From: a virus
Taxonomy: Duplodnaviria; Heunggongvirae; Uroviricota; Caudoviricetes
DNA length: 38,647 nucleotides
Virus record (IMG/VR): IMGVR_UViG_2711768064_000004
Reading direction: 5' to 3' (one strand)
Shown: positions 1 through 38,647 of the stretch, one piece after another
Numbering within the stretch: position 1 is the stretch's first letter
Layout of the letters: every line of letters begins with the position of its first letter
Made by a program: the position numbers and the translations under genes
The notes under the pieces: model-generated
What the model was told of the DNA's origin: nothing
The model's database searches: none
Seen by the model: the letters and a program-made list of their open reading frames with translations, nothing else

Positions 1-258
1 ATGCAAACCGTTATTTTTGGTCGTTCGGGTTGCCCTTACTGTGTGCGTGCAAAAGATCTGGCTGAGAAATTGAGCAATGAACGCGATGATTTTCAGTATC
101 AGTATGTAGATATTCGTGCGGAAGGGATCACTAAAGAAGATCTACAACAAAAGGCAGGTAAACCCGTAGAAACCGTGCCGCAGATTTTTGTCGATCAGCA
201 ACATATCGGCGGCTATACCGATTTTGCTGCATGGGTGAAAGAAAATCTGGACGCCTGA
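1..258 (+). CDS. grxA: glutaredoxin 1
   Basis: 85-aa ORF starting at window position 1; CPYC active-site motif; near-identical to E. coli GrxA as recalled; sits in the grxA-ybjM-ybjL neighbourhood. Confidence 0.93.
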   Translation: MQTVIFGRSGCPYCVRAKDLAEKLSNERDDFQYQYVDIRAEGITKEDLQQKAGKPVETVPQIFVDQQHIGGYTDFAAWVKENLDA

Positions 259-267
259 TCGTCTGAC

Positions 268-300
268 AAGCCCTCGCGTTGAGGGCTTTACTGATTTTTT
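268..300. terminator. bidirectional rho-independent terminator between convergent grxA and ybjM
   Basis: GC hairpin GCCCTC-gcgtt-GAGGGC (271-286) followed by T-run on + strand and overlapping the ybjM stop on the other strand. Confidence 0.55.
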
Positions 301-665
301 CTGTGCTGTGGTTTAAACAAACTACTGATAAATAAGAAACACAGTGCCCCCAGCGCACACCAGAACACCGCGCTTAGTAACCATGCCAGCTCTTGCCAGA
401 ATGAGCGCGTCGGTGAAAAAAACAGCCGCATAATGAGCATCGAACAGGGTGCCGCCAGCATTGCGCCAAACAGAGGTTTCAGGACTTCTCTACGCTGTGA
501 AAAGAAGCTGGCGACTGCTCCAGGAAGAATGAAAAATAGCAAGCCGATTTCAGGATGCCCGGCAGCCCGAAAAGCGCCTTTCATGTGCGTCGCCAGAAAA
601 AGGCACACCACAATGAAGAGGACAAAACAGCAGATTGCCCCCGCCCAACGTTGTTTATGTTTCAC
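288..665 (-). CDS. ybjM: inner membrane protein YbjM
   Basis: 125-aa hydrophobic multi-TM ORF; matches E. coli YbjM as recalled; conserved position between grxA and ybjL. Confidence 0.8.
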   Translation of the reverse strand: MKHKQRWAGAICCFVLFIVVCLFLATHMKGAFRAAGHPEIGLLFFILPGAVASFFSQRREVLKPLFGAMLAAPCSMLIMRLFFSPTRSFWQELAWLLSAVFWCALGALCFLFISSLFKPQHRKNQ

Positions 666-934
666 TCGTTCCTCCTGACACTGCGTCTATCGAACACATT
701 TTTCGCCAGTGTGGCGTTCAGTAAGATAAAGCCGCTTCGCATTCCATGCTAATATAGGCCAACGCAATTCATATAGCCGTTGATACCTAATGTGATTACA
801 CTAGTAAAATATATTGTTACTTTACTATCGTTTAGGTGCGCTGAATGAATCTGCGCCCTGAATTCTGGTAAAAAACATTATCGTAAATTACCATTTCTTT
901 CAACAGCTTACTAGTAAACAAGAAGTTAGCCTCC

Positions 935-2620
935 GTGAATATAAACGTCGCCGAATTGTTAAATGGGAATTACATTCTGTTATTATTTGTGGTCCTCGCG
1001 CTTGGGCTATGTCTCGGAAAGTTACGACTTGGTTCGATCCAACTGGGTAATTCCATTGGCGTTTTAGTCGTATCGCTGTTATTAGGCCAACAACATTTCA
1101 GCATTAACACCGATGCGCTTAATCTTGGCTTTATGCTGTTTATTTTCTGCGTCGGGGTCGAAGCCGGACCGAACTTTTTTTCCATTTTTTTTCGCGATGG
1201 GAAAAATTACCTAATGTTAGCACTGGTGATGGTTGGCAGTGCGCTGGTGATCGCCTTAGGGTTAGGTAAGCTGTTTGGCTGGGATATTGGCCTGACGGCC
1301 GGTATGTTAGCAGGCTCTATGACGTCGACACCGGTTCTGGTCGGTGCTGGCGATACACTGCGTCATTCCGGCATGGAAAGCAGGCAGCTCTCACTGGCAC
1401 TGGATAATCTGAGCCTCGGGTATGCCTTAACCTATTTAATCGGTCTGGTGAGTTTGATTGTTGGTGCGCGTTACTTGCCGAAATTGCAGCATCAGGACTT
1501 ACAGACCAGCGCCCAGCAAATCGCCCGCGAACGTGGCCTGGACACTGATGCCAACCGTAAGGTTTATTTACCGGTGATCCGCGCCTATCGCGTCGGCCCG
1601 GAGCTGGTGGCCTGGACCGACGGCAAAAATCTGCGTGAACTGGGTATTTATCGACAAACCGGCTGCTACATTGAACGTATTCGACGTAACGGGATTCTGG
1701 CAAATCCAGACGGTGATGCCGTGCTACAAATGGGCGATGAAATAGCGTTGGTAGGCTATCCCGACGCCCATGCCCGACTCGATCCCAGCTTCCGTAACGG
1801 TAAAGAAGTTTTCGATCGTGACCTTCTCGACATGCGTATCGTCACTGAAGAAGTGGTCGTTAAAAACCATAACGCTGTAGGTAAACGTCTCGCACAACTG
1901 AAGTTGACCGATCACGGTTGCTTCCTTAACCGCGTCATTCGTAGCCAGATTGAGATGCCGATAGATGACAACGTCGTGCTTAACAAAGGTGACGTTTTAC
2001 AAGTCAGCGGTGATGCCCGTCGCGTAAAAACCATCGCCGATCGCATCGGCTTTATCTCGATTCACAGCCAGGTCACTGACCTGCTGGCATTTTGCGCCTT
2101 CTTTGTTATTGGGCTGATGATCGGGATGATCACCTTCCAGTTCAGCACATTCAGTTTCGGCATGGGGAACGCTGCCGGGTTGTTATTCGCCGGAATTATG
2201 CTGGGCTTTATGCGTGCTAACCACCCGACCTTCGGTTACATTCCGCAAGGTGCATTAAGCATGGTGAAAGAGTTCGGCTTGATGGTGTTTATGGCAGGCG
2301 TTGGTCTGAGCGCCGGTAGCGGTATTAATAACGGCCTGGGCGCGATTGGCGGTCAGATGTTGATTGCCGGATTAATTGTCAGTCTTGTGCCCGTGGTTAT
2401 CTGTTTCTTGTTCGGTGCTTATGTATTGCGAATGAACCGCGCACTGTTGTTCGGCGCAATGATGGGCGCACGCACCTGCGCGCCGGCAATGGAGATCATC
2501 AGTGATACAGCTCGCAGTAACATCCCTGCGCTGGGCTATGCGGGCACCTACGCAATCGCCAACGTCCTGCTGACGCTGGCAGGGACAATCATCGTCATGG
2601 TATGGCCAGGATTAGGATAA
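935..2620 (+). CDS. ybjL: putative AAE-family transporter YbjL (two RCK_C/TrkA-C domains)
   Basis: 561-aa ORF with GTG start at 935; N- and C-terminal membrane domains flanking soluble domains; matches E. coli YbjL as recalled. Confidence 0.9.
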
Positions 2621-2732
2621 AACTGAAGTTGCCCTGAAAATGAAATTTTTTTGCACAACCGCAGAACTTTTCCGCAGGGCATCAGTCTTAATTAATGCCA
2701 CTGCTTTTCTTTGATGTCCCCATTTTGTGGAG

Positions 2733-2776
2733 CCCATCAACCCCGCCATTTCGGTTCAAGGTTGATGGGTTTTTTG
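2733..2776 (+). terminator. putative ybjL terminator hairpin
   Basis: Inverted repeat CCCATCAACC (2733-2742) / GGTTGATGGG (2760-2769) followed by TTTTTTG; the 17-nt loop is large, so the stem assignment is tentative. Confidence 0.45.
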
Positions 2777-2855
2777 TTGCCTGAAATTTATGGTGTTTAA
2801 GATCATGATGTTAGAAGCACTGTTTTTTAACGATGGCGACAAAATGGCGGCAGCG

Positions 2856-3074
2856 TCAAAGAGAGAGCGCTACCTGTCCTGATTTCATTGGATGCGGCTG
2901 AACCGGATTTGACTCTTTTGGCGTTGCAATCGAACGAACAAAAGTTTCATGGGTAACAAAAGTATGGCTGCAGTTAATGTTCTGGCACTGGTTGTAACGC
3001 TCTTTGGTCAATGAAGATACCTGAAAACTGCTGCGAGTATGGGCGGCACTTCCACACAGTGGGCAAATCATCAT
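2856..3074 (-). CDS. ogr: late gene activator Ogr/B (zinc-finger)
   Basis: Start taken at internal ATG (MMICPLCG) with GGGGAG SD about 10 nt upstream; C-x2-C-x22-C-x4-C motif; resembles P2 Ogr / 186 B; positioned after D at the prophage end. Confidence 0.85.
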   Translation of the reverse strand: MMICPLCGSAAHTRSSFQVSSLTKERYNQCQNINCSHTFVTHETFVRSIATPKESNPVQPHPMKSGQVALSL

Positions 3075-3164
3075 TTTTCGAGTTCTCCCCATTTTTGCTA
3101 AATTCACAATAATGATACCGCATTATTCCATTTTGCAAACTTAAAAGTTCTCCATTGCGAAGAA

Positions 3165-4265
3165 TCATTCCATTTCGAAATCATCAATCCTCACTTCAAG
3201 CTCCAGACTGGTCGTAAAACCATTATCCGGGCTTACGGTATGCGTCAGAGTCGTAATGGTCCATTCCGCATCATCTATCGGCTGTTTAAAGCCACTGACT
3301 TTCACTGGCATTTCCGTGTAGAGATCTGCCCGCCCTTCCGCCAGTTGTAGCGAGAATGACGCAACGCCACGTTGCAAGCGTTCCCACTGCATTTTCGCTG
3401 CCCGTTCAGCGTTGCTCCGGTTGGCATAAGTGCGATTAAGTACCAGCACGTTTTCATCCGTACCCACCAGGTAATCGCCCTGCTTCGCTTCCGGCTCTTT
3501 CTTCTGATTCTTAGTTCTGCGCTTACGCTTCACCGTGGTGCTTTCTTTCTTCGCGGGTTCGCGGGTATGCAACCAGCTGGCAATTACGCCCGTGTAGGCT
3601 CCGCGATCTGCCAGGGTAAAGCGGTGACTGTCGCCGTCCTTGCGTGTGATAGTGATCACCGGCAGTGGTTTACCAGTGGCGCTTTTGCCCTGTCCCTGCC
3701 GGATGAATAACAGATTGCCATTTTTCAGCGACGCGATGGCACCGTACTGGCGCGCCAGCCGCATCAGAAAACTGCCGTCACTCTCATTAGTCTGGTCTAT
3801 ATGCTCCACGGGCTTATCCGACAGGTCTTTACCCAGTGCCATCTTCAACTTGTGACGCGCGGCTATTTCCTTCACCACTTCCCCGACAGTGGTCTTGTGC
3901 CACGATTTTTCACGGCGGGTATTCAGCGTTTCCCTAAAATCAGCACTTCGCGCCCGGATAGTCAGGCGATCCGGTGCGCCAGTGTGTTCAATCTCGTCCA
4001 CCGTGAATGCCCCTTTCGGGAAAAGCGGCTGCCCCTTCCAGCCCAGCGCCAGCATGATGACCGCACCACGGCGCGGCAGCACGATTTTTCCGTCGGCGTC
4101 GTCCAGTTCCAGATCAAGCTGGTCTGCTTCAAAGCCCCGATTGTCCGTCAGCGTCAGACTCATCAGGCGGTTATCCAGCACAGTGGTGATATCCTTTCCC
4201 TCAATACTGATGCTGAATGCGGGAGTTTTGTTGCCTTTGTTAAGCAGTTCAGAGCTGAAATTCAC
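3165..4265 (-). CDS. D: tail protein D (late control gene D family)
   Basis: 366-aa ORF resembling P2 gpD; position between U and ogr. Confidence 0.88.
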   Translation of the reverse strand: MNFSSELLNKGNKTPAFSISIEGKDITTVLDNRLMSLTLTDNRGFEADQLDLELDDADGKIVLPRRGAVIMLALGWKGQPLFPKGAFTVDEIEHTGAPDRLTIRARSADFRETLNTRREKSWHKTTVGEVVKEIAARHKLKMALGKDLSDKPVEHIDQTNESDGSFLMRLARQYGAIASLKNGNLLFIRQGQGKSATGKPLPVITITRKDGDSHRFTLADRGAYTGVIASWLHTREPAKKESTTVKRKRRTKNQKKEPEAKQGDYLVGTDENVLVLNRTYANRSNAERAAKMQWERLQRGVASFSLQLAEGRADLYTEMPVKVSGFKQPIDDAEWTITTLTHTVSPDNGFTTSLELEVRIDDFEME

Positions 4266-4747
4266 GACAGCAGCCCTCCCACCGTTTTACTGATATCGCT
4301 TAAGGCAGACGTTGCCGTATCCTGCAAATTATTCAGCTGCGCACTGAGATCACCGAACATATCGGACAGGGATTCATCCACCCGTTTGAGCGACAGGGTG
4401 AACTCAATCCGGCGCGGCATACCATCGCGGAAAAACTCCGCTTTAGTCTGATTCAGTCCCTCAATCACATACATGCCGTAAATCGTGCCGCTGCCTTCAA
4501 TCAGGGGCCATGCTTTTCCCTGTTCTGCCATCTGCTCCAGAGCCAGCAACGACAGCCTGCCGCCCGTTATCTCCGGCATAAGAACACCAGAAAGCGTCAG
4601 CATGTCGTTGTCCGGTCCCAGAAACTGCATGGACGGACGTCGGTTGACCCGGCTGTTTGCCGCATGTCGCCAGCTGCGTTGATACTGCAGTTCCTGATAC
4701 GGCACAGTGCGCAGCATAAACACGTACAATCCCAGCACCATCATCAT
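4262..4747 (-). CDS. U: tail protein U
   Basis: 161-aa ORF resembling P2 gpU; stop overlaps D start (coupled). Confidence 0.85.
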   Translation of the reverse strand: MMMVLGLYVFMLRTVPYQELQYQRSWRHAANSRVNRRPSMQFLGPDNDMLTLSGVLMPEITGGRLSLLALEQMAEQGKAWPLIEGSGTIYGMYVIEGLNQTKAEFFRDGMPRRIEFTLSLKRVDESLSDMFGDLSAQLNNLQDTATSALSDISKTVGGLLS

Positions 4748-7700
4748 GCGTCGTATCCCCCCTGATCGCTGTAGTTACTCCTGGCTTTTGCCTTCAGCCT
4801 GCGTTCACGTTCATCAAGCTGGCGGGCCACCTCCCGCGCAATATCCTGCGCACTTTGTCCTGGCTGCGTCTGAATGATGATCTGCGTCGGTGCCTCAATC
4901 CGTTGAACGGGCGGCACAGTGGCTGCACGACTCACCATCGCTTCGCCGCCTTTCGAGGGAAGTGCCAAAGGATGCAACGGTGGAAGCTCTGCAGGCGCGG
5001 CAGCAACGCCCATCATTCCGGCAACAACGGCAGCCAGTAAAGCTGTATTTCTCCGGCTGGTCACATTTGCCGGGCCGTTAACAATTTCCGGCCCGTTTTC
5101 ACCGACGATGCCAAACTGCCCGCGCGGGATATAGCCGCCGCTGTCATACATCCCCGCAAAGCCATATCCCCATGACGGAAAACCACCCGATGGCATCATC
5201 ACTTTACCGTCTGCATTCACCGTCGCAGGTTGCTGACGCGTCACGCTTTCCGGCAGTTTCGCCTTTGCGGCCTCTTTACTGACAATGCCGAGTTTTTCCA
5301 GCAACCAGGATACGCCGGATTTCAGGGAGTCCAGCGGATGCATGACCATATTCAGCCCTTCCGCCAGTGCCTCCCCGAATCGTCGCCCCATTGCCGCTGC
5401 GCTCTGCAGTTCGGCAGAAGTCGACTTAACGGGCGTCAGCAAATCAGTAAACCAGCCCCACAGCGCCTGCACTTTGTCGCCAATCCACTGGAACACAGGC
5501 TTAAGTGGTTCGAATGCGGCACTGATGGGTCCTGCCGCCGCTTTGAATCCTTCCACCACGCCACCGAGAAATGCGGTGATGGGTTGCCAGTATTTCCAGA
5601 CAACCAGCGCCACGCCCGCCAGTGCAGTAACCACAAGACCTATCGGACTGAGCAGAGCACCTGACAGACCAGATACGGCATACAGGGCAACGCGCAGCAT
5701 CGCCAGTGGACCAGATGCCAGTACTCGCAGCACCGTGCCTGCGGCGGCCAGTCCACCGCGCAGTACCGCCAAAGGATTCATAAACATCACAGCAACAGCA
5801 CGTAAACCGGATAATCCAGACCGGAACAGTGCAACCGGCGCACCTGCTACAGTTTTCAGGACATTCCCCGTCAGTGATGCCGTGCGACGCAAAGACGACA
5901 ACGGAGCAGTAAGTAAACCCGCTGCGTTGCCCGATGAAGCAAGCCCGCGTCGCAGCAGTGCCAGTGGAGCGCCAGCTAACCAGGACAACGCGCTGCTGGT
6001 TCGTGTTACTGCTGCCGTAACGGAAGGTAACGTTTTGATACCCAGCACAGAGAATCCCAGACGGATGACTGCCAGCGGCCCCAGCACTGCAGCCAGCGCC
6101 ACCGCTAAGGTGCCGAGGCCTACGGTAACAGCAGCCACAACAGCCGCTACTTTCATCAGTGTGCCTGTCAGTTCCGGGTTAGCTTCCACCCAGCGGCGCA
6201 ACGCCCCCGTGATGCTTTTCACCGTGTACAGAATATCCATCAGCGGCTGGCGCAGCGTTTCGCCCAGGCTGCTGAAGGTGTTCTGCGCTCCGGTTTTGAC
6301 CAGCAACCACTGAGCAGAAAGTGAGTCTTTGTTGATGTCGGATTCTTTCTGCATGGAACCGAGCGCATCATTGCCCGCTGTCAGTTTTAGCTGGCGCTGC
6401 AGTTCCGGAAGGTTGTTTGCCAGTTTCGCCGCGTCATCACCAAACTCTTTACCAAACAACATGGTCATGGCAGACAGACGCTTGTCCTGCGGCAGTGCGT
6501 TCACCTTCTCCAGCACACGCTGGATAGTTCCCATCGCATCCTTCGTCATCTGCTTTTCAATCACTTCAGGATTGAGTTTCAGCAGATTCATCCCTTCAAA
6601 GAAACTCTTGCTTTGCATGGTGGCAATGGACAATTCACGCACCATCGCGTTTGCTGCACTGGCTGCAACCTCCGGCGCAGCGCCCAGTGTCAGAAAGGTG
6701 GAACCCAGTGCCGCCGCTTTACGATAATCCAGACGGTCAGCCACACCGCCCAGACGTTGCATGACATCAATGATGTCCGCCCCTTTCGACATGGCGTTAT
6801 CATCCAGATAGTTCAGCGCATCGCCGAGCTGTTCAATATTGCGGGTAGGTATTTTGTAGAGCTGGGCGATTTTCCCCAGACTTTCTGACAGTTCATCCGC
6901 TGGCAGCTCAAAGGCTGTTGCCGCCTTTGCTGCCGTACTGGCGAAGGCCAGCAGGTCACGTTTCTGGTCTTCCCAGCTGTCGTCAGGGTTTGCGACGTTC
7001 ATGCGCGCACCACCTTCAACCAGTGCAGCGAAGTCCACCGCACCGTTTTCCATCGGCAACTGTTCGCTGGCAGCCTTGATGGCATCCTGCATTTCATAAA
7101 AACGTGCAGTGCGGTTGCCATTATCGTCACGCAGACCATTGACCTGCTTTGCCACACCTTTCATGGCATCTTCCATGCTGGTATAGCTTTTTACTGCCGC
7201 CATCACTGGCGTCCCCATTGCCAGCCCTGCAGCCGTGGTGGTGGCTCCGGCTCCTGCGATGCGATCGCGCACCTCCAGCGAACGGGCATAACTGGCACGC
7301 GCTGCATTCATCCTGCGCTGAGCTTCCCCCAGTCGCTTCAGCCGCGCCTCCTGTTTCAACAGTTCCTGGTTATAACGTGATGTTTCACGGGCTAAACGGG
7401 CAGTTGCTCCCGCATCATCTTTCGCAGAAATTCCCGCCCGGTACAGTTCTGCACGCACAAGCGCCGTTTGCTTCTGCAAATATTTTTGTTGTTCTTCCAG
7501 ACGTTGGACTGCCAGCGTTTGCCGACCTAAAGCCACAAGGTGCCGTTGTGATGGTTGTTCGATCGACTCCAGCTCAGAGCTAAGCAAATTAGCCTTCTGT
7601 CTGGCATAGTTCAGCCTGTCGCCTAACTTCTTGTTATCGGCCTGCAGCTTGCGAAATTTTTCCAGGCTGTTACCCGCCTGATTGAGTTGCTTTAATGCGT

Positions 7701-7824
7701 CACGGGAGTTTCTGATTGCGCCAGCCAGCTCTTTCGAACTGGCCTGTGCAGCACGGAATGGGCGGGTGAGTTTGTCAACCGCATTAAGAATGACCTGCAG
7801 CCGCAGGTTATTATCACTCATCAT
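4744..7824 (-). CDS. T: tail tape measure protein T
   Basis: 1026-aa ORF, coiled-coil N-terminal part and Ala/Gly-rich hydrophobic repeats typical of tape measure proteins; position after E/E'. Confidence 0.9.
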   Translation of the reverse strand: MMSDNNLRLQVILNAVDKLTRPFRAAQASSKELAGAIRNSRDALKQLNQAGNSLEKFRKLQADNKKLGDRLNYARQKANLLSSELESIEQPSQRHLVALGRQTLAVQRLEEQQKYLQKQTALVRAELYRAGISAKDDAGATARLARETSRYNQELLKQEARLKRLGEAQRRMNAARASYARSLEVRDRIAGAGATTTAAGLAMGTPVMAAVKSYTSMEDAMKGVAKQVNGLRDDNGNRTARFYEMQDAIKAASEQLPMENGAVDFAALVEGGARMNVANPDDSWEDQKRDLLAFASTAAKAATAFELPADELSESLGKIAQLYKIPTRNIEQLGDALNYLDDNAMSKGADIIDVMQRLGGVADRLDYRKAAALGSTFLTLGAAPEVAASAANAMVRELSIATMQSKSFFEGMNLLKLNPEVIEKQMTKDAMGTIQRVLEKVNALPQDKRLSAMTMLFGKEFGDDAAKLANNLPELQRQLKLTAGNDALGSMQKESDINKDSLSAQWLLVKTGAQNTFSSLGETLRQPLMDILYTVKSITGALRRWVEANPELTGTLMKVAAVVAAVTVGLGTLAVALAAVLGPLAVIRLGFSVLGIKTLPSVTAAVTRTSSALSWLAGAPLALLRRGLASSGNAAGLLTAPLSSLRRTASLTGNVLKTVAGAPVALFRSGLSGLRAVAVMFMNPLAVLRGGLAAAGTVLRVLASGPLAMLRVALYAVSGLSGALLSPIGLVVTALAGVALVVWKYWQPITAFLGGVVEGFKAAAGPISAAFEPLKPVFQWIGDKVQALWGWFTDLLTPVKSTSAELQSAAAMGRRFGEALAEGLNMVMHPLDSLKSGVSWLLEKLGIVSKEAAKAKLPESVTRQQPATVNADGKVMMPSGGFPSWGYGFAGMYDSGGYIPRGQFGIVGENGPEIVNGPANVTSRRNTALLAAVVAGMMGVAAAPAELPPLHPLALPSKGGEAMVSRAATVPPVQRIEAPTQIIIQTQPGQSAQDIAREVARQLDERERRLKAKARSNYSDQGGYDA

Positions 7825-8250
7825 TGGCCCCGCTTCTCTGAATCGCTTTATACCGCCATTCCAGCACTTCGGTCAGCGGCATAACGTCAGTAACGGATGG
7901 CGGCCAGTGAAAAATGGTGGCGATATCTGCCACCAGATCGTCAACCGTCAGGCTGTCGGTAAACCGGCAAGCACCGACTTCTTCAACAAAAAAGTGACAA
8001 CCTCAACCGACATGGCAGTGAGATCTGCCGGGTCCATCTCTGCAATTTCCTGTGCAGTCAGTGCCGGACTGGAGATGCGGGGGATCACGGTCATCATCGC
8101 GTTCACATCCATATCCATAATGGCCTGCAGGCGTGTACCGCGCAGCGCACCGGACTGCGGTTTACGCAGCACAATTTCGGTGATTTCTGTTTTACCGCGC
8201 TTGATGGGGGTATCCAGTTGAATGGTCTTTTCAGTCTGCTTATCACTCAT
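7814..8250 (-). CDS. tail assembly chaperone E+E' (predicted programmed -1 frameshift product)
   Basis: Slippery T-TTT-TTG (minus strand, 7993-7987) lies in frame as Phe-Leu inside VTFLLKKS; the -1 frame stays open for 59 codons (VEEVGACRFTDSL...RSGANDE) and stops at TGA 7816-7814, overlapping the T start codon. Same arrangement as P2 E/E+E' and lambda G/GT. Confidence 0.7.
7948..8250 (-). CDS. E: tail assembly chaperone E
   Basis: 100-aa ORF resembling P2 gpE; contains slippery heptamer near its 3' end. Confidence 0.85.
   Translation of the reverse strand: MSDKQTEKTIQLDTPIKRGKTEITEIVLRKPQSGALRGTRLQAIMDMDVNAMMTVIPRISSPALTAQEIAEMDPADLTAMSVEVVTFLLKKSVLAGLPTA
7987..7993 (-). other. slippery heptanucleotide TTTTTTG for -1 ribosomal frameshift
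   Basis: Read directly on the minus strand; X-XXY-YYZ type site. Confidence 0.7.
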
Positions 8251-8304
8251 TTTGCTGTCCTGTAGATTGGGTTCTGGCGCGGTATCCCGCGCCGTTCAGA
8301 TATA

Positions 8305-8820
8305 TCAGAGGCCGAGGGCGTTGCGGTGCGCTTCCATCAGGTCCATACCGTCCACAATTTCCACCATGTTGATAAGGTCCACTTCATAGAGCACCTCACC
8401 ATTGATGGTCAGCTTCGCGTAGCTGTTGGTACTGGTCACTTTGGTGGTGTTGCTTTCGCCCGTCTTCCACTCGCCGGAATCCACTTCTTTGTGACGTCCA
8501 CGCACCACAAGCTCCACGGCCTGCACTTCTCCGGTATCGTCACGCTGGATAGAGCCGGTAAAGCGCAACTGGATGCCATCCACCGTGGCTTTGCCCATCT
8601 GCTTAAACAGCAGCAGTTCAGTACCACCAATGGAAAATTCTGTGTCCAGCGCACTGTCATCAAGCCCCAGATCCACATCAACTGCACCAGGCATTCCGCC
8701 GCCGCGATACTTCTCATATTTGCGGGTGAATTTCGGCAGCGTCAGCGACTCTACGATCCCCTGCCAGTTGTTCCCGTCGTTAAACAGGTTCAGATGTTTT
8801 AATTTGCGTGGTAAAGCCAT
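8305..8820 (-). CDS. FII: tail tube protein FII
   Basis: 171-aa ORF resembling P2 gpFII; immediately after sheath gene. Confidence 0.9.
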   Translation of the reverse strand: MALPRKLKHLNLFNDGNNWQGIVESLTLPKFTRKYEKYRGGGMPGAVDVDLGLDDSALDTEFSIGGTELLLFKQMGKATVDGIQLRFTGSIQRDDTGEVQAVELVVRGRHKEVDSGEWKTGESNTTKVTSTNSYAKLTINGEVLYEVDLINMVEIVDGMDLMEAHRNALGL

Positions 8821-8829
8821 GTTATCCCC

Positions 8830-10002
8830 TTACGCGCTGACCTGGCTGGCGAAATTCACCAGGTACTGATCGGTGATGCGCTGGCGCAGCATCAGATTTT
8901 CAAGTGGCGGCACTGGCGTGTAGTCGTAGTCGATCGTGAGTTTCCCGGCTTTCAGAGTGTCTTTGTCGTTCACCGACTCGTCCAGCCAGCAATCACCACC
9001 AATGAGATACCCCTGACTGACCAGGCTGCGCATTTTGGCGCGGATACCTTCGATAATGTCGCGAGCCAGCGACGGATTCAGCGGTTTGTCTACCGCCCAC
9101 ATGTGCGCTTCTGCCATCGTGTCCGTCAGTACCTGCGCGGTTCGGGTGTAGTTTTCGAAGGCAAAGAGCGGATCATCGCTCAGACAGCGGGAACCCCAGA
9201 AGCGGAAACCGTCTTTGCGGATAAGCGTGGTAACGTCGTTCTGGTTAAGCAGACCTGCATCGGTTGCCGGGTCCTGCAGATCCCAGAACACATCAGCAGA
9301 AATTCCGGTGACACCGTTCACGCCCACGTTGGACAGGCTTTTGTGCCACCCGGTCTGCTCATCAATTTTGGCGCGCAGACCGAGCGCACGAGCGGTGGCA
9401 TATGCCGTTGCTTCGGCATTCAGCACCGTGTCCCAGCCAGTAAAGTCAGGCCAGATCAGCATCCCTTCGCGCTGGCTGAAGTTTTCGCGGTAAGTGATCG
9501 CCTCCTGCACTGTCTTGCAGCCATACGCTGACAGGTAAGCAAACCCACGCAGGCTTTGCGCCACGCTCAGCAACTCAGTCGCAACGGCTTTGTTATCGTG
9601 GCCTGGCACGCCGAGAATGCGCGGTTTAACGCCGAGCTGTGACTGTGCAGATAACAGAGCTTTCATGCCTGTTTTTTTACCTTCAGCAGTCACTGCGCCG
9701 ATGATATTGGTCGTGGTTTCTTCTTCCGTTTCCCCCTGCGGCACACGCACAACAACGGTCACGGGTTTTGCCTGGTCAGCGATGGCATCCAGCGAACGGG
9801 CCAGCGTGCCGGACTCACCCGCTTTACCGCTGGCAGTCAGCACATCAGTGATCAGCACGGGTTTATTAAGAGGAAACATTTTTGCATCGGCATCATCGCC
9901 CGTGCAGACCATACCCACGATGGCGGTGCTCACCGTGGTAATGGTTCGGGTGCCTTCGTTGACTTCAACAACGCGCACTCCGTGGTGGTAATCCTGAGCC
10001 AT
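8830..10002 (-). CDS. FI: contractile tail sheath protein FI
   Basis: 390-aa ORF resembling P2 gpFI. Confidence 0.9.
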
Positions 10003-10078
10003 AGTGGCGAACCTCCTGATTGGATTAGGCTTCGCCCTATGTTGAAGTGATTGTGCCTGACAAACAGCTAAGCGCAGT

Positions 10079-10096
10079 TGTGTCGTTATTCACACA
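10079..10096. promoter_or_regulatory. Ogr/B-type late activator site (TGT-N12-ACA) of the FI operon promoter
   Basis: TGTGTCGTTATTCACACA centred about 85 nt upstream of the FI start codon; matches the P2 late-promoter dyad consensus. Confidence 0.5.
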
Positions 10097-10144
10097 AAAT
10101 AACGGTATTTGTCCGCTTACAGGAAAAATCAAAATAATGCTGAC

Positions 10145-10711
10145 TCAGGGCGATTCATTGTTCTCATTCGCCGGAAATTTTCTATAAATGGTAGAAACGC
10201 CCACATCAAAAATCAGTGCAATACGCTGTCTTGATTCTCCGGCCTCGAGTAAACGCCCAATCTGTGCCCACTGTTCGGTGGTCAACTTAGGACGGCGTCC
10301 ACCTACTCTGCCTTTGGCACGAGCTGCAGCCAGCCCTGCCCTGGTACGTTCAACTATCAGTTCGCGTTCCATTTCAGCCAGGGCACCCATGACATGAAAA
10401 AAGAAACGGCCCATTGGGGTGCTGGTATCAATACTGTCAGTCAGGCTTCGGAAATTCACGCCTCGCTGACGCAACTCTTCTATCAGCGTAACAAGATGCC
10501 GCATACTGCGCCCCAACCTGTCCAGCTTCCAGACAACCAGCGTGTCTCCTGCCGATAGTGTCCTGAGCAGTTTTTTCAACCCTGGTCTGTCGGACTTAGT
10601 GCCACTGATTTTATCCTCAAAAATCCGCTCACATCCCGCGCAGTTCAGTGCATTACGTTGCAAATCGGTGTTCTGGTCATTTGTTGACACGCGTACATAG
10701 CCAATAAGCAT
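10145..10711 (-). CDS. site-specific DNA invertase (serine recombinase, Gin/Pin/Cin/Hin family)
   Basis: Start taken at MLIGYVRVSTNDQ (catalytic Ser motif); very high similarity to Mu Gin / e14 Pin across the length as recalled; C-terminal HTH. Confidence 0.92.
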   Translation of the reverse strand: MLIGYVRVSTNDQNTDLQRNALNCAGCERIFEDKISGTKSDRPGLKKLLRTLSAGDTLVVWKLDRLGRSMRHLVTLIEELRQRGVNFRSLTDSIDTSTPMGRFFFHVMGALAEMERELIVERTRAGLAAARAKGRVGGRRPKLTTEQWAQIGRLLEAGESRQRIALIFDVGVSTIYRKFPANENNESP

Positions 10712-10738
10712 GAGCATCCCCCTGAATAAAAACCGGGG

Positions 10739-11365
10739 ATGATGCCAGTTAGCCATTATCTCTGCATTTTCATAAACGTTGGTTTGGGAGAAGGCTCTGC
10801 ATTACCTGTTGGTGTCCCTGTTCCGTGGCCTTCAGCCACTCCGCCAACAGGCTGGCTGAAATGCAATGGTGCGGCTTTTTCTGCTGAAGAATACCCGGAA
10901 CTGGCAAAGGCTTACCCGACAAATAAATTGCCAGATTTACGTGGTGAGTTTATTCGTGGCTGGGATGACGGGCGAGGGATTGATGAGGGGCGCATACTTC
11001 TCAGTTGTCAGAGTTTTGCTTTCCAGGACCATGCGCACGCTCTGCCAACCGGAGTGGGTAATCCGTCAGACCAGATGGAAAGCGATATCTATGCGGTTTT
11101 CAACGATGTACCAGAAATACCCAGTGCGGCCCTGAGTCCATCGTCGTCAGGAACATCATGGGACGCAACCAGTAGGGCAGACAAGGTAATCCTTTATCGC
11201 AAGGACCTTTCACCAACAGGTAATAACAACGCAATAGCGACCGGATTACCACCATTCAGGACTTACAGGGCATCGACCTCAGACGGTGTTACTCATCCGT
11301 CCGTGTACGCATCTGAAACCCGTCCGCGCAACATTGCATTTAACTACATCGTGAGGGCTGCATAA
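10739..11365 (+). CDS. alternative (currently silent) tail-fibre C-terminal variable segment with tail-collar-type receptor-binding domain
   Basis: ORF begins inside the crossover site; real coding part is about 10795-11365, fused to constant H after inversion (junction GLGE shared). Contains a GWLKCNGAAFSAEEYPELAKAY...LPDLRGEFIRGWDDGRG collar-domain signature. Confidence 0.75.
   Translation: MMPVSHYLCIFINVGLGEGSALPVGVPVPWPSATPPTGWLKCNGAAFSAEEYPELAKAYPTNKLPDLRGEFIRGWDDGRGIDEGRILLSCQSFAFQDHAHALPTGVGNPSDQMESDIYAVFNDVPEIPSAALSPSSSGTSWDATSRADKVILYRKDLSPTGNNNAIATGLPPFRTYRASTSDGVTHPSVYASETRPRNIAFNYIVRAA
10767..10794. repeat. invertase crossover site (gix/pix-like), left
   Basis: TTTTCATAAACGTTGGTTTGGGAGAAGG; its reverse complement shares a 15-bp perfect core (CTTCTCCCAAACCAA) plus flanking matches with 12452-12479; resembles gix consensus. 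Confidence 0.75.
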
Positions 11366-11970
11366 TGGCGAAAGCAAAATTAAACAGTGCGTTTATTGCC
11401 ACCGTGGCAGGAGAAATCACTGTGTACAACTACCGGGGCGACACCCGCGAATACATATCCTCATCGGTTGAGTATCTGCCTGTGGGGGTGGGTATTCCTG
11501 CCAATTCCTGTACCGATGCGCCCGGCACACATAAGGCTGGTTATGCAATCTGCCGTTCTGCAGATTTTAACTCATGGGAATATGTGTCAGACCATCGCGG
11601 TGAAATTGTCTATGGCATCGAAACGGGGGAATCAAAAGAAATTACTGTGCCGGGGGATTACCCTGAAAATACGACCACTTTTGCCCCATTAACGCCATAC
11701 GATAAATGGGATGGTGAGAAATGGGTAACAGATACCGAGGCACAGCATAGCGCCGCAGTAGATGCAGCAGAAGTACAGCGCCAGTCTCTGATTGATGCTG
11801 CTATGGCTTCCATCAGTCTGATTCAGCTGAAATTGCAGGCCGGACGTAAACTGACGCAGGCAGAAACAACCCGCCTTAACGCTGTGCTGGATTACATTGA
11901 CGCGGTGACGGCAATAGATACCAGCACCGCGCCTGATATTATTTGGCCTGTATTCCCTGAGACTGATTAA
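11365..11970 (+). CDS. tail fibre assembly protein (lambda Tfa / Mu U family), partner of the silent fibre variant
   Basis: 201-aa ORF with the conserved Tfa C-terminus (TSTAPDIIWPVFPE) and N-terminal similarity to lambda Tfa as recalled; start overlaps stop of the upstream variable segment. Confidence 0.85.
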   Translation: MAKAKLNSAFIATVAGEITVYNYRGDTREYISSSVEYLPVGVGIPANSCTDAPGTHKAGYAICRSADFNSWEYVSDHRGEIVYGIETGESKEITVPGDYPENTTTFAPLTPYDKWDGEKWVTDTEAQHSAAVDAAEVQRQSLIDAAMASISLIQLKLQAGRKLTQAETTRLNAVLDYIDAVTAIDTSTAPDIIWPVFPETD

Positions 11971-12199
11971 CCTCAATCAGTATTGGTTCGCCTTTCTCAT
12001 TAATTGTTAGCTCCATGCCCTGAGGAATTTCTGTCATAGTAAAAAACCAGTTGTCCTCCGGTAATTCAATAGCCCCGGTCACGTCATGAAGACCGGGGAT
12101 TACTTCAGTCAAAGTAACTGGATTAAACAGGCGCACAATAAACCCTCCATGAAAAAGCATTTGATGATGGTCTGCCGTCGTACATCTGGCAGCGGGCAT
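11939..12199 (-). CDS. hypothetical short protein at the tail-fibre-chaperone position of the expressed fibre variant
   Basis: 86-aa ORF downstream of H inside the invertible segment, convergent with the Tfa gene; overlaps H 3' end; start uncertain; no recognisable Tfa motif. Positional inference only. Confidence 0.3.
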   Translation of the reverse strand: MPAARCTTADHHQMLFHGGFIVRLFNPVTLTEVIPGLHDVTGAIELPEDNWFFTMTEIPQGMELTINEKGEPILIEVNQSQGIQAK

Positions 12200-13514
12200 A
12201 AAAGCCGGTATTTGTTACCTGATCATCCACGATCATTGAAACGTGAACATTATTAGGTGTGCTCTCGTAATCCGTTCTTATTCTTTCTGCGATACTGATA
12301 AAACGTGAAAGTTTAGGCAGTGCAATTGGGTAAACGACTTTAGCCAGTCCATTATCATTAGATCCACCGGTTCCAAATACTTCTATTGCACCATCTGACC
12401 AGCGTACCCATGCACCATTGGCATTAGCTCCTCGCTGAATGACATATCTGGCTTCTCCCAAACCAAGGTATGTGAGAAGACCAGCTACATCCTTTCCACT
12501 CAAATTAGTCAGCGTATTGTCCAGCGGTTGTTTACCTGCCAGTGCATTAAGCATTGTCGTGGCAAAGTTCGGGTCATTCCCCAGTGCCGCCGCCAGTTCG
12601 TTCAGTGTATCCAGTGCCGCAGGTGCAGAACCCACCATTCCTGCAATCGCTGATTTCACAAAAGCCGTAGTGGCAATCTGTGTATTATTGACCGACTGCG
12701 CCGCAGTGGGGGCTGTTGGCGTTCCAGTGAGTGCCGGACTCGACAGCGGCGCTTTCAGTGCCAGCGCATTGTTAATGGTGGTACTGAATTTCGGATCATT
12801 GTTAATGGCTACGGCTATTTCTTTCAGCGTGTCCAGCGTGGCTGGCGCACCATTAATAAGAGCCGTCAGTGCCGCCTGAACAAATGCGGTGGTCGCAAGC
12901 TGCGTGGTATTATTCCCCGCCGCTGGCGTTGGCGCTTTGGGGGTTCCGGTAAACGTTGGACTTTCTTTGGGTGCATACTGTGAATGCGGGTCCGGCGCGG
13001 CAAGATGTTTTGCCATCAGGTCATCCACGTACACCTTCAGCTCCAGTGCCTTGTCATCCACATACTTGCGGGTTGCCAGCACTACAGCAGGGTCGATTTT
13101 CAGGGTGATATTGTCCGTGCTGCTGGTAATCAGCACCATGCGCACGGTCTGGGTACGCCCGCTGCCTTCAGCCAGTTGCGGCTTGTAGCTTTCCGGGCAG
13201 TTGCCCACGGCAATCAATGCACCTGATTCATCAAACAGGCCCACTTCACGTATCCACCAACCGCCCTCGTTTTCAGGGATCACCTGTTCAGCAATAATCT
13301 GGCTGCTGTTCTGCGGGTCGATATAGAGCATATTCAACGCAGCCCGGCGTTTCTCATTTACCAGTGCAGTCTGCTTTGCGTCCGGCGTTGGCAATGTTCC
13401 GCCGCCATCGCCCACCGCCATATGGGTAATTTTTAGCGGCACACCGAGCGCGGTGGCGCTGGCAAGTTTCGCCGCGCCAATATCCGTCAGCAGGGTATAA
13501 AATTTTGTGCTCAT
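12123..13514 (-). CDS. H: tail fibre protein H (constant N-terminal part fused to currently expressed variable C-terminus)
   Basis: 463-aa ORF; N-terminal region resembles P2 gpH with collagen-like/Thr-Ala repeats; crossover site at codons 346-354. Confidence 0.9.
   Translation of the reverse strand: MSTKFYTLLTDIGAAKLASATALGVPLKITHMAVGDGGGTLPTPDAKQTALVNEKRRAALNMLYIDPQNSSQIIAEQVIPENEGGWWIREVGLFDESGALIAVGNCPESYKPQLAEGSGRTQTVRMVLITSSTDNITLKIDPAVVLATRKYVDDKALELKVYVDDLMAKHLAAPDPHSQYAPKESPTFTGTPKAPTPAAGNNTTQLATTAFVQAALTALINGAPATLDTLKEIAVAINNDPKFSTTINNALALKAPLSSPALTGTPTAPTAAQSVNNTQIATTAFVKSAIAGMVGSAPAALDTLNELAAALGNDPNFATTMLNALAGKQPLDNTLTNLSGKDVAGLLTYLGLGEARYVIQRGANANGAWVRWSDGAIEVFGTGGSNDNGLAKVVYPIALPKLSRFISIAERIRTDYESTPNNVHVSMIVDDQVTNTGFYARCQMYDGRPSSNAFSWRVYCAPV
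12452..12479. repeat. invertase crossover site (gix/pix-like), right, inside gene H
   Basis: CTTCTCCCAAACCAAGGTATGTGAGAAG in inverted orientation relative to 10767-10794; encodes LLTYLGLGE of H (residues 346-354). Confidence 0.75.
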
Positions 13515-14116
13515 GGATTCACTCTCATTGTGTCAATAACATGGACCGCCCCGCCTTCATGCGCGGTGCCGCCGGAAATAATTGTTTCGTTGATATACGG
13601 ATAGATCGTGATTTCTTCGCCAAGATAGCTGGCGGCTCCCACCCAATGCGGGCCGCTGGTCTGCAGATTGATGGACATGCCGATCATGTGACGGCTACAT
13701 GGTTTGGCATCGCTTATCAGTCGCTCAAGTTCCAGATAGGTATCTTCAGTGATGCCCTGGTCCTGCACGCCGATATCCAGGCGAAACGTGCCCGGTGTCT
13801 CTCCGGTCTGCCACCACTCAATAATGCGGATCAGAAAGCCGAACGGCTCCACCACCCGCCGCACGGCACTGGTGGTTCCTTTATGCTGATGAATATAAAA
13901 AGCATCCTTCACCACCTGGCGTTTGACGCTTTCTGTCCAGCCCTCATCCCAGCGATCCACAGAGAACGCCCAGGCGAGATAAGGCAGGAAACTGACCGGA
14001 CAGGTTGCCGGATTCCACAAGTCACGCAGCGGCACCTGCAGATCAGAAATCCCGCTACACGCTTGCGCCAGTCGGCGCTCCAGTGGCGTTGAACCCGGTG
14101 GCAGCAGACTATTCAT
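13511..14116 (-). CDS. I: baseplate assembly protein I
   Basis: 201-aa ORF resembling P2 gpI; coupled to J and H. Confidence 0.85.
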   Translation of the reverse strand: MNSLLPPGSTPLERRLAQACSGISDLQVPLRDLWNPATCPVSFLPYLAWAFSVDRWDEGWTESVKRQVVKDAFYIHQHKGTTSAVRRVVEPFGFLIRIIEWWQTGETPGTFRLDIGVQDQGITEDTYLELERLISDAKPCSRHMIGMSINLQTSGPHWVGAASYLGEEITIYPYINETIISGGTAHEGGAVHVIDTMRVNP

Positions 14117-15017
14117 CCGTTCCTCCGTTGGTTACGCTCCACTGCGTACATGATGCCGCCTGCGTTTTGTTCAGGATCACATCCGCCAACGGCGAAGCCA
14201 GCTCCACACGCTGCACACCCTCAACATGCAGGGCGGCAAAAATGGCGCTACGGCGAATATCCCGACCAAGCCGCGTCTGACTGGCGATGTACTTCTGCAG
14301 GCTGGCTTTTGCCGCTGCCATTACCGGCTCGGCTTCCGGTCCCGGATAGAGAAAAATGGTGGCTTCCACGCGGTACGGGATGATTTCTGCGCTGCGAACC
14401 GTCAGACGGTCAGCCACCGGGCGGACGTTCTCACTGTTCAGGGCTTTCTCCACCACATCCAGCAAGTCTTTTTCTGCTGTTCCATCGCCTTCGCGACTAA
14501 GGACAGTCAGCACCACCTCTGCAGGTGCCGGACTGGTTGCACTGGCATCCGCCACCCGACCGTCGGCGCTTCGGGCATGAAATTCATAAGCTGCAGTTGG
14601 CCCCGCAACTGAAAGCCCCTCAAAGGCTGCAGGCACACGCAGGCGTAACGCTTCATCGCTTTCCATCACAGCTGCAACGGGCGGCACAGCGTCATCATCA
14701 GCAGGCGTCACCGTCAGGCGTTTCACGTTGTAATTGGCAGCGAGCTGGTCCAGATCGCTCCCTATGGCATAAGCCGCCATCACCGCCTGCGCGGCTTCGT
14801 TAATGCGCTGGCGCAGAAGCAACTCACGATAAGCGTTCTCCTGCAACAATTTGGTGACGGGTTCAGATTCCAGTTCCAGCGTGCGGATCACTGCTTCCTG
14901 CTCATCTTTCGGATGAAGCGCCACAAATTCTGCCTTGCGTTCGGCAAGCAGCATCTCAAAGTCCGGCACATCCACAATCTGCGGTGCAGGCAACTGCGAA
15001 AGGTCAATCACTGCCAT
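14109..15017 (-). CDS. J: baseplate assembly protein J
   Basis: Start taken at MAVIDLSQLPAP (matches P2 gpJ N-terminus) rather than upstream ATG of ORF track. Confidence 0.88.
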   Translation of the reverse strand: MAVIDLSQLPAPQIVDVPDFEMLLAERKAEFVALHPKDEQEAVIRTLELESEPVTKLLQENAYRELLLRQRINEAAQAVMAAYAIGSDLDQLAANYNVKRLTVTPADDDAVPPVAAVMESDEALRLRVPAAFEGLSVAGPTAAYEFHARSADGRVADASATSPAPAEVVLTVLSREGDGTAEKDLLDVVEKALNSENVRPVADRLTVRSAEIIPYRVEATIFLYPGPEAEPVMAAAKASLQKYIASQTRLGRDIRRSAIFAALHVEGVQRVELASPLADVILNKTQAASCTQWSVTNGGTDE

Positions 15018-15363
15018 TCTCTGCTCCTGTTGATACGGAAAGGGACACAGGCACACCGTTATTCCGCCGCCCGGTCAGCTCCACCACCATAGAACCGTCA
15101 AAGTTGCTGTTGATGGTGATGGAATCCAGCGTCAGCCGTGGCTCCCAGCGACTCAGCGCCACATACACTGCCGACATGACCTGCAGACGTAATGCCGGAT
15201 TTTGTGGCTGGTCTACCAGTGCCGACAGCAGGGAACCATATTCACGACGGGCAATACGGCTACCCTGCGGTGTCAGCAGAATGTCCCGCACCGACTGGCG
15301 CAGATGGTCAATATCAGTAATGGCTTTACCGCTGGTATTGTTCATCCCGCTATAAAGCGTCAT
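15004..15363 (-). CDS. W: baseplate protein W (gp25-like)
   Basis: 119-aa ORF resembling P2 gpW. Confidence 0.85.
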   Translation of the reverse strand: MTLYSGMNNTSGKAITDIDHLRQSVRDILLTPQGSRIARREYGSLLSALVDQPQNPALRLQVMSAVYVALSRWEPRLTLDSITINSNFDGSMVVELTGRRNNGVPVSLSVSTGAENGSD

Positions 15364-15938
15364 ACCGGGCCTCCGGTTGTGTCGCCGCCTTTCAGGACGC
15401 CAGTATGCTGATGTGCATCAACCACAATTCCGTTAGAACTCATTGCACCGCCGCCCTGGGTAACGCCACCATTGATCACCACTTCACTGTTAATGCGCGT
15501 GCGGTCAGCCTCCAGTACAAACTCACTGGTTTTCATGGTGATTTTGTCAGCGGCCTCAATGACCATTGATTTGATGCCCCTGACATACCAGCGCCCGGTG
15601 GCGGGTTCGTATTCAAACCAGCCACCGTCAGGATGTTCTGTCACGCAGGCGTCCGCCGACGTCGACGGTGGTGCGAACTGATTCGAATAGACAGCGGGCA
15701 GCGCAAAGGCGGTCTCCAGATTGCCGCCCAGACTCAGCAGCACCACCTGCTCACCTTCCGATGGTTTCCACCATGTGCGGGCATTACCCGCGCGCAGCGT
15801 CAGCCAGTTAATCCAGTTGGTTTCAAGGTCGCCCGTTTTCACCCGACAAAGCCAGTTTTCCCGGTCCACTTCGGTGACTACACCAGTGCGGATCAGGTTG
15901 GTGATAAGGCGCATGATTTCTGTAAGTTGTGCGTTCAT
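15360..15938 (-). CDS. V: baseplate spike/hub protein V
   Basis: Start at MNAQLTEIMRLI by alignment to P2 gpV N-terminus; Gly-rich C-terminus. Confidence 0.85.
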   Translation of the reverse strand: MNAQLTEIMRLITNLIRTGVVTEVDRENWLCRVKTGDLETNWINWLTLRAGNARTWWKPSEGEQVVLLSLGGNLETAFALPAVYSNQFAPPSTSADACVTEHPDGGWFEYEPATGRWYVRGIKSMVIEAADKITMKTSEFVLEADRTRINSEVVINGGVTQGGGAMSSNGIVVDAHQHTGVLKGGDTTGGPV

Positions 15939-15985
15939 GGCACACAACTTACAAAAATATTATTAGGAAAATAACTTAAGACAGT

Positions 15986-16003
15986 TGTGCCATTGCCGGC
16001 ACA
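15986..16003. promoter_or_regulatory. perfect dyad TGTGCC-N6-GGCACA (TGT-N12-ACA): candidate Ogr/B site of the V operon promoter, or terminator stem for the upstream cargo gene
   Basis: Read directly; centred only about 57 nt upstream of the V start, so assignment as late promoter element is tentative. Confidence 0.4.
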
Positions 16004-16016
16004 ACTAAAACAAGAT

Positions 16017-17225
16017 TTATTGAGTTAAATCAGTTACTATGGGGCCTATTTCAGTAAAATTATCAATCCATATAACATTAACACCAAAAGAGTTAGCATC
16101 AATTTCTTCAAATTTATGTACAGTATCTAATAAAGAACGGGCAACATTGTCTATATCGTCGACTAGCCCGTCATTCAAATCTTGACGTGAACCTTTTAGA
16201 ATTTTATTTATAACATCATCTTTTGAGTGTCGACATTTTATTAAGTAATGAGGTTTAGAATCATTACCCCTTAACTTTTTAGCAGCATCAAGCAGACGTC
16301 TTAAATTTGGATCAGTAAAGGAATGCCCTATAAACAAACAATTATTGTCTTTGAATTTATTCAACTGAACCATATTACTCCAGTGATATAAATCCATATA
16401 TTGCCGATGATAACTTTCATCCGATAAAACTAGGCTGTCATCACTATCAATCTTACCATTTAAGGGAAGATATCCATGAACATGATATATTGGCAACTCA
16501 TCTTTTTTTGCATGCTGCCCAGTTTTATATATAACCTTAAATTTAATACCAACATCTGCGTTTTGTAATGTTTGCTCTAGTATGTCGTCATAATTATATG
16601 TTATGACAGAATCTAACCCCGGAGCCTTCCCCGCAGAAATACATAATTTCTTTATCGCCTTAAGCGTTTGACTCTCGGTGCTATCATAAAATTGATATAG
16701 CACTTTCTGAATTTCTTTCTCAAGAGGAGTGTTAGCACTTTCAAAATGTAACTTTAAATATCTAGCCGCAATCAAAGCATTTGGCCCGAACACTTGATTA
16801 AATAATGTCGCAACAACTTGCTGATTTTCATTAGTATCTTGTAACGCTCTAGCAAGCAACCTCCTTAATAATTCATCCCATGTAGGTATTTTATAATCCA
16901 AAGAAATTCCAGCGCCTAATACAAGCACAAGATTTTCCTCTTTGAAATTACCCTTCAGGTTCTTTAATATAGTAGTTCTATTAGCTTGAACTGGTGCTTT
17001 CAACTTAGCATCAAGAGATTTAATTATATCTAAATATAAATTCTTACCGAGTACCTCATTAATATATTTAGAAATACTTCCAAAACTGTTATCTCCCCAT
17101 ACCACCGTACCAGAGGTGCTCTTAGAAAGGATTTCATCCGAGCCACTTCCATTCATATTTGCAGATGAATTATTTTCTGTTTCTGATTTTACTTGTTTAT
17201 TGATATCGTTATTTTTTTTCATCAA
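16017..17225 (-). CDS. SIR2-like (SIR2_2 / DHS-like NAD-binding) domain protein, standalone; candidate anti-phage NADase
   Basis: 402-aa ORF in an AT-rich insert between S and V; motifs LVLVLGAGIS...PTWDELL, VITYNYDD, PIYHVHGYLP, CLFIGHSFTDPNL match the SIR2-like family pattern as recalled; low-complexity N-terminus; GGAGAG SD 8 nt upstream of ATG. Confidence 0.75.
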   Translation of the reverse strand: MMKKNNDINKQVKSETENNSSANMNGSGSDEILSKSTSGTVVWGDNSFGSISKYINEVLGKNLYLDIIKSLDAKLKAPVQANRTTILKNLKGNFKEENLVLVLGAGISLDYKIPTWDELLRRLLARALQDTNENQQVVATLFNQVFGPNALIAARYLKLHFESANTPLEKEIQKVLYQFYDSTESQTLKAIKKLCISAGKAPGLDSVITYNYDDILEQTLQNADVGIKFKVIYKTGQHAKKDELPIYHVHGYLPLNGKIDSDDSLVLSDESYHRQYMDLYHWSNMVQLNKFKDNNCLFIGHSFTDPNLRRLLDAAKKLRGNDSKPHYLIKCRHSKDDVINKILKGSRQDLNDGLVDDIDNVARSLLDTVHKFEEIDANSFGVNVIWIDNFTEIGPIVTDLTQ

Positions 17226-17294
17226 TCAAACTCTCCATACTATTTATAACAGAGCCAATATGATGTTATAAAAACCCACAAAAAACAAGACATA

Positions 17295-17741
17295 TCAACT
17301 AGTTAGATAACGAAGTAAAATTATACTAATAGCATCGTTACTCTCAGTGCAGAAGCCTAATAGACGTCGCTCTGTATAACGTATTTCTGGCCCCTTATAT
17401 CTAACTCGATCACGCAGGCCATAATGGTGAACGCGGGCAATGCGCTGCACCTTATCTTCAAACTGCACACTGACAGAGTCGGCGTTGGCGGCAGTTTTCA
17501 GGTATTTTGTGGTGCGCAGCTTTGCAAACATCTGACGTTTGATGCACCCCTTTTTACTGCGTGCTGTTACCCGTCGAGGTTCATAGCTGCTGCCATCAGG
17601 GTTGCGCTGCATCCTGATATTCTGCTGCTGTGTCCGGCGCAGTTCCTGCGCCAGCTGGCGCATCATGCGGCTTCTTGCGGCTGGTTCCAGATTCGCCAGC
17701 AAAGCACTCAGCCAGTCGTCCACCTTCTGCAGTTCAGCCAC
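17295..17741 (-). CDS. S: tail completion protein S
   Basis: 148-aa ORF resembling P2 gpS; last ~20 codons are AT-rich and may derive from the cargo insertion. Confidence 0.85.
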   Translation of the reverse strand: MAELQKVDDWLSALLANLEPAARSRMMRQLAQELRRTQQQNIRMQRNPDGSSYEPRRVTARSKKGCIKRQMFAKLRTTKYLKTAANADSVSVQFEDKVQRIARVHHYGLRDRVRYKGPEIRYTERRLLGFCTESNDAISIILLRYLTS

Positions 17742-18165
17742 GTTTCACCGTCCACATTTCTTCAGGTTCATCGGGTTCCGCTACAGCTTCAACACTCGAC
17801 ACACTGCCGTCAGTGCTGACCAGCACACGCTCCGTCAGTTGCAGGTTAAGGCTGATATCACAGACATCGTTGCGTAAAATATCCACCTCAAAGGTAAATA
17901 CCTTTTCCCGTAACGCCGGGTTATTGATGGCATCGGGCTGGTTATCCCGCAGCCACAGCAAAACCGGGGCCATCAGCAGATTCTGGTCGCCGCTGAAATC
18001 CTCAATCACCACGTTCAGGGTGTAACGGTACTCCCATGACATGGAGCTGGCCCCCGTGGCAACCAGCGAACCGTTATCCACAAACAGATGCAGTTTGTCC
18101 GGGTTATTGCGGACATAAGGCACTGCTTTATTGAGGGCGTGGCGCAGGGATTGTGGTTTGTTCAC
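17734..18165 (-). CDS. R: tail completion protein R
   Basis: Start taken at GTG (VNKPQSLRHAL aligns with P2 gpR N-terminus) with AGGAG SD 7 nt upstream. Confidence 0.8.
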   Translation of the reverse strand: MNKPQSLRHALNKAVPYVRNNPDKLHLFVDNGSLVATGASSMSWEYRYTLNVVIEDFSGDQNLLMAPVLLWLRDNQPDAINNPALREKVFTFEVDILRNDVCDISLNLQLTERVLVSTDGSVSSVEAVAEPDEPEEMWTVKRG

Positions 18166-18418
18166 TGTTTCGCTCCTGACACGCAATAATCATGTCCACT
18201 TTGTCTGCACAGACCGCCCAGGCGGCCTCCGTTTCATCCAGCAATGCGTTCAGATCACCGTTATTGTGTGGCGCTGCCTGATCCAGCTGACACGGCGTCA
18301 CTCGCGGACAACCACTGACGGTAAGCTGCACCTCCGGTGAGTGCCGGACGTTCCCGCAGCCGGATAATGTCAGCAGGCAAAGGAGTATTAGCCCAGCGGC
18401 GTAAATCCTCGTTCTCAC
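18128..18418 (-). CDS. lysC: o-spanin (LysC/Rz1-like outer-membrane lipoprotein)
   Basis: Signal peptide plus lipobox LTLSGC; ORF embedded out of frame in the 3' part of lysB, as in P2. Confidence 0.7.
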   Translation of the reverse strand: MRTRIYAAGLILLCLLTLSGCGNVRHSPEVQLTVSGCPRVTPCQLDQAAPHNNGDLNALLDETEAAWAVCADKVDMIIACQERNSEQTTIPAPRPQ

Positions 18419-18689
18419 GTTTCAGTTCCTCAATCCGATGTTGTCGTTGTCTCAGCAGCGCGCTGGTCTGTTCTGCTTCGGCATAGAGCCGCGCCTGCTC
18501 CCGGTTATTGGTTTCAGTCAGAATGGACAGGCTGATAAGCTGGCTGTTGCTCTTTGCCAGTGCCTGACTTTTGCTCCGCAGCTCGTCTGCCTGCGTGCTG
18601 ATGGTCTGGCTGGCATCAGCCAGCCGCCACGTCTGCCAGCCCAGCGACGCCAGTAATAACGCCAGCACAACCAGCAGCAACCGGTTCAT
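18261..18689 (-). CDS. lysB: i-spanin (LysB/Rz-like)
   Basis: N-terminal TM anchor followed by coiled-coil-rich periplasmic domain; position after lysA. Confidence 0.75.
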   Translation of the reverse strand: MNRLLLVVLALLLASLGWQTWRLADASQTISTQADELRSKSQALAKSNSQLISLSILTETNNREQARLYAEAEQTSALLRQRQHRIEELKRENEDLRRWANTPLPADIIRLRERPALTGGAAYRQWLSASDAVSAGSGSATQ

Positions 18690-19063
18690 GCTGCTACCTG
18701 TTGCGCCATCTGATTACGGGTGATCCAGAAGGCAATAACGGTCAGCAGATAAAAGACCAGGGTAATGGCCCACCCCGTCCAGGCGAGACTTACAACAATC
18801 AGCAATCGCATCACCCAACTGATAAATACGTTTTCTTTTCGGGTAATTGTCTTCAGCAAAGATGCCCTTAACTCCTGCCAGAGCGGGCTATTCTTAATTA
18901 ACGCAGCCAGTGCTACCGGAATTACCGCCCATGTCAGCAAACAGGCTACCCAAACGCCGGACGCTGCCAGTACCGGAAAAATCCCCTGCGGATACACCAT
19001 TGCTGCGATTAACAACGCCATCCATAACATCAGAAACAGTCCGCTGATTAATTTCTTTTTCAT
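18686..19063 (-). CDS. lysA: LysA-like lysis-timing membrane protein
   Basis: Start taken at MKKKLISGLF immediately after the K stop; four predicted TM helices. Confidence 0.65.
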   Translation of the reverse strand: MKKKLISGLFLMLWMALLIAAMVYPQGIFPVLAASGVWVACLLTWAVIPVALAALIKNSPLWQELRASLLKTITRKENVFISWVMRLLIVVSLAWTGWAITLVFYLLTVIAFWITRNQMAQQVAA

Positions 19064-19064
19064 T

Positions 19065-19577
19065 TCAGTTTGCTCCCTGTAAACACCAGGCCCTCTCCCG
19101 CGCACGGCGGTTATCCAGCCCCTGATTAAACACACCTTTTACATAAACCCAGCGCGGCAACTGTCGGCACGCATCCGCCCAGCGCCGCTGATTGAGCAAT
19201 TTCACCAGCGTGGAGCTGCAGGCATTGCCTGTCCCCACGTTGAAGGCAAACGACACCACCGAGTCATACACCTTTTGTGGCGGCTGTTGCTTCACACATC
19301 TTTCCAGCGCCCGCTCCACACGCAGCACGTTGGAGATAAGCCCTTCTGCTGCCTGTCGTTCCGTAATGGTTTTGCCGGGAATGACGCCCGACGTATTACC
19401 AATGCCGTCAGTCCATACACCCGCGCTGCACTGATACGGCTGCAGACGACAGCCTTCGTAATCGGCAATCAGTTTCAGTCCTTCCACGGAGGTGTGAAGC
19501 TGCTGAAAACCCGGCAGCGTGGCAGCAATAGCCAGCACGGTCCCGACAAGGCAGCGTTTAACGATTGATGGATTCAT
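19065..19577 (-). CDS. K: endolysin (lysozyme, gpK-like) with N-terminal hydrophobic segment
   Basis: 170-aa ORF resembling P2 gpK / lambda R-type lysozyme; N-terminal hydrophobic stretch suggests signal-anchor-release type. Confidence 0.85.
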   Translation of the reverse strand: MNPSIVKRCLVGTVLAIAATLPGFQQLHTSVEGLKLIADYEGCRLQPYQCSAGVWTDGIGNTSGVIPGKTITERQAAEGLISNVLRVERALERCVKQQPPQKVYDSVVSFAFNVGTGNACSSTLVKLLNQRRWADACRQLPRWVYVKGVFNQGLDNRRARERAWCLQGAN

Positions 19578-19773
19578 AGTCCTCCCGCGTGATCTGCCCG
19601 TCGCGCAGAAGCTGGTAGGCTTTGTGTTTGTAGTACCAGTTGATAGCCAGCATCAGCACACCGATCATCAGGCCGCCCAGCGTTGAGGCATCCTTGATGG
19701 ACAAATCGCCCAGCCAGGCCAGCACGACGGCGATGCAATACGTGATAAAGGCGCTGATTCGCTCAAGCGTCAT
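19558..19773 (-). CDS. Y: holin (gpY-like)
   Basis: 71-aa protein with two hydrophobic helices and charged C-terminus; position between X and K. Confidence 0.7.
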   Translation of the reverse strand: MTLERISAFITYCIAVVLAWLGDLSIKDASTLGGLMIGVLMLAINWYYKHKAYQLLRDGQITREDYESINR

Positions 19774-19776
19774 AAT

Positions 19777-19980
19777 TCAGTCCCATAGCTGGACGGTCTG
19801 CACGGTGGTGGTTGTCGGAATGTCCGGCAGCTCCACCTGCAGCCCGTGAGGTAAAAAGGGGCCATATTCGGCAAGCCCCGGATTTGCCTTCAGTACCTGC
19901 TCCGTGACACCCTGCGTGCGCCCGTAATGACGCCAGCAAAGCGCGTCCACCGTGTCATACTGATGCGCACGCACTTTCAT
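19777..19980 (-). CDS. X: tail protein X
   Basis: 67-aa ORF resembling P2 gpX. Confidence 0.85.
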   Translation of the reverse strand: MKVRAHQYDTVDALCWRHYGRTQGVTEQVLKANPGLAEYGPFLPHGLQVELPDIPTTTTVQTVQLWD

Positions 19981-20507
19981 CAGATAAGCTCCACTGTGCA
20001 GTGCGGCGCGTCCTGTACCCGGCTGATGGCCCAGCGGGCGTCACGCCATAAATCACCGCTGGCTTCCGCCAGTTCCTCGCCCCGCTTCACACCGGATGCC
20101 GTGGCGTCATAGTCCTGGTAACGTTCGTTGAGCATGGCGCGTGCCCAGCAGTAAACCGCGTTGAAATAGTGCTGAATGCGCTCACTTTTGCCGTCCAGCT
20201 GTTCCGCCGGAACCTCTGCCAGCGAGGCATACCCCAGCATCTGCTGGCGTCTGCGAAACTCATACAGCTCTGCGTTGACCTCCGAAATTGCCGACAGCGC
20301 AACCTGCTTTAAACGCGGCTGCGTCACCGTGCCGTCAGTGCGCATGACACTGCGAAACTCCGACAGGTCCACATCAGGCCAGAACGGCGTATTTCTGATG
20401 ATTTCCGCCTGTTCCGGTGCCTGTTCTGGCGCAACAAACTTCATGCTGCTTTCTCCTGAAATAGAGGGCGGTGGACGGGGTTTTGATGTGGCAGTGCCTT
20501 TCGCCAC
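19980..20507 (-). CDS. L: head completion/stabilisation protein L
   Basis: Resembles P2 gpL; true start may be internal ATG at 20444 (MKFVAPEQ). Confidence 0.85.
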   Translation of the reverse strand: MAKGTATSKPRPPPSISGESSMKFVAPEQAPEQAEIIRNTPFWPDVDLSEFRSVMRTDGTVTQPRLKQVALSAISEVNAELYEFRRRQQMLGYASLAEVPAEQLDGKSERIQHYFNAVYCWARAMLNERYQDYDATASGVKRGEELAEASGDLWRDARWAISRVQDAPHCTVELI

Positions 20508-20539
20508 CCCGTGCCGCCCGTGCGCGGGGGCACGTTCTG

Positions 20540-21190
20540 TCAGCGGCTGTCATTGCGCAGTCTGCGCTCCAGCTGCTGTTTGTCTTTTTTCACGCCACAG
20601 CGGGGATCGAGCTGTAACGCATGGTTGAGATGATTAAGGGCAGACGCCGGATTGCTTTCACTCAGGACCGCGCCAATCGCTTTATGCAAACGCGCCCGTG
20701 ACTGGTCCGGCATATCCAGACCGTCTGTCAGCTCCAGCGTCTGCAGCAACAGATCGGCATCAAAGCCGGTGGTGGCAAGCATTGCGCTCTGCGCGGCGTC
20801 TGCCATTTCCTCTGCCAGCACGGTCTGCACGTTGCGGTTACCCAGCGGCATCACCCAGCCATGACGCAGGGCATGACGCCCGATCTCCAGTGCTCCGGCA
20901 TAATCTCCGGCATCAATGCGCCACAGCATCACGTACATCAGCACGTCATCCTGTTGAGCGCCTCCGGCAGCCAGGACACCCTCTGCCCAGGCGGCGTACT
21001 TCGGCAGCAGCTCCACCTTGATTTCCGCTTTTTTGACCGTGGACTGAACGCCCTTGAGACGGCGGCGGTCTTCCGCCAGTTGCAGCAGCATCAGGTCATA
21101 GCCCGATGCGTGGCGAACACTGCCGCCCTCGCGGGCGGCCTGTTCAGCCTGAACGCGCAGGCGATGCTGCCGTGCGGGACTCAGGCTCAT
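20540..21190 (-). CDS. M: terminase small (endonuclease) subunit M
   Basis: 216-aa ORF resembling P2 gpM. Confidence 0.85.
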   Translation of the reverse strand: MSLSPARQHRLRVQAEQAAREGGSVRHASGYDLMLLQLAEDRRRLKGVQSTVKKAEIKVELLPKYAAWAEGVLAAGGAQQDDVLMYVMLWRIDAGDYAGALEIGRHALRHGWVMPLGNRNVQTVLAEEMADAAQSAMLATTGFDADLLLQTLELTDGLDMPDQSRARLHKAIGAVLSESNPASALNHLNHALQLDPRCGVKKDKQQLERRLRNDSR

Positions 21191-21193
21191 GGA

Positions 21194-22252
21194 TTACGCT
21201 CCGGTTTCGGCTGCGGCGGCGCTGAAATCACCAATCTGGATGTTTTCCACCAGTGCGGCGCAGCGGTAGTCCTCAACCACATAGGCTTCGTTAACGGATT
21301 CAAAGTTTTCAATCCGGTCACGTTTCGGGTTGTCGATAACTGAACGGCGGCGGGTGTCTTCCTGCCAGTAGATGGACAGGTTATCCAGACGGGTGATCAG
21401 CAGCGCATTCGGCGGGAAGAACGGCGCACGCACGGCCTGCAGGCCACCCATGCGTTTCTGACTGATGATCATATCGGCAGCCAGTTTTTCACTGTTTTCC
21501 TGCTCTTTGTTGACCAGCGGGAAATACTTGTCAGACAGCAGTTCACGACCGCAAATCACCACCAGATCGTCATCGTCCTGATAGACCACTTCAATAAGCT
21601 CATTGACCGCATCCATCACCACGGCGTCCAGGTTGGCATATTCACCACCTTTCCCGACTTTCACCGCACCCGGTGTGGTTTCACCGCCCGTGGTAGTGCT
21701 GCCCATGACGTGATCCGGTGCATCCTCACGGATTTTCTGCAGCCAGCCTTTATTCACATCCTGCAGTAACGGGTTTTCGCTACGGTTGGAGGTTTTCGCA
21801 CGCTTCACGCCGTTAAAGCCGATCATGATGCGGTCCAGTGCCTGACGTTTCACGATGGCGTCACGGATACGCACCTGAAAATCCTGAAACTTCGCCCACA
21901 GGTCCAGCTTCGCGTAGGTCAGTACCGTGTCAAAGTTGGTCTGCTCGCATTTATATTCCACATCGACCATCAGCGTCGGATCGACAGGTTCACGCTCTTT
22001 CGCGGTGGTGTCAGTGGTTCCGGCAATGGTGCTGCCAACACCCAGCCCCAGCAGCTGACCGGACTGCTCAGTCACTGGCGTGACGTTAATCAGCGTCAGG
22101 AAAGCGGCGGACTGCTGGATCTGGTCTTCCAGCGTCTGCTGCACAGACGGCTCTACAGTGAACTTGCTGGACAGTTCTTCAACTGCCACACCGTTCAGAC
22201 GTGCCAGTTGCTGCAGGTAAGCGTTAAAAGCAAAGCGGGTATTCTTCTTCAT
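21194..22252 (-). CDS. N: major capsid protein N
   Basis: 352-aa ORF resembling P2 gpN. Confidence 0.9.
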   Translation of the reverse strand: MKKNTRFAFNAYLQQLARLNGVAVEELSSKFTVEPSVQQTLEDQIQQSAAFLTLINVTPVTEQSGQLLGLGVGSTIAGTTDTTAKEREPVDPTLMVDVEYKCEQTNFDTVLTYAKLDLWAKFQDFQVRIRDAIVKRQALDRIMIGFNGVKRAKTSNRSENPLLQDVNKGWLQKIREDAPDHVMGSTTTGGETTPGAVKVGKGGEYANLDAVVMDAVNELIEVVYQDDDDLVVICGRELLSDKYFPLVNKEQENSEKLAADMIISQKRMGGLQAVRAPFFPPNALLITRLDNLSIYWQEDTRRRSVIDNPKRDRIENFESVNEAYVVEDYRCAALVENIQIGDFSAAAAETGA

Positions 22253-22268
22253 CAGGTTTTGTGCTCCA

Positions 22269-23102
22269 TCAGCAATTGGTCAGAGTGTCAGCGGGGGCGT
22301 TACCGCCTGTTGCACGCTGGCGGTAGTCCTGGCGGCTGTCTTCATGACTCAGCTTATTCACCAGTTCGTTAAAGGCGGTTTGCTGCTCCTGCAGAGCAGT
22401 CTCCAGCTCAGACAGGCGTTCTTCCTGCTCAGACAGGGATTTTTCGGTGCGTGCGCTCAGGTTCTGCTGCTCAGTGGCGACCAGCTCCACGGCCTTATGC
22501 ACATCAGAGAACCGGGCGTCATCGGACTGCTCTTTTTTGGTAAACAGCGCCGTGACACGGGCAAACAGGGACGGCTTGTCCTCCTGGATTTCTTCCAGTT
22601 CGATCACCGTTTCCTCTGCAGCGGTAAAAAGATTGGCGGGATTCTGCTTGCGGTTTGCCAGCGGGTTATGGGCTGCACTGGCGCTGAATGTCAGCATTTC
22701 AGTGCCCAGACTGGCAGGATCATCAGTGGCCGCCAGGCCGACCAGGTAGGCTTTGCCCGTATCAGCAAACTTCGGGCTGACTTCCATAGAGGTGAATAAT
22801 TTCTGGCCTTTTTTCACCAGCTCCACCAGGGACTCCGTTGGCTCAACGTCGGCATACAGCGCCATCTTGCCCGCCAGCGGACCTTCCGTGATTTCTTCAG
22901 CAAACAGCGCCGTCACCTTGCCGTAGCGGTTAAAGGTGCTGTCCGGCAGATAAGACTTGATGTGCTCAAGGTTAATCAGCGCGGTATACACCGCCGGGTT
23001 GTAGCTGGCTGCCATCTGTTCCAGCCATTCACGCTGGATTTCACGTCCGTCGGTAGTGGCACCTTCCACCCCGATGCGAAAACGCTTTGCTTTCACTGTC
23101 AT
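22269..23102 (-). CDS. O: capsid scaffolding protein O
   Basis: 277-aa ORF resembling P2 gpO; coiled-coil C-terminal region. Confidence 0.9.
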   Translation of the reverse strand: MTVKAKRFRIGVEGATTDGREIQREWLEQMAASYNPAVYTALINLEHIKSYLPDSTFNRYGKVTALFAEEITEGPLAGKMALYADVEPTESLVELVKKGQKLFTSMEVSPKFADTGKAYLVGLAATDDPASLGTEMLTFSASAAHNPLANRKQNPANLFTAAEETVIELEEIQEDKPSLFARVTALFTKKEQSDDARFSDVHKAVELVATEQQNLSARTEKSLSEQEERLSELETALQEQQTAFNELVNKLSHEDSRQDYRQRATGGNAPADTLTNC

Positions 23103-23180
23103 GAGCCGTGCTCCGTTAGAAAAAACTTACTGGAGCCTTATGGTTGCGGTGATGGGGGCAGTGAAACAATGCGCGGTATT

Positions 23181-23198
23181 TGTACCGACAACCACACA
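23181..23198. promoter_or_regulatory. Ogr/B-type late activator site (TGT-N12-ACA) in the divergent P/O promoter region
   Basis: TGTACCGACAACCACACA about 87 nt upstream of O start; only one clear dyad was found for the two divergent operons. Confidence 0.4.
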
Positions 23199-23244
23199 AA
23201 CCGCAGGCGGGGAAAGCCGTCATTCAAGGCTGTAGGTTTGTGCC

Positions 23245-25011
23245 ATGAACACCACACTGACACCCGCAGATCTCGATCCCCGTCGGCAGGCCATGCTGCT
23301 GTACTTTCAGGGATACCGCGTAGCCCGCATTGCTGAAATGCTGGGCGAGAAAGTTGCAACCGTTCACAGCTGGAAAAAACGCGACAAGTGGGGTGACTAT
23401 GGGCCGCTGGATCAGATGCAGCTCACCACCGCCGCACGCTACTGCCAGCTCATTATGAAGGAGCACAAAGAAGGGAAAGATTTCAAAGAAATTGACCTGC
23501 TGGCGCGCCAGTCGGAACGCCACGCGCGCATCGGCAAGTTTAACAATGGCGGTAACGAAGCCGACTTAAACCCTAACGTCGCCAACCGCAACAAAGGCCC
23601 GCGCCGTCAGCCGGAAAAGAATATTTTCACCGATGAGCAGATTGAGAAGCTGGAAGAAATCTTCCATTCCTCCATGTTCAACTACCAGCGCCACTGGTGG
23701 GAAGCCGGAAAAACCAACCGCATCCGCAACCTGCTGAAGTCACGCCAGATCGGCGCGACCTTTTACTTTGCCCGTGAAGCCCTGATTGACGCCCTTCTGA
23801 CTGGACGTAACCAGATTTTCCTTTCCGCCAGTAAAGCACAGGCCCACGTCTTTAAACAGTACATCATCGACTTCGCCAAAGAAGTGGAGGTGGAGCTGAA
23901 AGGCGATCCGATGGTGCTTCCCAACGGGGCCACGCTTTACTTCCTCGGCACCAATGCCCGCACAGCCCAGAGTTACCACGGCAACCTGTATCTGGATGAA
24001 TATTTCTGGATACCGAAATTCCAGGAGCTGCGCAAAGTGGCTTCCGGTATGGCTATTCACAAAAAATGGCGACAAACCTATTTTTCCACGCCATCCAGCC
24101 TGACACACAGTGCTTATCCGTTCTGGTCCGGTGCGCTGTTCAACCGTGGGCGCAACAAAGCCGATAAGGTGGACATCGACCTGTCCCACAGCAATCTGGC
24201 CCCCGGCCTGCTGTGCGCAGACGGGCAATACCGCCAGATAGTCACCGTGGAAGATGCAGTGCGCGGCGGATGTAACCTGTTCGACCTCGATCAGTTACGC
24301 ATGGAGTACAGCCCGGACGAATACCAGAACCTGCTGATGTGCGAGTTTGTGGACGATCTCGCGTCTGTGTTCCCACTCAGCGAGCTGCAGGCGTGCATGG
24401 TGGACAGTTGGGAAGTCTGGACCGACTTTCATGCACTGGCCCTTCGCCCGTTTGGGTGGCGCGAAGTGTGGATCGGTTATGACCCGGCAAAAGGTACGCA
24501 GAACGGCGACAGCGCCGGATGCGTGGTGGTGGCACCGCCAGCCGTGCCGGGCGGTAAGTTCCGCATTCTTGAGCGTCACCAGTGGCGCGGGATGGACTTC
24601 CGCGCCCAGGCTGACGCCATCAAAAAACTGACCGAGCAGTACAACGTGACCTACATCGGCATCGACTCGACAGGTGTCGGCCACGGGGTTTACGAGAACG
24701 TGAAAGCGTTTTTTCCAGCCGTCCGGGAGTTTGTCTACAACCCCAACGTTAAAAACGCTCTGGTACTCAAGGCCTACGACATTATCAGCCACCGCCGTCT
24801 GGAGTTTGACGCCGGGCACACCGACATTGCGCAGTCATTCATGGCAATCCGTCGCGCCACCACCGCCAGTGGCAACCGCCCAACCTATGAAGCCAGCCGC
24901 AGCGAAGAAGCCAGCCACGCCGATCTGGCCTGGGCAACAATGCACGCACTGTTTAACGAACCGCTGCAGGGCGAATCCGCCAATACCAGCAATATTGTGG
25001 AGATTTTTTGA
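23245..25011 (+). CDS. P: terminase large (ATPase) subunit P
   Basis: 588-aa ORF resembling P2 gpP. Confidence 0.9.
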   Translation: MNTTLTPADLDPRRQAMLLYFQGYRVARIAEMLGEKVATVHSWKKRDKWGDYGPLDQMQLTTAARYCQLIMKEHKEGKDFKEIDLLARQSERHARIGKFNNGGNEADLNPNVANRNKGPRRQPEKNIFTDEQIEKLEEIFHSSMFNYQRHWWEAGKTNRIRNLLKSRQIGATFYFAREALIDALLTGRNQIFLSASKAQAHVFKQYIIDFAKEVEVELKGDPMVLPNGATLYFLGTNARTAQSYHGNLYLDEYFWIPKFQELRKVASGMAIHKKWRQTYFSTPSSLTHSAYPFWSGALFNRGRNKADKVDIDLSHSNLAPGLLCADGQYRQIVTVEDAVRGGCNLFDLDQLRMEYSPDEYQNLLMCEFVDDLASVFPLSELQACMVDSWEVWTDFHALALRPFGWREVWIGYDPAKGTQNGDSAGCVVVAPPAVPGGKFRILERHQWRGMDFRAQADAIKKLTEQYNVTYIGIDSTGVGHGVYENVKAFFPAVREFVYNPNVKNALVLKAYDIISHRRLEFDAGHTDIAQSFMAIRRATTASGNRPTYEASRSEEASHADLAWATMHALFNEPLQGESANTSNIVEIF

Positions 25012-26054
25012 TGAGTGAACCCGAAGCCTTAACCAGCTCAACGCCAACAGAAGCTACGGCGCCTAAAAACGCAGGCGTAACTGCCGAGGCTTTCAGCTTT
25101 GGTGACCCGATCCCGGTGCTGGATCGCCGCGAGCTGCTGGACTATGTGGAATGCGTACAGATGGACAGATGGTATGAGCCGCCAGTAAGCTTTGACGGGC
25201 TGGCGCGAACCTACCGCGCCGCTGTGCATCACAGCTCACCGATTGCTGTTAAGCGTGACATTCTCAGCAGTACCTACATTCCGCACCGCCTGCTCAGCCA
25301 GCAGGCTTTTGCCCGTTTCGTCCAGGACTATCTGGTGTTCGGTAACGCCTATCTGGAAAAGCGCACCAACCGGCTCGGCGGCGTGCTCTCGCTGGAGCCA
25401 GCACTGGCGAAGTACACACGGCGAGGCGTGGACCTCGACACCTACTGGTTTATGCAGTATGGCCTAACCACGCAGCCCTATGAATTCACGCAGGGTAACA
25501 TCTTTCATTTACTGGAGCCGGATATTAATCAGGAGATTTACGGGCTGCCCGGCTATCTTTCCGCCATTCCATCAACCCTGCTCAACGAGTCCGCAACGCT
25601 GTTCCGCCGGAAGTATTACATCAACGGCAGCCATGCGGGTTTCATCATGTACATGACCGACGCAGCACAGAACCAGGAGGACGTGAACAATATCCGCCAG
25701 GCAATGAAAAGCGCCAAAGGGCCGGGCAACTTCCGTAACCTGTTTATGTATTCGCCCAACGGCAAAAAAGACGGTATCCAGATCATCCCGCTGTCGGAAG
25801 TTGCGGCAAAAGATGAGTTTCTGAACATCAAGAACGTGAGCCGCGATGACATGATGGCAGCGCACCGCGTTCCGCCGCAGATGATGGGCATAATCCCCAA
25901 CAATACTGGCGGTTTTGGTGATGTGGAGAAAGCCAGCCGCGTGTTTGTACGAAATGAATTAATACCGCTTCAAGAAAGGATTAAAGAACTCAATGAATGG
26001 TTAGGGGATGAAGTTATTAGATTTGCGAAATATACACTCGACGACATAAGCTAA
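25008..26054 (+). CDS. Q: portal protein Q
   Basis: 348-aa ORF resembling P2 gpQ; coupled to P (ATGA overlap); last ~30 codons AT-rich. Confidence 0.9.
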   Translation: MMSEPEALTSSTPTEATAPKNAGVTAEAFSFGDPIPVLDRRELLDYVECVQMDRWYEPPVSFDGLARTYRAAVHHSSPIAVKRDILSSTYIPHRLLSQQAFARFVQDYLVFGNAYLEKRTNRLGGVLSLEPALAKYTRRGVDLDTYWFMQYGLTTQPYEFTQGNIFHLLEPDINQEIYGLPGYLSAIPSTLLNESATLFRRKYYINGSHAGFIMYMTDAAQNQEDVNNIRQAMKSAKGPGNFRNLFMYSPNGKKDGIQIIPLSEVAAKDEFLNIKNVSRDDMMAAHRVPPQMMGIIPNNTGGFGDVEKASRVFVRNELIPLQERIKELNEWLGDEVIRFAKYTLDDIS

Positions 26055-26069
26055 TTTTTTTATAAAATA

Positions 26070-26096
26070 TGGTGTCATCATATAACGATGACACCA
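26070..26096. terminator. hairpin terminator between convergent Q and the cargo operon
   Basis: Perfect 10-bp stem TGGTGTCATC / GATGACACCA with 7-nt loop; A/T-rich runs on the Q side serve as the U-tract for the minus-strand operon. Confidence 0.55.
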
Positions 26097-26102
26097 TCAC
26101 CT

Positions 26103-26798
26103 CTAAAACTTATCAATTTCCATACATGAAATAGCATCATTGAAAATCGAAAAATGCTCATCAGGAACCACTGCAGAAGCCCCACTGGTTAATTCAAAAC
26201 TAATCTTTGAACCAAGGTAAAACCCTCCAGCTTTTATTTTATCGAGTTTGAATTCACTATCCCCAACAAAAATCTTCAAATCATGCAAAGCATCGCCACT
26301 AGAATTCAATTCCAAACATGCTCTTGTTTTTTCAGTAACAGGAAGATTTGACACCTTCACTTTTGAAATGCCAAACACCTTTACGCCGAAATTTTCTCGA
26401 ATGACCCTCATGAAAGCTTTAAGATCTACGGTTAAATTTCCATAAGCAACATTTAATCCTTCGGCCTGAGATAAAAAATCGATAAAAGGTTTAACTGTTT
26501 TTGGAGGGTTGTAAAAAGTTAACAAACATATCTTATTGCTGAGGATTTGGATAGAAAAACTAATCTGATCAAATACAACCCTTTCGAATTCCAGCACCTC
26601 ACCGAATGGATCGGCAATTGGCTCTAAGACAACAGATTTTTTATTGAAAGTTGCAGTCATACCATTATGAATGGTTTCATACTTAGTAAAACCAGCACCA
26701 ATAGCATCAGAATAAGGCGTGTTTTTGATAAAATCAAAGACAGCCTCAGGGCTGGTCCTGATTTTTAATCTCATCCACTTCAATCTTAATTGTGACAT
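26103..26798 (-). CDS. hypothetical protein, third gene of cargo operon (no recognisable domain)
   Basis: Start at ATG 26798 with AAGGAG SD 6 nt upstream; 231 aa; AT-rich codon usage unlike flanking phage genes. Confidence 0.7.
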   Translation of the reverse strand: MSQLRLKWMRLKIRTSPEAVFDFIKNTPYSDAIGAGFTKYETIHNGMTATFNKKSVVLEPIADPFGEVLEFERVVFDQISFSIQILSNKICLLTFYNPPKTVKPFIDFLSQAEGLNVAYGNLTVDLKAFMRVIRENFGVKVFGISKVKVSNLPVTEKTRACLELNSSGDALHDLKIFVGDSEFKLDKIKAGGFYLGSKISFELTSGASAVVPDEHFSIFNDAISCMEIDKF

Positions 26799-26817
26799 AG
26801 CCACTCCTTATGATGTA

Positions 26818-27882
26818 TTAGCTGATTTCCATTATAATCGAATAAGCTCTATTTTCAATTAATTTATTAAATCGCTCAAGTTCTCTACCAGAGAGCTTTT
26901 GCGGTTTACTGAAATACTGTCCGTTTGCCTTATATTTTCTGACTCCCTTAACTAAATATGAGAAATTAGTACAATTGAGAGGATCACCAAACTGGGCCTC
27001 AAGCTCAAATATATCTGGATCTGCCAAGTTCTCCTTGACCTTCCATTTTATTTTCCAGATATAGAATCCTCTATCATAAAGATCGCTTAATTCATCAGAT
27101 TTTAGTACACCCTCCCCCTTAAGTGATGCCCTAGACACGTGCACTCCAGTTTCGGTGTTTCCATCTTCAGCCTCTATAGTTTCAGGCTTAGGGTGATATA
27201 CATAAGCATCCGTCACATCCAGTAACTCATAACCATCAAGTGTACGGATTAATTTATCGAAGAATAAAGTTCTAACATCAGCAGATGTATTGTGAGAGAG
27301 AGAAATTTCGTTTAATTTTAAATCAAGGTTACTATTATCCGCTTGCTCGTTCTGAATAGCGCTGATATGCCCCAGTAAAAGCCCCTCGTAATCTTCAAGA
27401 TTTTCATTATCTGGACGGCGGATACTGTAACCATTAGTAAGAGGCTCAATTTCAATTAACGCTTCTTTATTAATAGCCTGTTTGAAATCACTTTTGCCAT
27501 AATTAGTCGAAAGATACCTAATATTAATCAGAACTCGCGACCCATCCACGATTATTTTACAATAATCATCCTGCTCGGTAATTTCTTTCTTAAGTTTTTC
27601 TGCCGCGTCTATAATACCTTTCTTATCTATGTCAGTCTCAATTCTTACACATGTAATTTTTTCGGTCCTTGTCTGACCACCTAACAGGGTTGCAATTTTT
27701 TGATGCTCGTAATAATCATGAGTCATTCGAGAATAGTTTCTTGCTAATTCTTTTCGAGGAGTTTTTTTACATATGATCGTTCCTCTCTCTAAGAAAAGGT
27801 CTTGAATTTCATTTATGGTAATTTGCTTTTGGTTTAAAGCATCATACAAAGCTTTATCAGTTACGCTGTGAATATTTTTCAT
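26818..27882 (-). CDS. hypothetical protein, second gene of cargo operon (no recognisable domain)
   Basis: Start at ATG 27882 forming ATGA overlap with stop of the upstream gene; GGGAG SD; 354 aa. Confidence 0.7.
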   Translation of the reverse strand: MKNIHSVTDKALYDALNQKQITINEIQDLFLERGTIICKKTPRKELARNYSRMTHDYYEHQKIATLLGGQTRTEKITCVRIETDIDKKGIIDAAEKLKKEITEQDDYCKIIVDGSRVLINIRYLSTNYGKSDFKQAINKEALIEIEPLTNGYSIRRPDNENLEDYEGLLLGHISAIQNEQADNSNLDLKLNEISLSHNTSADVRTLFFDKLIRTLDGYELLDVTDAYVYHPKPETIEAEDGNTETGVHVSRASLKGEGVLKSDELSDLYDRGFYIWKIKWKVKENLADPDIFELEAQFGDPLNCTNFSYLVKGVRKYKANGQYFSKPQKLSGRELERFNKLIENRAYSIIMEIS

Positions 27883-28943
27883 TTCGGCTCCCAAGAAATA
27901 ACTTCTGCAGAAAAGAATTCTTTTACTGTAGACACAACTTTAACGTCTAAATCTTCAAGCCTCTTTTTAGCTTCTTCATCTAATCCATACTCATGTGCAT
28001 ATTTTTCAACTCCCCGTTGAAAATGTGAGAGAATCCTCTCATCTTTTTCTCGATATGCCAGCCTTATCCTAATTTTATTTATACCATCAAGAATTTGATA
28101 ATTTGACAAAATATCCAACAAATAAAAGAATTCATTGTCGCTATTACCTTTTTTGTTGTAATACACAACAAACCCTTCTGGATAAACTTCCTCCTCAATA
28201 CCTTTAGCTCTGTTAAATTTATAAACAGCACCATGTTTGATTATCATGAAAGGTGATGACAAGACTTCTATAGTAGCTGGAAGATATTTTTCAGTCACAG
28301 CAACCTTATGAAAAGTCAATTGAGGGTAATAGAATCCATAGTCTTCATCAGGAAACTCTTTCTTAGCAATCAAATCATTCATATCATTCGTTATTGCCAA
28401 CATATAATTAATCAGAAACGGATCGATTATATGAATTTGCTGACCTGCTGATAAAGGAATCTTTTCTAAGTTGACAGCCTTATCTCTTCTTCCTTTAGCG
28501 GGTTTAGGAGGATTAAAAAAATCATAAAAATCATGCTGCAACTGATTATCATGATTAAAAACAAATAATAAACCGCGAACTTCACAGTCAATTTGAGAAA
28601 AATTATATTTTTCTGACCACTCAGGACTATAGCGAGCACATTCAATAGTTTTTGCTAATGACTCCAATGCAGATTCTATTTTAGAAGCATTTATTGAGCC
28701 TGCTTTATAACTTTTTAAATCAGTATTTAAATAAATGACTTTGTTTAAATATGGGTCTTTATAACTAAATACAACATCTACAGGATGCGTGTGCTTCTGC
28801 TTCTTACCTTCAGGCTTATGTTTAGCCTCATCATCACAAAGGAAATCTCGGTCGCAGGGGCCATGCTGCTGCCACTTAAATCGACTCAGTAGATCCTCAG
28901 ATATGCGTTTCGCCAAATCTTCAATAGGGCCGTTCTCTGCCAT
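27879..28943 (-). CDS. hypothetical protein, first gene of cargo operon; weak PD-(D/E)xK-like pattern
   Basis: 354-aa ORF with AAGGAA SD; N-terminal region has E...HPVD-x17-DLK spacing compatible with, but not proving, a restriction-endonuclease-like fold. Confidence 0.7.
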   Translation of the reverse strand: MAENGPIEDLAKRISEDLLSRFKWQQHGPCDRDFLCDDEAKHKPEGKKQKHTHPVDVVFSYKDPYLNKVIYLNTDLKSYKAGSINASKIESALESLAKTIECARYSPEWSEKYNFSQIDCEVRGLLFVFNHDNQLQHDFYDFFNPPKPAKGRRDKAVNLEKIPLSAGQQIHIIDPFLINYMLAITNDMNDLIAKKEFPDEDYGFYYPQLTFHKVAVTEKYLPATIEVLSSPFMIIKHGAVYKFNRAKGIEEEVYPEGFVVYYNKKGNSDNEFFYLLDILSNYQILDGINKIRIRLAYREKDERILSHFQRGVEKYAHEYGLDEEAKKRLEDLDVKVVSTVKEFFSAEVISWEPK

Positions 28944-29044
28944 TTGATTTCCTTACTTTTTTGCAGACAATTCTAATTGAAAGATAAAGGTAAGCTTTTT
29001 TGCTTGCAAGGACTTTGGACCTAACGTGAGACGCTGAGCGCGCG

Positions 29045-29063
29045 CTCGTATCCCCGCCACGCC
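29045..29063. other. candidate cos (cohesive-end) site of the prophage
   Basis: Minus-strand reading GGCGTGGCGGGGATACGAG matches the first 13 nt of the 186/P2-type 19-nt cohesive end as recalled (GGCGTGGCGGGGA...); located in a GC-rich island between Q-side and A-side cargo, where cos sits in P2-family prophages. Confidence 0.55.
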
Positions 29064-29334
29064 TGCCCGCTTTATATAGTGGTTTTCATGCACCTGCATG
29101 ACATAAGCAAAAGCCCGCCATACCTAGCAGGCCCCAACTAGAGCGATCCTTAAACGATCATGCGGATTCATGCAGTATAGACATGCAGTAGTTACGCCAA
29201 ACCGTGTAGCGAGGCCACCTGCTAAAAATGTTCACGGAGTAACATTTGATCTCCACTGCAAAAAATGAAACTTTCGCTTTCACCAAATATAACAAGAGGT
29301 AATCTTTGGTGTTTTACACAGCAAACGGTGAGCC

Positions 29335-29916
29335 ATGAAAGTCAACATAAAACAGATTGTTGGAAATTGGGAATTAGGTCTTGCGATGGATAAACACAGC
29401 ATCCGCAGCATTCCCATTGGTTACGATGAGTGGGGACATATGCGGTTTGAGACGGAGCGTACTGAGGTAGGCGAATCTCTTTTCCAGCTTAAATACCGTG
29501 ACGATTGGTCACAAGTTAAGCCTTTAGCCCAATGCCTAGCAGAGCATGCCTTTCCTCATTTCAGCAATGTCGGGTTTATCGTTCCAATGGCTGCATCTAA
29601 TCAGCGTGCACGCCAGCCAGTGACCGAAATAGCTCAGGAACTAGCCAAACTAGTTGGCAAACCATGCTTCGATGACCTCTTGTTGAAAGCCCCCGGCGGG
29701 GCATCGCTAAAGAACCTGAATACAAAAGAAGAGAAAATCACGGCGCTGGGTAATTCGTTCTCTGTTAATGACAGTATTGAGAATAATGGCAACTGGAATG
29801 TCCTTATCATTGACGACCTCTACCATACAGGCGCATCTATGGAGGCTGCTTGTGCTGTGCTAAACGATTATACTAAGGTTAGAAGCATTTATGTTGCAGC
29901 TTTGACTTGGAGATAG
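29335..29916 (+). CDS. phosphoribosyltransferase (PRTase)-like domain protein
   Basis: 193 aa; C-terminal VLIIDDLYHTGASMEAA matches the type I PRTase PRPP-binding signature; no zinc-finger cysteines (not ComF-like). Confidence 0.75.
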   Translation: MKVNIKQIVGNWELGLAMDKHSIRSIPIGYDEWGHMRFETERTEVGESLFQLKYRDDWSQVKPLAQCLAEHAFPHFSNVGFIVPMAASNQRARQPVTEIAQELAKLVGKPCFDDLLLKAPGGASLKNLNTKEEKITALGNSFSVNDSIENNGNWNVLIIDDLYHTGASMEAACAVLNDYTKVRSIYVAALTWR

Positions 29917-29918
29917 TG

Positions 29919-30476
29919 ATGACTACGGTATTTGTTGCTGGTTCAATAACCATCAAAAACCTTGACACACTCATCGTGGATCGTCTGAAAAAAATTGTTA
30001 ACTCGCGTTTTCGTATTGTAGTTGGTGATGCCAATGGTGTTGATTCATCTGTTCAACGCGTATTGCTAGAACTTGGATGTGAAAAAGCCACAGTATTCAG
30101 TAGCTCAGAAAAACCGCGCAATAATCTTGGCTCATGGCCTGTACATGTAGTAAGTACTAGCCATGCAGCCGGCACTCGCGCGTTTTTCACTGCGAAAGAT
30201 CTCAAAATGGCAGAAGAAGCCGATTATGGATTAATGGTTTGGGATACGAAGAGCACGGGTACTCTGAGTAACGTGATTGAGCTTCTTAAACGTAAAAAAT
30301 ACTCTGTCGTTTTTGTTAATAAATACAAAAAGTTCTTTATTATCAAATCTCCAGAGCACCTTGACGCTTTGATTAACTGCATGTCACCAGCCTCTTTGGA
30401 AAAAGCTGATGAAAAGATCAGATTGCGCGAAAAAATCAACCAACTAAAAAACGAGCAAATCCAGATGTTTATGTGA
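29919..30476 (+). CDS. SLOG-superfamily (DprA/Smf- or LOG-like Rossmann) domain protein
   Basis: Start at ATG 29919, 2 nt after the PRTase stop, GGAGA SD; motif VFVAGS...RIVVGDANGVDSSVQRVLLELG resembles the DprA/Smf Gly-rich nucleotide-binding loop. Family assignment from motif only. Confidence 0.6.
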   Translation: MTTVFVAGSITIKNLDTLIVDRLKKIVNSRFRIVVGDANGVDSSVQRVLLELGCEKATVFSSSEKPRNNLGSWPVHVVSTSHAAGTRAFFTAKDLKMAEEADYGLMVWDTKSTGTLSNVIELLKRKKYSVVFVNKYKKFFIIKSPEHLDALINCMSPASLEKADEKIRLREKINQLKNEQIQMFM

Positions 30477-30565
30477 AATTCTTTGATGATAACACTAACG
30501 CCTCGCCCTGCTCGTTGTTCAACCTTGCTGGCTTCAGAATCAAGTACTGATGCCAGCAACGTTTC

Positions 30566-30799
30566 TTAATGCAGCCAGCTGTCGTCTTCCCACACCTTCT
30601 GCATAATTTTCATCACTTGTTTTCTTTCTTCGTCCAGTTGCAGTCCGGTCAGTTCCACACCGTTAGAGCTACCTTTTCGGATACGAATTACCGTTTTGGG
30701 ATACAGGGGGCGCAGATTGCGGTAAAGCTCGGATTCAAGGGCGTCCAGGGTAGACTGGCTAATCTTCTGCTCTTTATCGATCATTATTTCAATGCGCAT
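30566..30799 (-). CDS. DinI-like protein (Tum C-terminal-domain-like)
   Basis: Start at MRIEIMIDKE with GAGGTGA SD; aligns with E. coli DinI (MRIEV...WE..DW) as recalled. Confidence 0.8.
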   Translation of the reverse strand: MRIEIMIDKEQKISQSTLDALESELYRNLRPLYPKTVIRIRKGSSNGVELTGLQLDEERKQVMKIMQKVWEDDSWLH

Positions 30800-30809
30800 A
30801 AAAGTCACC

Positions 30810-30998
30810 TCAACTGATGACATCCATTGAGCGGTTGTATTCGTGAGTTCTGATTTTTGCCATGAGTTCATCAGTCAATTCAGAAACCCACTGCAGGGCC
30901 AGCCCCTTCTCTTCATCACTACACTCACTAGCCGCTACAAGCTTAAGAAAAAAATCAATGCGCTGGAGCTTCAAAGACTCCAAAAAATAGTCCTGCAT
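30810..30998 (-). CDS. hypothetical small protein, first gene of SOS-regulated pair (possible Tum N-terminal-like antirepressor part)
   Basis: 62-aa ORF with AGGAGG SD 4 nt upstream; LexA box and promoter-like elements just upstream. Confidence 0.5.
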   Translation of the reverse strand: MQDYFLESLKLQRIDFFLKLVAASECSDEEKGLALQWVSELTDELMAKIRTHEYNRSMDVIS

Positions 30999-31040
30999 CT
31001 TTCCTCCTATGACACCAAAGCAATACTGTATACATAACCA

Positions 31041-31056
31041 CTGTTTATATTTACAG
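31041..31056. promoter_or_regulatory. LexA (SOS) box CTGTTTATATTTACAG
   Basis: Perfect CTGT-N8-ACAG with AT-rich centre, overlapping -35/-10-like hexamers upstream of the small ORF/DinI-like pair; analogous to the 186 tum promoter. Confidence 0.7.
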
Positions 31057-31150
31057 TATATAATAATCTTACTGATGTAAAACGTTTTTTTACGCTCATC
31101 AGCCTGATATGCCTGGTATTATTAAGAGCACGAATTGTTAACCCGCGTAA

Positions 31151-33565
31151 TTAATACAGGTTTCGCCACTTATCATCTTCCTGCAAACGCTGGTTCCGAT
31201 AGAAGATACGCAGGCCTGCTCCTGACGGAATACTGCCTCCGCGAAGCAGTAAATCGACCTCTTTCTCGCTGCCATCAAATCCCCTGGACTTCAGTTCATA
31301 CACGAGCTGCAGTCGCTGATGGTCTGTAATTCGCTGTTTGTAGTCTTTACGCCGTTTCGGTTTCACCAGGCGTAACCTTGCTGCCAGTTCCCGGCGCTCT
31401 TTTTTGCTCATACTGTGCAGGTAATCGTGCAACTCCTTGTCATCCATGCGGGTGATATCCGTTCTGGTATCTCCATCAGCTGATTTGTCTTTCCCTTGTT
31501 GGTACAAATTTTCAGCAAGGGGACAGTTATTGCCACGAGTCCAAGGGGCGCAAGCGCCCTGGTCGGCTGCCGCCTCCTGAACGTCAACGGCTTTACGAAC
31601 CATTTTCCACTTCACTGCATGAGTGCAGATCTTGCCCTCTGCAATGGGTGACCAGATGCCATAAATACGAATGCCGTGATCGCCATAGGCGGTCGGCTCT
31701 TCGTTGATTTCATAAGCGGTTCTGATGAGGTGATATTTACGGGGAACCAGTACGCCGCCCTGCTTCATGATGTAGGTGGCAAAACAACCAGCATCAGCAG
31801 CAGCCAGAATGGCATCAAGACGCGGGTTATCCAGTACCGGCGCACCTGCTTTTTTGTCACCCTGTTGCCTTGCCGCCTGACCAGCCAGCAAGCGAAGTTC
31901 ACGGTAAGCCTGACGCCCCGGAATACCAAAGAAGCGGAATTGCTGAACACGATGCAGAGACGCCCAGGCATTCACGTATTCAGCGTTATCACGCAGAGAT
32001 TTACCCGTTTCCTTGCTGATCTCGCCAGCCAGACCACGACCGTCAATGTTCTTACTGATATATTTCGCGATGTAGCTTGTCGGCGTTCCTTTGCGCGGGT
32101 TAATCAACTCAGACTTAAAGCGCGGCCCAGTGTTATTGCCCAGCTCCTCGCGGTCTTCACGGATGGCAAACTTACGCAGTAATGCAGTGATGGCACGGCG
32201 GTCTTTTTTGCGCATGAAACACAACAGGTGCCAGTGAACTGTGCCATCATGATGCGGCTCAGCCACCCGCACGCCATACCAGCGCAACCCGGCTTTGTGC
32301 ATCGCCTTACGAAATGCAGCAAACATGCCGACCAGATAATCGCTGCTTTGTCTTACCGTCGCGTTTGTCCAGGTCGGGTTTGGTCTGCCGTTATTTAGCG
32401 TGGAATGGAAACGCGACGGACAGGTGATAGTGTAGAAAACGGCGCAGTCACCGCGCATTTCCGCGATAAGCTCCAGACCTTTAACACAGGCCATCATCTC
32501 ATTGCGGCGATGCGCAGGGTTGCTGCTGCTGGCGTTTACCACATCCTCCATGTCCAGCGTGTCGCCGTCTTCGTTCACCAGTTCATGAGAACGGAAAAAC
32601 TCCAGCGACTTACGGCGCTGCTCACGTTTATGCATCACGGCTTCATAGCTGACATAAGGAGATGCTTTTTTGCTGACCAGGCAAACAGCGCGCAACTGCT
32701 CTTCCCGCCATTCGCAACGCATCTTCCATAATTTCCGGTACCACCAGTCGGCGCACAACATACGCGCCAGCGAACCCGGAATGAGTTCATAGGGCACGGG
32801 TTTACGGCGGTTTCTTTTCCGACGGAGTTGCTCAAACGCAGGTGGGATGACATCCAGACGCAGGGTTTCCGCTGCCACCTTTTCCCATGTCTTGCGGATT
32901 TCTTCTGGCTTAACGTCATCGGTGGCATACAAATCACCACAAGCTGCATCAAGGCACATACTCATATGCGCAGCTACCAGGGTGGACAGGCGTTTCACCT
33001 GATCCTGACTCATTTCAGGCAGGATCAGCAGGCCGTCCAGCCCTTCATGGCTTGCCATAAAGCGAAAAGATGCAGATAGCTGACTGTCGCGTACATGCTC
33101 CAGTCGTTCCAGACATGGCTTAATCGTCTCACGTAAATAGCGGGAATAAGCCTTTGGCCTGCCCAGGCTGCTGAAGTATTCAATACGTTGCATCAGCGGC
33201 TTGCTGATATGGGAAGGCTGGGCGTTGACGTCCGCCAGAATGACCATGTCTGAATTAAAACGCTGCTGCTCATGCGCCAGCTTTGCCCGGCTAATGAGCT
33301 TATCCTGCTCCATTTCGCGCTGGACAGGATCACGTGATTCATTAAAGAAATAACGCTCCCAGACCTGATCACTCAGTGCCTCGCGGCGCAACTGTTCCTG
33401 CTCGTTATCGGCAGCGTACAGAGTGATCAGGTTTGAAAGCGTAGAAACCGGCGCAACTTCCGCCGGGTCCAGATAAGGGTTAATGGCCTTTTTCGGGCTG
33501 TTCCATGAGAATGCTGCAGCAGCCTCGTTAAAGCCGCAGCAGTTGTTCATATCGGCATGACTCAT
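31151..33565 (-). CDS. A: replication initiation protein A (rolling-circle nickase)
   Basis: 804-aa ORF resembling P2 gpA (e.g. [14 protein letters not shown] block). Confidence 0.9.
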
Positions 33566-34419
33566 GCACGTACTCCGTACACGGCAGAACTATCCACGCC
33601 ACGCGAATAATCAAATCCCATCCAGCAGCGCGGCCCGGAAACAGCAATGATTTCTGTTGCTGATTTACCCTCGCCAGCTGCCACACCGATGCTGCGTTTT
33701 ACCTTGATATAGTGGTGAGTAAAATTGCGATACAGCGAACGGATCAGGGATGTGTCACTGTTAGAAACAATGACTGGATGTCCTTCTGATGACCGATGTT
33801 CAAGAACGGATGCCAGGTGATACTGGTCATCTTCAGTGAAACCATCAGTGTGATAGCCGGAAAACGTACCGTCATACGGCGGATCGCAATACACCACATC
33901 TCCCGCCTTCAACATCGCCAGCGTTTCATCAAAGCTGGCGCAGATAAACGTTGCTCGCTGGGCTTTTTCTGCAAATGTGCGAAGTTCTTTTTCAGGGAAA
34001 TACGGATTTTTATAATTACCGTAGGGGATGTTGAAATGCCCGCTCTTGTTATAGCGACATAAACCACGGTAACCGTGACGATTAAGATACAGGAAATATA
34101 CCGCTTTCATGAAATCAGTAATTTCAGTTGAGCAGTTAAACTCCTGCCTTATGTTGTAATAAGCCACCTCCCTGTTTGCGATCTCAAATAAAACTCTGGC
34201 GCGAGATATAAACGATTCACAATCAGCGGCAACCTTTTTATAGAGGTTGATTAAATCAGGATTAATATCCGCAACCAGATAGCTGGGATAATCCGTTTCC
34301 ATCATCACAGCACAGGAACCCGCGAAAGGTTCAACCAGTCGCGGGCCAGCAGGAAGGTATTTTTTCAGTTCTGGCATAATGGCGGTTTTATTTCCCGCCC
34401 ATTTCAGGATGGTGTTCAT
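33562..34419 (-). CDS. DNA adenine methyltransferase (Dam-like)
   Basis: Start at [11 protein letters not shown]; motif [10 protein letters not shown] and catalytic DPPY; ATGA overlaps with both the upstream TraR-like gene and downstream gene A. Confidence 0.85.
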
Positions 34420-34643
34420 ACAGCACCTCCGTTGTAATGTTTGCCTTTCAGTTCTGCGATTTCCTGACAGGTAATGCAAAGCTGCACTCCCGGAATGGCG
34501 CGGCGTCGTGCTGGCGGAATTGGCGCTTCACATTCAATGCAAAGTACGCGTGACACGCCCGGTGATTTGGCACGGGCTGCACGGATATGGCGCTGGCGTT
34601 CTTCTTCAACGCGCTGCTGTACGAGATCCATTGCATCAGCCAT
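34416..34643 (-). CDS. TraR/DksA-family C4 zinc-finger protein
   Basis: 75 aa; C-x2-C-x17-C-x2-C. Confidence 0.75.
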   Translation of the reverse strand: MADAMDLVQQRVEEERQRHIRAARAKSPGVSRVLCIECEAPIPPARRRAIPGVQLCITCQEIAELKGKHYNGGAV

Positions 34644-34882
34644 TAGTGGATCTCCTGCGCTTCGTTCTGGATTGCTTCAGCAGTCACGCGCAGCAGTTCT
34701 GCCGCTTCCACGTGGTTTAGCTGGCGGGATGAGATATGACACGCCAGGCTATCAAGGCGAGCAGCCATTGCTTCAGCCCTTGCCCGGCGTTCTTCCAGAC
34801 GAGCCTCTGTCAGTAAAATATTAAGCCCTGCGTCATCCGGTCCGGTTTTAGTCGTGAGGGTTTCAATATTACGCATAATCAA
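34643..34882 (-). CDS. hypothetical phage early protein
   Basis: 79-aa ORF in operon context between cII and A. Confidence 0.5.
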   Translation of the reverse strand: MIMRNIETLTTKTGPDDAGLNILLTEARLEERRARAEAMAARLDSLACHISSRQLNHVEAAELLRVTAEAIQNEAQEIH

Positions 34883-34943
34883 TTCTCCTGAATCTAGATA
34901 AAGGGATGCCCGGCGGGTTTACGCCATTAATTTCATTAGTTGG

Positions 34944-35285
34944 TTAATTCGGCATGGTTAGCCGTCTGGGAAATAAGCTCACCACTGCACGAAAATGATT
35001 CATTGCTTTAATCAGCTCCCGCTTTTCGTCAGTGGTCAGCTCATTAATGCTGATGCTATGACGTTCAGCTGGAATTTTTGCCATAAAGAATATGGCAGCC
35101 AGTGCCCGTTTATTTTGTTCATTATTGATATCCCGTGGATCACGCATATCTTTAATAAACCGCTCAAGCTCTGACTCAATATTCAGGCCAAAAACTTTCG
35201 CCCTTAACTCTGCAATGTGATTAAGTCCATTCAGGCGTTCACCGGGGCTTAATGGAACAGTTGCTGCAGCGCCATTAATTGCCAT
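34944..35285 (-). CDS. hypothetical phage early protein
   Basis: 113-aa ORF in operon context. Confidence 0.5.
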   Translation of the reverse strand: MAINGAAATVPLSPGERLNGLNHIAELRAKVFGLNIESELERFIKDMRDPRDINNEQNKRALAAIFFMAKIPAERHSISINELTTDEKRELIKAMNHFRAVVSLFPRRLTMPN

Positions 35286-35307
35286 ACTTCATATCCCCCA
35301 AACGCAG

Positions 35308-35532
35308 CTATCGTTCTTTGTTCTTACGGTAACGCTCAAGAGGAGATACATTTTTTCGTATCGTCTCTTTAACCTGCTCTCCCCGTAAAAACGTCCCATC
35401 CTTTAACGTGAAAAAGTAACTGCCATCGCCCGACAATGACGGATAGCAACAGAGCAAATCATCTTCAGGTACTGAATAACTCTCCCCTCTGTAACGAAAC
35501 TGATAAACCACTTCACTTTCTGCCGCATACAT
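35308..35532 (-). CDS. hypothetical phage early protein
   Basis: 74-aa ORF with GGAG SD; an overlapping alternative frame (35403-35699) cannot be excluded. Confidence 0.4.
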   Translation of the reverse strand: MYAAESEVVYQFRYRGESYSVPEDDLLCCYPSLSGDGSYFFTLKDGTFLRGEQVKETIRKNVSPLERYRKNKER

Positions 35533-35706
35533 TTGGACTTTCTCCGTTTCCTCGTGGTCAATTCAGACAGCAATTCATCTTGTGAATGACATGGATGCCA
35601 GCGTTTTCCATCCTCACCCGTGATCCAGCCGTGACCGTAGTGCATTGCCGGGCTTTGTTTTACCAGCAGCGATGCAAATGATGGTTCTTTCGTCAGCATA
35701 AGCACC

Positions 35707-36216
35707 TCACAGCAAACCGAATGAAGCACCGAGGCCAGTCACGGTATCAACTGCACTCGCCATCGCAGGATTAGCCTGTAAACGGGCCTGCAATGAAACA
35801 GCAGCCAGCGCCATCAGTCGTGTTACAGAGTTAATGCTGCTGATAGCATCACGACGACCGGCACTAGTTTTTACATCACCAGATACCGCACCTGCTGCAA
35901 CACGCCCGATCTCTGCAGTTGCGCTCATGACGTAATGCGGCAGTTTCTCTTTTGCTACCTCATTAATCGGTACACATGGCAGACAATGAATCTGTGCCAG
36001 AAAACCATCTACCAACGTTGAATCTTCAGTCAGATCGGTAAGCAGCCAGATTTCTGGTGCGGTTAATAAATGAGGTTGAGCTGGGTTCAGCTTGTTCCGC
36101 AGAATCTGCACATTCATGCCCGCACGTTCTGCCAGTTGCACCAGATTGTGGCGCAGTGTGAATGCACGACAGGCTTCATCAAAATGTGGATGTTTGGAAA
36201 CTTGGTAATCAAACAT
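35707..36216 (-). CDS. cII: CII-like lysogeny establishment regulator (186 CII family)
   Basis: Start at [19 protein letters not shown], closely matching 186 CII as recalled. Confidence 0.8.
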
Positions 36217-36280
36217 GGTTTTCAACTCCGAACTTATCGCAAAATCGAACTCAGCGTCTTATTGCGAAAATAGACGTCTA

Positions 36281-36484
36281 TTAAGCAGACAAAGCATCAA
36301 CAGTCAGAGCAGCCATGTTAATCATTACCTTTTCACGTTTTTTGTCTTTACGAAGACGATGACGAGGTAGTCGGCCATCAGCCAACATGTCGTTAATCGT
36401 ATCAATAGAAAGGCCAGTCAGTTCGCTATAACGTTCGATTGTGACATGTGGTGTATTCAGAGTAATTGAAATGTTAGGTGTCAT
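36281..36484 (-). CDS. apl: Apl/Cox-like excisionase and switch regulator
   Basis: 67-aa HTH protein, first gene of rightward (lytic) operon facing cI. Confidence 0.6.
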
Positions 36485-36573
36485 AAGGCAACATTCCTTC
36501 TAGATATGGCTTGTGGCGAGCCGTTGTTTGTCGTGATTAGTAGTGAAGGCTCCAAAAGAACACTTCTGGTTCA

Positions 36574-36602
36574 ACTTTAAGATCGCTTTTGGAATCTGTC
36601 AA
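36574..36602 (-). promoter_or_regulatory. candidate lytic promoter pR (TTGACA-17-TAAAGT)
   Basis: Minus-strand -35 TTGACA (36602-36597) and -10 TAAAGT (36579-36574), oriented toward apl. Confidence 0.5.
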
Positions 36603-36629
36603 CGAATTTTGGATTTCTTTGGAGGACTT

Positions 36630-37199
36630 GTGGATTTCAATAGCGGCGGTAAGAAAGCCATAGAACGTTTAGTTGAAGCATATGGGTTCGGTACCCGTCA
36701 GGCTCTATGTGATCATTTAGGTGTTTCTAAGAGCACCATGGCAACGCGCTATATGCGTGATATTTTTCCAGCAGATTGGGTAATCCAGTGCGCCCTTGAA
36801 ACGGGCACCTCGCTTAATTGGCTAACAACAGGGCATGGTTCAAAGCAAGCATCAGCAAATACAAATACTATAGAAGTAGAAAAATATTTATTGTCTGATG
36901 GAGCATTGCAGAAAGACGGTTTTTATATTTTTGATAAGGGATTTCTACCCTCTACGTTTAAAAAACCTTTTGTCATCACAGATAACAATTCTGAATTTAT
37001 TTGTGATAAAGAATTTGATGATATACGTGATGGTAAATGGGTAATAAGTATTGATGGCGAAATAACGATCCGTGACATTACTCGTTTACCCGGTGGAAGA
37101 ATCTTCGTCGAGGGTGGAAACAGAGCCTTCGAATGCAAGATAGAAGACATTGAAATAATTGGTAAAATTATAAGTTTAACAGTCAAGTATGTTAAATAG
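36630..37199 (+). CDS. cI: CI-like immunity repressor (186 CI family)
   Basis: Start at GTG 36630 after GGAGG (ORF track starts at 36543, but no in-frame ATG precedes the conserved ERLVEAYGF region); N-terminal HTH. Confidence 0.75.
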   Translation: MDFNSGGKKAIERLVEAYGFGTRQALCDHLGVSKSTMATRYMRDIFPADWVIQCALETGTSLNWLTTGHGSKQASANTNTIEVEKYLLSDGALQKDGFYIFDKGFLPSTFKKPFVITDNNSEFICDKEFDDIRDGKWVISIDGEITIRDITRLPGGRIFVEGGNRAFECKIEDIEIIGKIISLTVKYVK

Positions 37200-37214
37200 T
37201 ACCGGGAGGAAACT

Positions 37215-37406
37215 ATGCTTGGTAAGGTATTTTTTGTGGTTTTGTCATGTTCTTTGTTATTAAACCCACTAACTACCTATGCTAGAAATTATCCCTGCTC
37301 AGGGAAAAAGGGAGGTGTTTCTCACTGTACCTCAGATGGCAAATTCGTTTGCAATGATGGAACTATTAGTAAATCCAAAAAAATCTGTACTAAAAACTCA
37401 CGATAA
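37215..37406 (+). CDS. small secreted cysteine-containing protein (moron)
   Basis: 63 aa; GGGAGG SD 6 nt upstream; predicted signal peptide [23 protein letters not shown]; four Cys; AT-rich. Confidence 0.6.
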
Positions 37407-37594
37407 CTTTTGCTTTTATATCTGCGTCTAAAATAAAAATGAGCCGCAGGTTAACCGCAAAAGTTACATGCTCACATAGCAAAAAGAATAGCCAACTTAA
37501 TTATGGCTTCAGTGAGATGTATGGTCGTAGGATTTCATACATTGACACTGGTTATACATACAGTGAAAATGCTCTCTACTGGAGGGCATTTTTT

Positions 37595-38647
37595 ATGGCA
37601 GTACGAAAACTCACCACTGGGAAATGGCTTTGCGAATGTTACCCCGCCGGACGAAGTGGGCGTCGTGTGCGTAAACAATTCGTCACCAAAGGCGAAGCAC
37701 TGGCTTTTGAGCGCCACACGATGGAAGAAACCGAAGCAAAGCCCTGGCTGGGTGAATCAGTGGATCGTCGAACACTGAAAGACGTGGTTGAGCTATGGTT
37801 CAAACTACATGGTAAATCTCTGACAGCTGGGCAGCATGTCTATGACAAATTGCTGTTGATGGTTGACGCTCTGGGAAATCCCATTGCAACCGATCTCACC
37901 TCTAAAATGTTTGCCCACTATCGAGATAAACGCCTGACAGGAGAGATCTACTTCAGCGAAAAATGGAAGAAAGGAGCAAGCCCGGTCACCGTTAACCTGG
38001 AGCAAAGCTATCTAAGTAGTGTTTTTAGCGAACTATCCCGCCTGGGCGAATGGTCGTATCCGAACCCACTGGAGAACATGCGAAAATTCACCATCGCAGA
38101 AAAAGAGATGGCATGGCTTACCCATGAACAGATTGTTGAATTGCTGGCTGATTGCAAACGTCAGGACCCAATTCTGGCACTGGTAGTCAAGATATGCTTA
38201 AGCACAGGCGCACGCTGGCGAGAAGCAATAAATCTTACCCGTTCACAGGTGACTAAATACCGAATTACCTTTGTCAGAACGAAGGGGAAGAAAAACAGAA
38301 GCATTCCCATCAGTAAAGAGCTTTACGAAGAGATTATGGCACTTGATGGGTTCAATTTCTTTACAGACTGCTATTTTCAATTTTTATCCGTGATGGAAAA
38401 AACGTCTATCGTGCTCCCTCGCGGTCAACTGACACACGTTCTGCGTCATACGTTTGCGGCGCATTTTATGATGTCGGGTGGAAACATCCTGGCCTTACAA
38501 AAAATTCTCGGGCATCACGATATAAAAATGACGATGCGTTACGCACATCTGGCACCGGATCATCTGGAAACGGCGCTCCGTTTCAACCCTCTGGCAACGC
38601 TGCCAAGTGGCGACAAAGTGGCGGCAGCGGTTGGCATTACCCCGTAA
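37595..38647 (+). CDS. int: tyrosine integrase (P2/186 Int family)
   Basis: Start at MAVRKLTTGKW with GGAGGG SD 9 nt upstream; conserved R...HxxR...Y catalytic region (LSTGARWREA, HVLRHTFAAHF, RYAHLAP); ORF track has a 52-codon upstream extension. Confidence 0.9.
   Translation: MAVRKLTTGKWLCECYPAGRSGRRVRKQFVTKGEALAFERHTMEETEAKPWLGESVDRRTLKDVVELWFKLHGKSLTAGQHVYDKLLLMVDALGNPIATDLTSKMFAHYRDKRLTGEIYFSEKWKKGASPVTVNLEQSYLSSVFSELSRLGEWSYPNPLENMRKFTIAEKEMAWLTHEQIVELLADCKRQDPILALVVKICLSTGARWREAINLTRSQVTKYRITFVRTKGKKNRSIPISKELYEEIMALDGFNFFTDCYFQFLSVMEKTSIVLPRGQLTHVLRHTFAAHFMMSGGNILALQKILGHHDIKMTMRYAHLAPDHLETALRFNPLATLPSGDKVAAAVGITP

Follow-up and report, generated by a model that had tools for sequence, protein, structure and literature searches.

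The locus described here raises the question of whether a DNA invertase gene and the neighbouring tail-fibre gene H, both lying in the 38,647-nt stretch of viral DNA that was analysed (the window), form an inversion switch that still works, and what the shorter of the two arms of the switch encodes. Invertase-driven tail-fibre switching is already known: it is textbook knowledge for Mu, P1 and e14, and P2-like prophages and tailocins are further documented cases. The single-domain partner orf65 is the only uncharacterised component of the present switch.

Table 1. Features of the invertible tail-fibre locus, in window coordinates.
Feature	Position	Strand	Description	Support
Serine DNA invertase (Pin/Gin/Cin family)	10145..10711	-	188 aa, catalytic Ser9	Pfam, PHROG, Gin alignment
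Candidate Fis-dependent recombinational enhancer	10627..10690	-	Predicted; within the invertase 5' coding region	
Hairpin with T-run	10731..10750	-	Between left crossover site and invertase start	Consensus scan
Left crossover site	10767..10792	.	TTTTCATAAACG TT GGTTTGGGAGAA; central TT at 10779-10780	
Silent alternative H C-terminus	10793..11365	+	190 aa, tail-collar domain, e14 StfE type	Pfam, PHROG
Tail fibre assembly protein	11365..11970	+	201 aa, TfaE type; partner of the silent collar tip	Pfam
orf65	11939..12136	-	65 aa, GTG start; partner gene of the expressed tip; stand-alone Tfa N-domain homologue	
Expressed H C-terminus	12123..12452	-	109 aa	Sub-cut-off Pfam, Foldseek
Right crossover site	12453..12478	.	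TTCTCCCAAACC AA GGTATGTGAGAA; in H codons 346-354; central AA at 12465-12466	
Constant N-terminal part of H	12479..13514	-	Residues 1-345, outside the invertible segment	Pfam

Results

Invertase gene and its surroundings

The invertase ORF is intact, and its product begins with MLIGYVRVST. Pfam matched Resolvase (2.9e-53) and HTH_7 (1.7e-15), and the protein was assigned to PHROG 125, DNA invertase (9.8e-101), showing the N-terminal catalytic domain with its Ser and the C-terminal HTH of a small serine recombinase. The Mu Gin structure 3UJ3 aligned without gaps to residues 1-183 (E 1.8e-92), with YVRVSTNDQ, including Ser9, aligned to Gin, and the gamma-delta and Tn3 resolvases scored far below Gin. 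Identity was 86% to e14 PinE, 79% to P1 Cin and 75% to Mu Gin. A sequence-only reading of this DNA had called the gene a Gin-like serine invertase at the Z/fun position of P2; Pfam, PHROG and the full-length Gin alignment agree on the former, and the latter is correct too, phage P2 having fun(Z) between G and FI.

The motifs RPGLKKLLR and QIGRLL of the invertase line up with RPGLKRALK and QAGRLL in the Fis-dependent Gin. In Hin numbering, these would be the Fis/enhancer-contact motifs. In Hin, the contacting residues are 47, 48 and 51 (basic, helix B) together with Gln151, Arg154 and Leu155 (PMC3798978). The DNA of the candidate enhancer is highly conserved with pinE, cin and gin. In those systems, the enhancer lies in the matching 5' coding stretch. 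Two candidate Fis 15-mers in the putative enhancer are spaced 49 bp, of which GTGTCAACAAATGAC (10676-10690) fits G-N13-C with an A/T-rich centre, and ATTTG and TAATG tracts are also present, resembling tracts known from the Hin enhancer, where they lie between its Fis sites (PMC3798978). The hairpin beside the left crossover site could conceivably terminate the late V-H transcript; in the region, the consensus scan counted 8 terminator-like sites, with 3.3 expected.

Crossover sites

A search with a generic invertase-site consensus, allowing up to 3 mismatches, returned exactly the two sites of Table 1 from the 38.6-kb window and 0 sites in 100 dinucleotide-preserving shuffles of it; identical scoring on e14, P1 and Mu recovered exactly the two known sites in each. 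The two 26-bp sites are of the pix/gix type, match at 22 of 26 positions and lie in inverted repeat arms at 10767-10793 and 12452-12478. They are in inverted orientation, since the right central AA complements the left TT. The left site is the exact reverse complement of the e14 pix beside pinE. Repeat and consensus searches therefore agree with the earlier proposal of inverted crossover sites with a 15-bp identical core bounding a segment of ~1.7 kb.

Alternative C-termini of H and their partner genes

The constant part of H was matched by the Pfam Phage_tail_fib N-terminal domain (1.2e-65). H of a related element is 87% identical through ...YLGLGE, where the similarity ends. The residues LLTYLGLGE (346-354) are coded by 12453-12479, and 109 aa remain after them. 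In silico inversion kept H in frame and changed it from 463 to 544 aa, both forms being open, and PGAP annotates both in sister genomes. The crossover site is thus located inside the fibre ORF with either C-terminus in frame, as had been proposed for codons 346-354, and the flip exchanges the 109-aa tip for a 190-aa collar variant.

The expressed 109-aa tip is tentatively modelled as a probable gp53/R-pyocin-foot-like beta-sandwich. Pfam Gp53-like_C (PF21882) was matched over positions 2-80 of 84 at 19.0 bits, below the cut-off of 24.9, and an AF2 model of low confidence (pLDDT 55.6), when run through Foldseek, gave 6CT8, 6CL6, 4MTM, 6CXB and 6CL5 as the top five (E 0.004-0.04), all of them R2 or R1 pyocin fibre tips apart from AP22 gp53 (4MTM, TM 0.56). 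The GC content of this tip is 43.6%, versus 54.8% for constant H. For the silent C-terminus, Pfam Collar (1.8e-15) and PHROG 523, tail collar fibre, were found; it is identical to e14 StfE at both ends (first 60 aa, last 16 aa) and divergent in the middle. The 201-aa Tfa following it matched Pfam Caudo_TAP (PF02413, 2.1e-30) and is 86% identical to e14 TfaE.

Each alternative tip accordingly has its own partner gene, the collar tip the 201-aa Tfa and the gp53-like tip orf65, so the expectation that inversion exchanges the partner chaperone gene as well was borne out. The partner genes converge, and their 3' ends overlap by 32 nt. The silent arm measured 1178 bp and the expressed arm 514 bp, close to the ~1.2 kb with a 201-aa Tfa and ~0.5 kb first estimated.

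Both orientations in public genomes

Among 56 complete E. coli genomes with the element, 20 carried it in the window orientation and 36 in the flipped one, so that both orientations occur as expected. Two pairs of sister isolates, 64/61 and DG341-1/DG342-2, are base-identical over 9.6 kb apart from an exact flip. The inverted blocks between the site cores (1658 bp and 1583 bp in the two pairs) are exact reverse complements with 0 mismatches, and precisely the two site sequences of the window flank them. The elements of these pairs are 97.1% and 91.5% identical to that of the window, and it is in those copies that inversion was observed. In addition, three short whole contigs from other genera have both ends inside the site cores. 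Near-direct evidence of active inversion, in the form of sister isolates differing by the flip only, is already present in public complete genomes. In a near-identical relative of the prophage, ogr and all late genes are present.

orf65 and the short arm

The sequence-only reading had listed an 86-aa ORF of uncertain start as the partner of the expressed tip. The ORF is real, and its length is 65 aa instead of 86: a GGAGG Shine-Dalgarno sequence precedes the GTG at 12136 by 6 nt, PGAP uses the same start, and both start and Shine-Dalgarno are conserved in 12 loci. orf65 and the end of H share 14 nt. The orf65 family members (57-66 aa) occur in at least eight enterobacterial genera at 60-70% identity, always directly 3' of a homologous tip, with the last ~8 residues differing among loci. 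By tblastn, all 11 extra loci with an orf65 homologue, in E. coli and six other genera, pair it with the same tip. The median dN/dS of orf65 was 0.13 (range 0.06-0.21), and the gene is under purifying selection.

The short-arm module was found in 117 of 5426 E. coli genomes, including an e14-like prophage, and at full length in 106 of them. Low GC content and conservation in at least eight enterobacterial genera characterise the short arm as a module; a recent deletion, which had been offered as one cause of the unequal arms, is unsupported, the arm being intact in those 106 of 5426 genomes and in other genera. Unequal arms are normal for this element and are no mark of decay.

No Pfam match was obtained for orf65 up to E 10, and it belongs to PHROG 5400, of unknown function. 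In hhalign, it matched residues 1-58 of JK004 gene_1 (98.1% probability) and of P0237 (99.1%), proteins of 128 aa and 131 aa that score Caudo_TAP at 1.4e-20 and 3.2e-20, respectively. In Cronobacter phage JK004, this two-domain homologue lies immediately after a gp53-like cassette, so that orf65 shares both its N-terminal domain and its gene position with bona fide Caudo_TAP proteins. The conserved C-terminal helical domain (...RVD...P.WP motif) is absent from orf65, whose family stops at residues 57-66, and therefore orf65 was not filed as a Caudo_TAP member. Between orf65 and the N-domains of Mu and e14 TfaP, sequence similarity was undetected, and the single-sequence structure model of orf65 was poor (pLDDT 51). 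By profile homology, orf65 is a stand-alone homologue of the Tfa N-terminal domain. The second half of the alternative first offered for the short arm, an unusual short chaperone, is upheld by this homology as regards a short Tfa-related partner, with 65 aa in place of the 86 aa assumed.

A contig of Ca. Erwinia dacicola has the gene order H, orf65, sheath, with no further Tfa gene on that contig. The host is an insect symbiont, and therefore this layout could be decaying.

Discussion

Proposed switch

Taken together, the tail-fibre operon of this P2-like (Peduovirus) E. coli prophage very probably contains an active site-specific inversion switch of the Pin type. By analogy with the Hin/Gin family, invertase dimers would bind the two 26-bp sites and assemble into an invertasome together with a Fis-bound enhancer near the 5' end of the invertase gene, and strand exchange at the central TT/AA dinucleotide would then invert 1686 bp. 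The late V-W-J-I-H transcript would read into the segment from the H side, and therefore only the arm adjoining constant H would be expressed. In the window orientation this would give a 463-aa H with the small gp53/R-pyocin-foot-like tip, translationally coupled to orf65; in the flipped orientation, a 544-aa H with the StfE-type collar tip, followed by the TfaE-type 201-aa chaperone. We infer both the Fis dependence and this expression logic. The two virion types would be expected to use different receptors, and from the precedent of Mu, P1 and carotovoricin we infer that the segment would change the receptor and switch host range.

In TfaMu and gp25, the Tfa N-terminal domain binds the fibre tip, and the C-terminal domain is thought to drive trimerisation (PMC9608196). 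By this homology, orf65 most likely binds its cognate fibre tip, aiding its folding or staying on it, without a trimerising domain. A further reading, to which somewhat less than an even chance is given, is that orf65 represents a minimal single-domain class of fibre partner, the Tfa N-domain alone, perhaps kept on the tip as part of the adhesin.

Alternative explanations

The short arm might instead be damaged, a deletion having taken most of the chaperone gene, so that fibres made in the window orientation would be defective and only the flipped form infectious. The shortness of the expressed arm (514 bp against 1178 bp), the absence from orf65 of the C-terminal Caudo_TAP domain found in its relatives of 128 aa and 131 aa, the 32-nt overlap of its 3' end with the antisense strand of the second Tfa gene and the variable final ~8 residues would all fit such damage. 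However, at least eight genera have kept the 57-66-aa form, 60-70% identical and with its start and Shine-Dalgarno sequence preserved, dN/dS is ~0.13, the arm is full length in 106 E. coli genomes, about one third of the assembled genomes are in the window orientation, and the low GC content marks a distinct imported module, not a trimmed copy of the other arm. Damage is thus very unlikely; if there was a truncation behind orf65, it would be ancient, with the product under selection since. It is less improbable, while still unlikely, that orf65 is a real gene of another kind, such as a hitch-hiking lysogenic-conversion or exclusion factor, and that the gp53-like tip folds unaided. No function is annotated (PHROG 5400 unknown, no Pfam match), and orf65 is without the Tfa domain to which trimerisation is ascribed (PMC9608196). 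Against this, orf65 strictly adjoins one tip type in 11 of 11 extra tblastn loci, on P2-like and e14-like backbones, its start-stop coupling is conserved, its N-domain homologues are Tfa proteins by their C-terminal domain and have the same gene position, and its expression would come from the late operon, not in the lysogen.

Two other explanations concern the switch as a whole. In e14, PinQ-driven inversion creates StfE2, which blocks adsorption of phage T2 (PMC12529663), a precedent for a switch that mainly serves the host, one orientation giving the lysogen a protective protein derived from the fibre. The long arm here is of the e14 StfE/TfaE type, and the silent arm contains an ATG-started ORF near the invertase promoter region in either orientation, which PGAP calls as a gene. 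Such a role is nevertheless highly improbable for the present element: the prophage looks complete and P2-like, its near-identical relative having ogr and all late genes, H is part of the late operon, and a promoter scan of the silent arm gave nothing above chance. A fossil element, with sites and invertase present in this genome and switching lost, would agree with the single orientation of the one assembled sequence and with the left-site G and right-site A that deviate from the AAACC..GGTTT core, yet it has equally little probability, as the invertase ORF is undamaged and retains every conserved motif, and the same two site sequences flank the inversions between sister isolates.

Significance of the short arm

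The short arm is a small receptor-binding cassette that moves horizontally. In every annotation its partner gene is called hypothetical, and the arm offers a natural test of whether fibre assembly needs the conserved Tfa C-terminal domain. If orf65 is indeed a single-domain partner class, that domain would be dispensable for such tips, and the tip with its 65-aa partner would be a portable receptor-binding cassette of ~0.5 kb moving between P2-like and e14-like backbones. The 0.5-kb cassette of tip and partner may be of interest for retargeting phages or R-type tailocins.

Comparison with known systems

The e14 P segment with PinE in E. coli K-12 resembles the locus in its invertase (86% identical), which also reads away from the segment, and in its identical invertase-proximal crossover site. 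The type of one arm also agrees (TfaE 86% identical, first 60 aa of the StfE collar identical), the convergent partner genes likewise overlap at their 3' ends, and e14, too, has unequal arms (TfaP 137 aa and TfaE 200 aa). In contrast, the window element is a complete P2-like myovirus, whereas e14 is a defective lambdoid element with a Mu-like tail module, and the second arm of the window carries another tip with a 65-aa single-domain partner in place of StfP and the two-domain TfaP.

With the Mu G/Gin and P1 C/Cin systems, the locus shares a constant fibre N-terminus outside the segment and two C-termini with their own assembly genes inside, as well as 26-bp sites and a small serine invertase of the Fis-dependent type (75% identity to Gin, 79% to Cin). 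The segments of Mu and P1 are longer (~3 kb and ~4.2 kb), their arms are of about the same size, and their chaperones U and U' are full length. The cin gene of P1 is oriented towards the segment, and its 3' end is overlapped by a cix site.

Like the two-domain Tfa proteins (Mu TfaMu/U, 5YVQ; Pam3 gp25; JK004 gene_1), orf65 immediately follows its fibre gene, but it stops where their conserved C-terminal helical domain (Caudo_TAP) would start. The P2-like prophages of EPEC E2348/69 and the carotovoricin Ein loci have the same backbone and the same switch position. Inversion in the EPEC P2-like prophages and in e14 has been demonstrated experimentally (PMC4272514), and in carotovoricin, a P2-type tailocin, invertase-driven fibre switching is reported to alter the killing spectrum (Nguyen 2001, as cited in PMC13195805). 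One EPEC locus has three inverted repeats and four variants, whereas the window has only two sites.

Locus organization and the invertase

The late tail genes of the prophage follow the order of P2, with the tail-fibre gene H, the invertible segment and the invertase gene preceding the sheath gene. Read from the MLIGYVRVST start, the invertase aligned with Mu Gin (PDB 3UJ3) without gaps over residues 1-183 (E 1.8e-92), and a 203-aa ATG-initiated ORF from a mechanical ORF list was rejected as the invertase gene since the Gin alignment begins at the MLIGYVRVST start. The identity was 86% to e14 PinE, 79% to P1 Cin and 75% to Gin. The sequence-only reading had placed this gene at the position of Z/fun in P2, and this is right because the interval between G and FI in phage P2 is occupied by fun(Z).

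Features of the invertible locus and of two further islands in the window
Feature	Position	Strand	Description
Late tail genes		-	P2 order: V, W, J, I, H, then invertible segment, then sheath gene FI
Sheath gene FI	end at 10002		
Serine recombinase	10145-10711		188 aa, between sheath gene and H; Pfam Resolvase 2.9e-53, HTH_7 1.7e-15; PHROG 125 DNA invertase
Hairpin, then T-run	10731-10750	-	Between left crossover site and invertase start codon
Left crossover site	10767-10792 (repeat arm 10767-10793)		
Segment inverted in silico	10781-12464		
orf65	11939-12136	-	65 aa, GTG start
Right crossover site	12453-12478 (repeat arm 12452-12478)		Inside H
H	12123-13514	-	463 aa; N-terminus matches Pfam phage tail-collar fibre domain (1.2e-65)
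V-adjacent slot	15942-17354		Between V and next late genes
SIR2-like ORF	16017-17225	-	402 aa; Pfam SIR2_2 1.4e-21; PADLOC LmuA/ThsA-like
Second island	25974-30494		Absent from related prophage
Three ORFs of second island	26103-28943	-	Match PADLOC Hp3, Hp2, Hp1 (down to 1.4e-66)
ORF pair of second island	29335-29916, 29907-30476	+	First member resembles ShosT/PsyrT toxins

In gin, hin and cin, the Fis enhancer lies in 5' coding DNA. The corresponding DNA of the invertase gene is conserved and contains Fis-like 15-mers as well as ATTTG and TAATG tracts, from which we infer a candidate Fis enhancer; together with the upstream region, this 5' coding DNA aligned closely with pinE. The catalytic serine is present in the invertase and, as judged by the alignment to Gin, so are the basic residues of helix B and the Q-x-x-R-L motif, which are reported to be specific to Fis-dependent invertases (PMC3798978).

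The hairpin and T-run beside the left crossover site lie at the exit point expected for a late transcript leaving the segment, and an adjoining CCCC...GGGGG stretch, read by eye, overlaps the ribosome-binding region of the invertase gene.

Two further islands were also observed. In a near-identical prophage of strain Combat2C1, the V-adjacent slot holds a TIR-domain gene (26007-26822 of the fetched locus) where the window has the SIR2-like gene, and the slot therefore looks like a swappable defence-cargo site. The second island carries the minus-strand ORFs and the plus-strand pair listed in the table.

Crossover sites and the two arms

A repeat finder returned one long inverted pair in the region. 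The 26-bp invertase sites within it, TTTTCATAAACG-TT-GGTTTGGGAGAA and, on the other strand, TTCTCACATACC-TT-GGTTTGGGAGAA, have 22 of 26 positions in common, including an identical 15-bp core, and the same central dinucleotide. With a generic palindromic consensus and at most 3 mismatches, exactly these two sites were found in the 38.6 kb and none in 100 shuffles, and when e14, P1 and Mu were scored in the same way, each yielded exactly two sites. The window's crossover site nearer to the invertase gene matches the e14 pix site adjoining pinE at every base. A multi-site shufflon, as in one EPEC prophage, was rejected since the window has only two sites.

The right site occupies H codons 346-354 (LLTYLGLGE) and is followed by 109 residues. 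In-silico inversion left H open at 544 aa with a 190-aa collar-domain C-terminus. Both the position of this site with the 109-aa tip beyond it and the exchange for a 190-aa collar-domain tip had been anticipated by the sequence-only reading and are borne out. In the proposed mechanism, the invertase would invert the segment at the two sites with compatible central dinucleotides and give H an alternative C-terminus, and only the H-proximal arm would be expressed because of the operon layout. A promoter scan inside the invertible segment found nothing above chance.

The long, silent arm encodes a 201-aa Tfa (Caudo_TAP, the Pfam Tfa family, 2.1e-30) with 86% identity to TfaE, and its 190-aa tip is identical to StfE over the first 60 residues (the collar domain) and the last 16, with a divergent middle. 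The alignment to the e14 P segment that had been proposed earlier thus assigns the long arm to the e14 type (StfE/TfaE).

The short arm, expressed in the window, has a GC content of 43.6%, compared with 54.8% in the constant part of H and 50.8% in the other arm. Its 109-aa tip covered nearly the whole Pfam Gp53-like_C profile at 19.0 bits, below the cut-off of 24.9. An AlphaFold model of the tip from a shallow alignment was all-beta and of low confidence (pLDDT 55.6); in a Foldseek search against the PDB, the best five matches of this low-confidence model were the C-terminal regions of R2/R1 pyocin fibres and AP22 gp53 (E 0.004-0.04), with a TM of 0.56 to 4MTM. A PDB sequence search with the tip gave no relevant match. 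A fold like that of gp53 and R-pyocin fibres is probable for the tip.

Evidence for inversion

Two 3.6-kb queries, the window form and its in-silico inverted counterpart, were searched against 5426 complete E. coli genomes. The window form was found in 20 genomes as a single collinear piece covering at least 80%, and the flipped form in 36, with a best identity of 99.0%. Several record pairs resemble sister isolates, and two were compared at single-base resolution. Strains 64 and 61 (from Switzerland, with the same coordinates) were identical over 9601 bp except for a 1658-bp block, and DG341-1 and DG342-2 (both 5,067,659 bp) over 9526 bp except for a 1583-bp block. In both pairs the differing block was an exact reverse complement with 0 mismatches, bounded on either side by identical site cores; the left site is that of the window, and the same 15-bp core lies at both breakpoints. 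The elements of these pairs are 97.1% and 91.5% identical to the window. The differences between the sister isolates are the footprint expected of site-specific inversion. Inversion in e14 and in EPEC P2-like prophages has been demonstrated by sequencing and PCR (PMC4272514).

Whole contigs from Intestinirhabdus (1253 bp), Pantoea (1679 bp) and Xenorhabdus (1600 bp) contain nothing but the invertible segment and begin and end inside crossover-site cores. Separate assembly of such segments would be expected if the reads held both orientations, and these contigs are suggestive only. The three draft-genome contigs have terminal inverted repeats of 12-15 nt, and many matches of the search for orf65 relatives likewise lie on contigs of 1.2-1.7 kb.

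E. coli W and related records (NC_017664, NC_017635, NC_017660, CP026085 and others) hold a copy of the element with an IS3-family insertion, in which the short arm was matched over only 343 of 514 nt; these records occur in both orientations.

orf65 is a conserved gene of the short arm

The gene following the short-arm tip starts with GTG at 12136, with GGAGG 6 nt upstream and a 14-nt overlap with the H stop. This start is the one used by PGAP (65-aa hypothetical protein WP_001440573), and the length of 86 aa reported earlier is not upheld. orf65 matched no Pfam family and aligned with the first 66 positions of the 145-position profile of PHROG 5400 (function not annotated).

Among 5.8 billion proteins, 123 relatives were found, down to about 60% identity, in Escherichia, Enterobacter, Salmonella, Citrobacter, Hafnia, Xenorhabdus, Erwinia and others. 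Evident mis-starts aside, they are 57-66 aa long and all start with MRLFNP. A further 11 loci hold an orf65 homologue according to tblastn: one in phage S164, one in an e14-like prophage of E. coli and nine in six other genera. At all of them, orf65 directly follows a tip homologous to that of the window (36-94% identity), and all 12 copies, the window's included, have retained a GGAG box and a start codon of ATG or GTG. Pairwise dN/dS over codons 6-55 was 0.06-0.21 (median 0.13). The short arm occurs in 117 of the 5426 E. coli genomes, at full length in 106, and one e14-like E. coli prophage has it joined to a short fibre of 210 aa, again at the ...LGLGE junction. The uniform length of the relatives, the synteny, the dN/dS, the prevalence in E. 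coli and the low GC together indicate that the orf65 arm is an old, mobile and selected module, not the product of a recent deletion.

A frameshift fusion of H and orf65 was rejected because orf65 has its own start codon and Shine-Dalgarno sequence at every locus; at one locus, moreover, H terminates before orf65 begins.

In the e14-like prophage of E. coli Res13-Sevr-PER07-33 (5483-6438 of the fetched locus), the tip-plus-orf65 module faces an arm with an 88-aa partner gene. This gene encodes the C-terminal motif of Tfa, with 73% identity to residues 178-199 of Tfa, indicating from its sequence that short partner genes of a kind other than orf65 also occur.

Relationship of orf65 to Tfa chaperones

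Two longer proteins, gene_1 of Cronobacter phage JK004 (128 aa) and P0237 from the database searches (131 aa), matched the orf65 family in residues 1-58, with hhalign probabilities of 98.1% and 99.1%, respectively. Beyond this part, both have a Caudo_TAP domain (1.4e-20 and 3.2e-20), and this domain matches the C-terminal portion of Mu Tfa (5YVQ). JK004 gene_1 comes immediately after a gp53-like cassette, the start of which, RFMVIKGENANGWYEIYSDG, resembles the window tip. Structural studies of TfaMu and Pam3 gp25 have attributed fibre binding to the variable N-terminal domain, and trimerisation and assembly to the conserved C-terminal helices (PMC9608196). Given the N-domain homology and these published domain roles, orf65 is predicted to be a stand-alone version of the fibre-binding N-domain of Tfa.

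A PDB profile search with the orf65 family reached only the Tfa C-terminal domain (5YVQ_B), through the JK004 row, with no N-domain match; orf65 matched neither e14 TfaP by hhalign nor the 145-aa chaperone of a related plasmid-borne element by BLASTP. The single-sequence structure model of orf65 (pLDDT 50.8) was too poor for comparison with the TfaMu N-domain fold. Giant repeat proteins from the representative search, P0222 (2709 aa) and P0229 (1373 aa) with DUF285 and Spiralin domains, were set aside as relatives, their 5-15 weak stretches against orf65 (15 in P0222; summed E 2e-32 and 1e-11) being judged summed weak or compositional matches.

On a contig of Ca. Erwinia dacicola, H is followed by orf65 and then by the sheath gene; the contig has a single crossover site and lacks both an invertase and any further Tfa gene. 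The lack of another Tfa gene suggests that orf65 may be the sole partner of such a fibre, and the arrangement might be decaying since the genome is that of an insect symbiont.

In Xenorhabdus khoisanae (4207-6426 of the fetched locus), H and orf65 are followed by a convergent silent arm (176-aa and 110-aa ORFs) bounded by crossover-like sites (3644 and 5121). Between this arm and the sheath gene, no invertase was detected by tblastn, and a 275-aa ORF lies there instead. In the 94-kb phage JK004 (1987-5116), a fibre gene that has a single crossover-like site, at 2888, is followed by same-strand ORFs at 3248-3601, 3640-3999, 4412-4750 and 4784-5116. Sub-threshold Gp53-like_C matches were obtained for the C-terminus of the fibre and for the 3640-3999 cassette, and the first two downstream ORFs start with the junction peptide GE. 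Judging from this layout, the region could be a multi-cassette fibre-tip array.

Alternative explanations and significance

The sequence-only reading had offered two explanations for the short expressed arm, a deletion or an unusual short chaperone. A recent deletion is contradicted by the conservation of orf65 under selection, the wide occurrence of the arm, including its full-length copies, and its low GC. The short chaperone fares better: a short gene after the tip stood, with conservation and Tfa N-domain homology in its favour, and only its size had to be corrected. A function of orf65 unrelated to the fibre is unlikely, as it is hard to reconcile with the Tfa homology and with a gene order strictly kept in different phage backbones. 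A host-protective role of the StfE-type arm is conceivable by analogy with PinQ and e14 StfE2, for which such a role has been reported (PMC12529663), but the prophage looks complete and is collinear with a near-identical element having ogr and all late genes. That the switch is a fossil in the window's particular strain seems very improbable.

The earlier observation of an invertible tail-fibre segment is confirmed and its interpretation supported. Only one element is uncharacterised, the single-domain 65-aa partner in the short arm, and it merits modest follow-up. The tail-fibre inversion switch itself is a well-known kind of system, dozens of public genomes already contain this element, and experiments have already demonstrated inversion at loci of this class.

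Follow-up and report, generated by a model that had tools for sequence, protein, structure and literature searches.

A putative stand-alone SIR2 NADase gene in the S-V slot of a P2/186-like prophage

The SIR2 gene and its surroundings

We identified a gene for a SIR2-family protein between the tail genes S and V of a P2/186-like prophage (IMG/VR record IMGVR_UViG_2711768064_000004; the window, i.e., the whole stretch of DNA that was analyzed, is 38,647 nucleotides long). The features at the locus are:

17295..17741, minus strand: gpS tail-completion gene, the upstream flank (Pfam Phage_tail_S, E=4e-38)
17295..17411, minus strand: AT-rich, exchanged 3' end of S (codons 111-148 and stop), part of the swapped module
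17226..17294, minus strand: spacer from S to the SIR2 gene, with a Shine-Dalgarno sequence (GGAGAG) at 17231-17236
16017..17225, minus strand: SIR2 gene, 402 aa from TTG 17225 or 401 aa from ATG 17222
16017-16019, minus strand: stop codon (TAA) of the SIR2 gene
15986..16003, no strand assigned: TGT-N12-ACA dyad, 13 nt past the SIR2 stop and 46-47 nt before the V ATG
15360..15938, minus strand: gpV baseplate spike gene, the downstream flank (Pfam Phage_base_V and Apex; conserved MN... start)

The original prediction, made from the sequence alone, was of a SIR2-like ORF of 402 aa in an AT-rich insert between S and V. The ORF matches Pfam SIR2_2 (PF13289) with 77.5 bits (E=1.4e-21), which is far above the cut-off of 24.5, and thus the SIR2 assignment is not due to chance. 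The ATG at 17222 is the codon directly after the TTG and yields the 401-aa form. This is the form of the near-identical copies in RefSeq, where they are annotated as "SIR2 family protein", and the start MKK... is common to the homologs in a 39-homolog alignment. A search of GenBank phages for sequences near-identical to the SIR2 gene returned zero matches; at this level of identity the gene is so far known from prophages and metagenomes only.

The predicted position also proved correct, as both gpS and gpV were confirmed by Pfam, as were the R and W genes around them. The SIR2 gene is separated from S by 69 nt and from V by 78 nt. The insert is a 33% GC island within a 56% GC P2-like prophage: GC is 0.29-0.385 over ~15950-17400 (0.33 in the SIR2 gene itself), compared with ~0.56 in the flanks, and GC3 is 0.25 in the SIR2 gene vs 0.62-0.63 in S and V. 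The SIR2 gene is a foreign, horizontally acquired accessory gene located in the orf30 (S-V) variable slot. As had been anticipated, the P2 counterpart is a small ORF, the 261-bp orf30 (PMC6823313). P2-like phages have three classic AT-rich regions that were acquired by horizontal transfer, and the orf30 position is among them (PMC3091744). Phages 500465-1 and Fels-2 have an empty slot, with a 68-nt spacer, and vB_EcoM-813R9 carries other cargo there, made up of two genes. Hotspots of P2 abound in defense genes (PMC9122126, PMC9519451, PMC13586616). The hotspot surveys consulted center on the A-Q and Z/fun loci, and one of them refers to hotspots "within the tail genes" but gives no details. 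We looked for att-like or direct repeats at the borders of the insert and found short AT-rich matches at chance level only, so we recognize no mobile-cassette borders in the prophage.

The AT-rich tract was said to extend into the last ~20 codons of S, which the insertion was thought to have rewritten. The tract does enter S, and the amino acid changes are limited to the last ~20 residues. At the nucleotide level, however, ~38 codons are affected, because both identity and GC3 fall from about codon 111: identity to an empty-site relative is ~0.9 before codon 111, 0.67 at that codon and 0.27-0.52 over codons 131-148, and GC3 is 0.21 over codons 110-148. Every variant compared retains a 148-aa S with the pattern ...I..L..[WY]L.., which rules out destruction of the S C-terminus by the insertion. 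Rather than being rewritten, the S C-terminus was exchanged for an AT-rich homologous version of the same length and pattern, which is also seen with other cargo at the slot.

In P2, the late operon upstream of this slot ends with S. The TGT-N12-ACA dyad matches the Ogr/B-type late-promoter activator site and presumably functions as one, given what is established for P2 and 186. It lies directly after the S stop in the empty-site phages 500465-1 and Fels-2, and in the other cargo variants, with spacing conserved to within 1 nt. The cargo sits between the S stop and this dyad of the V late promoter, and therefore interrupts neither late operon. Any promoter of its own would have to be confined to the 17226..17294 spacer or the 3' end of S. 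A sigma-70-like site (CTGAGA-16-TATAAT) occurs at 17347-17320, but the five sigma-70-like sites found over 15850-17450 are not above chance (7.4 expected). No terminator was found in the same interval, including after S, so read-through from the upstream late operon is possible.

Catalytic core and N-terminal tail

Residues 85-401 are predicted, from alignments and a structure model, to form a complete ThsA/KomC-type SIR2 domain in which the NAD-binding motif and the putative catalytic Asn/His pair are intact. The parts of the protein, all on the minus strand, are:

16971..17222: N-terminal tail, aa 1-84, S/N/K-rich and hypervariable, a proposed input or regulatory segment
16020..16970: predicted SIR2 catalytic domain, aa 85-401, ThsA/KomC type, reaching the C-terminus
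16902..16916: GAGIS, aa 103-107, Rossmann NAD-binding glycine motif
16584..16601: TYNYDD, aa 208-213, with Asn210 at 16593-16595
16473..16484: HVHG, aa 247-250, with His249 at 16476-16478
16302..16334: FIGHSFTDPNL, aa 297-307, conserved SIR2_2 motif (S301, D304, P305 and N306 are invariant columns)

All four motifs on which the prediction was based (GAGIS, TYNYDD, H-V-HG and FIGHSFxDxNL) were located, and are invariant or nearly invariant in 39 homologs. GAG (G103, A104, G105), N210, D212/213, H249 and G250 are invariant throughout. The catalytic residues are present on alignment: in a HMMER alignment to 6LHX, Asn210 is the counterpart of ThsA Asn112 (TTNYD, residues 110-114) and His249 is the counterpart of ThsA His152 (...YKMHG). 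His249 would also correspond to the class of His mutated in the PDB entries KomC(H146N) and DSR2(H171A), a match made via fold homology and not residue by residue. The FIGHSFTDPNL motif aligns with the "G.S..D.N" segment of ThsA and KomC.

Profile matches to PDB entries were obtained for ThsA (4e-10) and KomC (1e-9), and the predicted structure matched ThsA, DSR2 and KomC with a Foldseek probability of 1.0, in agreement with the SIR2 fold that had been proposed. The fold ranking places the protein far nearer to immune SIR2 NADases than to deacylases and canonical sirtuins. There are three Cys (positions 194, 295 and 330) and no CxxC, and thus the Zn module of canonical sirtuin deacylases is absent. 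Based on the fold ranking, we infer that the protein falls in the antiphage SIR2 clade. Documented antiphage bacterial SIR2 proteins form one clade, and their neighborhoods are 12-fold enriched in defense systems (bioRxiv 10.1101/2024.09.18.613514). No SLOG, Zn-ribbon or other sensor domain was recognized in the protein.

The N-terminal ~90 aa had been described as low-complexity. Residues 1-84 are S/N/K-rich and atypical, and pLDDT is <50 for aa 1-64 and 68-78, but sequence entropy is only slightly reduced, and the segment is better described as a hypervariable tail. The structure model suggests that it is probably disordered. Among homologs, identity is 14-32% in the tail, compared with 77-87% in the core. 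The corresponding dN values are 0.79 and 0.17; dS is saturated in the pair available, so dN/dS of the tail is not interpretable. The reading frame through the divergent tail stays open in all 39 homologs. The divergence could reflect a lack of constraint instead of an arms race. Among the 150 representatives listed, the SIR2 core ends at or near the protein C-terminus and the N-terminal extensions vary in length. Relatives from the same SIR2 clade bear fused LRR-Roc-COR, Mrr_N or TIR (TIR_2) domains, proposed input modules, at the position of the tail.

Distribution and relation to known systems

Matches to the SIR2 core at E<=1e-30 fall into 483 clusters (50% identity). Bacteria from many phyla are represented, as is at least one archaeal MAG. 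A length of ~350-420 aa and the architecture are retained in hundreds of 50%-identity clusters, across many phyla. The original prediction that there is no adjacent sensor or partner gene is upheld by the gpS and gpV neighbors, and by an all-vs-all comparison of ORFs within 3 kb at 80 diverse loci, which revealed no shared neighbor (maximum 4/80). In some distant subclades an extra gene is tightly linked to the SIR2 homolog. A Vibrio parahaemolyticus homolog (P0032) is flanked on both sides by attC-like repeats in two different arrays, and is thus a single-gene integron cassette. SIR2 homologs are also common in chromosomes and integrons without nearby phage genes.

It had been suggested that the same gene be sought at the S-V position of other P2-like prophages. 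The order R-S-[SIR2]-V-W occurs in all eight IMG/VR relatives (66-100% identity) and in the P0012 and LR-50 copies, in diverged prophages. The gene is intact in decayed prophages (E. coli LR-45 and many Enterobacter), and was also identified in prophage remnants without a Q-A hotspot. The Q-A hotspot of the window harbors other defense genes. A partner located there was rejected, as E. coli PS10-3 combines the same SIR2 gene with different Q-A cargo. No match to TIR, HerA, SMC, deaminase or HAM1 was found among the scanned accessory ORFs of the window, and a ThsB-like TIR gene is absent from the PGAP annotation of near-identical prophages. The SIR2 gene moves and persists alone, without a partner gene. 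It is rare in E. coli: among 5426 complete genomes there are four near-identical copies and four at 75% nucleotide identity. One E. coli copy is interrupted by an IS5 element.

The best PADLOC match is to LmuA (8e-22), and the LmuA, ThsA and Dsr1 matches are confined to the SIR2 portions. Thoeris ThsA (PDB 6LHX, 7UXT, 8BTO) has a C-terminal SLOG/STALD domain, which is missing from the protein described here (only profile positions 3-274 of 478 are matched) and from eight of its relatives. ThsA also lacks an N-terminal tail such as the 84-aa one found here, and in type I Thoeris the ThsB TIR gene is adjacent, whereas here the neighbors are gpS and gpV. Kongming KomC (PDB 8ZSF, 9V0G) is 264 aa long and similarly without the tail. 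It acts with KomA (a deaminase) and KomB (HAM1-like) and is turned on by dITP (PMC13434031). Neither KomA nor KomB flanks the SIR2 ORF in the window; neighbors at the homolog loci were compared without domain annotation. Lamassu encodes an SMC-like LmuB, and also LmuC, alongside LmuA. No such gene is adjacent here, and the LmuA match covers positions 3-236 of 433. SIR2-HerA systems (Nezha / Gao_Her) have an adjacent HerA ATPase that is lacking here, and the PADLOC "SIR2" models match weakly, at E=2.5e-6 or worse.

DSR1 and DSR2 are single-gene SIR2 NADase defenses whose SIR2 domains superpose on this one (Foldseek E ~1e-11 to 1e-12). However, they are ~1000-1250 aa long, with an N-terminal SIR2 domain and a large C-terminal sensor, unlike the 401-aa protein with a C-terminal SIR2 domain and 84 additional aa identified here; the score for NCBIfam Dsr1 is 32.1 bits (cut-off 1400). 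Lactococcal AbiH provides a precedent: it is a validated single-gene Abi protein of ~350 aa, predicted to have a sirtuin-like fold, and its trigger is unknown (PMC13064643). What it shares with the protein described here is only the idea of a single SIR2-like Abi gene borne by a mobile element. Pfam AbiH scores 17.9 bits (cut-off 30.9), and AbiH, which comes from a Gram-positive host, represents a separate subfamily. Human FAM118B/SIRal (PDB 9R0P) is eukaryotic, shows weak NAD processing alone, requires its paralog FAM118A, and is more remote from this protein than ThsA or KomC. The "Sir2 homologue" of Vassallo et al. is PD-T7-2A, half of a two-gene SIR2+ATPase system, and is unrelated. We found no named stand-alone SIR2 system, no name for the present family, and no SIR2 gene at the P2 S-V site, in the literature searched. 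Relative to P2 orf30, Z/fun and tin-old, the SIR2 cargo shares the orf30 position and is unrelated to orf30. By analogy with tin, old and fun, its role is likely exclusion of other phages.

Proposed function and alternatives

SIR2 NADases are established anti-phage effectors. To our knowledge, all those characterized are tied to a recognizable sensor, either as a fused domain or as a partner protein. Fused sensors are SLOG, STAND and the large C-terminal sensor of DSR2; partners are ThsB, HerA, pAgo, KomA/B and LmuB/C. In the family described here, a ThsA-type SIR2 domain with a short, fast-evolving tail stands alone and moves as one gene, which is found in slots of prophages and in integron cassettes.

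We consider it probable that the SIR2 gene encodes a single-gene abortive-infection NADase, an autonomous, horizontally acquired and minimal SIR2 immune enzyme that consists of a single chain. Lysogens would contain the protein at a low level and keep it inactive. Infection by another phage may be detected directly, by the N-terminal tail, a variable helical segment at ~aa 338-365, or both. Detection would trigger self-assembly, probably into filaments, if the behavior of structural relatives (ThsA, KomBC, Avs5 and FAM118B) can be extrapolated. Assembly would activate NAD+ hydrolysis, and the infected cell would lose NAD+ and no longer support phage growth, i.e., undergo abortive infection. 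The prophage would be protected because the lysogen population is shielded. Such protection by the gene alone would raise the question of how a bare SIR2 domain senses infection and otherwise stays silent, would provide a compact, E. coli-native system for studying sensing, and would make the S-V (orf30) slot another P2 hotspot in which to look for defense genes.

The original prediction had allowed for either a single-gene factor or an orphan effector. The 483 clusters, the absence of a shared neighbor, the lone cassette and the kept slot favor the former over the latter. An effector that is inert by itself and needs a partner elsewhere (supplied by the host, by the Q-A hotspot or some other locus of a prophage, or by a TIR that makes a signal) would fit the lack of an obvious sensor domain, the other defense genes in the Q-A hotspot of the window, and the fact that the nearest characterized SIR2s are all partnered: ThsA-ThsB, KomC-KomA/B, LmuA-LmuB/C and SIR2-HerA (PMC13434031). 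We regard it as unlikely given that the gene occurs with different Q-A cargo and in remnants lacking that hotspot, that a homolog is a lone integron cassette, and that neighbors are unrelated across phyla. Furthermore, SLOG, the receiver of the Thoeris signal, is missing, and the scanned accessory ORFs contain no TIR, HerA, SMC, deaminase or HAM1 match. If the gene is nevertheless not protective alone, trans-acting partners for SIR2 effectors would be implied. A non-defense NAD-dependent enzyme, i.e., a protein deacylase or an ADP-ribosyltransferase that would serve lysogenic conversion or tune host physiology to the benefit of the phage, is rather improbable. The protein has only three Cys and no CxxC Zn module, its fold is far nearer to that of immune SIR2 NADases than to deacylases, antiphage SIR2s cluster apart from non-immune sirtuins (bioRxiv 10.1101/2024.09.18.613514), and prophage hotspots and integron cassettes are habitats typical of defense genes.

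The resemblance to ThsA without SLOG, the IS element in one E. coli copy and the rarity of the gene in E. coli could point to a passive passenger that is left over from a larger SIR2 system, as a truncated ThsA or DSR, and is decaying or inert. This is very improbable, as the length and architecture are conserved in the hundreds of clusters noted above, the catalytic residues are invariant, dN of the core is low (0.17) while dS is saturated, the frame remains open throughout the divergent tail, and the gene is intact amid decaying phage genes. We give hardly any credence to an offensive or anti-defense role for the phage, in which a late or virion-delivered NADase (with the tail as a packaging signal) or a destroyer of NAD-derived immune signals would be encoded. 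The location among late tail genes, possible read-through from the upstream late operon and a tail without an assigned function are compatible with such a role. Nevertheless, the literature searched yielded no precedent, homologs are common in chromosomes and integrons without phage genes nearby, and the gene is kept in prophage remnants that are not inducible.

Within the preferred reading of a single-gene abortive-infection NADase, a more specific and quite tentative version, which we think doubtful, is that the tail (aa 1-84) is itself the phage sensor. It would serve as a bait or short linear motif that is bound or modified by a phage protein, freeing a filament-forming SIR2 NADase. If so, no smaller self-contained SIR2 immune receptor would be known, its specificity could be reprogrammed by tail swap, and it would be the closest bacterial analog of the sensor-less human FAM118B/SIRal sirtuins.

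The SIR2 gene and its protein

The SIR2 gene lies in a sharp-edged island with a GC content of 0.29-0.385 over ~15950-17400 (0.33 for the gene itself), versus ~0.56 on either side. Its GC3 is 0.25, versus 0.62-0.63 for tail genes S and V. Both neighbors were identified using Pfam, as were gpR and gpW among the flanking genes.

15360-15938, gpV (Pfam)
16017..17225, minus strand, SIR2 ORF of the ORF list, 402 aa, start TTG
17295-17741, gpS (Pfam)

This is the arrangement of the original prediction, a 402-aa ORF in an AT-rich insert between S and V. The ATG at 17222, the codon after the TTG, gives a 401-aa product labeled 'SIR2 family protein' by RefSeq in near-identical E. coli prophages. A chance ORF is ruled out, because the frame stays open for 1.2 kb in DNA of 33% GC and scores 77.5 bits against Pfam SIR2_2 (cut-off 24.5). 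The four SIR2-like motifs predicted earlier were all found, on invariant or nearly invariant columns of a 39-homologue alignment. The spacers are only 69 nt (SIR2-S) and 78 nt (SIR2-V), and a second gene cannot fit beside the SIR2 gene.

The top PADLOC matches of the protein are the SIR2 portions of LmuA, ThsA, PDC-S25 and Dsr1. Alignment to the ThsA profile is confined to positions 3-274 of 478, thus the SLOG half of ThsA is absent from the SIR2 protein. Solved structures found with the family profile are ThsA (4e-10), KomC (1e-9), SeThsA and human FAM118B (1e-4), and in this comparison the ThsA counterparts of Asn210 and His249 are Asn112 and His152. With three cysteines, none of them in a CxxC pair, the protein lacks the Zn module of canonical sirtuins. 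The AlphaFold2 model (mean pLDDT 71.8, pTM 0.73) has good confidence over most of residues ~81-401 and pLDDT <50 at 1-64, 68-78 and 267-278. Based on the sequence matches, this model and the missing Zn module, we conclude that residues 85-401 are a single immune-type SIR2 domain that reaches the C-terminus, after an 84-residue tail. Judged by sequence, this ThsA-type domain appears complete and is predicted to be catalytically intact.

The S-V slot and its junctions

The slot is the orf30 position, which the literature counts among the three regions that P2-like phages have gained by horizontal transfer (PMC3091744, PMC6823313). Recent defense-hotspot surveys focus on the A-Q and Z/fun loci and mention tail-gene hotspots just in passing. 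Among close relatives, Escherichia phage 500465-1 and Fels-2 have no cargo in the slot, and their S-V spacer is 68 nt. In vB_EcoM-813R9 (L093 2973-5076), the slot is occupied by two other genes on the opposite strand (a hypothetical protein and a 'putative enzyme with ATPase activity'). That cargo, which could be another defense system, brings an AT-rich S C-terminus of its own.

Where the slot is empty, a TGT-N12-ACA dyad lies within ~4 nt downstream of the S stop, and 45 nt separate it from the V ATG. The window has the dyad at 15986-16003, 13 nt past the SIR2 stop, with spacing to the V ATG equal within 1 nt. We take this dyad to be the Ogr/B activator site of late promoters in P2 and 186. 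In these phages, S closes one late operon and V opens the next. On this reading, the cargo would occupy the gap between two transcription units and disturb neither. A promoter scan at the SIR2 locus did not exceed chance, and a terminator search there had no hits. Around the V start codon (15916-15958) is a 16-nt inverted repeat, 94% complementary (ATTTTTGTAAGTTGTG...CACAACTTACAGAAAT), which may influence how V is translated or how stable its mRNA is. It is missing in the empty-site phages, and the LR-50 variant, from an enterobacterial prophage, has a different hairpin there.

The upstream junction of the module falls within the S gene. Compared with the empty-site S, nucleotide identity is 0.87-1.0 over codons 1-110, 0.67 over codons 111-130 and 0.27-0.52 over codons 131-148, and GC3 within S drops from 0.63 to 0.21 past the junction. 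It had been proposed that the AT-rich tract reaches into S and that the insertion rewrote the S C-terminus. The first part holds, as identity and GC3 fall from codon 111, but the second does not. Collateral insertion damage is ruled out because all gpS variants have a length of 148 aa and their replaced C-termini share a ...I..L..[WY]L.. pattern. These features point to a homologous alternative C-terminus that would have been acquired along with the module through recombination in the S gene.

Autonomy, input position and proposed role

We compared 80 diverse family loci (Bacteroidota, Bacillota, Pseudomonadota, Thermodesulfobacteriota and one archaeal MAG). When all ORFs within 3 kb were compared with one another, no conserved neighbor emerged, and the largest neighbor family occurs in 4/80 loci. 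The prediction that no sensor or partner adjoins the gene is borne out by this result and by the short gaps. Some distant subclades have a tightly linked extra gene, which may be a lineage-restricted partner: a ~170-230-aa same-strand gene close behind the SIR2 gene in Clostridia (L077, L085, L087, L088), and one of 321 aa in Halarcobacter (L114 7150-8115).

One and the same protein (P0032) occurs in two distinct gene arrays of V. parahaemolyticus. Its gene has attC-like Vibrio repeats on both sides and a common 5' leader in both arrays, and is therefore a single-gene integron cassette. The cassette homologue (L003 and L006, 5800-7360) is 414 aa and 54% identical; one of the two arrays adjoins phage-like genes (Bro-N, RecA-dependent nuclease).

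The S-V position recurs in other P2-like genomes. The eight IMG/VR relatives that are 66-100% identical all have the order R-S-[SIR2]-V-W, with an AT-rich SIR2 gene (GC 0.33-0.375) and core genes that have also diverged (V is 72-100% identical). The same order occurs in an E. coli homologue at 75% nt identity and in five prophages with differing tail fibers that encode P0012. E. coli PS10-3 has the SIR2 gene at 99.6% nt identity, with PIN-domain cargo in the portal-replication hotspot versus the 3HP system of the window. The gene is intact in a decayed prophage of E. coli LR-45, and in many Enterobacter contigs the survivors next to ybjL are S, intact SIR2, a V fragment and another cargo gene. 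Most structural genes are gone and S is retained next to ybjL in L116-L121 (Enterobacter) and in L001 and L107 (E. coli); L116-L121 also retain an FRG-domain gene. Only 8/5426 complete E. coli genomes have the gene, and in strain EC05 an IS5/ISKpn26 insertion splits it. Five independent lines (the 80 loci, integron cassette, fixed slot, PS10-3 cargo and remnants) argue that the SIR2 gene is a self-contained unit.

Among enterobacterial prophage-borne homologues, identity is 14-32% over residues 1-84 and 77-87% in the core. Between the window and LR-50 copies, dN is 0.79 in the tail and 0.17 in the core (dS is saturated). The open frame and MKK start are retained despite this divergence, thus the tail is translated. 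A second variable stretch occurs around residues 338-365. When 1.84 billion representative proteins were searched exhaustively with HMMER, 483 clusters matched at E<=1e-30 and 1448 did so at E<=1e-10. The 150 listed representatives all end with the SIR2 core or shortly after it, and their N-terminal extensions are ~30-90 aa, ~130-200 aa or much longer. Long relatives (P0123, P0206, P0266, P0172) carry N-terminal LRR-Roc-COR (923 and 1011 aa), Mrr_N (581 aa) or TIR_2 (442 aa) domains and share only the SIR2 part with ThsA. Thus, the N-terminus is the site of input-module exchange in this clade. The TIR-SIR2 fusion looks like a Thoeris-like pair in one chain, without the SLOG domain. At this position the window protein has a short, fast-evolving, probably disordered segment, the divergence of which may reflect mere lack of constraint.

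We moderately favor a prophage-encoded single-gene defense (abortive-infection) NADase. The protein would be held inactive in the lysogen and would sense an infecting phage directly, via the tail, the variable helical segment or both. This would lead to self-assembly, which would turn on NAD+ hydrolysis and starve phage replication. The self-assembly step is proposed by analogy with the closest structural relatives (ThsA with gcADPR, KomC/KomBC, Avs5, FAM118B), which were solved as helical or filamentous assemblies. A lone sirtuin-like gene, AbiH, can confer abortive infection (PMC13064643). We give the tail as sensor much less credence than the NADase role.

ThsA, KomC and LmuA habitually work with partners, and one encoded elsewhere might be supposed here; we consider this unlikely given the five lines arguing for a self-contained unit. 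An NAD-dependent enzyme with a non-defense role is slightly less probable again, as the Zn module is missing and the fold ranking speaks against it. Conservation across hundreds of clusters makes an inert remnant improbable, and an offensive or virion-delivered factor is more improbable still, given that homologues reside in chromosomes, integrons and prophage remnants.

SIR2 effectors, P2 cargo hotspots and the orf30 slot are already known, and the gene has the database label 'SIR2 family protein'. To a specialist, finding SIR2 in a P2 hotspot will be no surprise. We did not find a literature description of a ThsA-type SIR2 protein with only a short hypervariable tail that is autonomous, widespread and in a fixed Peduoviridae slot. 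How a bare SIR2 protein senses infection is nonetheless a genuine question, and is directly testable in E. coli.

Other loci in the window

We identified a second AT-rich island (GC ~0.32-0.38) between the portal and replication genes. It is an Rst_3HP system, in a classic P2 defense hotspot.

26103-28943, minus strand, ORFs of 233, 358 and 354 aa, PADLOC Hp3, Hp2 and Hp1 (E=4e-10, 7e-40 and 1e-66)

A 193-aa ORF in 29335-30476 (plus strand) resembles ShosT/PsyrT phosphoribosyltransferase toxins (E=1e-8, 1.5e-7), and the overlapping 189-aa ORF that comes after it has no Pfam or PADLOC matches. These may be a variant PRTase toxin-antitoxin-type defense pair without the usual DprA-like partner. 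A Hin/Cin-type resolvase (10145-10756, minus strand) adjoins an opposite-strand tail-collar fiber C-terminus and a tail-fiber assembly gene (10739-11970), and the region 10145-11970 looks like an invertible host-range switch.

Follow-up and report, generated by a model that had tools for sequence, protein, structure and literature searches.

A predicted 3HP anti-phage operon in the cos-Q interval of an E. coli P2/186-like prophage

The three-gene operon between cos and portal gene Q in the window (the whole 38,647-nucleotide stretch of viral DNA analyzed here) is, as judged by homology of all its products, a divergent version of 3HP, an anti-phage system that has already been validated. The initial annotation had named no homolog of the three proteins and had proposed a previously undescribed system. 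This part of the proposal did not hold, as the PADLOC models for Hp1, Hp2, and Hp3 match the three proteins in order, and confident homology to a characterized defense system, 3HP, was found. The operon is not new as a system, since 3HP was published with experimental validation in 2022. The value that remains is mechanistic, as 3HP has so far been without assigned domains or mechanism.

Assignment to 3HP and layout of the operon

The validated system was cloned as "HP + HP + HP" and later called Rst_3HP; it came from the P2 hotspot and, among eight phages, protected only against P1 (Rousset et al. 2022, Cell Host Microbe; PMC9122126, Table S2A). Models for 3HP are present in PADLOC and DefenseFinder, and a 2024 survey still listed Rst_3HP as unclassifiable. 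In the window, the PADLOC Hp1 model (PDLC03004) matched the first protein at 1.4e-66 over residues 3 to 328, the Hp2 model (PDLC03005) matched the second at 7e-40 over residues 2 to 350, and the Hp3 model (PDLC03006) matched the third at 4.2e-10, covering only residues 5 to 153 of 231. BLASTP alignment to the validated proteins of Table S2A likewise showed homology for all three, at only 38% identity for Hp1 (E 5e-71), 30% for Hp2 (E 7e-41), and 26% over 149 amino acids for Hp3 (E 2e-12). The C-terminal half of the window Hp3 could be aligned neither by BLAST nor by the PADLOC model. Furthermore, both operons consist of neighboring Hp1, Hp2, and Hp3 genes, in that order and all in one orientation, encode proteins of similar size (333/359/227 amino acids in the validated system and 354/354/231 in the window), and occupy the same cos-proximal P2 gpA-gpQ hotspot. 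The window allele belongs to a distinct clade, and 27 Hp3 clusters were obtained at 60% identity or more.

A previously undescribed system could be argued from these low identities, from the RefSeq annotation of all three proteins as hypothetical, and from a scan of a local Pfam copy in which none of them matched; that copy lacks PF26115, and genuine GAPS4a and GAPS4b were also unmatched in it. However, PADLOC, PHROGs (which already contains all three protein families), and the alignments made directly with the published validated proteins agree in assigning the operon to 3HP, and intermediate sequences link the alleles continuously. An undescribed system was ruled out on these grounds, and we give it a negligible probability.

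The three co-oriented minus-strand ORFs of 354, 354, and 231 amino acids, first reported between Q and cos, are all present and intact. The hp1 gene (27,879 to 28,943, minus strand) has an ATG start and encodes the predicted effector, a PD-(D/E)xK nuclease distantly homologous to GAPS4a. The product of hp2 (26,818 to 27,882, minus strand), counted from an ATG also chosen by RefSeq, is the GAPS4b homolog, and that of hp3 (26,103 to 26,798, minus strand) is the third subunit, with a two-lobed fold resembling Iml3/CENP-L/RdgC. The ATGA overlap described for the first two genes was recovered at the Hp1/Hp2 junction (GAAATGAAAAAT), as was the 19-nt gap with AAGGAG between Hp2 and Hp3. A hairpin terminator with a 13-bp stem followed by a T-run (26,069 to 26,097, assigned to neither strand) lies 6 nt past the hp3 stop and is common to the convergent Q and hp3 genes, between their stops. 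On the other side, a 101-nt leader (28,944 to 29,044, minus strand) runs from cos to the hp1 ATG and includes an AAGGA Shine-Dalgarno motif, as read from the sequence. In a scan of this leader, no promoter reached 9 of 12 consensus matches, a weak TTGCAA-17-TATCTT is visible by eye, and the promoter is presumed to lie within the leader. Purifying selection acts on all three genes, with dN/dS values of 0.02 to 0.09 against alleles at 80 to 95% amino-acid identity, which indicates real genes rather than chance ORFs.

The cos-Q slot and distribution of the cassette

Distally, the cargo slot is bounded by the cos cohesive-end segment (29,045 to 29,063, minus strand; GGCGTGGCGGGGATACGAG), located by alignment to P2 cosL/cosR. 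Read from 29,063 to 29,045, it matches the annotated 19-nt cosL/cosR of P2 at 14 of 19 positions, with both flanks conserved, and conservation extends over approximately 160 bp around cos, both among P2-like phages and across about 1,250 E. coli genomes. This alignment with the P2 ends places the operon between cosL and the 3' end of Q, an interval of 167 bp in P2 versus about 3.0 kb in the window. The AT-richness claimed relative to the flanking genes was confirmed by an operon GC of 0.353 versus 0.564 in P, 0.532 in Q, and 0.501 in the window, and GC3 was 0.27 to 0.32 in the operon genes versus 0.64 to 0.70 in P/Q. The shift does begin within the end of Q, whose last 100 nt (25,955 to 26,054, plus strand) have a GC of 0.34 versus 0.56 in the 100 nt before and represent the proximal recombination junction of the cassette. 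An E. coli P2/186-like prophage thus carries the operon as exchangeable cargo in its cos-Q interval, and the earlier view of horizontally acquired cargo in a cos-proximal variable slot is supported, in the form of a defense cargo operon of a P2-like prophage.

The old and tin genes of P2 are also lysogenic-conversion defense cargo adjoining cos in a P2-family phage. However, their proteins are unrelated to Hp1-3, and they lie on the cosR/A side of cos, whereas 3HP lies here on the cosL/Q side. The old/tin side of cos in the window carries a PRTase pair instead, for which PDB sequence searches returned no matches.

Co-occurrence of the three genes in other genomes had been named by the initial annotation as a check, and the trio proved to be conserved. 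Of 80 genome loci, 77 have Hp2 immediately after Hp1 and the remaining three are cut contigs, and Hp3 follows Hp2 in all loci with enough DNA (73/73). Because the PADLOC Hp3 model found only 3 of 10 divergent third ORFs, a held-out HMM was used in its place; in this non-circular test, 16 held-out ORFs scored 50 to 90 bits and reversed decoys less than 1 bit. A broad Hp3 profile unites all clades, and the best 150 matches of an exhaustive Hp2 profile search were all full-length Hp2. On a Halobacterium plasmid the order is permuted to Hp3-Hp1-Hp2. The cassette also occurs outside phages, on chromosomes and plasmids, and is found in variable defense hotspots, adjoining another defense-like pair. 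The window allele has a sporadic distribution, with 11 carriers among 5,426 E. coli genomes. In a Klebsiella prophage, the cassette stands beside SSB and primase genes.

Relationship to GAPS4

GAPS4 consists of GAPS4a and GAPS4b, which form an a2b2 complex acting as a DNase triggered by DNA breaks, and a D-to-A mutant of GAPS4a D49 loses defense (Mahata et al., bioRxiv 10.1101/2023.03.28.534373; 10.1101/2025.09.07.674715). Both host and phage DNA are degraded, cells are killed at high MOI, and no escape phages were obtained (Mahata et al.). The PD-(D/E)xK-like spacing noticed earlier in the first protein corresponds to a core HPxD56...D75xK77 that is invariant in 64 homologs, H53, P54, D56, D75, and K77 being among the invariant residues. 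Comparison of the GAPS4a and Hp1 profiles with HHalign gave 98.1% (E 8e-14), with Hp1 D56 aligned to the catalytic D49 of GAPS4a-RiKo and K77 to K71. The motif differs, HGxD...SxK in GAPS4 versus HPxD...DxK in Hp1, with Hp1 D75 at the position of S69 and P54 at that of G47, and the C-terminal third of Hp1 is not alignable with GAPS4a. Hp1 homologs carry PF26115 (PDDEXK_GAPS4), and RefSeq describes one Hp1 ortholog as a PD-(D/E)XK nuclease domain protein. On the NCBIfam GapS4a model (NF047933, cut-off 270 bits), Hp1 scored 42.3 bits (5e-11), below the cut-off, and GAPS4a-RiKo 291 bits. From these comparisons, Hp1 is a predicted PD-(D/E)xK nuclease and a distant homolog of GAPS4a, with which it shares an N-terminal domain retaining the catalytic Asp.

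For Hp2, a GAPS4b profile built on four sequences (Neff about 2) matched a 327-sequence Hp2 profile at 95.1% (E 3e-8, with negative controls) over nearly the full length. Significance was reached only with this profile, as a 74-sequence Hp2 profile gave only P = 0.011, and a single GAPS4b sequence against the Hp2 profile was not significant. Hp2 is a distant GAPS4b homolog, seen only by profile-profile comparison. Against this homology stand the four-sequence GAPS4b profile and the NCBIfam GapS4b model (NF047934, cut-off 300 bits), on which GAPS4b-RiKo scored 324 bits and Hp2 gave no match at E <= 0.1. When plasmids were searched with GAPS4b by tblastn, only two close homologs were recovered.

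The architecture of Hp2 comprises an N-terminal four-helix domain (residues 7 to 67) followed by RdgC/CENP-N-like alpha/beta domains, and the fold of Hp3 matches Iml3/CENP-L/RdgC, a class of DNA-encircling homo- or heterodimers. The RdgC-like fold is shared with RdgC, lambda RexA, and Iml3-Chl4 (CENP-L/CENP-N); however, neither Pfam nor PDB sequence matches to this class were obtained, and Hp2 has the additional N-terminal helical domain. Sequence-profile searches of the PDB with Hp1, Hp2, and Hp3 gave no meaningful matches. No homology between Hp2 and Hp3 was detected by profile-profile comparison with narrow and broad profiles, which leaves Hp3 as a recognizable Hp2 paralog unsupported by sequence, and nothing was found between GAPS4b and Hp3 or between GAPS4a and Hp3.

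At the level of the whole system, GAPS4 resembles Hp1-Hp2 in placing the nuclease gene first and its partner second, and GAPS4-RiKo is likewise P2-phage cargo. In contrast, GAPS4 has two genes (or a single fused gene), whereas the third gene is obligatory in 3HP; no Hp3-like ORF follows GAPS4b at three GAPS4 loci (L094, L097, and L098). Both Hp1 and Hp2 fall far under the NCBIfam GapS4a and GapS4b cut-offs. Within the literature searched, no link between the two systems is drawn in the 3HP paper or in the GAPS4 papers. We tentatively propose, at just short of an even balance, that 3HP and GAPS4 may be branches of a single superfamily of DNA-integrity-sensing nuclease complexes spanning bacteria and archaea, in which an asymmetric Hp2-Hp3 clamp would replace the homodimeric GAPS4b ring and the fast-evolving third subunit would tune sensing or resist phage inhibitors. 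The similarities of Hp1 to GAPS4a, of Hp2 to GAPS4b, and of Hp3 to Iml3/RdgC make the 3HP mechanism testable with cheap GAPS4-derived experiments, and they raise the question of how a third, rapidly evolving subunit affects a DNA-break sensor.

Proposed mechanism and competing explanations

Taken as a whole, a divergent 3HP member carried as cos-Q cargo and working by a GAPS4-like DNA-break-triggered mechanism is a reading we regard as moderately probable. Most likely, we infer, Hp2 and Hp3 would act as a DNA-gripping module controlling the Hp1 DNase, as in GAPS4. The N-terminal helical domain of Hp2 probably docks Hp1, and its RdgC/CENP-N-like body would bind DNA. Hp3 would be an extra subunit, probably pairing with Hp2 as Iml3 does with Chl4 or RdgC with itself, and the pair may form a DNA-gripping ring or horseshoe. 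Upon linear DNA or DNA breaks arising from infection, the inferred complex would license Hp1 to degrade DNA, stopping the phage, probably at the cell's expense. Several observations count against this mechanism. A shared DNA-break trigger leads one to expect a broader phage range than P1 only, the range of validated 3HP, whereas GAPS4 defense is broad. Moreover, Hp2 and Hp3 share no sequence homology and are acidic to neutral overall (pI 5.6 and 6.8), and the operon has no consensus promoter upstream.

The narrow range is more in keeping with a specific than with a generic trigger, and the same 3HP family with the same Hp1 DNase might use Hp3 as a fast-evolving sensor or an inhibitory, antitoxin-like subunit, responding to a specific phage protein or to Hp3 loss rather than to DNA ends. 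Of the three components, Hp3 diverges most in every one of 72 loci, with a dN/dS 2 to 3 times higher, typical of components facing phage factors, and GAPS4 functions without any Hp3. However, the dN/dS of at most 0.09 shows no whole-gene positive selection, Hp3 belongs to the same DNA-binding fold class as Hp2 and is obligatorily kept, archaea included, and the lack of GAPS4 escape phages speaks against the related system being triggered by a protein. We consider this explanation unlikely. Less probable still is a direct, non-abortive restriction-like nuclease, in which an Hp2-Hp3 clamp would load only on incoming linear phage ends and Hp1 would degrade them, sparing the chromosome. RdgC-like rings thread onto DNA, most simply from a free end, and the DNA injected by P1, against which validated 3HP protects, is linear and needs to circularize. 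Nevertheless, the sequence offers no self/non-self discrimination, the operon is without a methylase, and GAPS4 destroys host as well as phage DNA.

A role outside defense, as a DNA-metabolism module for the phage itself (e.g., an RdgC-like RecA/recombination modulator with a nuclease), is highly improbable compared with the DNA-break-triggered defense favored here. RdgC itself modulates recombination, and the SSB and primase neighbors in the Klebsiella prophage would suit such a module, but a homolog has been shown to be anti-phage, and the cassette is sporadic, sits in variable defense hotspots next to another defense-like pair, and is carried on chromosomes and plasmids outside phages.

Identity and setting of the operon

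The three minus-strand genes hp1 (28943..27879, 354 aa), hp2 (27882..26818, 354 aa), and hp3 (26798..26103, 231 aa) have the sizes given by the initial annotation and the same starts as in RefSeq. Their junctions are also as described there, with an ATGA overlap between hp1 and hp2 and 19 nt with an AAGGAG motif between hp2 and hp3. On the contrary, the claim of a previously undescribed system without recognizable homologs had to be abandoned. The PADLOC models Hp1, Hp2, and Hp3 matched the three proteins in gene order (1.4e-66, 7e-40, and 4.2e-10). Furthermore, BLASTP against the validated 3HP proteins (Table S2A of Rousset et al. 2022, PMC9122126) gave 38% identity for Hp1 (E 5e-71), 30% for Hp2 (E 7e-41), and 26% for Hp3 (N-terminal 149 aa only, E 2e-12), and all three families are present in PHROGs, labelled "unknown function". 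Because of these matches, the operon is, judged from homology, a divergent member of the known and validated 3HP system rather than a new one, and every 3HP feature that can be assessed by sequence was found in it. RefSeq labels all three proteins hypothetical, and Rst_3HP was placed among systems without a known domain family in a 2024 survey.

The operon has a GC content of 0.353 (GC3 0.27-0.32) versus 0.56 in P, 0.53 in the portal gene Q, and 0.50 in the window, and the shift begins within Q as previously noticed, GC being already 0.34 in its final 100 nt. A hairpin with a 13-bp stem (26069-26097) lies between the convergent stops of Q and hp3. Since positions 29063..29045 align to the annotated P2 cohesive end (14/19 positions aligned, flanks conserved), the operon occupies the cosL-Q interval, which spans about 3.0 kb in the window compared with 167 bp in P2. 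The cos-proximal gpA-gpQ hotspot of P2-like phages was described by Rousset et al. 2022 (PMC9122126). The cassette appears to be bounded by cos (29045-29063) and by the final ~100 nt of Q (25955-26054), which are AT-rich. Allele exchange also seems to swap the C-terminal codons of Q; the portal has 348 aa in the window versus 345 aa in prophages with other 3HP alleles. The window is a P2/186-like prophage of E. coli, and FDAARGOS_1249 is 100% identical to it across the locus. Among 5,426 complete E. coli genomes, only 11 carry this allele; two have an identical copy, and in the other nine the nucleotide identity is about 82-83%.

Conservation and mobility of the trio

A search with the Hp1 alignment, in which each species was represented by a single genome, recovered 80 loci, chiefly in Gamma- and Betaproteobacteria, with a few in other phyla. 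The three genes co-occur in these genomes: Hp2 lies directly 3' of Hp1 in 77/80 loci, the remaining three being cut contigs, and wherever DNA remains beyond Hp2 (73 loci), it is followed by an ORF of 219-234 aa, assigned to Hp3. A narrow Hp3 HMM did not match 16 of these ORFs; these 16 scored 50-90 bits against a held-out HMM built from the other 59 ORFs (reversed decoys, <1 bit) and 99.9% in HHalign, identifying them as Hp3. Purifying selection acts on all three genes: dN/dS is 0.02-0.05 in Hp1 and Hp2, and 0.07-0.09 in Hp3. Identity to the window ranks Hp1 > Hp2 > Hp3 in 72/72 loci (medians, 41.6%, 34.6%, and 23.7%). Grouped at 50% identity, the Hp2 family falls into about 610 clusters.

The cassette moves between unrelated phage backbones, since a 92-95% identical copy resides in non-P2 Klebsiella prophages (L085-L089, 6940-9780), between tail/SLT genes on one side and SSB and DUF927 primase genes on the other. 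In other E. coli P2-like prophages, the same slot beside Q contains a 52% allele, and the trio is also plasmid-borne (L083). On Halobacterium sp. DL1 plasmid CP007061 (L084, 3253-6219), the order is permuted to Hp3-Hp1-Hp2, encoding an Hp3-like protein (233 aa, 38.8 bits against a broad Hp3 HMM), an Hp1/GapS4a-like protein (322 aa), and an Hp2-like protein (433 aa, 23.9 bits) whose C-terminal extension gives weak HhH-like matches. This locus also has an integrase gene in its vicinity. Hp2 homologs (29-33% identity) also occur in Pseudomonas phages 99-2 and 54-4 (OR621024.1 and OR621021.1); at only about 13 kb, these records may not be complete phages but satellites or partial genomes. In some of the E. 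coli strains with the ~82% allele, RefSeq annotates an additional small pseudogene, interrupted by an internal stop, immediately upstream of hp1 (5451-5648 in PEC178, L100). RefSeq naming is inconsistent there, one Hp1 ortholog being a 'PD-(D/E)XK nuclease domain-containing protein' and others 'hypothetical'.

Relationship to GAPS4 and possible mechanism

The weak PD-(D/E)xK-like spacing initially noted in the first protein proved to be a canonical PD...DxK core, with H53, P54, D56, D75, and K77 invariant. Against the NCBIfam GapS4a model, Hp1 gave a weak match (42 bits, with a cut-off of 270), and the Pfam domain PF26115 (PDDEXK_GAPS4) is present in Hp1 homologs. A Pfam scan of the three window proteins gave no match because the scanned model set was without PF26115. 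GAPS4a and GAPS4b sequences (for the system, see Mahata et al., bioRxiv 10.1101/2023.03.28.534373 and 10.1101/2025.09.07.674715) were taken from the GAPS4 preprint supplements and scored 291 and 324 bits in an NCBIfam check, both above cut-offs; the GAPS4b profile was shallow. The Hp1 profile matched GAPS4a-RiKo at 91.5% in HHalign and the GAPS4a profile at 98.1% (E 8e-14). Hp1 D56 aligned with D49 of GAPS4a-RiKo, whose replacement by alanine abolishes defence (GAPS4 preprint).

Although the window system is distantly related to GAPS4 and probably works like it, it is not itself a GAPS4, with Hp1 and Hp2 far under the curated cut-offs and an architecture of three genes instead of two. The Hp1-GAPS4 link is already implicit in Pfam and UniProt names. 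However, our literature search found no paper connecting 3HP with GAPS4, and none of 3HP, Rousset, P2 hotspots, and RdgC is named in the GAPS4 preprint. GAPS4-RiKo, the system studied experimentally, is itself P2-like phage cargo (L094, IMG/VR UViG_2579779007_000009, 3001-5074), flanked by tail-fibre genes and a sheath gene 68% identical to that of the window prophage. As this site is equivalent to Z/fun, the other variable locus of P2, the distant relatives 3HP and GAPS4 occupy two different hotspots of one phage family.

By homology, Hp1 would be a DNase and Hp2 its scaffold and DNA-binding partner. We infer that Hp2 is paired with Hp3 in an asymmetric DNA clamp, and that DNA ends or breaks arising during infection would license DNA degradation. 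Alternatively, Hp3 could be a specific sensor or inhibitor, a reading that retains substantial weight because the validated 3HP protected against P1 only, among eight phages, whereas GAPS4 is broad.

Other features of the window prophage

Beyond cos, on the side of old/tin in P2, lies a plus-strand pair of overlapping genes (29335-30476). The first encodes a ComF/PRTase-like protein of 193 aa (PADLOC ShosT, 1.3e-8; PsyrT, 1.5e-7) and the second a protein of 185-189 aa (PsyrA, 0.019; phrog_289, 3.9e-10). PDB sequence searches with the pair gave no match. The two genes probably make up a compact module of ShosTA/PsyrTA-like type, for defence or as toxin and antitoxin, related in theme to the validated DprA+PRTase of Rousset et al. 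but different in gene order and sizes.

The layout of region 10145-13514 suggests an invertible host-range switch of the Gin/Cin type. A minus-strand serine invertase (Resolvase + HTH_7, 10145-10756) lies next to, in the opposite orientation, a plus-strand cassette of tail-fibre tip (Collar domain) and assembly genes (10739-11970) facing a minus-strand tail-fibre gene (12123-13514). In FDAARGOS_1249, coordinates here are shifted by about 1.07 kb relative to the window, and a tail-fibre pseudogene is present.

What the first reader, a model, noticed from the sequence alone, without database searches (positions are those of the whole stretch)
29000..29250. Candidate cos site in a GC-rich island flanked by divergently transcribed cargo, with clustered CATGCA motifs
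The minus strand reads GGCGTGGCGGGGATACGAG at 29063-29045, matching the 5' part of the 186/P2 cohesive end as recalled. This ~250-bp GC-rich island separates the two AT-rich cargo modules, which are transcribed outward from it in opposite directions. Between 29087 and 29190 the palindromic hexamer CATGCA (or CATGCG) recurs five times, including two CATGCAGTA copies 4 nt apart (29169-29177, 29182-29190); these could be terminase or host-factor binding elements. Placing cos here means the three-gene operon sits at the left end and the PRTase/SLOG pair at the right end of packaged DNA.
Basis: partly seen in the sequence, partly recalled or inferred. Interest (0 to 1): 0.45.

Follow-up and report, generated by a model that had tools for sequence, protein, structure and literature searches.

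The report
P2-family prophage cos packaging site

Summary
The minus strand at 29063-29045 reads GGCGTGGCGGGGATACGAG. That is 13/13 with the start of the 186 cohesive end and 15/19 overall. The same 19-mer occurs in Fels-2 and SopEPhi, and GenBank annotates it as "putative cos site" in phages SEN8 and Cartapus.

It lies in a 154-bp module (29037-29190) that is the only DNA shared with related phages between portal gene Q and replication gene A. Cargo differs on both sides.

The five CATGC motifs fall at -123, -110, -100, -36 and -28 from the predicted nick. GCAT boxes sit at those positions in P2, 186, PSP3, satellite P4, phiRSA1 and most of 113 unique IMG/VR junctions. In the phiCTX lineage all boxes read GCAG instead. 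That points to one sequence-specific reader, most likely terminase.

Two corrections: CATGCA is not a palindrome, and the "GC-rich island" is simply backbone GC (52.6%) between AT-rich cargo.

The module occurs in 1252 of 5426 complete E. coli genomes. Cargo around cos is the published P2 defence hotspot, and both flanking operons resemble systems validated there. Cleavage and protein binding were not tested. Verdict: real, interpretation supported, already known; low interest.

The parts
29037..29190 (-). Complete conserved cos module (154 bp). Read on the minus strand it has P2 orientation. Position p relative to the top-strand nick converts as window coordinate = 29063 - p.
   Evidence: It is the only stretch between Q and A with homology to other phages (window 29033-29190) and to other E. 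coli prophages (starting at 29036-29038 and ending at 29190). Across 113 junctions, pairwise identity falls to 0.33 beyond +27 and 0.27 beyond -130.
29045..29063 (-). Predicted 19-nt 5' cohesive end GGCGTGGCGGGGATACGAG (cosN). Predicted nicks lie between 29064|29063 on the minus strand and between 29044|29045 on the plus strand.
   Evidence: Aligns without gaps to the annotated cos of P2, 186 and PSP3. Identical to the 'putative cos site' of SEN8. Commonest allele among the IMG/VR junctions, 39 of 114.
29038..29044 (-). Left-flank heptamer CGCGCGC (p +19..+25); left boundary of the 55-bp core.
   Evidence: (T/C)GCGCGC is nearly invariant (information about 1.8-2 bits; mean pairwise identity 0.91 over +19..+26) in 113 junctions and is present in P2, 186, P4, phiRSA1 and phiCTX.
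29064..29102 (-). AAAGCGGGCA up to the nick.
   Evidence: GCAT at -28 in 113/113 junctions and ATGC at -36 in 72%. Aligned with P2, 186, PSP3 and P4.
29113..29132 (-). Dyad/hairpin (GCCTGCTA-GGTA-TGGCGGGC, followed by TTTTGC) between the proximal and distal boxes.
   Evidence: As RNA it folds at -18.1 kcal/mol (z -3.8) on the minus strand but only -6.1 kcal/mol on the plus strand, because two pairs are G.U. A CCAG-N-CTGG dyad sits at the same position in the 186-type, P4-type and Fels-2-type modules but not in many P2-type ones. Its function is inferred only.
29145..29159 (.). Two GATC (Dam) sites 11 nt apart (29145-48 and 29156-59) in the element CGATCCTTAAACGATC.
   Evidence: Sequence. The GATCGTTTGAGGATCG element is conserved in the Fels-2-type allele group only. 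Significance unknown.
29159..29187 (-). Three distal boxes, CATGCG 29159-64, CATGCA 29169-74 and CATGCA 29182-87. They are GCAT at p -100, -110 and -123 on the minus strand.
   Evidence: Same positions in P2 (-100/-110/-122), 186, P4, Fels-2, SopEPhi, MLG42 and Klebsiella (-100/-110/-123); PSP3 has -100/-110 with its third box at -119. Found in 88%, 82% and 65% of 113 junctions against a background of 1.6% per position. All 8 P4-like satellites keep them. phiRSA1 has -99/-109/-128. The phiCTX type has GCAG at -99/-109.
20540..21190 (-). Terminase small subunit (gpM homologue), the presumed reader of the boxes.
   Evidence: Pfam PF05944 Phage_term_smal, E 1.4e-40.
23245..25011 (+). Terminase large subunit (gpP homologue; ATPase plus nuclease), presumed to nick cosN.
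   Evidence: Pfam Terminase_6N, Terminase_6C and Terminase_5.
25008..26054 (+). Portal protein (gpQ homologue); defines the left arm.
   Evidence: Pfam Phage_portal. Q lies on the left-end side of cos in 89/89 related loci.
26103..28943 (-). Left-end cargo: a three-gene operon matching the '3HP' defence system.
   Evidence: PADLOC Hp1, Hp2 and Hp3 with E 1.4e-66, 7.2e-40 and 4.3e-10. A three-gene system without known domains from this hotspot protects against P1 (PMC9122126).
29335..30476 (+). Right-end cargo: a PRTase (ComF-like) plus a small partner protein, in the position of P2 old/tin.
   Evidence: PADLOC ShosT 1.3e-8 and PsyrT 1.5e-7 for the first protein. RefSeq calls it 'ComF family protein'. 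Pfam hits for both are only sub-threshold: Pribosyltran E 0.01 and DNA_processg_A E 0.21.

Best explanation
Window 29037-29190 is the cos (DNA-packaging and cohesive-end) site of an apparently intact P2-family prophage of the 186/Fels-2 type in E. coli. The prophage terminase consists of a small subunit gpM (20540-21190) and a large subunit gpP (23245-25011).

Proposed mechanism. After replication, terminase recognises this module on phage DNA. It nicks the two strands 19 nt apart: after 29064 on the minus strand and before 29045 on the plus strand. This gives 5' overhangs GGCGTGGCGGGGATACGAG. The genome is then packaged with the 3HP operon, Q and P at the left end and the PRTase pair, tum and A at the right end.

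Recognition most likely uses an array of (T/C)GCAT(G) boxes, all on the right-end side of the nick. Three are direct copies at -123, -110 and -100. The other two form an inverted pair at -36 and -28. Functionally this array corresponds to lambda cosB.

Shown here: sequence identity, position, orientation, the module boundaries, box conservation, and presence of the terminase genes. Inferred: the cleavage positions (by gap-free alignment to the annotated ends of P2, 186 and PSP3) and the binding of the boxes by the small terminase subunit.
For: - The 19-mer is 13/13 (5' part) and 15/19 with 186 cos, and aligns without gaps to P2, 186, PSP3 and P4 through the whole 55-bp core, from the proximal TGCAT to GCGCGC. 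The core is the one defined by Ziermann & Calendar 1990, as cited in PMC5694545 and PMC3931495.
- The identical 19-mer is annotated as putative cos in SEN8 and Cartapus. It is the commonest allele in IMG/VR.
- Homology to other phages and prophages is confined to 29033/29037-29190.
- Q is always to the left (89/89) and A always to the right (72/72).
- gpM, gpP, Q, N, O and L are full-length Pfam matches.
- GCAT boxes at fixed positions: 113 enteric junctions, 8/8 P4-like satellites that share nothing else with their helpers, phiRSA1, and 42 Burkholderia/Ralstonia-type junctions.
- In 93 phiCTX-type junctions the boxes at -109, -99, -36 and -28 all read GCAG and none reads GCAT. All boxes switching together argues that one protein reads them.
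- The spacer between the boxes is poorly conserved (0.43 pairwise identity) while the boxes themselves are information peaks.
Against: - No virion-end data exist for this prophage. In the records I saw, this cos allele is labelled only 'putative'.
- Binding of gpM, or of any protein, to the boxes was not tested. I could not read the primary P2/P4 cos paper to learn which part of the right side is functionally required.
- The most distal box is less fixed: it sits at -123 +/-1 in 65%, and is shifted by a few nt in most of the rest.
- The related sequences share ancestry, so part of the box conservation could be inheritance rather than selection. The divergent spacers and the P4 and phiCTX results argue against that.
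- The motif switch in the phiCTX lineage could in principle reflect a Pseudomonas host factor rather than terminase.
Confidence: 0.88

Rival explanations
1. The module is a true cos homologue, but the boxes are not terminase sites. They would instead bind a host DNA-bending or nucleoid protein, or act as operators for the divergent cargo promoters.
For: No binding data exist. The boxes lie between two divergently oriented operons. The phiCTX record annotates an IHF site and repeats near its cos. The GCAT-to-GCAG switch coincides with a change of host genus.
Against: The boxes keep their positions relative to the nick whatever the neighbouring cargo. They do so in P2 and 186, which have no left cargo, and in P4, whose neighbours are psu and gop. 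Ralstonia/Burkholderia phages keep GCAT despite distant hosts. No sigma-70 consensus promoter overlaps the region.
Confidence: 0.15
2. The site is a relic: the prophage is defective and the cos sequence is no longer used.
For: No induction or virion data. P2-family prophages in E. coli are often cryptic (general knowledge).
Against: All head, terminase, portal, replication, repressor and integrase ORFs examined are full-length with strong Pfam matches. All cos sub-elements match the family consensus. The 154-158 bp module is 100% identical in several unrelated E. coli strains with different cargo.
Confidence: 0.1
3. The resemblance to cos is a chance match in a GC-rich spacer.
Against: The exact 13-mer is unique in the window. 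A gap-free alignment of about 150 bp to many phages gives E values down to 5e-50. Position and orientation relative to Q and A are conserved.
Confidence: 0.01

Closest known systems
cos of Fels-2-type Peduoviridae (Fels-2, SopEPhi, SEN8, RE2010, Cartapus, Klebsiella Dagavirus-type prophages)
   Same: Identical 19-mer GGCGTGGCGGGGATACGAG. About 83-90% identity over about 150 bp. Same boxes, same hairpin and same twin GATC element. Cargo on both sides of cos.
   Different: Only point differences, for example two C-to-T changes in the hairpin arm. The flanking cargo is different.
cos of P2, 186, PSP3 and satellite P4 (19-nt cohesive ends; 55-bp core of Ziermann & Calendar 1990)
   Same: Same length and register of the overhang. 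Same GGCG(A/T)GGCGGGGA start, the same (T/C)GCGCGC left flank and the same AAAAC...AAGCGGGC right flank. GCAT boxes at -28, -100 and -110, with a third distal box at -119 to -123. Same position between Q and the right arm.
   Different: Overhang positions 14-19 differ: TACGAG here, AAGCAT in 186 and AAGCAC in P2. The spacer from -95 to -40 is unrelated. P2, 186 and PSP3 have only about 180-200 bp between cos and Q, against about 3 kb of cargo here.
phiCTX cos (21-nt ends, annotated R4-R6 repeats) and phiRSA1/AP3-type cos
   Same: Same overall plan, with boxes about 28, 36, 99 and 109 nt from the nick and a GCGCGC left flank.
   Different: The phiCTX lineage uses GCAG instead of GCAT in all boxes. 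In both lineages the -36 box is a direct rather than an inverted copy. Overhang sequence and length differ.
Lambda cos (cosQ-cosN-cosB with R sites for the small terminase subunit)
   Same: Functional analogy only: a nicking site flanked on one side by an array of short repeats for terminase recognition (established lambda biology, for example PMC4669245 as listed).
   Different: No sequence similarity. 19-nt rather than 12-nt ends. Here the repeat array lies on the right-end side. P4, and P2 by my own recall, prefers monomeric closed circles as packaging substrate (PMC2231350 for P4). Not a member of the lambda cos family.
P2 cos-proximal defence hotspot between gpA and gpQ (Rousset et al. 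2022, PMC9122126)
   Same: cos sits inside a variable region carrying anti-phage systems. The two flanking operons here resemble two systems validated there, the three-gene '3HP' system and the DprA-PRTase pair.
   Different: Nothing essential. Here one system lies on each side of cos.

Membership tests
P2-family (Peduoviridae) cos site | G+C-rich 19-nt cohesive-end sequence beginning GGCG(A/T)GGCGGGG | tested here: met
   Minus strand 29063-29045 is GGCGTGGCGGGGATACGAG. It is 15/19 with 186 and identical to the SEN8/Fels-2 allele.
P2-family (Peduoviridae) cos site | 55-bp conserved core spanning the proximal TGCAT, AAAAC, AAGCGGGC, the overhang and (T/C)GCGCGC | tested here: met
   Gap-free alignment with P2, 186, PSP3 and P4. 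Information profile of 113 junctions. Core definition taken from PMC5694545 and PMC3931495.
P2-family (Peduoviridae) cos site | Location between portal gene Q and the right arm (A/tum/old-tin region), with the GGCG strand reading toward Q | tested here: met
   Q is at 25008-26054(+), and tum and A are at 30566-33565(-). The same arrangement holds in 89/89 and 72/72 related loci.
P2-family (Peduoviridae) cos site | Cognate P2-type terminase (gpM plus gpP) encoded by the same element | tested here: met
   PF05944 at 1.4e-40; Terminase_6N, Terminase_6C and Terminase_5.
P2-family (Peduoviridae) cos site | Staggered cleavage in vivo giving 19-nt 5' overhangs at these positions, and packaging dependence on the site | not testable with these tools
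   Requires virion DNA end mapping or transduction assays.
P2-family (Peduoviridae) cos site | Distal right-side GCAT boxes at about -100, -110 and -123. This is my operational feature derived here, not a published criterion. | tested here: met
   CATGCG 29159-64 and CATGCA 29169-74 and 29182-87.
Lambda-type cos (cosQ/cosN/cosB) | 12-nt cohesive ends, R1-R3 sites bound by gpNu1, and an IHF site I1 | not tested
   The predicted overhang here is 19 nt and the region shares no homology with lambda-family phages in the blastn hits, which are all Peduoviridae. I treat lambda as a functional analogue only.
3HP defence system (Rousset 2022; PADLOC Hp1-Hp3), flanking cargo | Three co-oriented genes matching the Hp1, Hp2 and Hp3 profiles | tested here: met
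   E 1.4e-66, 7.2e-40 and 4.3e-10 for 27879-28943, 26818-27894 and 26103-26804.
DprA-PRTase / Shosta-like pair, flanking cargo | A PRTase effector plus a DprA-like (SLOG) partner | tested here: inconclusive
   The PRTase hits ShosT at 1.3e-8. The partner has no PADLOC hit and only a sub-threshold DNA_processg_A hit at E 0.21.

The most novel reading that the evidence does not exclude
The fixed-position box array is the cosB-equivalent of the whole Peduoviridae family and is read by the small terminase subunit. It consists of three direct (T/C)GCAT boxes at about -123, -110 and -100 plus a pair at -36 and -28, all on the right-end side of the nick. Its recognition code has switched as a block (GCAT to GCAG) in the phiCTX lineage. 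If so, box type would define helper-satellite and phage-phage packaging compatibility groups. It would also explain why P4-like satellites retain the array. I found no description of this in the literature I could search, but I could not read the primary 1990 cos paper, so it may already be documented.
Probability: 0.3. Interest if true: 0.4.

Novelty: already known. Interest (0 to 1): 0.17.

Why it matters
This matters little for discovery. Its practical value is threefold.

- It fixes the physical ends of this prophage's packaged genome. It also shows that one validated-type defence system sits on each side of cos, at the extreme left and right ends of the virion DNA.
- RefSeq leaves this module unannotated in about 23% of complete E. 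coli genomes. A few phage records also call short ORFs across it. A simple signature would allow automatic cos annotation and correct linearisation of P2-like genomes. That signature is the 19-mer, the GCGCGC flank and GCAT at -28, -100 and -110.
- The comparative box map gives a concrete, testable hypothesis for terminase recognition in the P2 family. It is also relevant to the design of P2/P4 cosmids used for antimicrobial delivery (PMC9942202).

Tried and rejected
- Rfam scan of 28800-29500 at E<=1: no hit, so this is not a known structured RNA.
- Sigma-70 promoter scan of 28850-29450: 0 sites. The only terminator-like hit, 29067-29082 on the plus strand, is no more than the shuffled expectation of 0.8. 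The promoters of the divergent operons therefore remain unlocated.
- Small ORFs across the island (20-48 aa): dismissed as coding. The conservation pattern is box-like rather than codon-like, and the module boundaries coincide with cos features. The short 'hypothetical proteins' annotated over the homologous module in MLG42 and Klebsiella phage records are probably spurious.
- Literature: Ziermann & Calendar 1990 (PMID 2265763), the Christie & Calendar 2016 P2 review, the Lindqvist et al. 1993 P4 review and Fujiwara et al. 2008 are not held. A search for cosB + P2-like + terminase returned 0 papers. I therefore could not establish which part of the right side is experimentally required, or which end is packaged first, and I make no claim on packaging direction.
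- IHF-type site: no WATCAANNNNTTR-like match was seen by eye in the module. No formal scan was run.

Full report
**Context**

The window is a P2-family prophage in E. coli.
- It carries terminase gpP (23245-25011, +), portal gpQ (25008-26054, +), scaffold, capsid, small terminase and head-completion genes (19980-23102, -), and replication gene A (31151-33565, -).
- It also carries a 186-type Tum/DinI gene (30566-30871, -), a CI repressor and an integrase.
- Region 25000-31200 is 100% identical to two complete E. coli chromosomes.
- Read on the minus strand, the window has the standard P2 map orientation.

**1. Checking the observation**

- The minus strand at 29063-29045 reads GGCGTGGCGGGGATACGAG.
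- I verified the reference ends from the records rather than from memory. The annotated cos of 186 and PSP3 is GGCGTGGCGGGGAAAGCAT. That of P2 and P4 is GGCGAGGCGGGGAAAGCAC.
The exact 13-mer is unique in the window.
- All five CATGC motifs are at the stated coordinates.
- CATGCA is under-represented in the window as a whole (20 found, 43.7 expected). Five CATGC occurrences nevertheless fall within 154 bp, against 0.30 expected.
- Two descriptive errors. CATGCA is not a palindrome. The 'GC-rich island' has ordinary backbone GC (52.6% against 50.1% for the window) and stands out only against 35-43% GC cargo.

**2. What it is**

*A sharply bounded shared module*
- blastn against 50,697 phage records finds homology only to window 29033-29190. 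The hits are Peduoviridae of Klebsiella, Yersinia, Salmonella, Escherichia and others.
- Within E. coli genomes the shared block starts at 29036-29038 and ends at 29190, with different genes on either side.
- This is therefore a 154-bp conserved module embedded in variable cargo.

*Alignment to known cos sites*
- The junctions of P2, 186, PSP3 and P4 align to the window without gaps from about -125 to +26 relative to the nick.
- The 19-mer is identical in Fels-2, SopEPhi, Yersinia MLG42 and a Klebsiella Dagavirus.
- GenBank annotates the same 19-mer as 'putative cos site' at 1-19 of SEN8, and within the 1-59 'putative cos site, homologous to the cos of P2 phage' of Cartapus.
- The predicted end of Stenotrophomonas phage Smp131 differs by one base (PMC3931495).

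*Wider survey*
- An IMG/VR scan with a pattern that does not include the boxes gave 113 unique junctions. The window's allele is the commonest (39 of 114).
- Q lies on the left-end side in 89/89 loci and A on the right in 72/72.
- 46% of loci, and 81% of those with this allele, have more than 600 bp of cargo between cos and Q.
- Cargo on both sides of cos is therefore normal.
- It is also published. The cos-to-Q gap and the A-to-cos region form the P2 defence hotspot (PMC9122126). Dodd & Egan 1996 and Nakayama 1999 made the same point earlier, as cited in PMC5694545.

**3. The CATGCA motifs**

- In P2 orientation the motifs are GCAT at -123, -110, -100 and -28, plus an inverted ATGC at -36.
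- GCAT occupies -100, -110 and -28 in P2, 186, PSP3, P4 and four Fels-2-type phages. The third distal box is at -123 in most, -122 in P2 and -119 in PSP3.
- Among the 113 junctions, GCAT is present at -28 in 100%, -100 in 88%, -110 in 82% and -123 in 65%. ATGC is present at -36 in 72%. Background is 1.6% per position. Most sequences lacking the -123 box have a TGCAT shifted by a few nt.
- The boxes are information peaks separated by poorly conserved spacer. Pairwise identity is 0.43 in the spacer and 0.27 beyond -130.
- All 8 P4-like satellites in the set keep all four direct boxes. These were recognised by a psu gene and the absence of Q.
- phiRSA1 has GCAT at -128, -109, -99 and -28 and ATGC at -36. 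Its ends were reportedly determined experimentally (PMC5694545).
- 42 Burkholderia/Ralstonia-type junctions show GCAT at -122, -109, -99, -36 and -28.
- In phiCTX and 93 phiCTX-type junctions the same positions (-109, -99, -36, -28) carry GCAG, and GCAT never reaches the reporting threshold (>=35% of junctions) at any position.
- All boxes switching together is what one expects if a single sequence-specific protein reads them. Satellites that depend on the helper's terminase retain the array.
- I therefore infer that the boxes are the terminase recognition array, functionally like lambda cosB, most likely read by the small subunit gpM (20540-21190, PF05944). This inference is untested.
- The phiCTX record already annotates repeats R4-R6 around cos, so repeats near P2-family cos sites are not a new observation in themselves.

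**4. Other sub-elements of the module**

- The left-flank CGCGCGC (29038-29044) is nearly invariant across the family.
- A dyad lies at 29113-29132. It folds strongly only as a minus-strand transcript: -18.1 kcal/mol (z -3.8), against -6.1 kcal/mol on the plus strand. Two of its pairs are G.U, and it is followed by UUUUGC.
- A CCAG..CTGG dyad occupies the same place in the 186-type, P4-type and Fels-2-type modules but is absent from many P2-type ones.
- That dyad may be an intrinsic terminator for right-arm transcripts running toward cos, or a protein site. I could not decide between these.
- Two GATC sites (29145-48 and 29156-59) are specific to this allele group. The prophage encodes a Dam-like methyltransferase. 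I did not establish any link between the two.

**5. Mechanism and its status**

- Shown: homology, register, orientation, module boundaries, box conservation, and presence of terminase genes.
- Inferred by alignment to annotated ends: nicks after 29064 (minus strand) and before 29045 (plus strand), giving 19-nt 5' overhangs. This puts 3HP, Q and P at the left end, and the PRTase pair, tum and A at the right end.
- Inferred from comparative data: terminase binding to the boxes.
- Not addressed: packaging direction. I could not access the relevant primary literature.

**6. Rivals**

- The boxes bind a host factor or act as operators rather than terminase sites (about 0.15). The box positions are independent of neighbouring genes, and P4 retains them, which argues against operators. 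A host factor cannot be excluded.
- The site is a relic in a defective prophage (about 0.1). All examined ORFs are intact and the cos sub-elements match consensus.
- Chance match (about 0.01). Excluded.

**7. Novelty and verdict**

- The site is a standard P2-family cos of the Fels-2-type allele, and the same 19-mer is already annotated as putative cos in public phage records.
- It occurs in 1252 of 5426 complete E. coli genomes, where RefSeq leaves it unannotated.
- Its setting inside a defence hotspot is published. Both flanking operons resemble systems validated in that work.
The finding is already known and of low interest.
- The only part that may go beyond the literature I could reach is the family-wide map of fixed-position boxes and the GCAT-to-GCAG switch. 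I offer this as a testable hypothesis, not as a discovery.

Noticed in passing
window 16017-17225 (-): An AT-rich (32-36% GC) 402-aa ORF with a SIR2-like domain (PF13289, 1.4e-21). It sits inside the tail/baseplate gene block and looks like a third defence-type cargo insertion, away from the cos hotspot.
   Followed up: partly
window 26103-28943 (-) and 29335-30476 (+): The operons on the two sides of cos resemble two systems validated in the same paper (Rousset 2022). One is the three-gene 3HP system, with strong PADLOC hits. The other is a PRTase plus small partner, where the PRTase hits ShosT/PsyrT and the partner gives only a sub-threshold DprA hit. Only 2 of 5426 E. coli genomes carry this exact combination over >=80% of 25000-31200.
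   Followed up: partly
window 33562-34479 (-); GATC at 29145-48 and 29156-59: The prophage encodes a D12-class (Dam-like) adenine methyltransferase next to gene A. The Fels-2-type cos module contains a conserved pair of GATC sites 11 nt apart between the distal boxes and the hairpin. Whether methylation affects cos use is unknown.
   Followed up: no
window 29113-29132 (-): A strand-specific hairpin inside cos. It is stable only as a minus-strand RNA because of two G.U pairs, and it is followed by UUUUGC. It could be an intrinsic terminator that stops right-arm transcription from crossing cos. Related dyads occupy the same position in the 186-type and P4-type cos modules but not in many P2-type ones.
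   Followed up: partly
L006 1153-1296 (Yersinia phage MLG42); L008 1468-1638 (Klebsiella phage ST13-OXA48phi12.1): These public records annotate short 'hypothetical protein' CDSs lying entirely across the conserved cos module. They are probably annotation artefacts.
   Followed up: no
L133/L134 (phiCTX) and loci L141-L239: phiCTX-type phages have the same box layout around cos as P2, but every box reads GCAG instead of GCAT. In both the phiCTX-type and RSA1/AP3-type groups the -36 box is a direct rather than an inverted copy.
   Followed up: partly
window 935-2620 (+): This ORF is a host-type transporter (Asp-Al_Ex plus TrkA_C domains). One prophage boundary therefore lies between about 2620 and 3165. 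The integrase gene (37439-38647) ends at the other edge of the window. The attachment sites were not mapped.
   Followed up: no

Follow-up and report, generated by a model that had tools for sequence, protein, structure and literature searches.

ShosTA, known from E. coli APEC O1 and KTE181, pairs a phosphoribosyltransferase (PRTase) toxin, ShosT, with a DprA-like antitoxin, ShosA (PDB 8ZVA-8ZVD). It was validated by Rousset 2022, under the name 'DprA+PRTase', and by Millman 2022, and its structures and mechanism have been described (PMC11961720, PMC12961424). In PsyrTA/RqlHI, likewise a validated toxin-antitoxin defence system, a RecQ-like helicase-PRTase toxin is partnered by a DprA-like antidote (PMC4670107). 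A gene pair for a YpsA-family SLOG protein and a PRTase is also known from comparative genomics, according to a passage in Brzozowski et al. 2019 (PMC6459960). The two genes studied here are carried by a P2-like prophage in a 38,647-nucleotide stretch of viral DNA (the window). The initial annotation of the window did not take such a pairing to be a described defence system, but PRTase plus DprA-like SLOG is what defines ShosTA and PsyrTA/RqlHI, and we conclude that the pair is a stripped-down relative of these systems and not a new kind of system. The exact pair is system #98 in Table S5 of Rousset et al. 2022, where no test is entered for it, the APEC O1 ShosTA having been assayed instead; our searches of the literature and supplements found no experiment on this PRTase-SLOG pair family.

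The slot that holds the pair contains the following features:

29038-29070, no strand assigned: cos-like sequence, a variant of the P2 cos, left boundary of the cargo slot
29335-29916, plus strand: gene 1, ATG start, 193-aa ORF, ComF-like type I PRTase, proposed effector or toxin
29909-29921, plus strand: translational-coupling junction (GGAG Shine-Dalgarno, TAG stop, 2 nt, gene 2 ATG)
29919-30476, plus strand: gene 2, ATG start, 185-aa ORF, single-domain SLOG protein, proposed antidote or sensor
30521-30563, no strand assigned: hairpin between the convergent gene 2 and DinI-like gene
30566-30871, minus strand: DinI-like gene, downstream of the pair
31151-33565, minus strand: gpA, downstream of the pair

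The position beside cos that had been proposed from the letters was borne out, with the cos-like sequence on the left and the DinI-like gene and gpA on the right. The exact P2 cos 19-mer was not found with up to 3 mismatches permitted, and cos was placed by alignment to the P2-type cos region of APEC O1, together with the upstream region of strain D2. Positions 29038-29334 are identical in D2, whose cargo left of cos differs. The cos-adjacent P2 hotspot has been shown to house defence systems (PMC9122126), and ShosTA of APEC O1 occupies the same slot. Reading the locus as a defence candidate in the old/tin slot is reasonable. The GC content of the pair (42.9%, vs 53-55% in phage core genes) marks it as foreign cargo, and Rst_3HP adjoins it in the window.

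The two genes are translationally coupled, at the coordinates and with the junction originally described. The gene 1 TAG stop (29914-29916) is separated by 2 nt from the gene 2 ATG at 29919, and the GGAG Shine-Dalgarno (29909-29912) lies within the final codons of gene 1 (TGG AGA). The arrangement TGGAGA, stop, 0-4 nt, ATG was kept in seven loci of differing taxa, invariably in the order PRTase then SLOG. A scan upstream of gene 1 found no convincing sigma-70 promoter. The hairpin at 30521-30563 (RNA fold dG -19.8 kcal/mol; z = -4.45; 0/200 shuffles equally stable) is probably a bidirectional terminator as judged from the folding calculation; a consensus terminator scan missed it because its loop exceeds 8 nt. 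Both ORFs are genuine conserved genes and not chance ORFs: at E <= 1e-3 there were 741 homologues of gene 1 and 1813 of gene 2, with a mean column identity of about 60%, and the two sets co-occur on shared contigs. RefSeq annotates both CDSs, as WP_024219116.1 ('ComF family protein') and WP_024219117.1 ('hypothetical protein').

Queries against PDB sequences, whether with a single sequence or a profile, matched gene 1 at the PRPP loop only and gave no match to gene 2; with these searches largely empty, fold searches were required. The AF2 model of gene 1 (pLDDT 91.1) shows a PRTase core preceded by a beta-rich hood at the N-terminus (residues 6-42), and by structure comparison resembles ComFC, APRTs and ShosT. 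The best Foldseek match in the PDB was ComFC of H. pylori (7p0h, E 2.6e-6, TMq 0.62), and ShosT (8zvd/8zvb/8zvc) was also among the matches (TMq 0.52-0.54). Two loops of the protein stand out:

29584-29622, plus strand: ComF-type loop after strand 2, PMAASNQRARQPV, seen from conservation in the gene 1 family
29800-29838, plus strand: PRPP-binding loop VLIIDDLYHTGAS, gene 1 residues 156-168

In the PRPP loop, D160 is invariant, and D161, T165, G166, A167 and S168 are each at least 90% conserved. By hhalign the loop aligns to ShosT 326-348, KILVIDDFCTEGN, with D160/D161 opposite D331/D332, so that the DD of the loop is kept. This catalytic Asp-Asp is needed for toxicity in both ShosT and RqlH, and the ShosT D331A/D332A substitution eliminates toxicity (PMC11961720). 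In the ComF-type loop, P84, A87, S88, R91, R93, Q94 and P95 are invariant across the gene 1 family; ComFC-like and mobile-element PRTases have been described as sharing one hallmark, a conserved Arg that follows strand 2 (PMC5512222), which R91 and R93 represent in gene 1.

Profile searches gave the same picture. The PADLOC ShosT profile (PDLC03962) matched gene 1 at E 1.3e-8 (33 bits, profile positions 81-208 of 237) and 55/56 of its relatives (best 5.7e-11), covering the PRTase core alone. PADLOC PsyrT matched gene 1 at 1.5e-7, over profile positions 538-681 of 689 only, and 56/56 family members (best 3e-11), which places gene 1 in the same ComF-like group as the PRTase domain of PsyrTA/RqlHI. 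Pfam Pribosyltran stayed below threshold for gene 1 and matched 32/56 relatives. The type I PRTase assignment of the initial annotation, made from the PRPP signature, is upheld by loop, fold and profiles alike.

Gene 2 encodes a basic protein (pI 9.5) whose residues 1-142 form a DprA/YpsA-like Rossmannoid core, with helices at the C-terminal end. Its top Foldseek match was ShosA, and 7uxs (ThsA) was also among the matches. Three motifs mark the core:

30018-30050, plus strand: SLOG Gly-rich ligand loop VVGDANGVDSS, residues 34-44, counterpart of ShosA SGLAYGIDQS
30111-30125, plus strand: KPRNN motif, aligning by hhalign with ShosA Y-P199-K200-N
30249-30275, plus strand: phosphate-loop motif KSTGTLSNV, counterpart of ShosA KSGTSHTV

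Within the family, G36, D37, A38, G40 and D42 of the Gly-rich loop, P66, R67, N68 and N69 of KPRNN, and S112, G114, T115 and N118 of the phosphate loop are invariant. The SLOG assignment, first suggested by the Gly-rich motif, agrees with the Rossmannoid fold found in fold searches and with the invariance of that loop. The core motifs GxAxGxD, P-K/R-N, F... and W..KSGT..V are collinear with those of ShosA. In ShosA, K200 contacts RecA, and K200E abolishes both RecA binding and antitoxin activity (PMC12961424); as far as the alignment goes, KPRNN may be the counterpart of this contact site.

Among defence-library profiles, only PsyrA (19/57) and ShosA (15/57) recurrently matched the gene 2 family. 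The PADLOC ShosA profile (PDLC03961) gave no match to gene 2 itself at E <= 1, its best match among relatives being 5.7e-4; Pfam DprA (PF02481) did not match gene 2 and matched 16/57 relatives, with E values reaching only 1.2e-3. The YpsA-family SLOG and PRTase pair, of which Burroughs et al. in 2015 reportedly made a comparative genomic study, appears to differ in this respect: the HMM affinities of the gene 2 family are with DprA, ShosA and PsyrA, and the YpsA-type profile YAcAr matched just 2/57.

Fusions to Abi_alpha, HEPN_AbiU2, NADAR or an addiction-antidote domain (dnstrm_HI1420) occur among distant relatives of the SLOG protein, and one relative, P0500, is a genuine single-chain PRTase-SLOG fusion. 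A second apparent fusion, P0504, was discarded because its sequence is frameshifted.

The LOG family motif PGGxGTxxE carries a catalytic Glu. In gene 2 the corresponding stretch reads G114-T115-L-S-N118, and a LOG-type phosphoribohydrolase, one activity the initial annotation had offered, is disfavoured because the invariant Asn118 takes the place of that Glu. This bears on the idea that the pair serves counter-defence or metabolism, either as a sponge or cleaver of nucleotide signals (anti-Thoeris/CBASS) or as a PRTase/LOG futile cycle that alters PRPP and nucleotide pools. The ThsA SLOG domain binds cADPR isomers and 7uxs is among the gene 2 matches, LOG enzymes reverse PRTase chemistry, and the pair sits in a prophage. 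Against these points stand the lost Glu, HMM affinities that favour DprA-like antitoxins over LOG or ThsA, and a distribution in which the pair is common on plasmids and chromosomal islands and was not found by DNA or protein search in 50,697 deposited phage genomes. The PADLOC Ths profiles gave no match to gene 2; unlike ThsA, gene 2 is single-domain, without a SIR2/TM effector, and unlike Thoeris, the neighbours are the PRTase, Rst_3HP and DinI, with no TIR ThsB partner. Neither Thoeris-like signalling nor counter-defence, both raised at the outset, finds support in this context, and we regard a counter-defence or metabolic role as very improbable.

As in ShosTA, a PRTase that binds PRPP and a SLOG protein of the DprA type are encoded by adjoining genes, and each fold has its match in a component of that system. 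The differences are considerable. Gene 1 (193 aa, vs 424 aa for ShosT) lacks the N-terminal HAD-like pyrophosphatase domain (ShosT residues 1-164), a HAD search having given no match and the model containing beta hood and PRTase core only; it has the beta-rich hood in place of that domain and is nearer to ComFC. Gene 2 (185 aa, vs 327 aa for ShosA) has a smaller sheet and lacks the N-terminal SAM domain, which is required for ShosA stability, strand 1 of its Rossmannoid fold beginning at residue 3. The gene order is reversed, with the PRTase gene leading. R139 and R234 of ShosA are essential for ssDNA binding and antitoxin activity; in a motif alignment, as distinct from a 3D superposition, R139 corresponds to Ile10 of gene 2 (G137-T-R139 vs G8-S9-I10) and R234 to Ala92 (F231-V-R-R234 vs F89-F-T-A92). 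Scores from hhalign were not significant for gene 1 against ShosT or for gene 2 against ShosA, the comparison of gene 2 with a 42-sequence ShosA family giving E 0.21-0.24. We rejected orthology with ShosTA because of these scores, and the missing HAD and SAM domains, the reversed order, the failing ShosA profiles and the unconserved arginines point the same way.

PsyrTA/RqlHI shares with the pair a DprA-like partner, PsyrA being the commonest match of the gene 2 family, and the order PRTase first, antidote second. Unlike in that system, gene 1 (193 aa) has no RecQ-like helicase domain, and gene 2 (185 aa) is far shorter than PsyrA/RqlI (about 400 aa). The likeness to DarTG is confined to logic, in which a partner working on DNA counters the damage done by a nucleotide-transfer toxin; neither DarT nor the macrodomain has homology to the pair. 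The NADAR domain fused to one SLOG relative belongs to an NAD/ADP-ribose-processing group.

The competence proteins ComFC and DprA, which both act on ssDNA, provide a further point of comparison. ComFC is described in PMC9005727 as an ssDNA-handling transformation protein. Gene 1 has its closest structural match in ComFC, gene 2 is basic with a DprA-like core, its clamp-binding-like tail (see below) suggests the replisome, and recombination is promoted by ShosA; the pair might accordingly be a minimal ComFC-like and DprA-like accessory of its element that processes or protects ssDNA in recombination, establishment or replication restart, with no killing of the host. This is a reading of low probability. 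The N-terminal 4-Cys zinc finger of ComFC is absent (gene 1 has no cysteine among its N-terminal 60 residues and 3 overall), as are the extended DprA sheet and the SAM domain, the DprA/ShosA ssDNA-binding arginines are unconserved, and chromosomal islands without an element to serve also carry the pair. Curated thresholds were missed widely, gene 1 scoring 23.8 bits against the NCBIfam comF model TIGR00201 (cutoff 233.55), so that 'ComF family protein', as RefSeq has it, is a loose label. Ordinary competence ComF/DprA genes in a conserved chromosomal context, the outcome that the initial annotation had named as refuting its proposal, were not what we found: the curated cutoffs are missed and the context is mobile, variable and patchy and is not a conserved competence locus.

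The two genes keep together as one unit across phyla: at 55-71% identity, the pair is present in Enterobacterales, Neisseria, Betaproteobacteria and Acidobacteria, in settings that include three prophage slots, plasmids and islands. It is borne by 101 plasmids, 55 of them conjugative, its sites including one beside the IncFII repA region; one plasmid copy adjoins restriction-modification systems, an island copy has an integrase, a transposase and a reverse transcriptase, and family members occur on clinical Klebsiella and Enterobacter plasmids. Clustering at 50% identity divides the family into about 2,000 clusters; in E. coli the pair is rare and patchy (18 plus 8 of 5426 complete genomes). 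One relative, P0083, lies on a contig of only 1 kb.

Such a distribution, a two-gene layout resembling toxin-antitoxin systems, and relatives associated or fused with the addiction-antidote domain dnstrm_HI1420 would also suit a pure addiction module that stabilises mobile elements by post-segregational killing and has no anti-phage role. We think this quite unlikely: the prophage hotspot is rich in validated defence systems, the defence-island neighbours include Rst_3HP and restriction-modification systems, and both ShosTA and PsyrTA provide anti-phage defence. Addiction and defence can, moreover, coexist in one module.

Gene 2 ends in a short motif that is shared more widely:

30456-30470, plus strand: C-terminal QIQMF, fitting the beta-clamp-binding consensus Q-phi-x-[L/M]-[F/L]

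The consensus is as given in bioRxiv 10.1101/2025.08.20.671105. A clamp-like motif within the last 10 aa was found in 27/60 divergent representatives of the gene 2 family, vs 1.45 expected, and a Qxx[LM](x)[FL] tail (Q-x-x-L/M-F/L) is common to the gene 2 and ShosA families. That the SLOG family and ShosA both end in a beta-clamp-binding-like motif is a new lead; the tail goes unmentioned in the two ShosTA mechanism papers (PMC11961720, PMC12961424). From its match to the consensus, the gene 2 tail may bind the beta clamp, and it might instead belong to a helix for coiled-coil dimerisation or act as a degron.

On balance, and with only a little more confidence than doubt, we propose that the pair is a minimal abortive-infection module of the ShosTA/PsyrTA kind, with a PRTase effector and a SLOG antidote, carried as cargo of a P2-like prophage. 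We hypothesized that gene 1 is toxic, that gene 2 is its antidote and that infection is the trigger. Gene 1 would bind PRPP via its intact DD/TGAS loop and move phosphoribose onto an acceptor, either a free base or a base in DNA, which would upset nucleotide pools or DNA replication and harm the cell. Translational coupling would fix the proportion of gene 2 to gene 1, and the gene 2 SLOG would restrain the PRTase effect, probably at DNA or the replisome because of its DprA-type loops, a Lys/Arg like the ShosA RecA contact and the clamp-like tail. Infection would lift this restraint by shutting off the host, or by way of SSB and the intermediates of phage replication, and the freed PRTase would arrest or kill the infected cell, shielding the lysogen population from other phages.

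Several observations count against this reading. Sequence-level similarity to ShosA fails, the ShosA ssDNA-binding arginines and the SAM and HAD/PPase domains are missing, and no clear sigma-70 promoter was seen upstream. Three more do not sit easily with an effector and antidote. The RqlH PRTase domain by itself is not toxic, the single-chain fusion P0500 is unusual where toxin and antitoxin must separate, and the fusions of SLOG relatives to effectors suit a sensor no less than an antidote. These three would fit a sensor-effector pair, in which the SLOG protein detects a cue from the phage (ssDNA, a clamp replication intermediate or a nucleotide) and by contact switches on an otherwise inert PRTase. 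Rousset 2022 originally proposed just this order of events, with DprA sensing phage DNA and the PRTase being activated. N-terminal fusion to Abi_alpha and HEPN_AbiU2 effectors is the customary sensor-effector layout, and the very high conservation of the two proteins, with 43 and 31 invariant positions, is expected of an interacting pair. In both ShosTA and PsyrTA, however, the DprA-like protein is the antidote, its deletion being lethal or not transformable, and ShosT-ShosA binding is absent. We consider activation by contact possible but doubtful.

More speculatively, and also rather doubtfully, the pair may represent, in its most reduced form, a larger class of PRTase/SLOG conflict systems that departs from current ShosTA models. 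Here the SLOG protein would be tethered to the clamp by Qxx[LM]F and act at forks without DprA-type ssDNA-binding arginines, and the PRTase would phosphoribosylate a DNA base or a replication-linked nucleotide, applying DarTG-like logic to PRPP chemistry.

The defence-annotation profiles of PADLOC 2.0.0 would overlook the pair. Its missing ssDNA-binding arginines would test the generality of the 'DprA-like ssDNA/RecA' antitoxin model, and so would the conserved clamp-binding-like tail, present in ShosA too. If active, the pair would be the smallest natural version of PRTase/DprA-like defence, two single-domain proteins encoded in about 1.15 kb. In ShosTA and PsyrTA, the pyrophosphatase, SAM and helicase domains would then count as accessories, and the PRTase acceptor and the mechanism of the antidote would become simpler to dissect.

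The two genes lie on the plus strand between cos and the tum/A region of a P2-like prophage integrated next to a ybjL-like gene. The initial annotation had described a coupled pair at this position, and the reading frames, motifs, 2-nt spacing and setting were all recovered. The PRPP-loop motif VLIIDDLYHTGAS occupies residues 156-168 of gene 1, and the Gly-rich motif VVGDANGVDSS residues 34-44 of gene 2.

Features around the pair
23245-26054: terminase and portal genes (portal by Pfam; terminase named after its RefSeq-annotated counterpart in strain D2)
26103-28943, minus strand: Rst_3HP three-gene block (PADLOC Hp1 2e-66, Hp2 7e-40, Hp3 4e-10)
29038-29070: cos-like sequence, found by alignment with the APEC O1 and D2 upstream regions
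29335-29916, plus strand: gene 1, ORF of 193 aa with a TAG stop
29919-30476, plus strand: gene 2, ORF of 185 aa, its ATG 2 nt past the gene 1 TAG
30521-30563: hairpin between the convergent gene 2 and DinI-like gene (dG -19.8 kcal/mol, z -4.45)
30566-30871, minus strand: DinI-like gene
31151-33565, minus strand: gpA
33562-34479, minus strand: D12-class N6-adenine DNA methyltransferase (Pfam 2.7e-75)

The pair has a GC content of 42.9%, against 53-55% for the phage core genes. The Rst_3HP block, a defence system from Rousset 2022, encodes proteins of 233, 358 and 354 aa at 35% GC and sits between the portal gene and cos, so that the hotspot has one cargo module to the left of cos and another to its right. 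The P2 cos 19-mer was not matched in the cos region of the window (more than three mismatches); the variant cos region at 29038-29200 aligns with that of APEC O1. After cos come repeated CATGCA/TGCATG motifs, possible sites of terminase recognition, which APEC O1 shares in part. From cos up to gene 1, strain D2 has exactly the same sequence despite different left-hand cargo. Downstream of the pair, the hairpin, which a consensus terminator scan did not pick up, is probably a bidirectional terminator. The methyltransferase gene, which directly follows gpA in the early operon, encodes an orphan Dam-like methylase. Elsewhere in the prophage, a cluster of four features was observed.

Features of the tail-fibre region
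10145-10756, minus strand: serine invertase (Resolvase + HTH_7)
10739-11365, plus strand: tail-collar fragment, abutting the invertase
11365-11970, plus strand: tail-fibre assembly gene
12123-13514, minus strand: tail-fibre gene, adjoining the invertase/collar/assembly cluster

The stretch 10145-11970 together with the tail-fibre gene looks like a Cin/Gin-type invertible host-range switch.

The same two coding sequences are present in RefSeq in 16 complete E. coli genomes (at least 99% identity), under the names "ComF family protein" for gene 1 and "hypothetical protein" for gene 2. The AF2 model of gene 1 (pLDDT 91.1) shows a type I PRTase whose N-terminus forms a beta hood, in agreement with the initial call. 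Its top PDB structural match was H. pylori ComFC (E 2.6e-6, TMq 0.62), with ShosT structures at TMq 0.52-0.54. PADLOC matched the protein to ShosT (1.3e-8) and PsyrT (1.5e-7), as it did 55/56 and 56/56 of its relatives, respectively; the Pfam Pribosyltran match (E 0.01) was under the cutoff, and the NCBIfam comF score of 23.8 bits did not reach the cutoff of 233. Conservation in the family peaks at the PRPP loop (invariant D160, plus D161, T165 and G166) and at a ComF-type loop past strand 2 (R91, R93, Q94, P95), the latter a described hallmark of PRTases that are ComFC-like or come from mobile elements (PMC5512222). Neither a zinc finger nor a HAD domain was found in the gene 1 protein.

As modelled, the gene 2 protein certainly belongs to the SLOG superfamily, as first proposed, because a Foldseek search with its very confident AF2 model (pLDDT 93.7) returned ShosA (8ZVA) first, then DprA structures, ThsA-SLOG and LOG; structure singles out no clade within it. 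The protein had no Pfam or NCBIfam family match, and the only recurrent library matches among 57 relatives, all weak, were to PsyrA (19), Pfam DNA_processg_A (16) and ShosA (15). Alignment with the ShosA family by hhalign, at a non-significant E of 0.2, placed the core motifs GxAxGxD, P-K/R-N, F... and W..KS(x)GT..V collinearly. An Asn, invariant in the family, occupies the position of the LOG catalytic Glu. ShosA dimerises and binds ssDNA and RecA (Yang et al. 2026, PMC12961424), with K200 as a RecA contact (PMC12961424); R139 and R234 are required for ssDNA binding and antitoxicity. In the alignment, the counterparts of R139 and R234 are Ile10 and Ala92, and that of K200 is the invariant Arg67.

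The pairing had initially been thought undescribed as a defence system. This was wrong, because a PRTase combined with a DprA-like protein is a described class, common to ShosTA and PsyrTA/RqlHI, and the pair itself is already catalogued. A "DprA + PRTase" system from the APEC O1 P2 hotspot was validated against T7 and lambda (Rousset et al. 2022, PMC9122126), and ShosTA and PsyrTA were confirmed by Millman et al. 2022. Both sequences of the pair are printed in Rousset 2022 Table S5, the sole difference being residue 128 of gene 2 (window 30297-30302), Tyr here and Cys in the table. No experimental test of the pair is recorded in that study, and searches of later literature found none. In the same slot APEC O1 carries canonical ShosTA, with shosA (327 aa) before shosT (424 aa), whereas in the pair the PRTase gene precedes the SLOG gene. 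ShosT joins a HAD-like PPase to a PRTase, D331/D332 being needed for toxicity, and ShosA, with SAM and DprA domains, is DNA-binding and unstable, its instability being ascribed to a C-terminal tail in a disordered region; T7 gp0.7 shut-off triggers the system (Pu et al. 2025, PMC11961720). Genotoxicity of RqlHI requires the PRTase domain, which does not suffice on its own (PMC4670107).

At the C-terminus of the gene 2 protein stands QIQMF-M, a match to the revised beta-clamp-binding consensus Q-phi-x-[L/M]-[F/L] (quoted from bioRxiv 10.1101/2025.08.20.671105). Qxx[LMI][FLI] was present within the final ten residues of 105/120 close relatives, and the penta-/hexapeptide form in 27 of the 60 full-length representatives (at most 50% identity); shuffling predicts 1.45 (never more than 6 in 2000 shuffles). 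No clamp-like tail was found in the gene 1 family. ShosA (C-terminus at 5868-5894 of L002, the APEC O1 locus) and its relatives (proteins P0241-P0360) have the tails QQLSLLGDE, GQLGLEL, GQLPLI and QQLTFL, which, judged by sequence, are of the canonical QL[SD]LF / QLxLxL form; neither the clamp nor DnaN is mentioned in the two ShosTA structure/mechanism papers (Pu et al. 2025, Yang et al. 2026). We predict that the gene 2 tail binds the beta clamp; it may alternatively serve as a degron or coiled coil.

Across the compared loci the unit is invariably PRTase then SLOG, 0-4 nt apart, with a Shine-Dalgarno GGAG encoded by the conserved gene 1 C-terminus T-W-R/K, and the two proteins diverge in step (identity 55-71% and 55-64%). 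The pair occupies the old/tin slot in this window and in strain D2, which has other cargo on the left, and lies between gpD and ogr in a different P2-like element. This second allele (7411-8558 of loci L004-L007; identity 57% and 62%) sits in a P2-like remnant adjoining pheST/ihfA, and was found in 8/5426 complete E. coli genomes and many draft assemblies (1119 index blocks). The gpD/ogr site is a third cargo slot of P2-like elements. Overall, the pair is rare in complete E. coli genomes (18 + 8 of 5426) and was not found in deposited phage genomes; the full HMM scan yielded 2086 clusters (50% identity) at E<=1e-3. It is carried by 101 plasmids (55 conjugative); one copy adjoins restriction-modification systems and another IncFII repA. 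In Neisseria it is flanked by housekeeping genes, and a betaproteobacterial island combines it with an integrase, a transposase, an M78-HTH protein and a reverse transcriptase. In Terracidiphilus an addiction-antidote-type gene follows the pair. This distribution marks the pair as a mobile conflict module rather than a nucleotide-salvage or competence locus. Together with the missed comF cutoff and the lack of a Pfam match for gene 2, it argues against ordinary salvage or competence (ComF/DprA) orthologs.

We lean slightly towards the pair being a minimal ShosTA/PsyrTA-type abortive-infection module. The effector would be the PRPP-dependent PRTase of gene 1, held in check by its co-translated SLOG partner acting at DNA or the replisome, and infection would free it. 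The main competing model, which we consider rather improbable, retains the defence role and makes the SLOG protein an activating sensor. It is favoured by SLOG fusions: relative P0500 is a true PRTase-SLOG fusion with a gene-1-type PRTase, and in other longer relatives (P0395, P0409, P0461, P0484, P0465) SLOG is fused to NADAR, DUF4326, Abi_alpha, HEPN_AbiU2 or an antidote HTH domain (dnstrm_HI1420). Less likely readings are a role in addiction only, DNA handling for the element, and a counter-defence or metabolic role.

The pair lacks several defining ShosTA features. We therefore class it as a new compact variant of the ShosTA/PsyrTA class and a candidate defence system, not as ShosTA itself.
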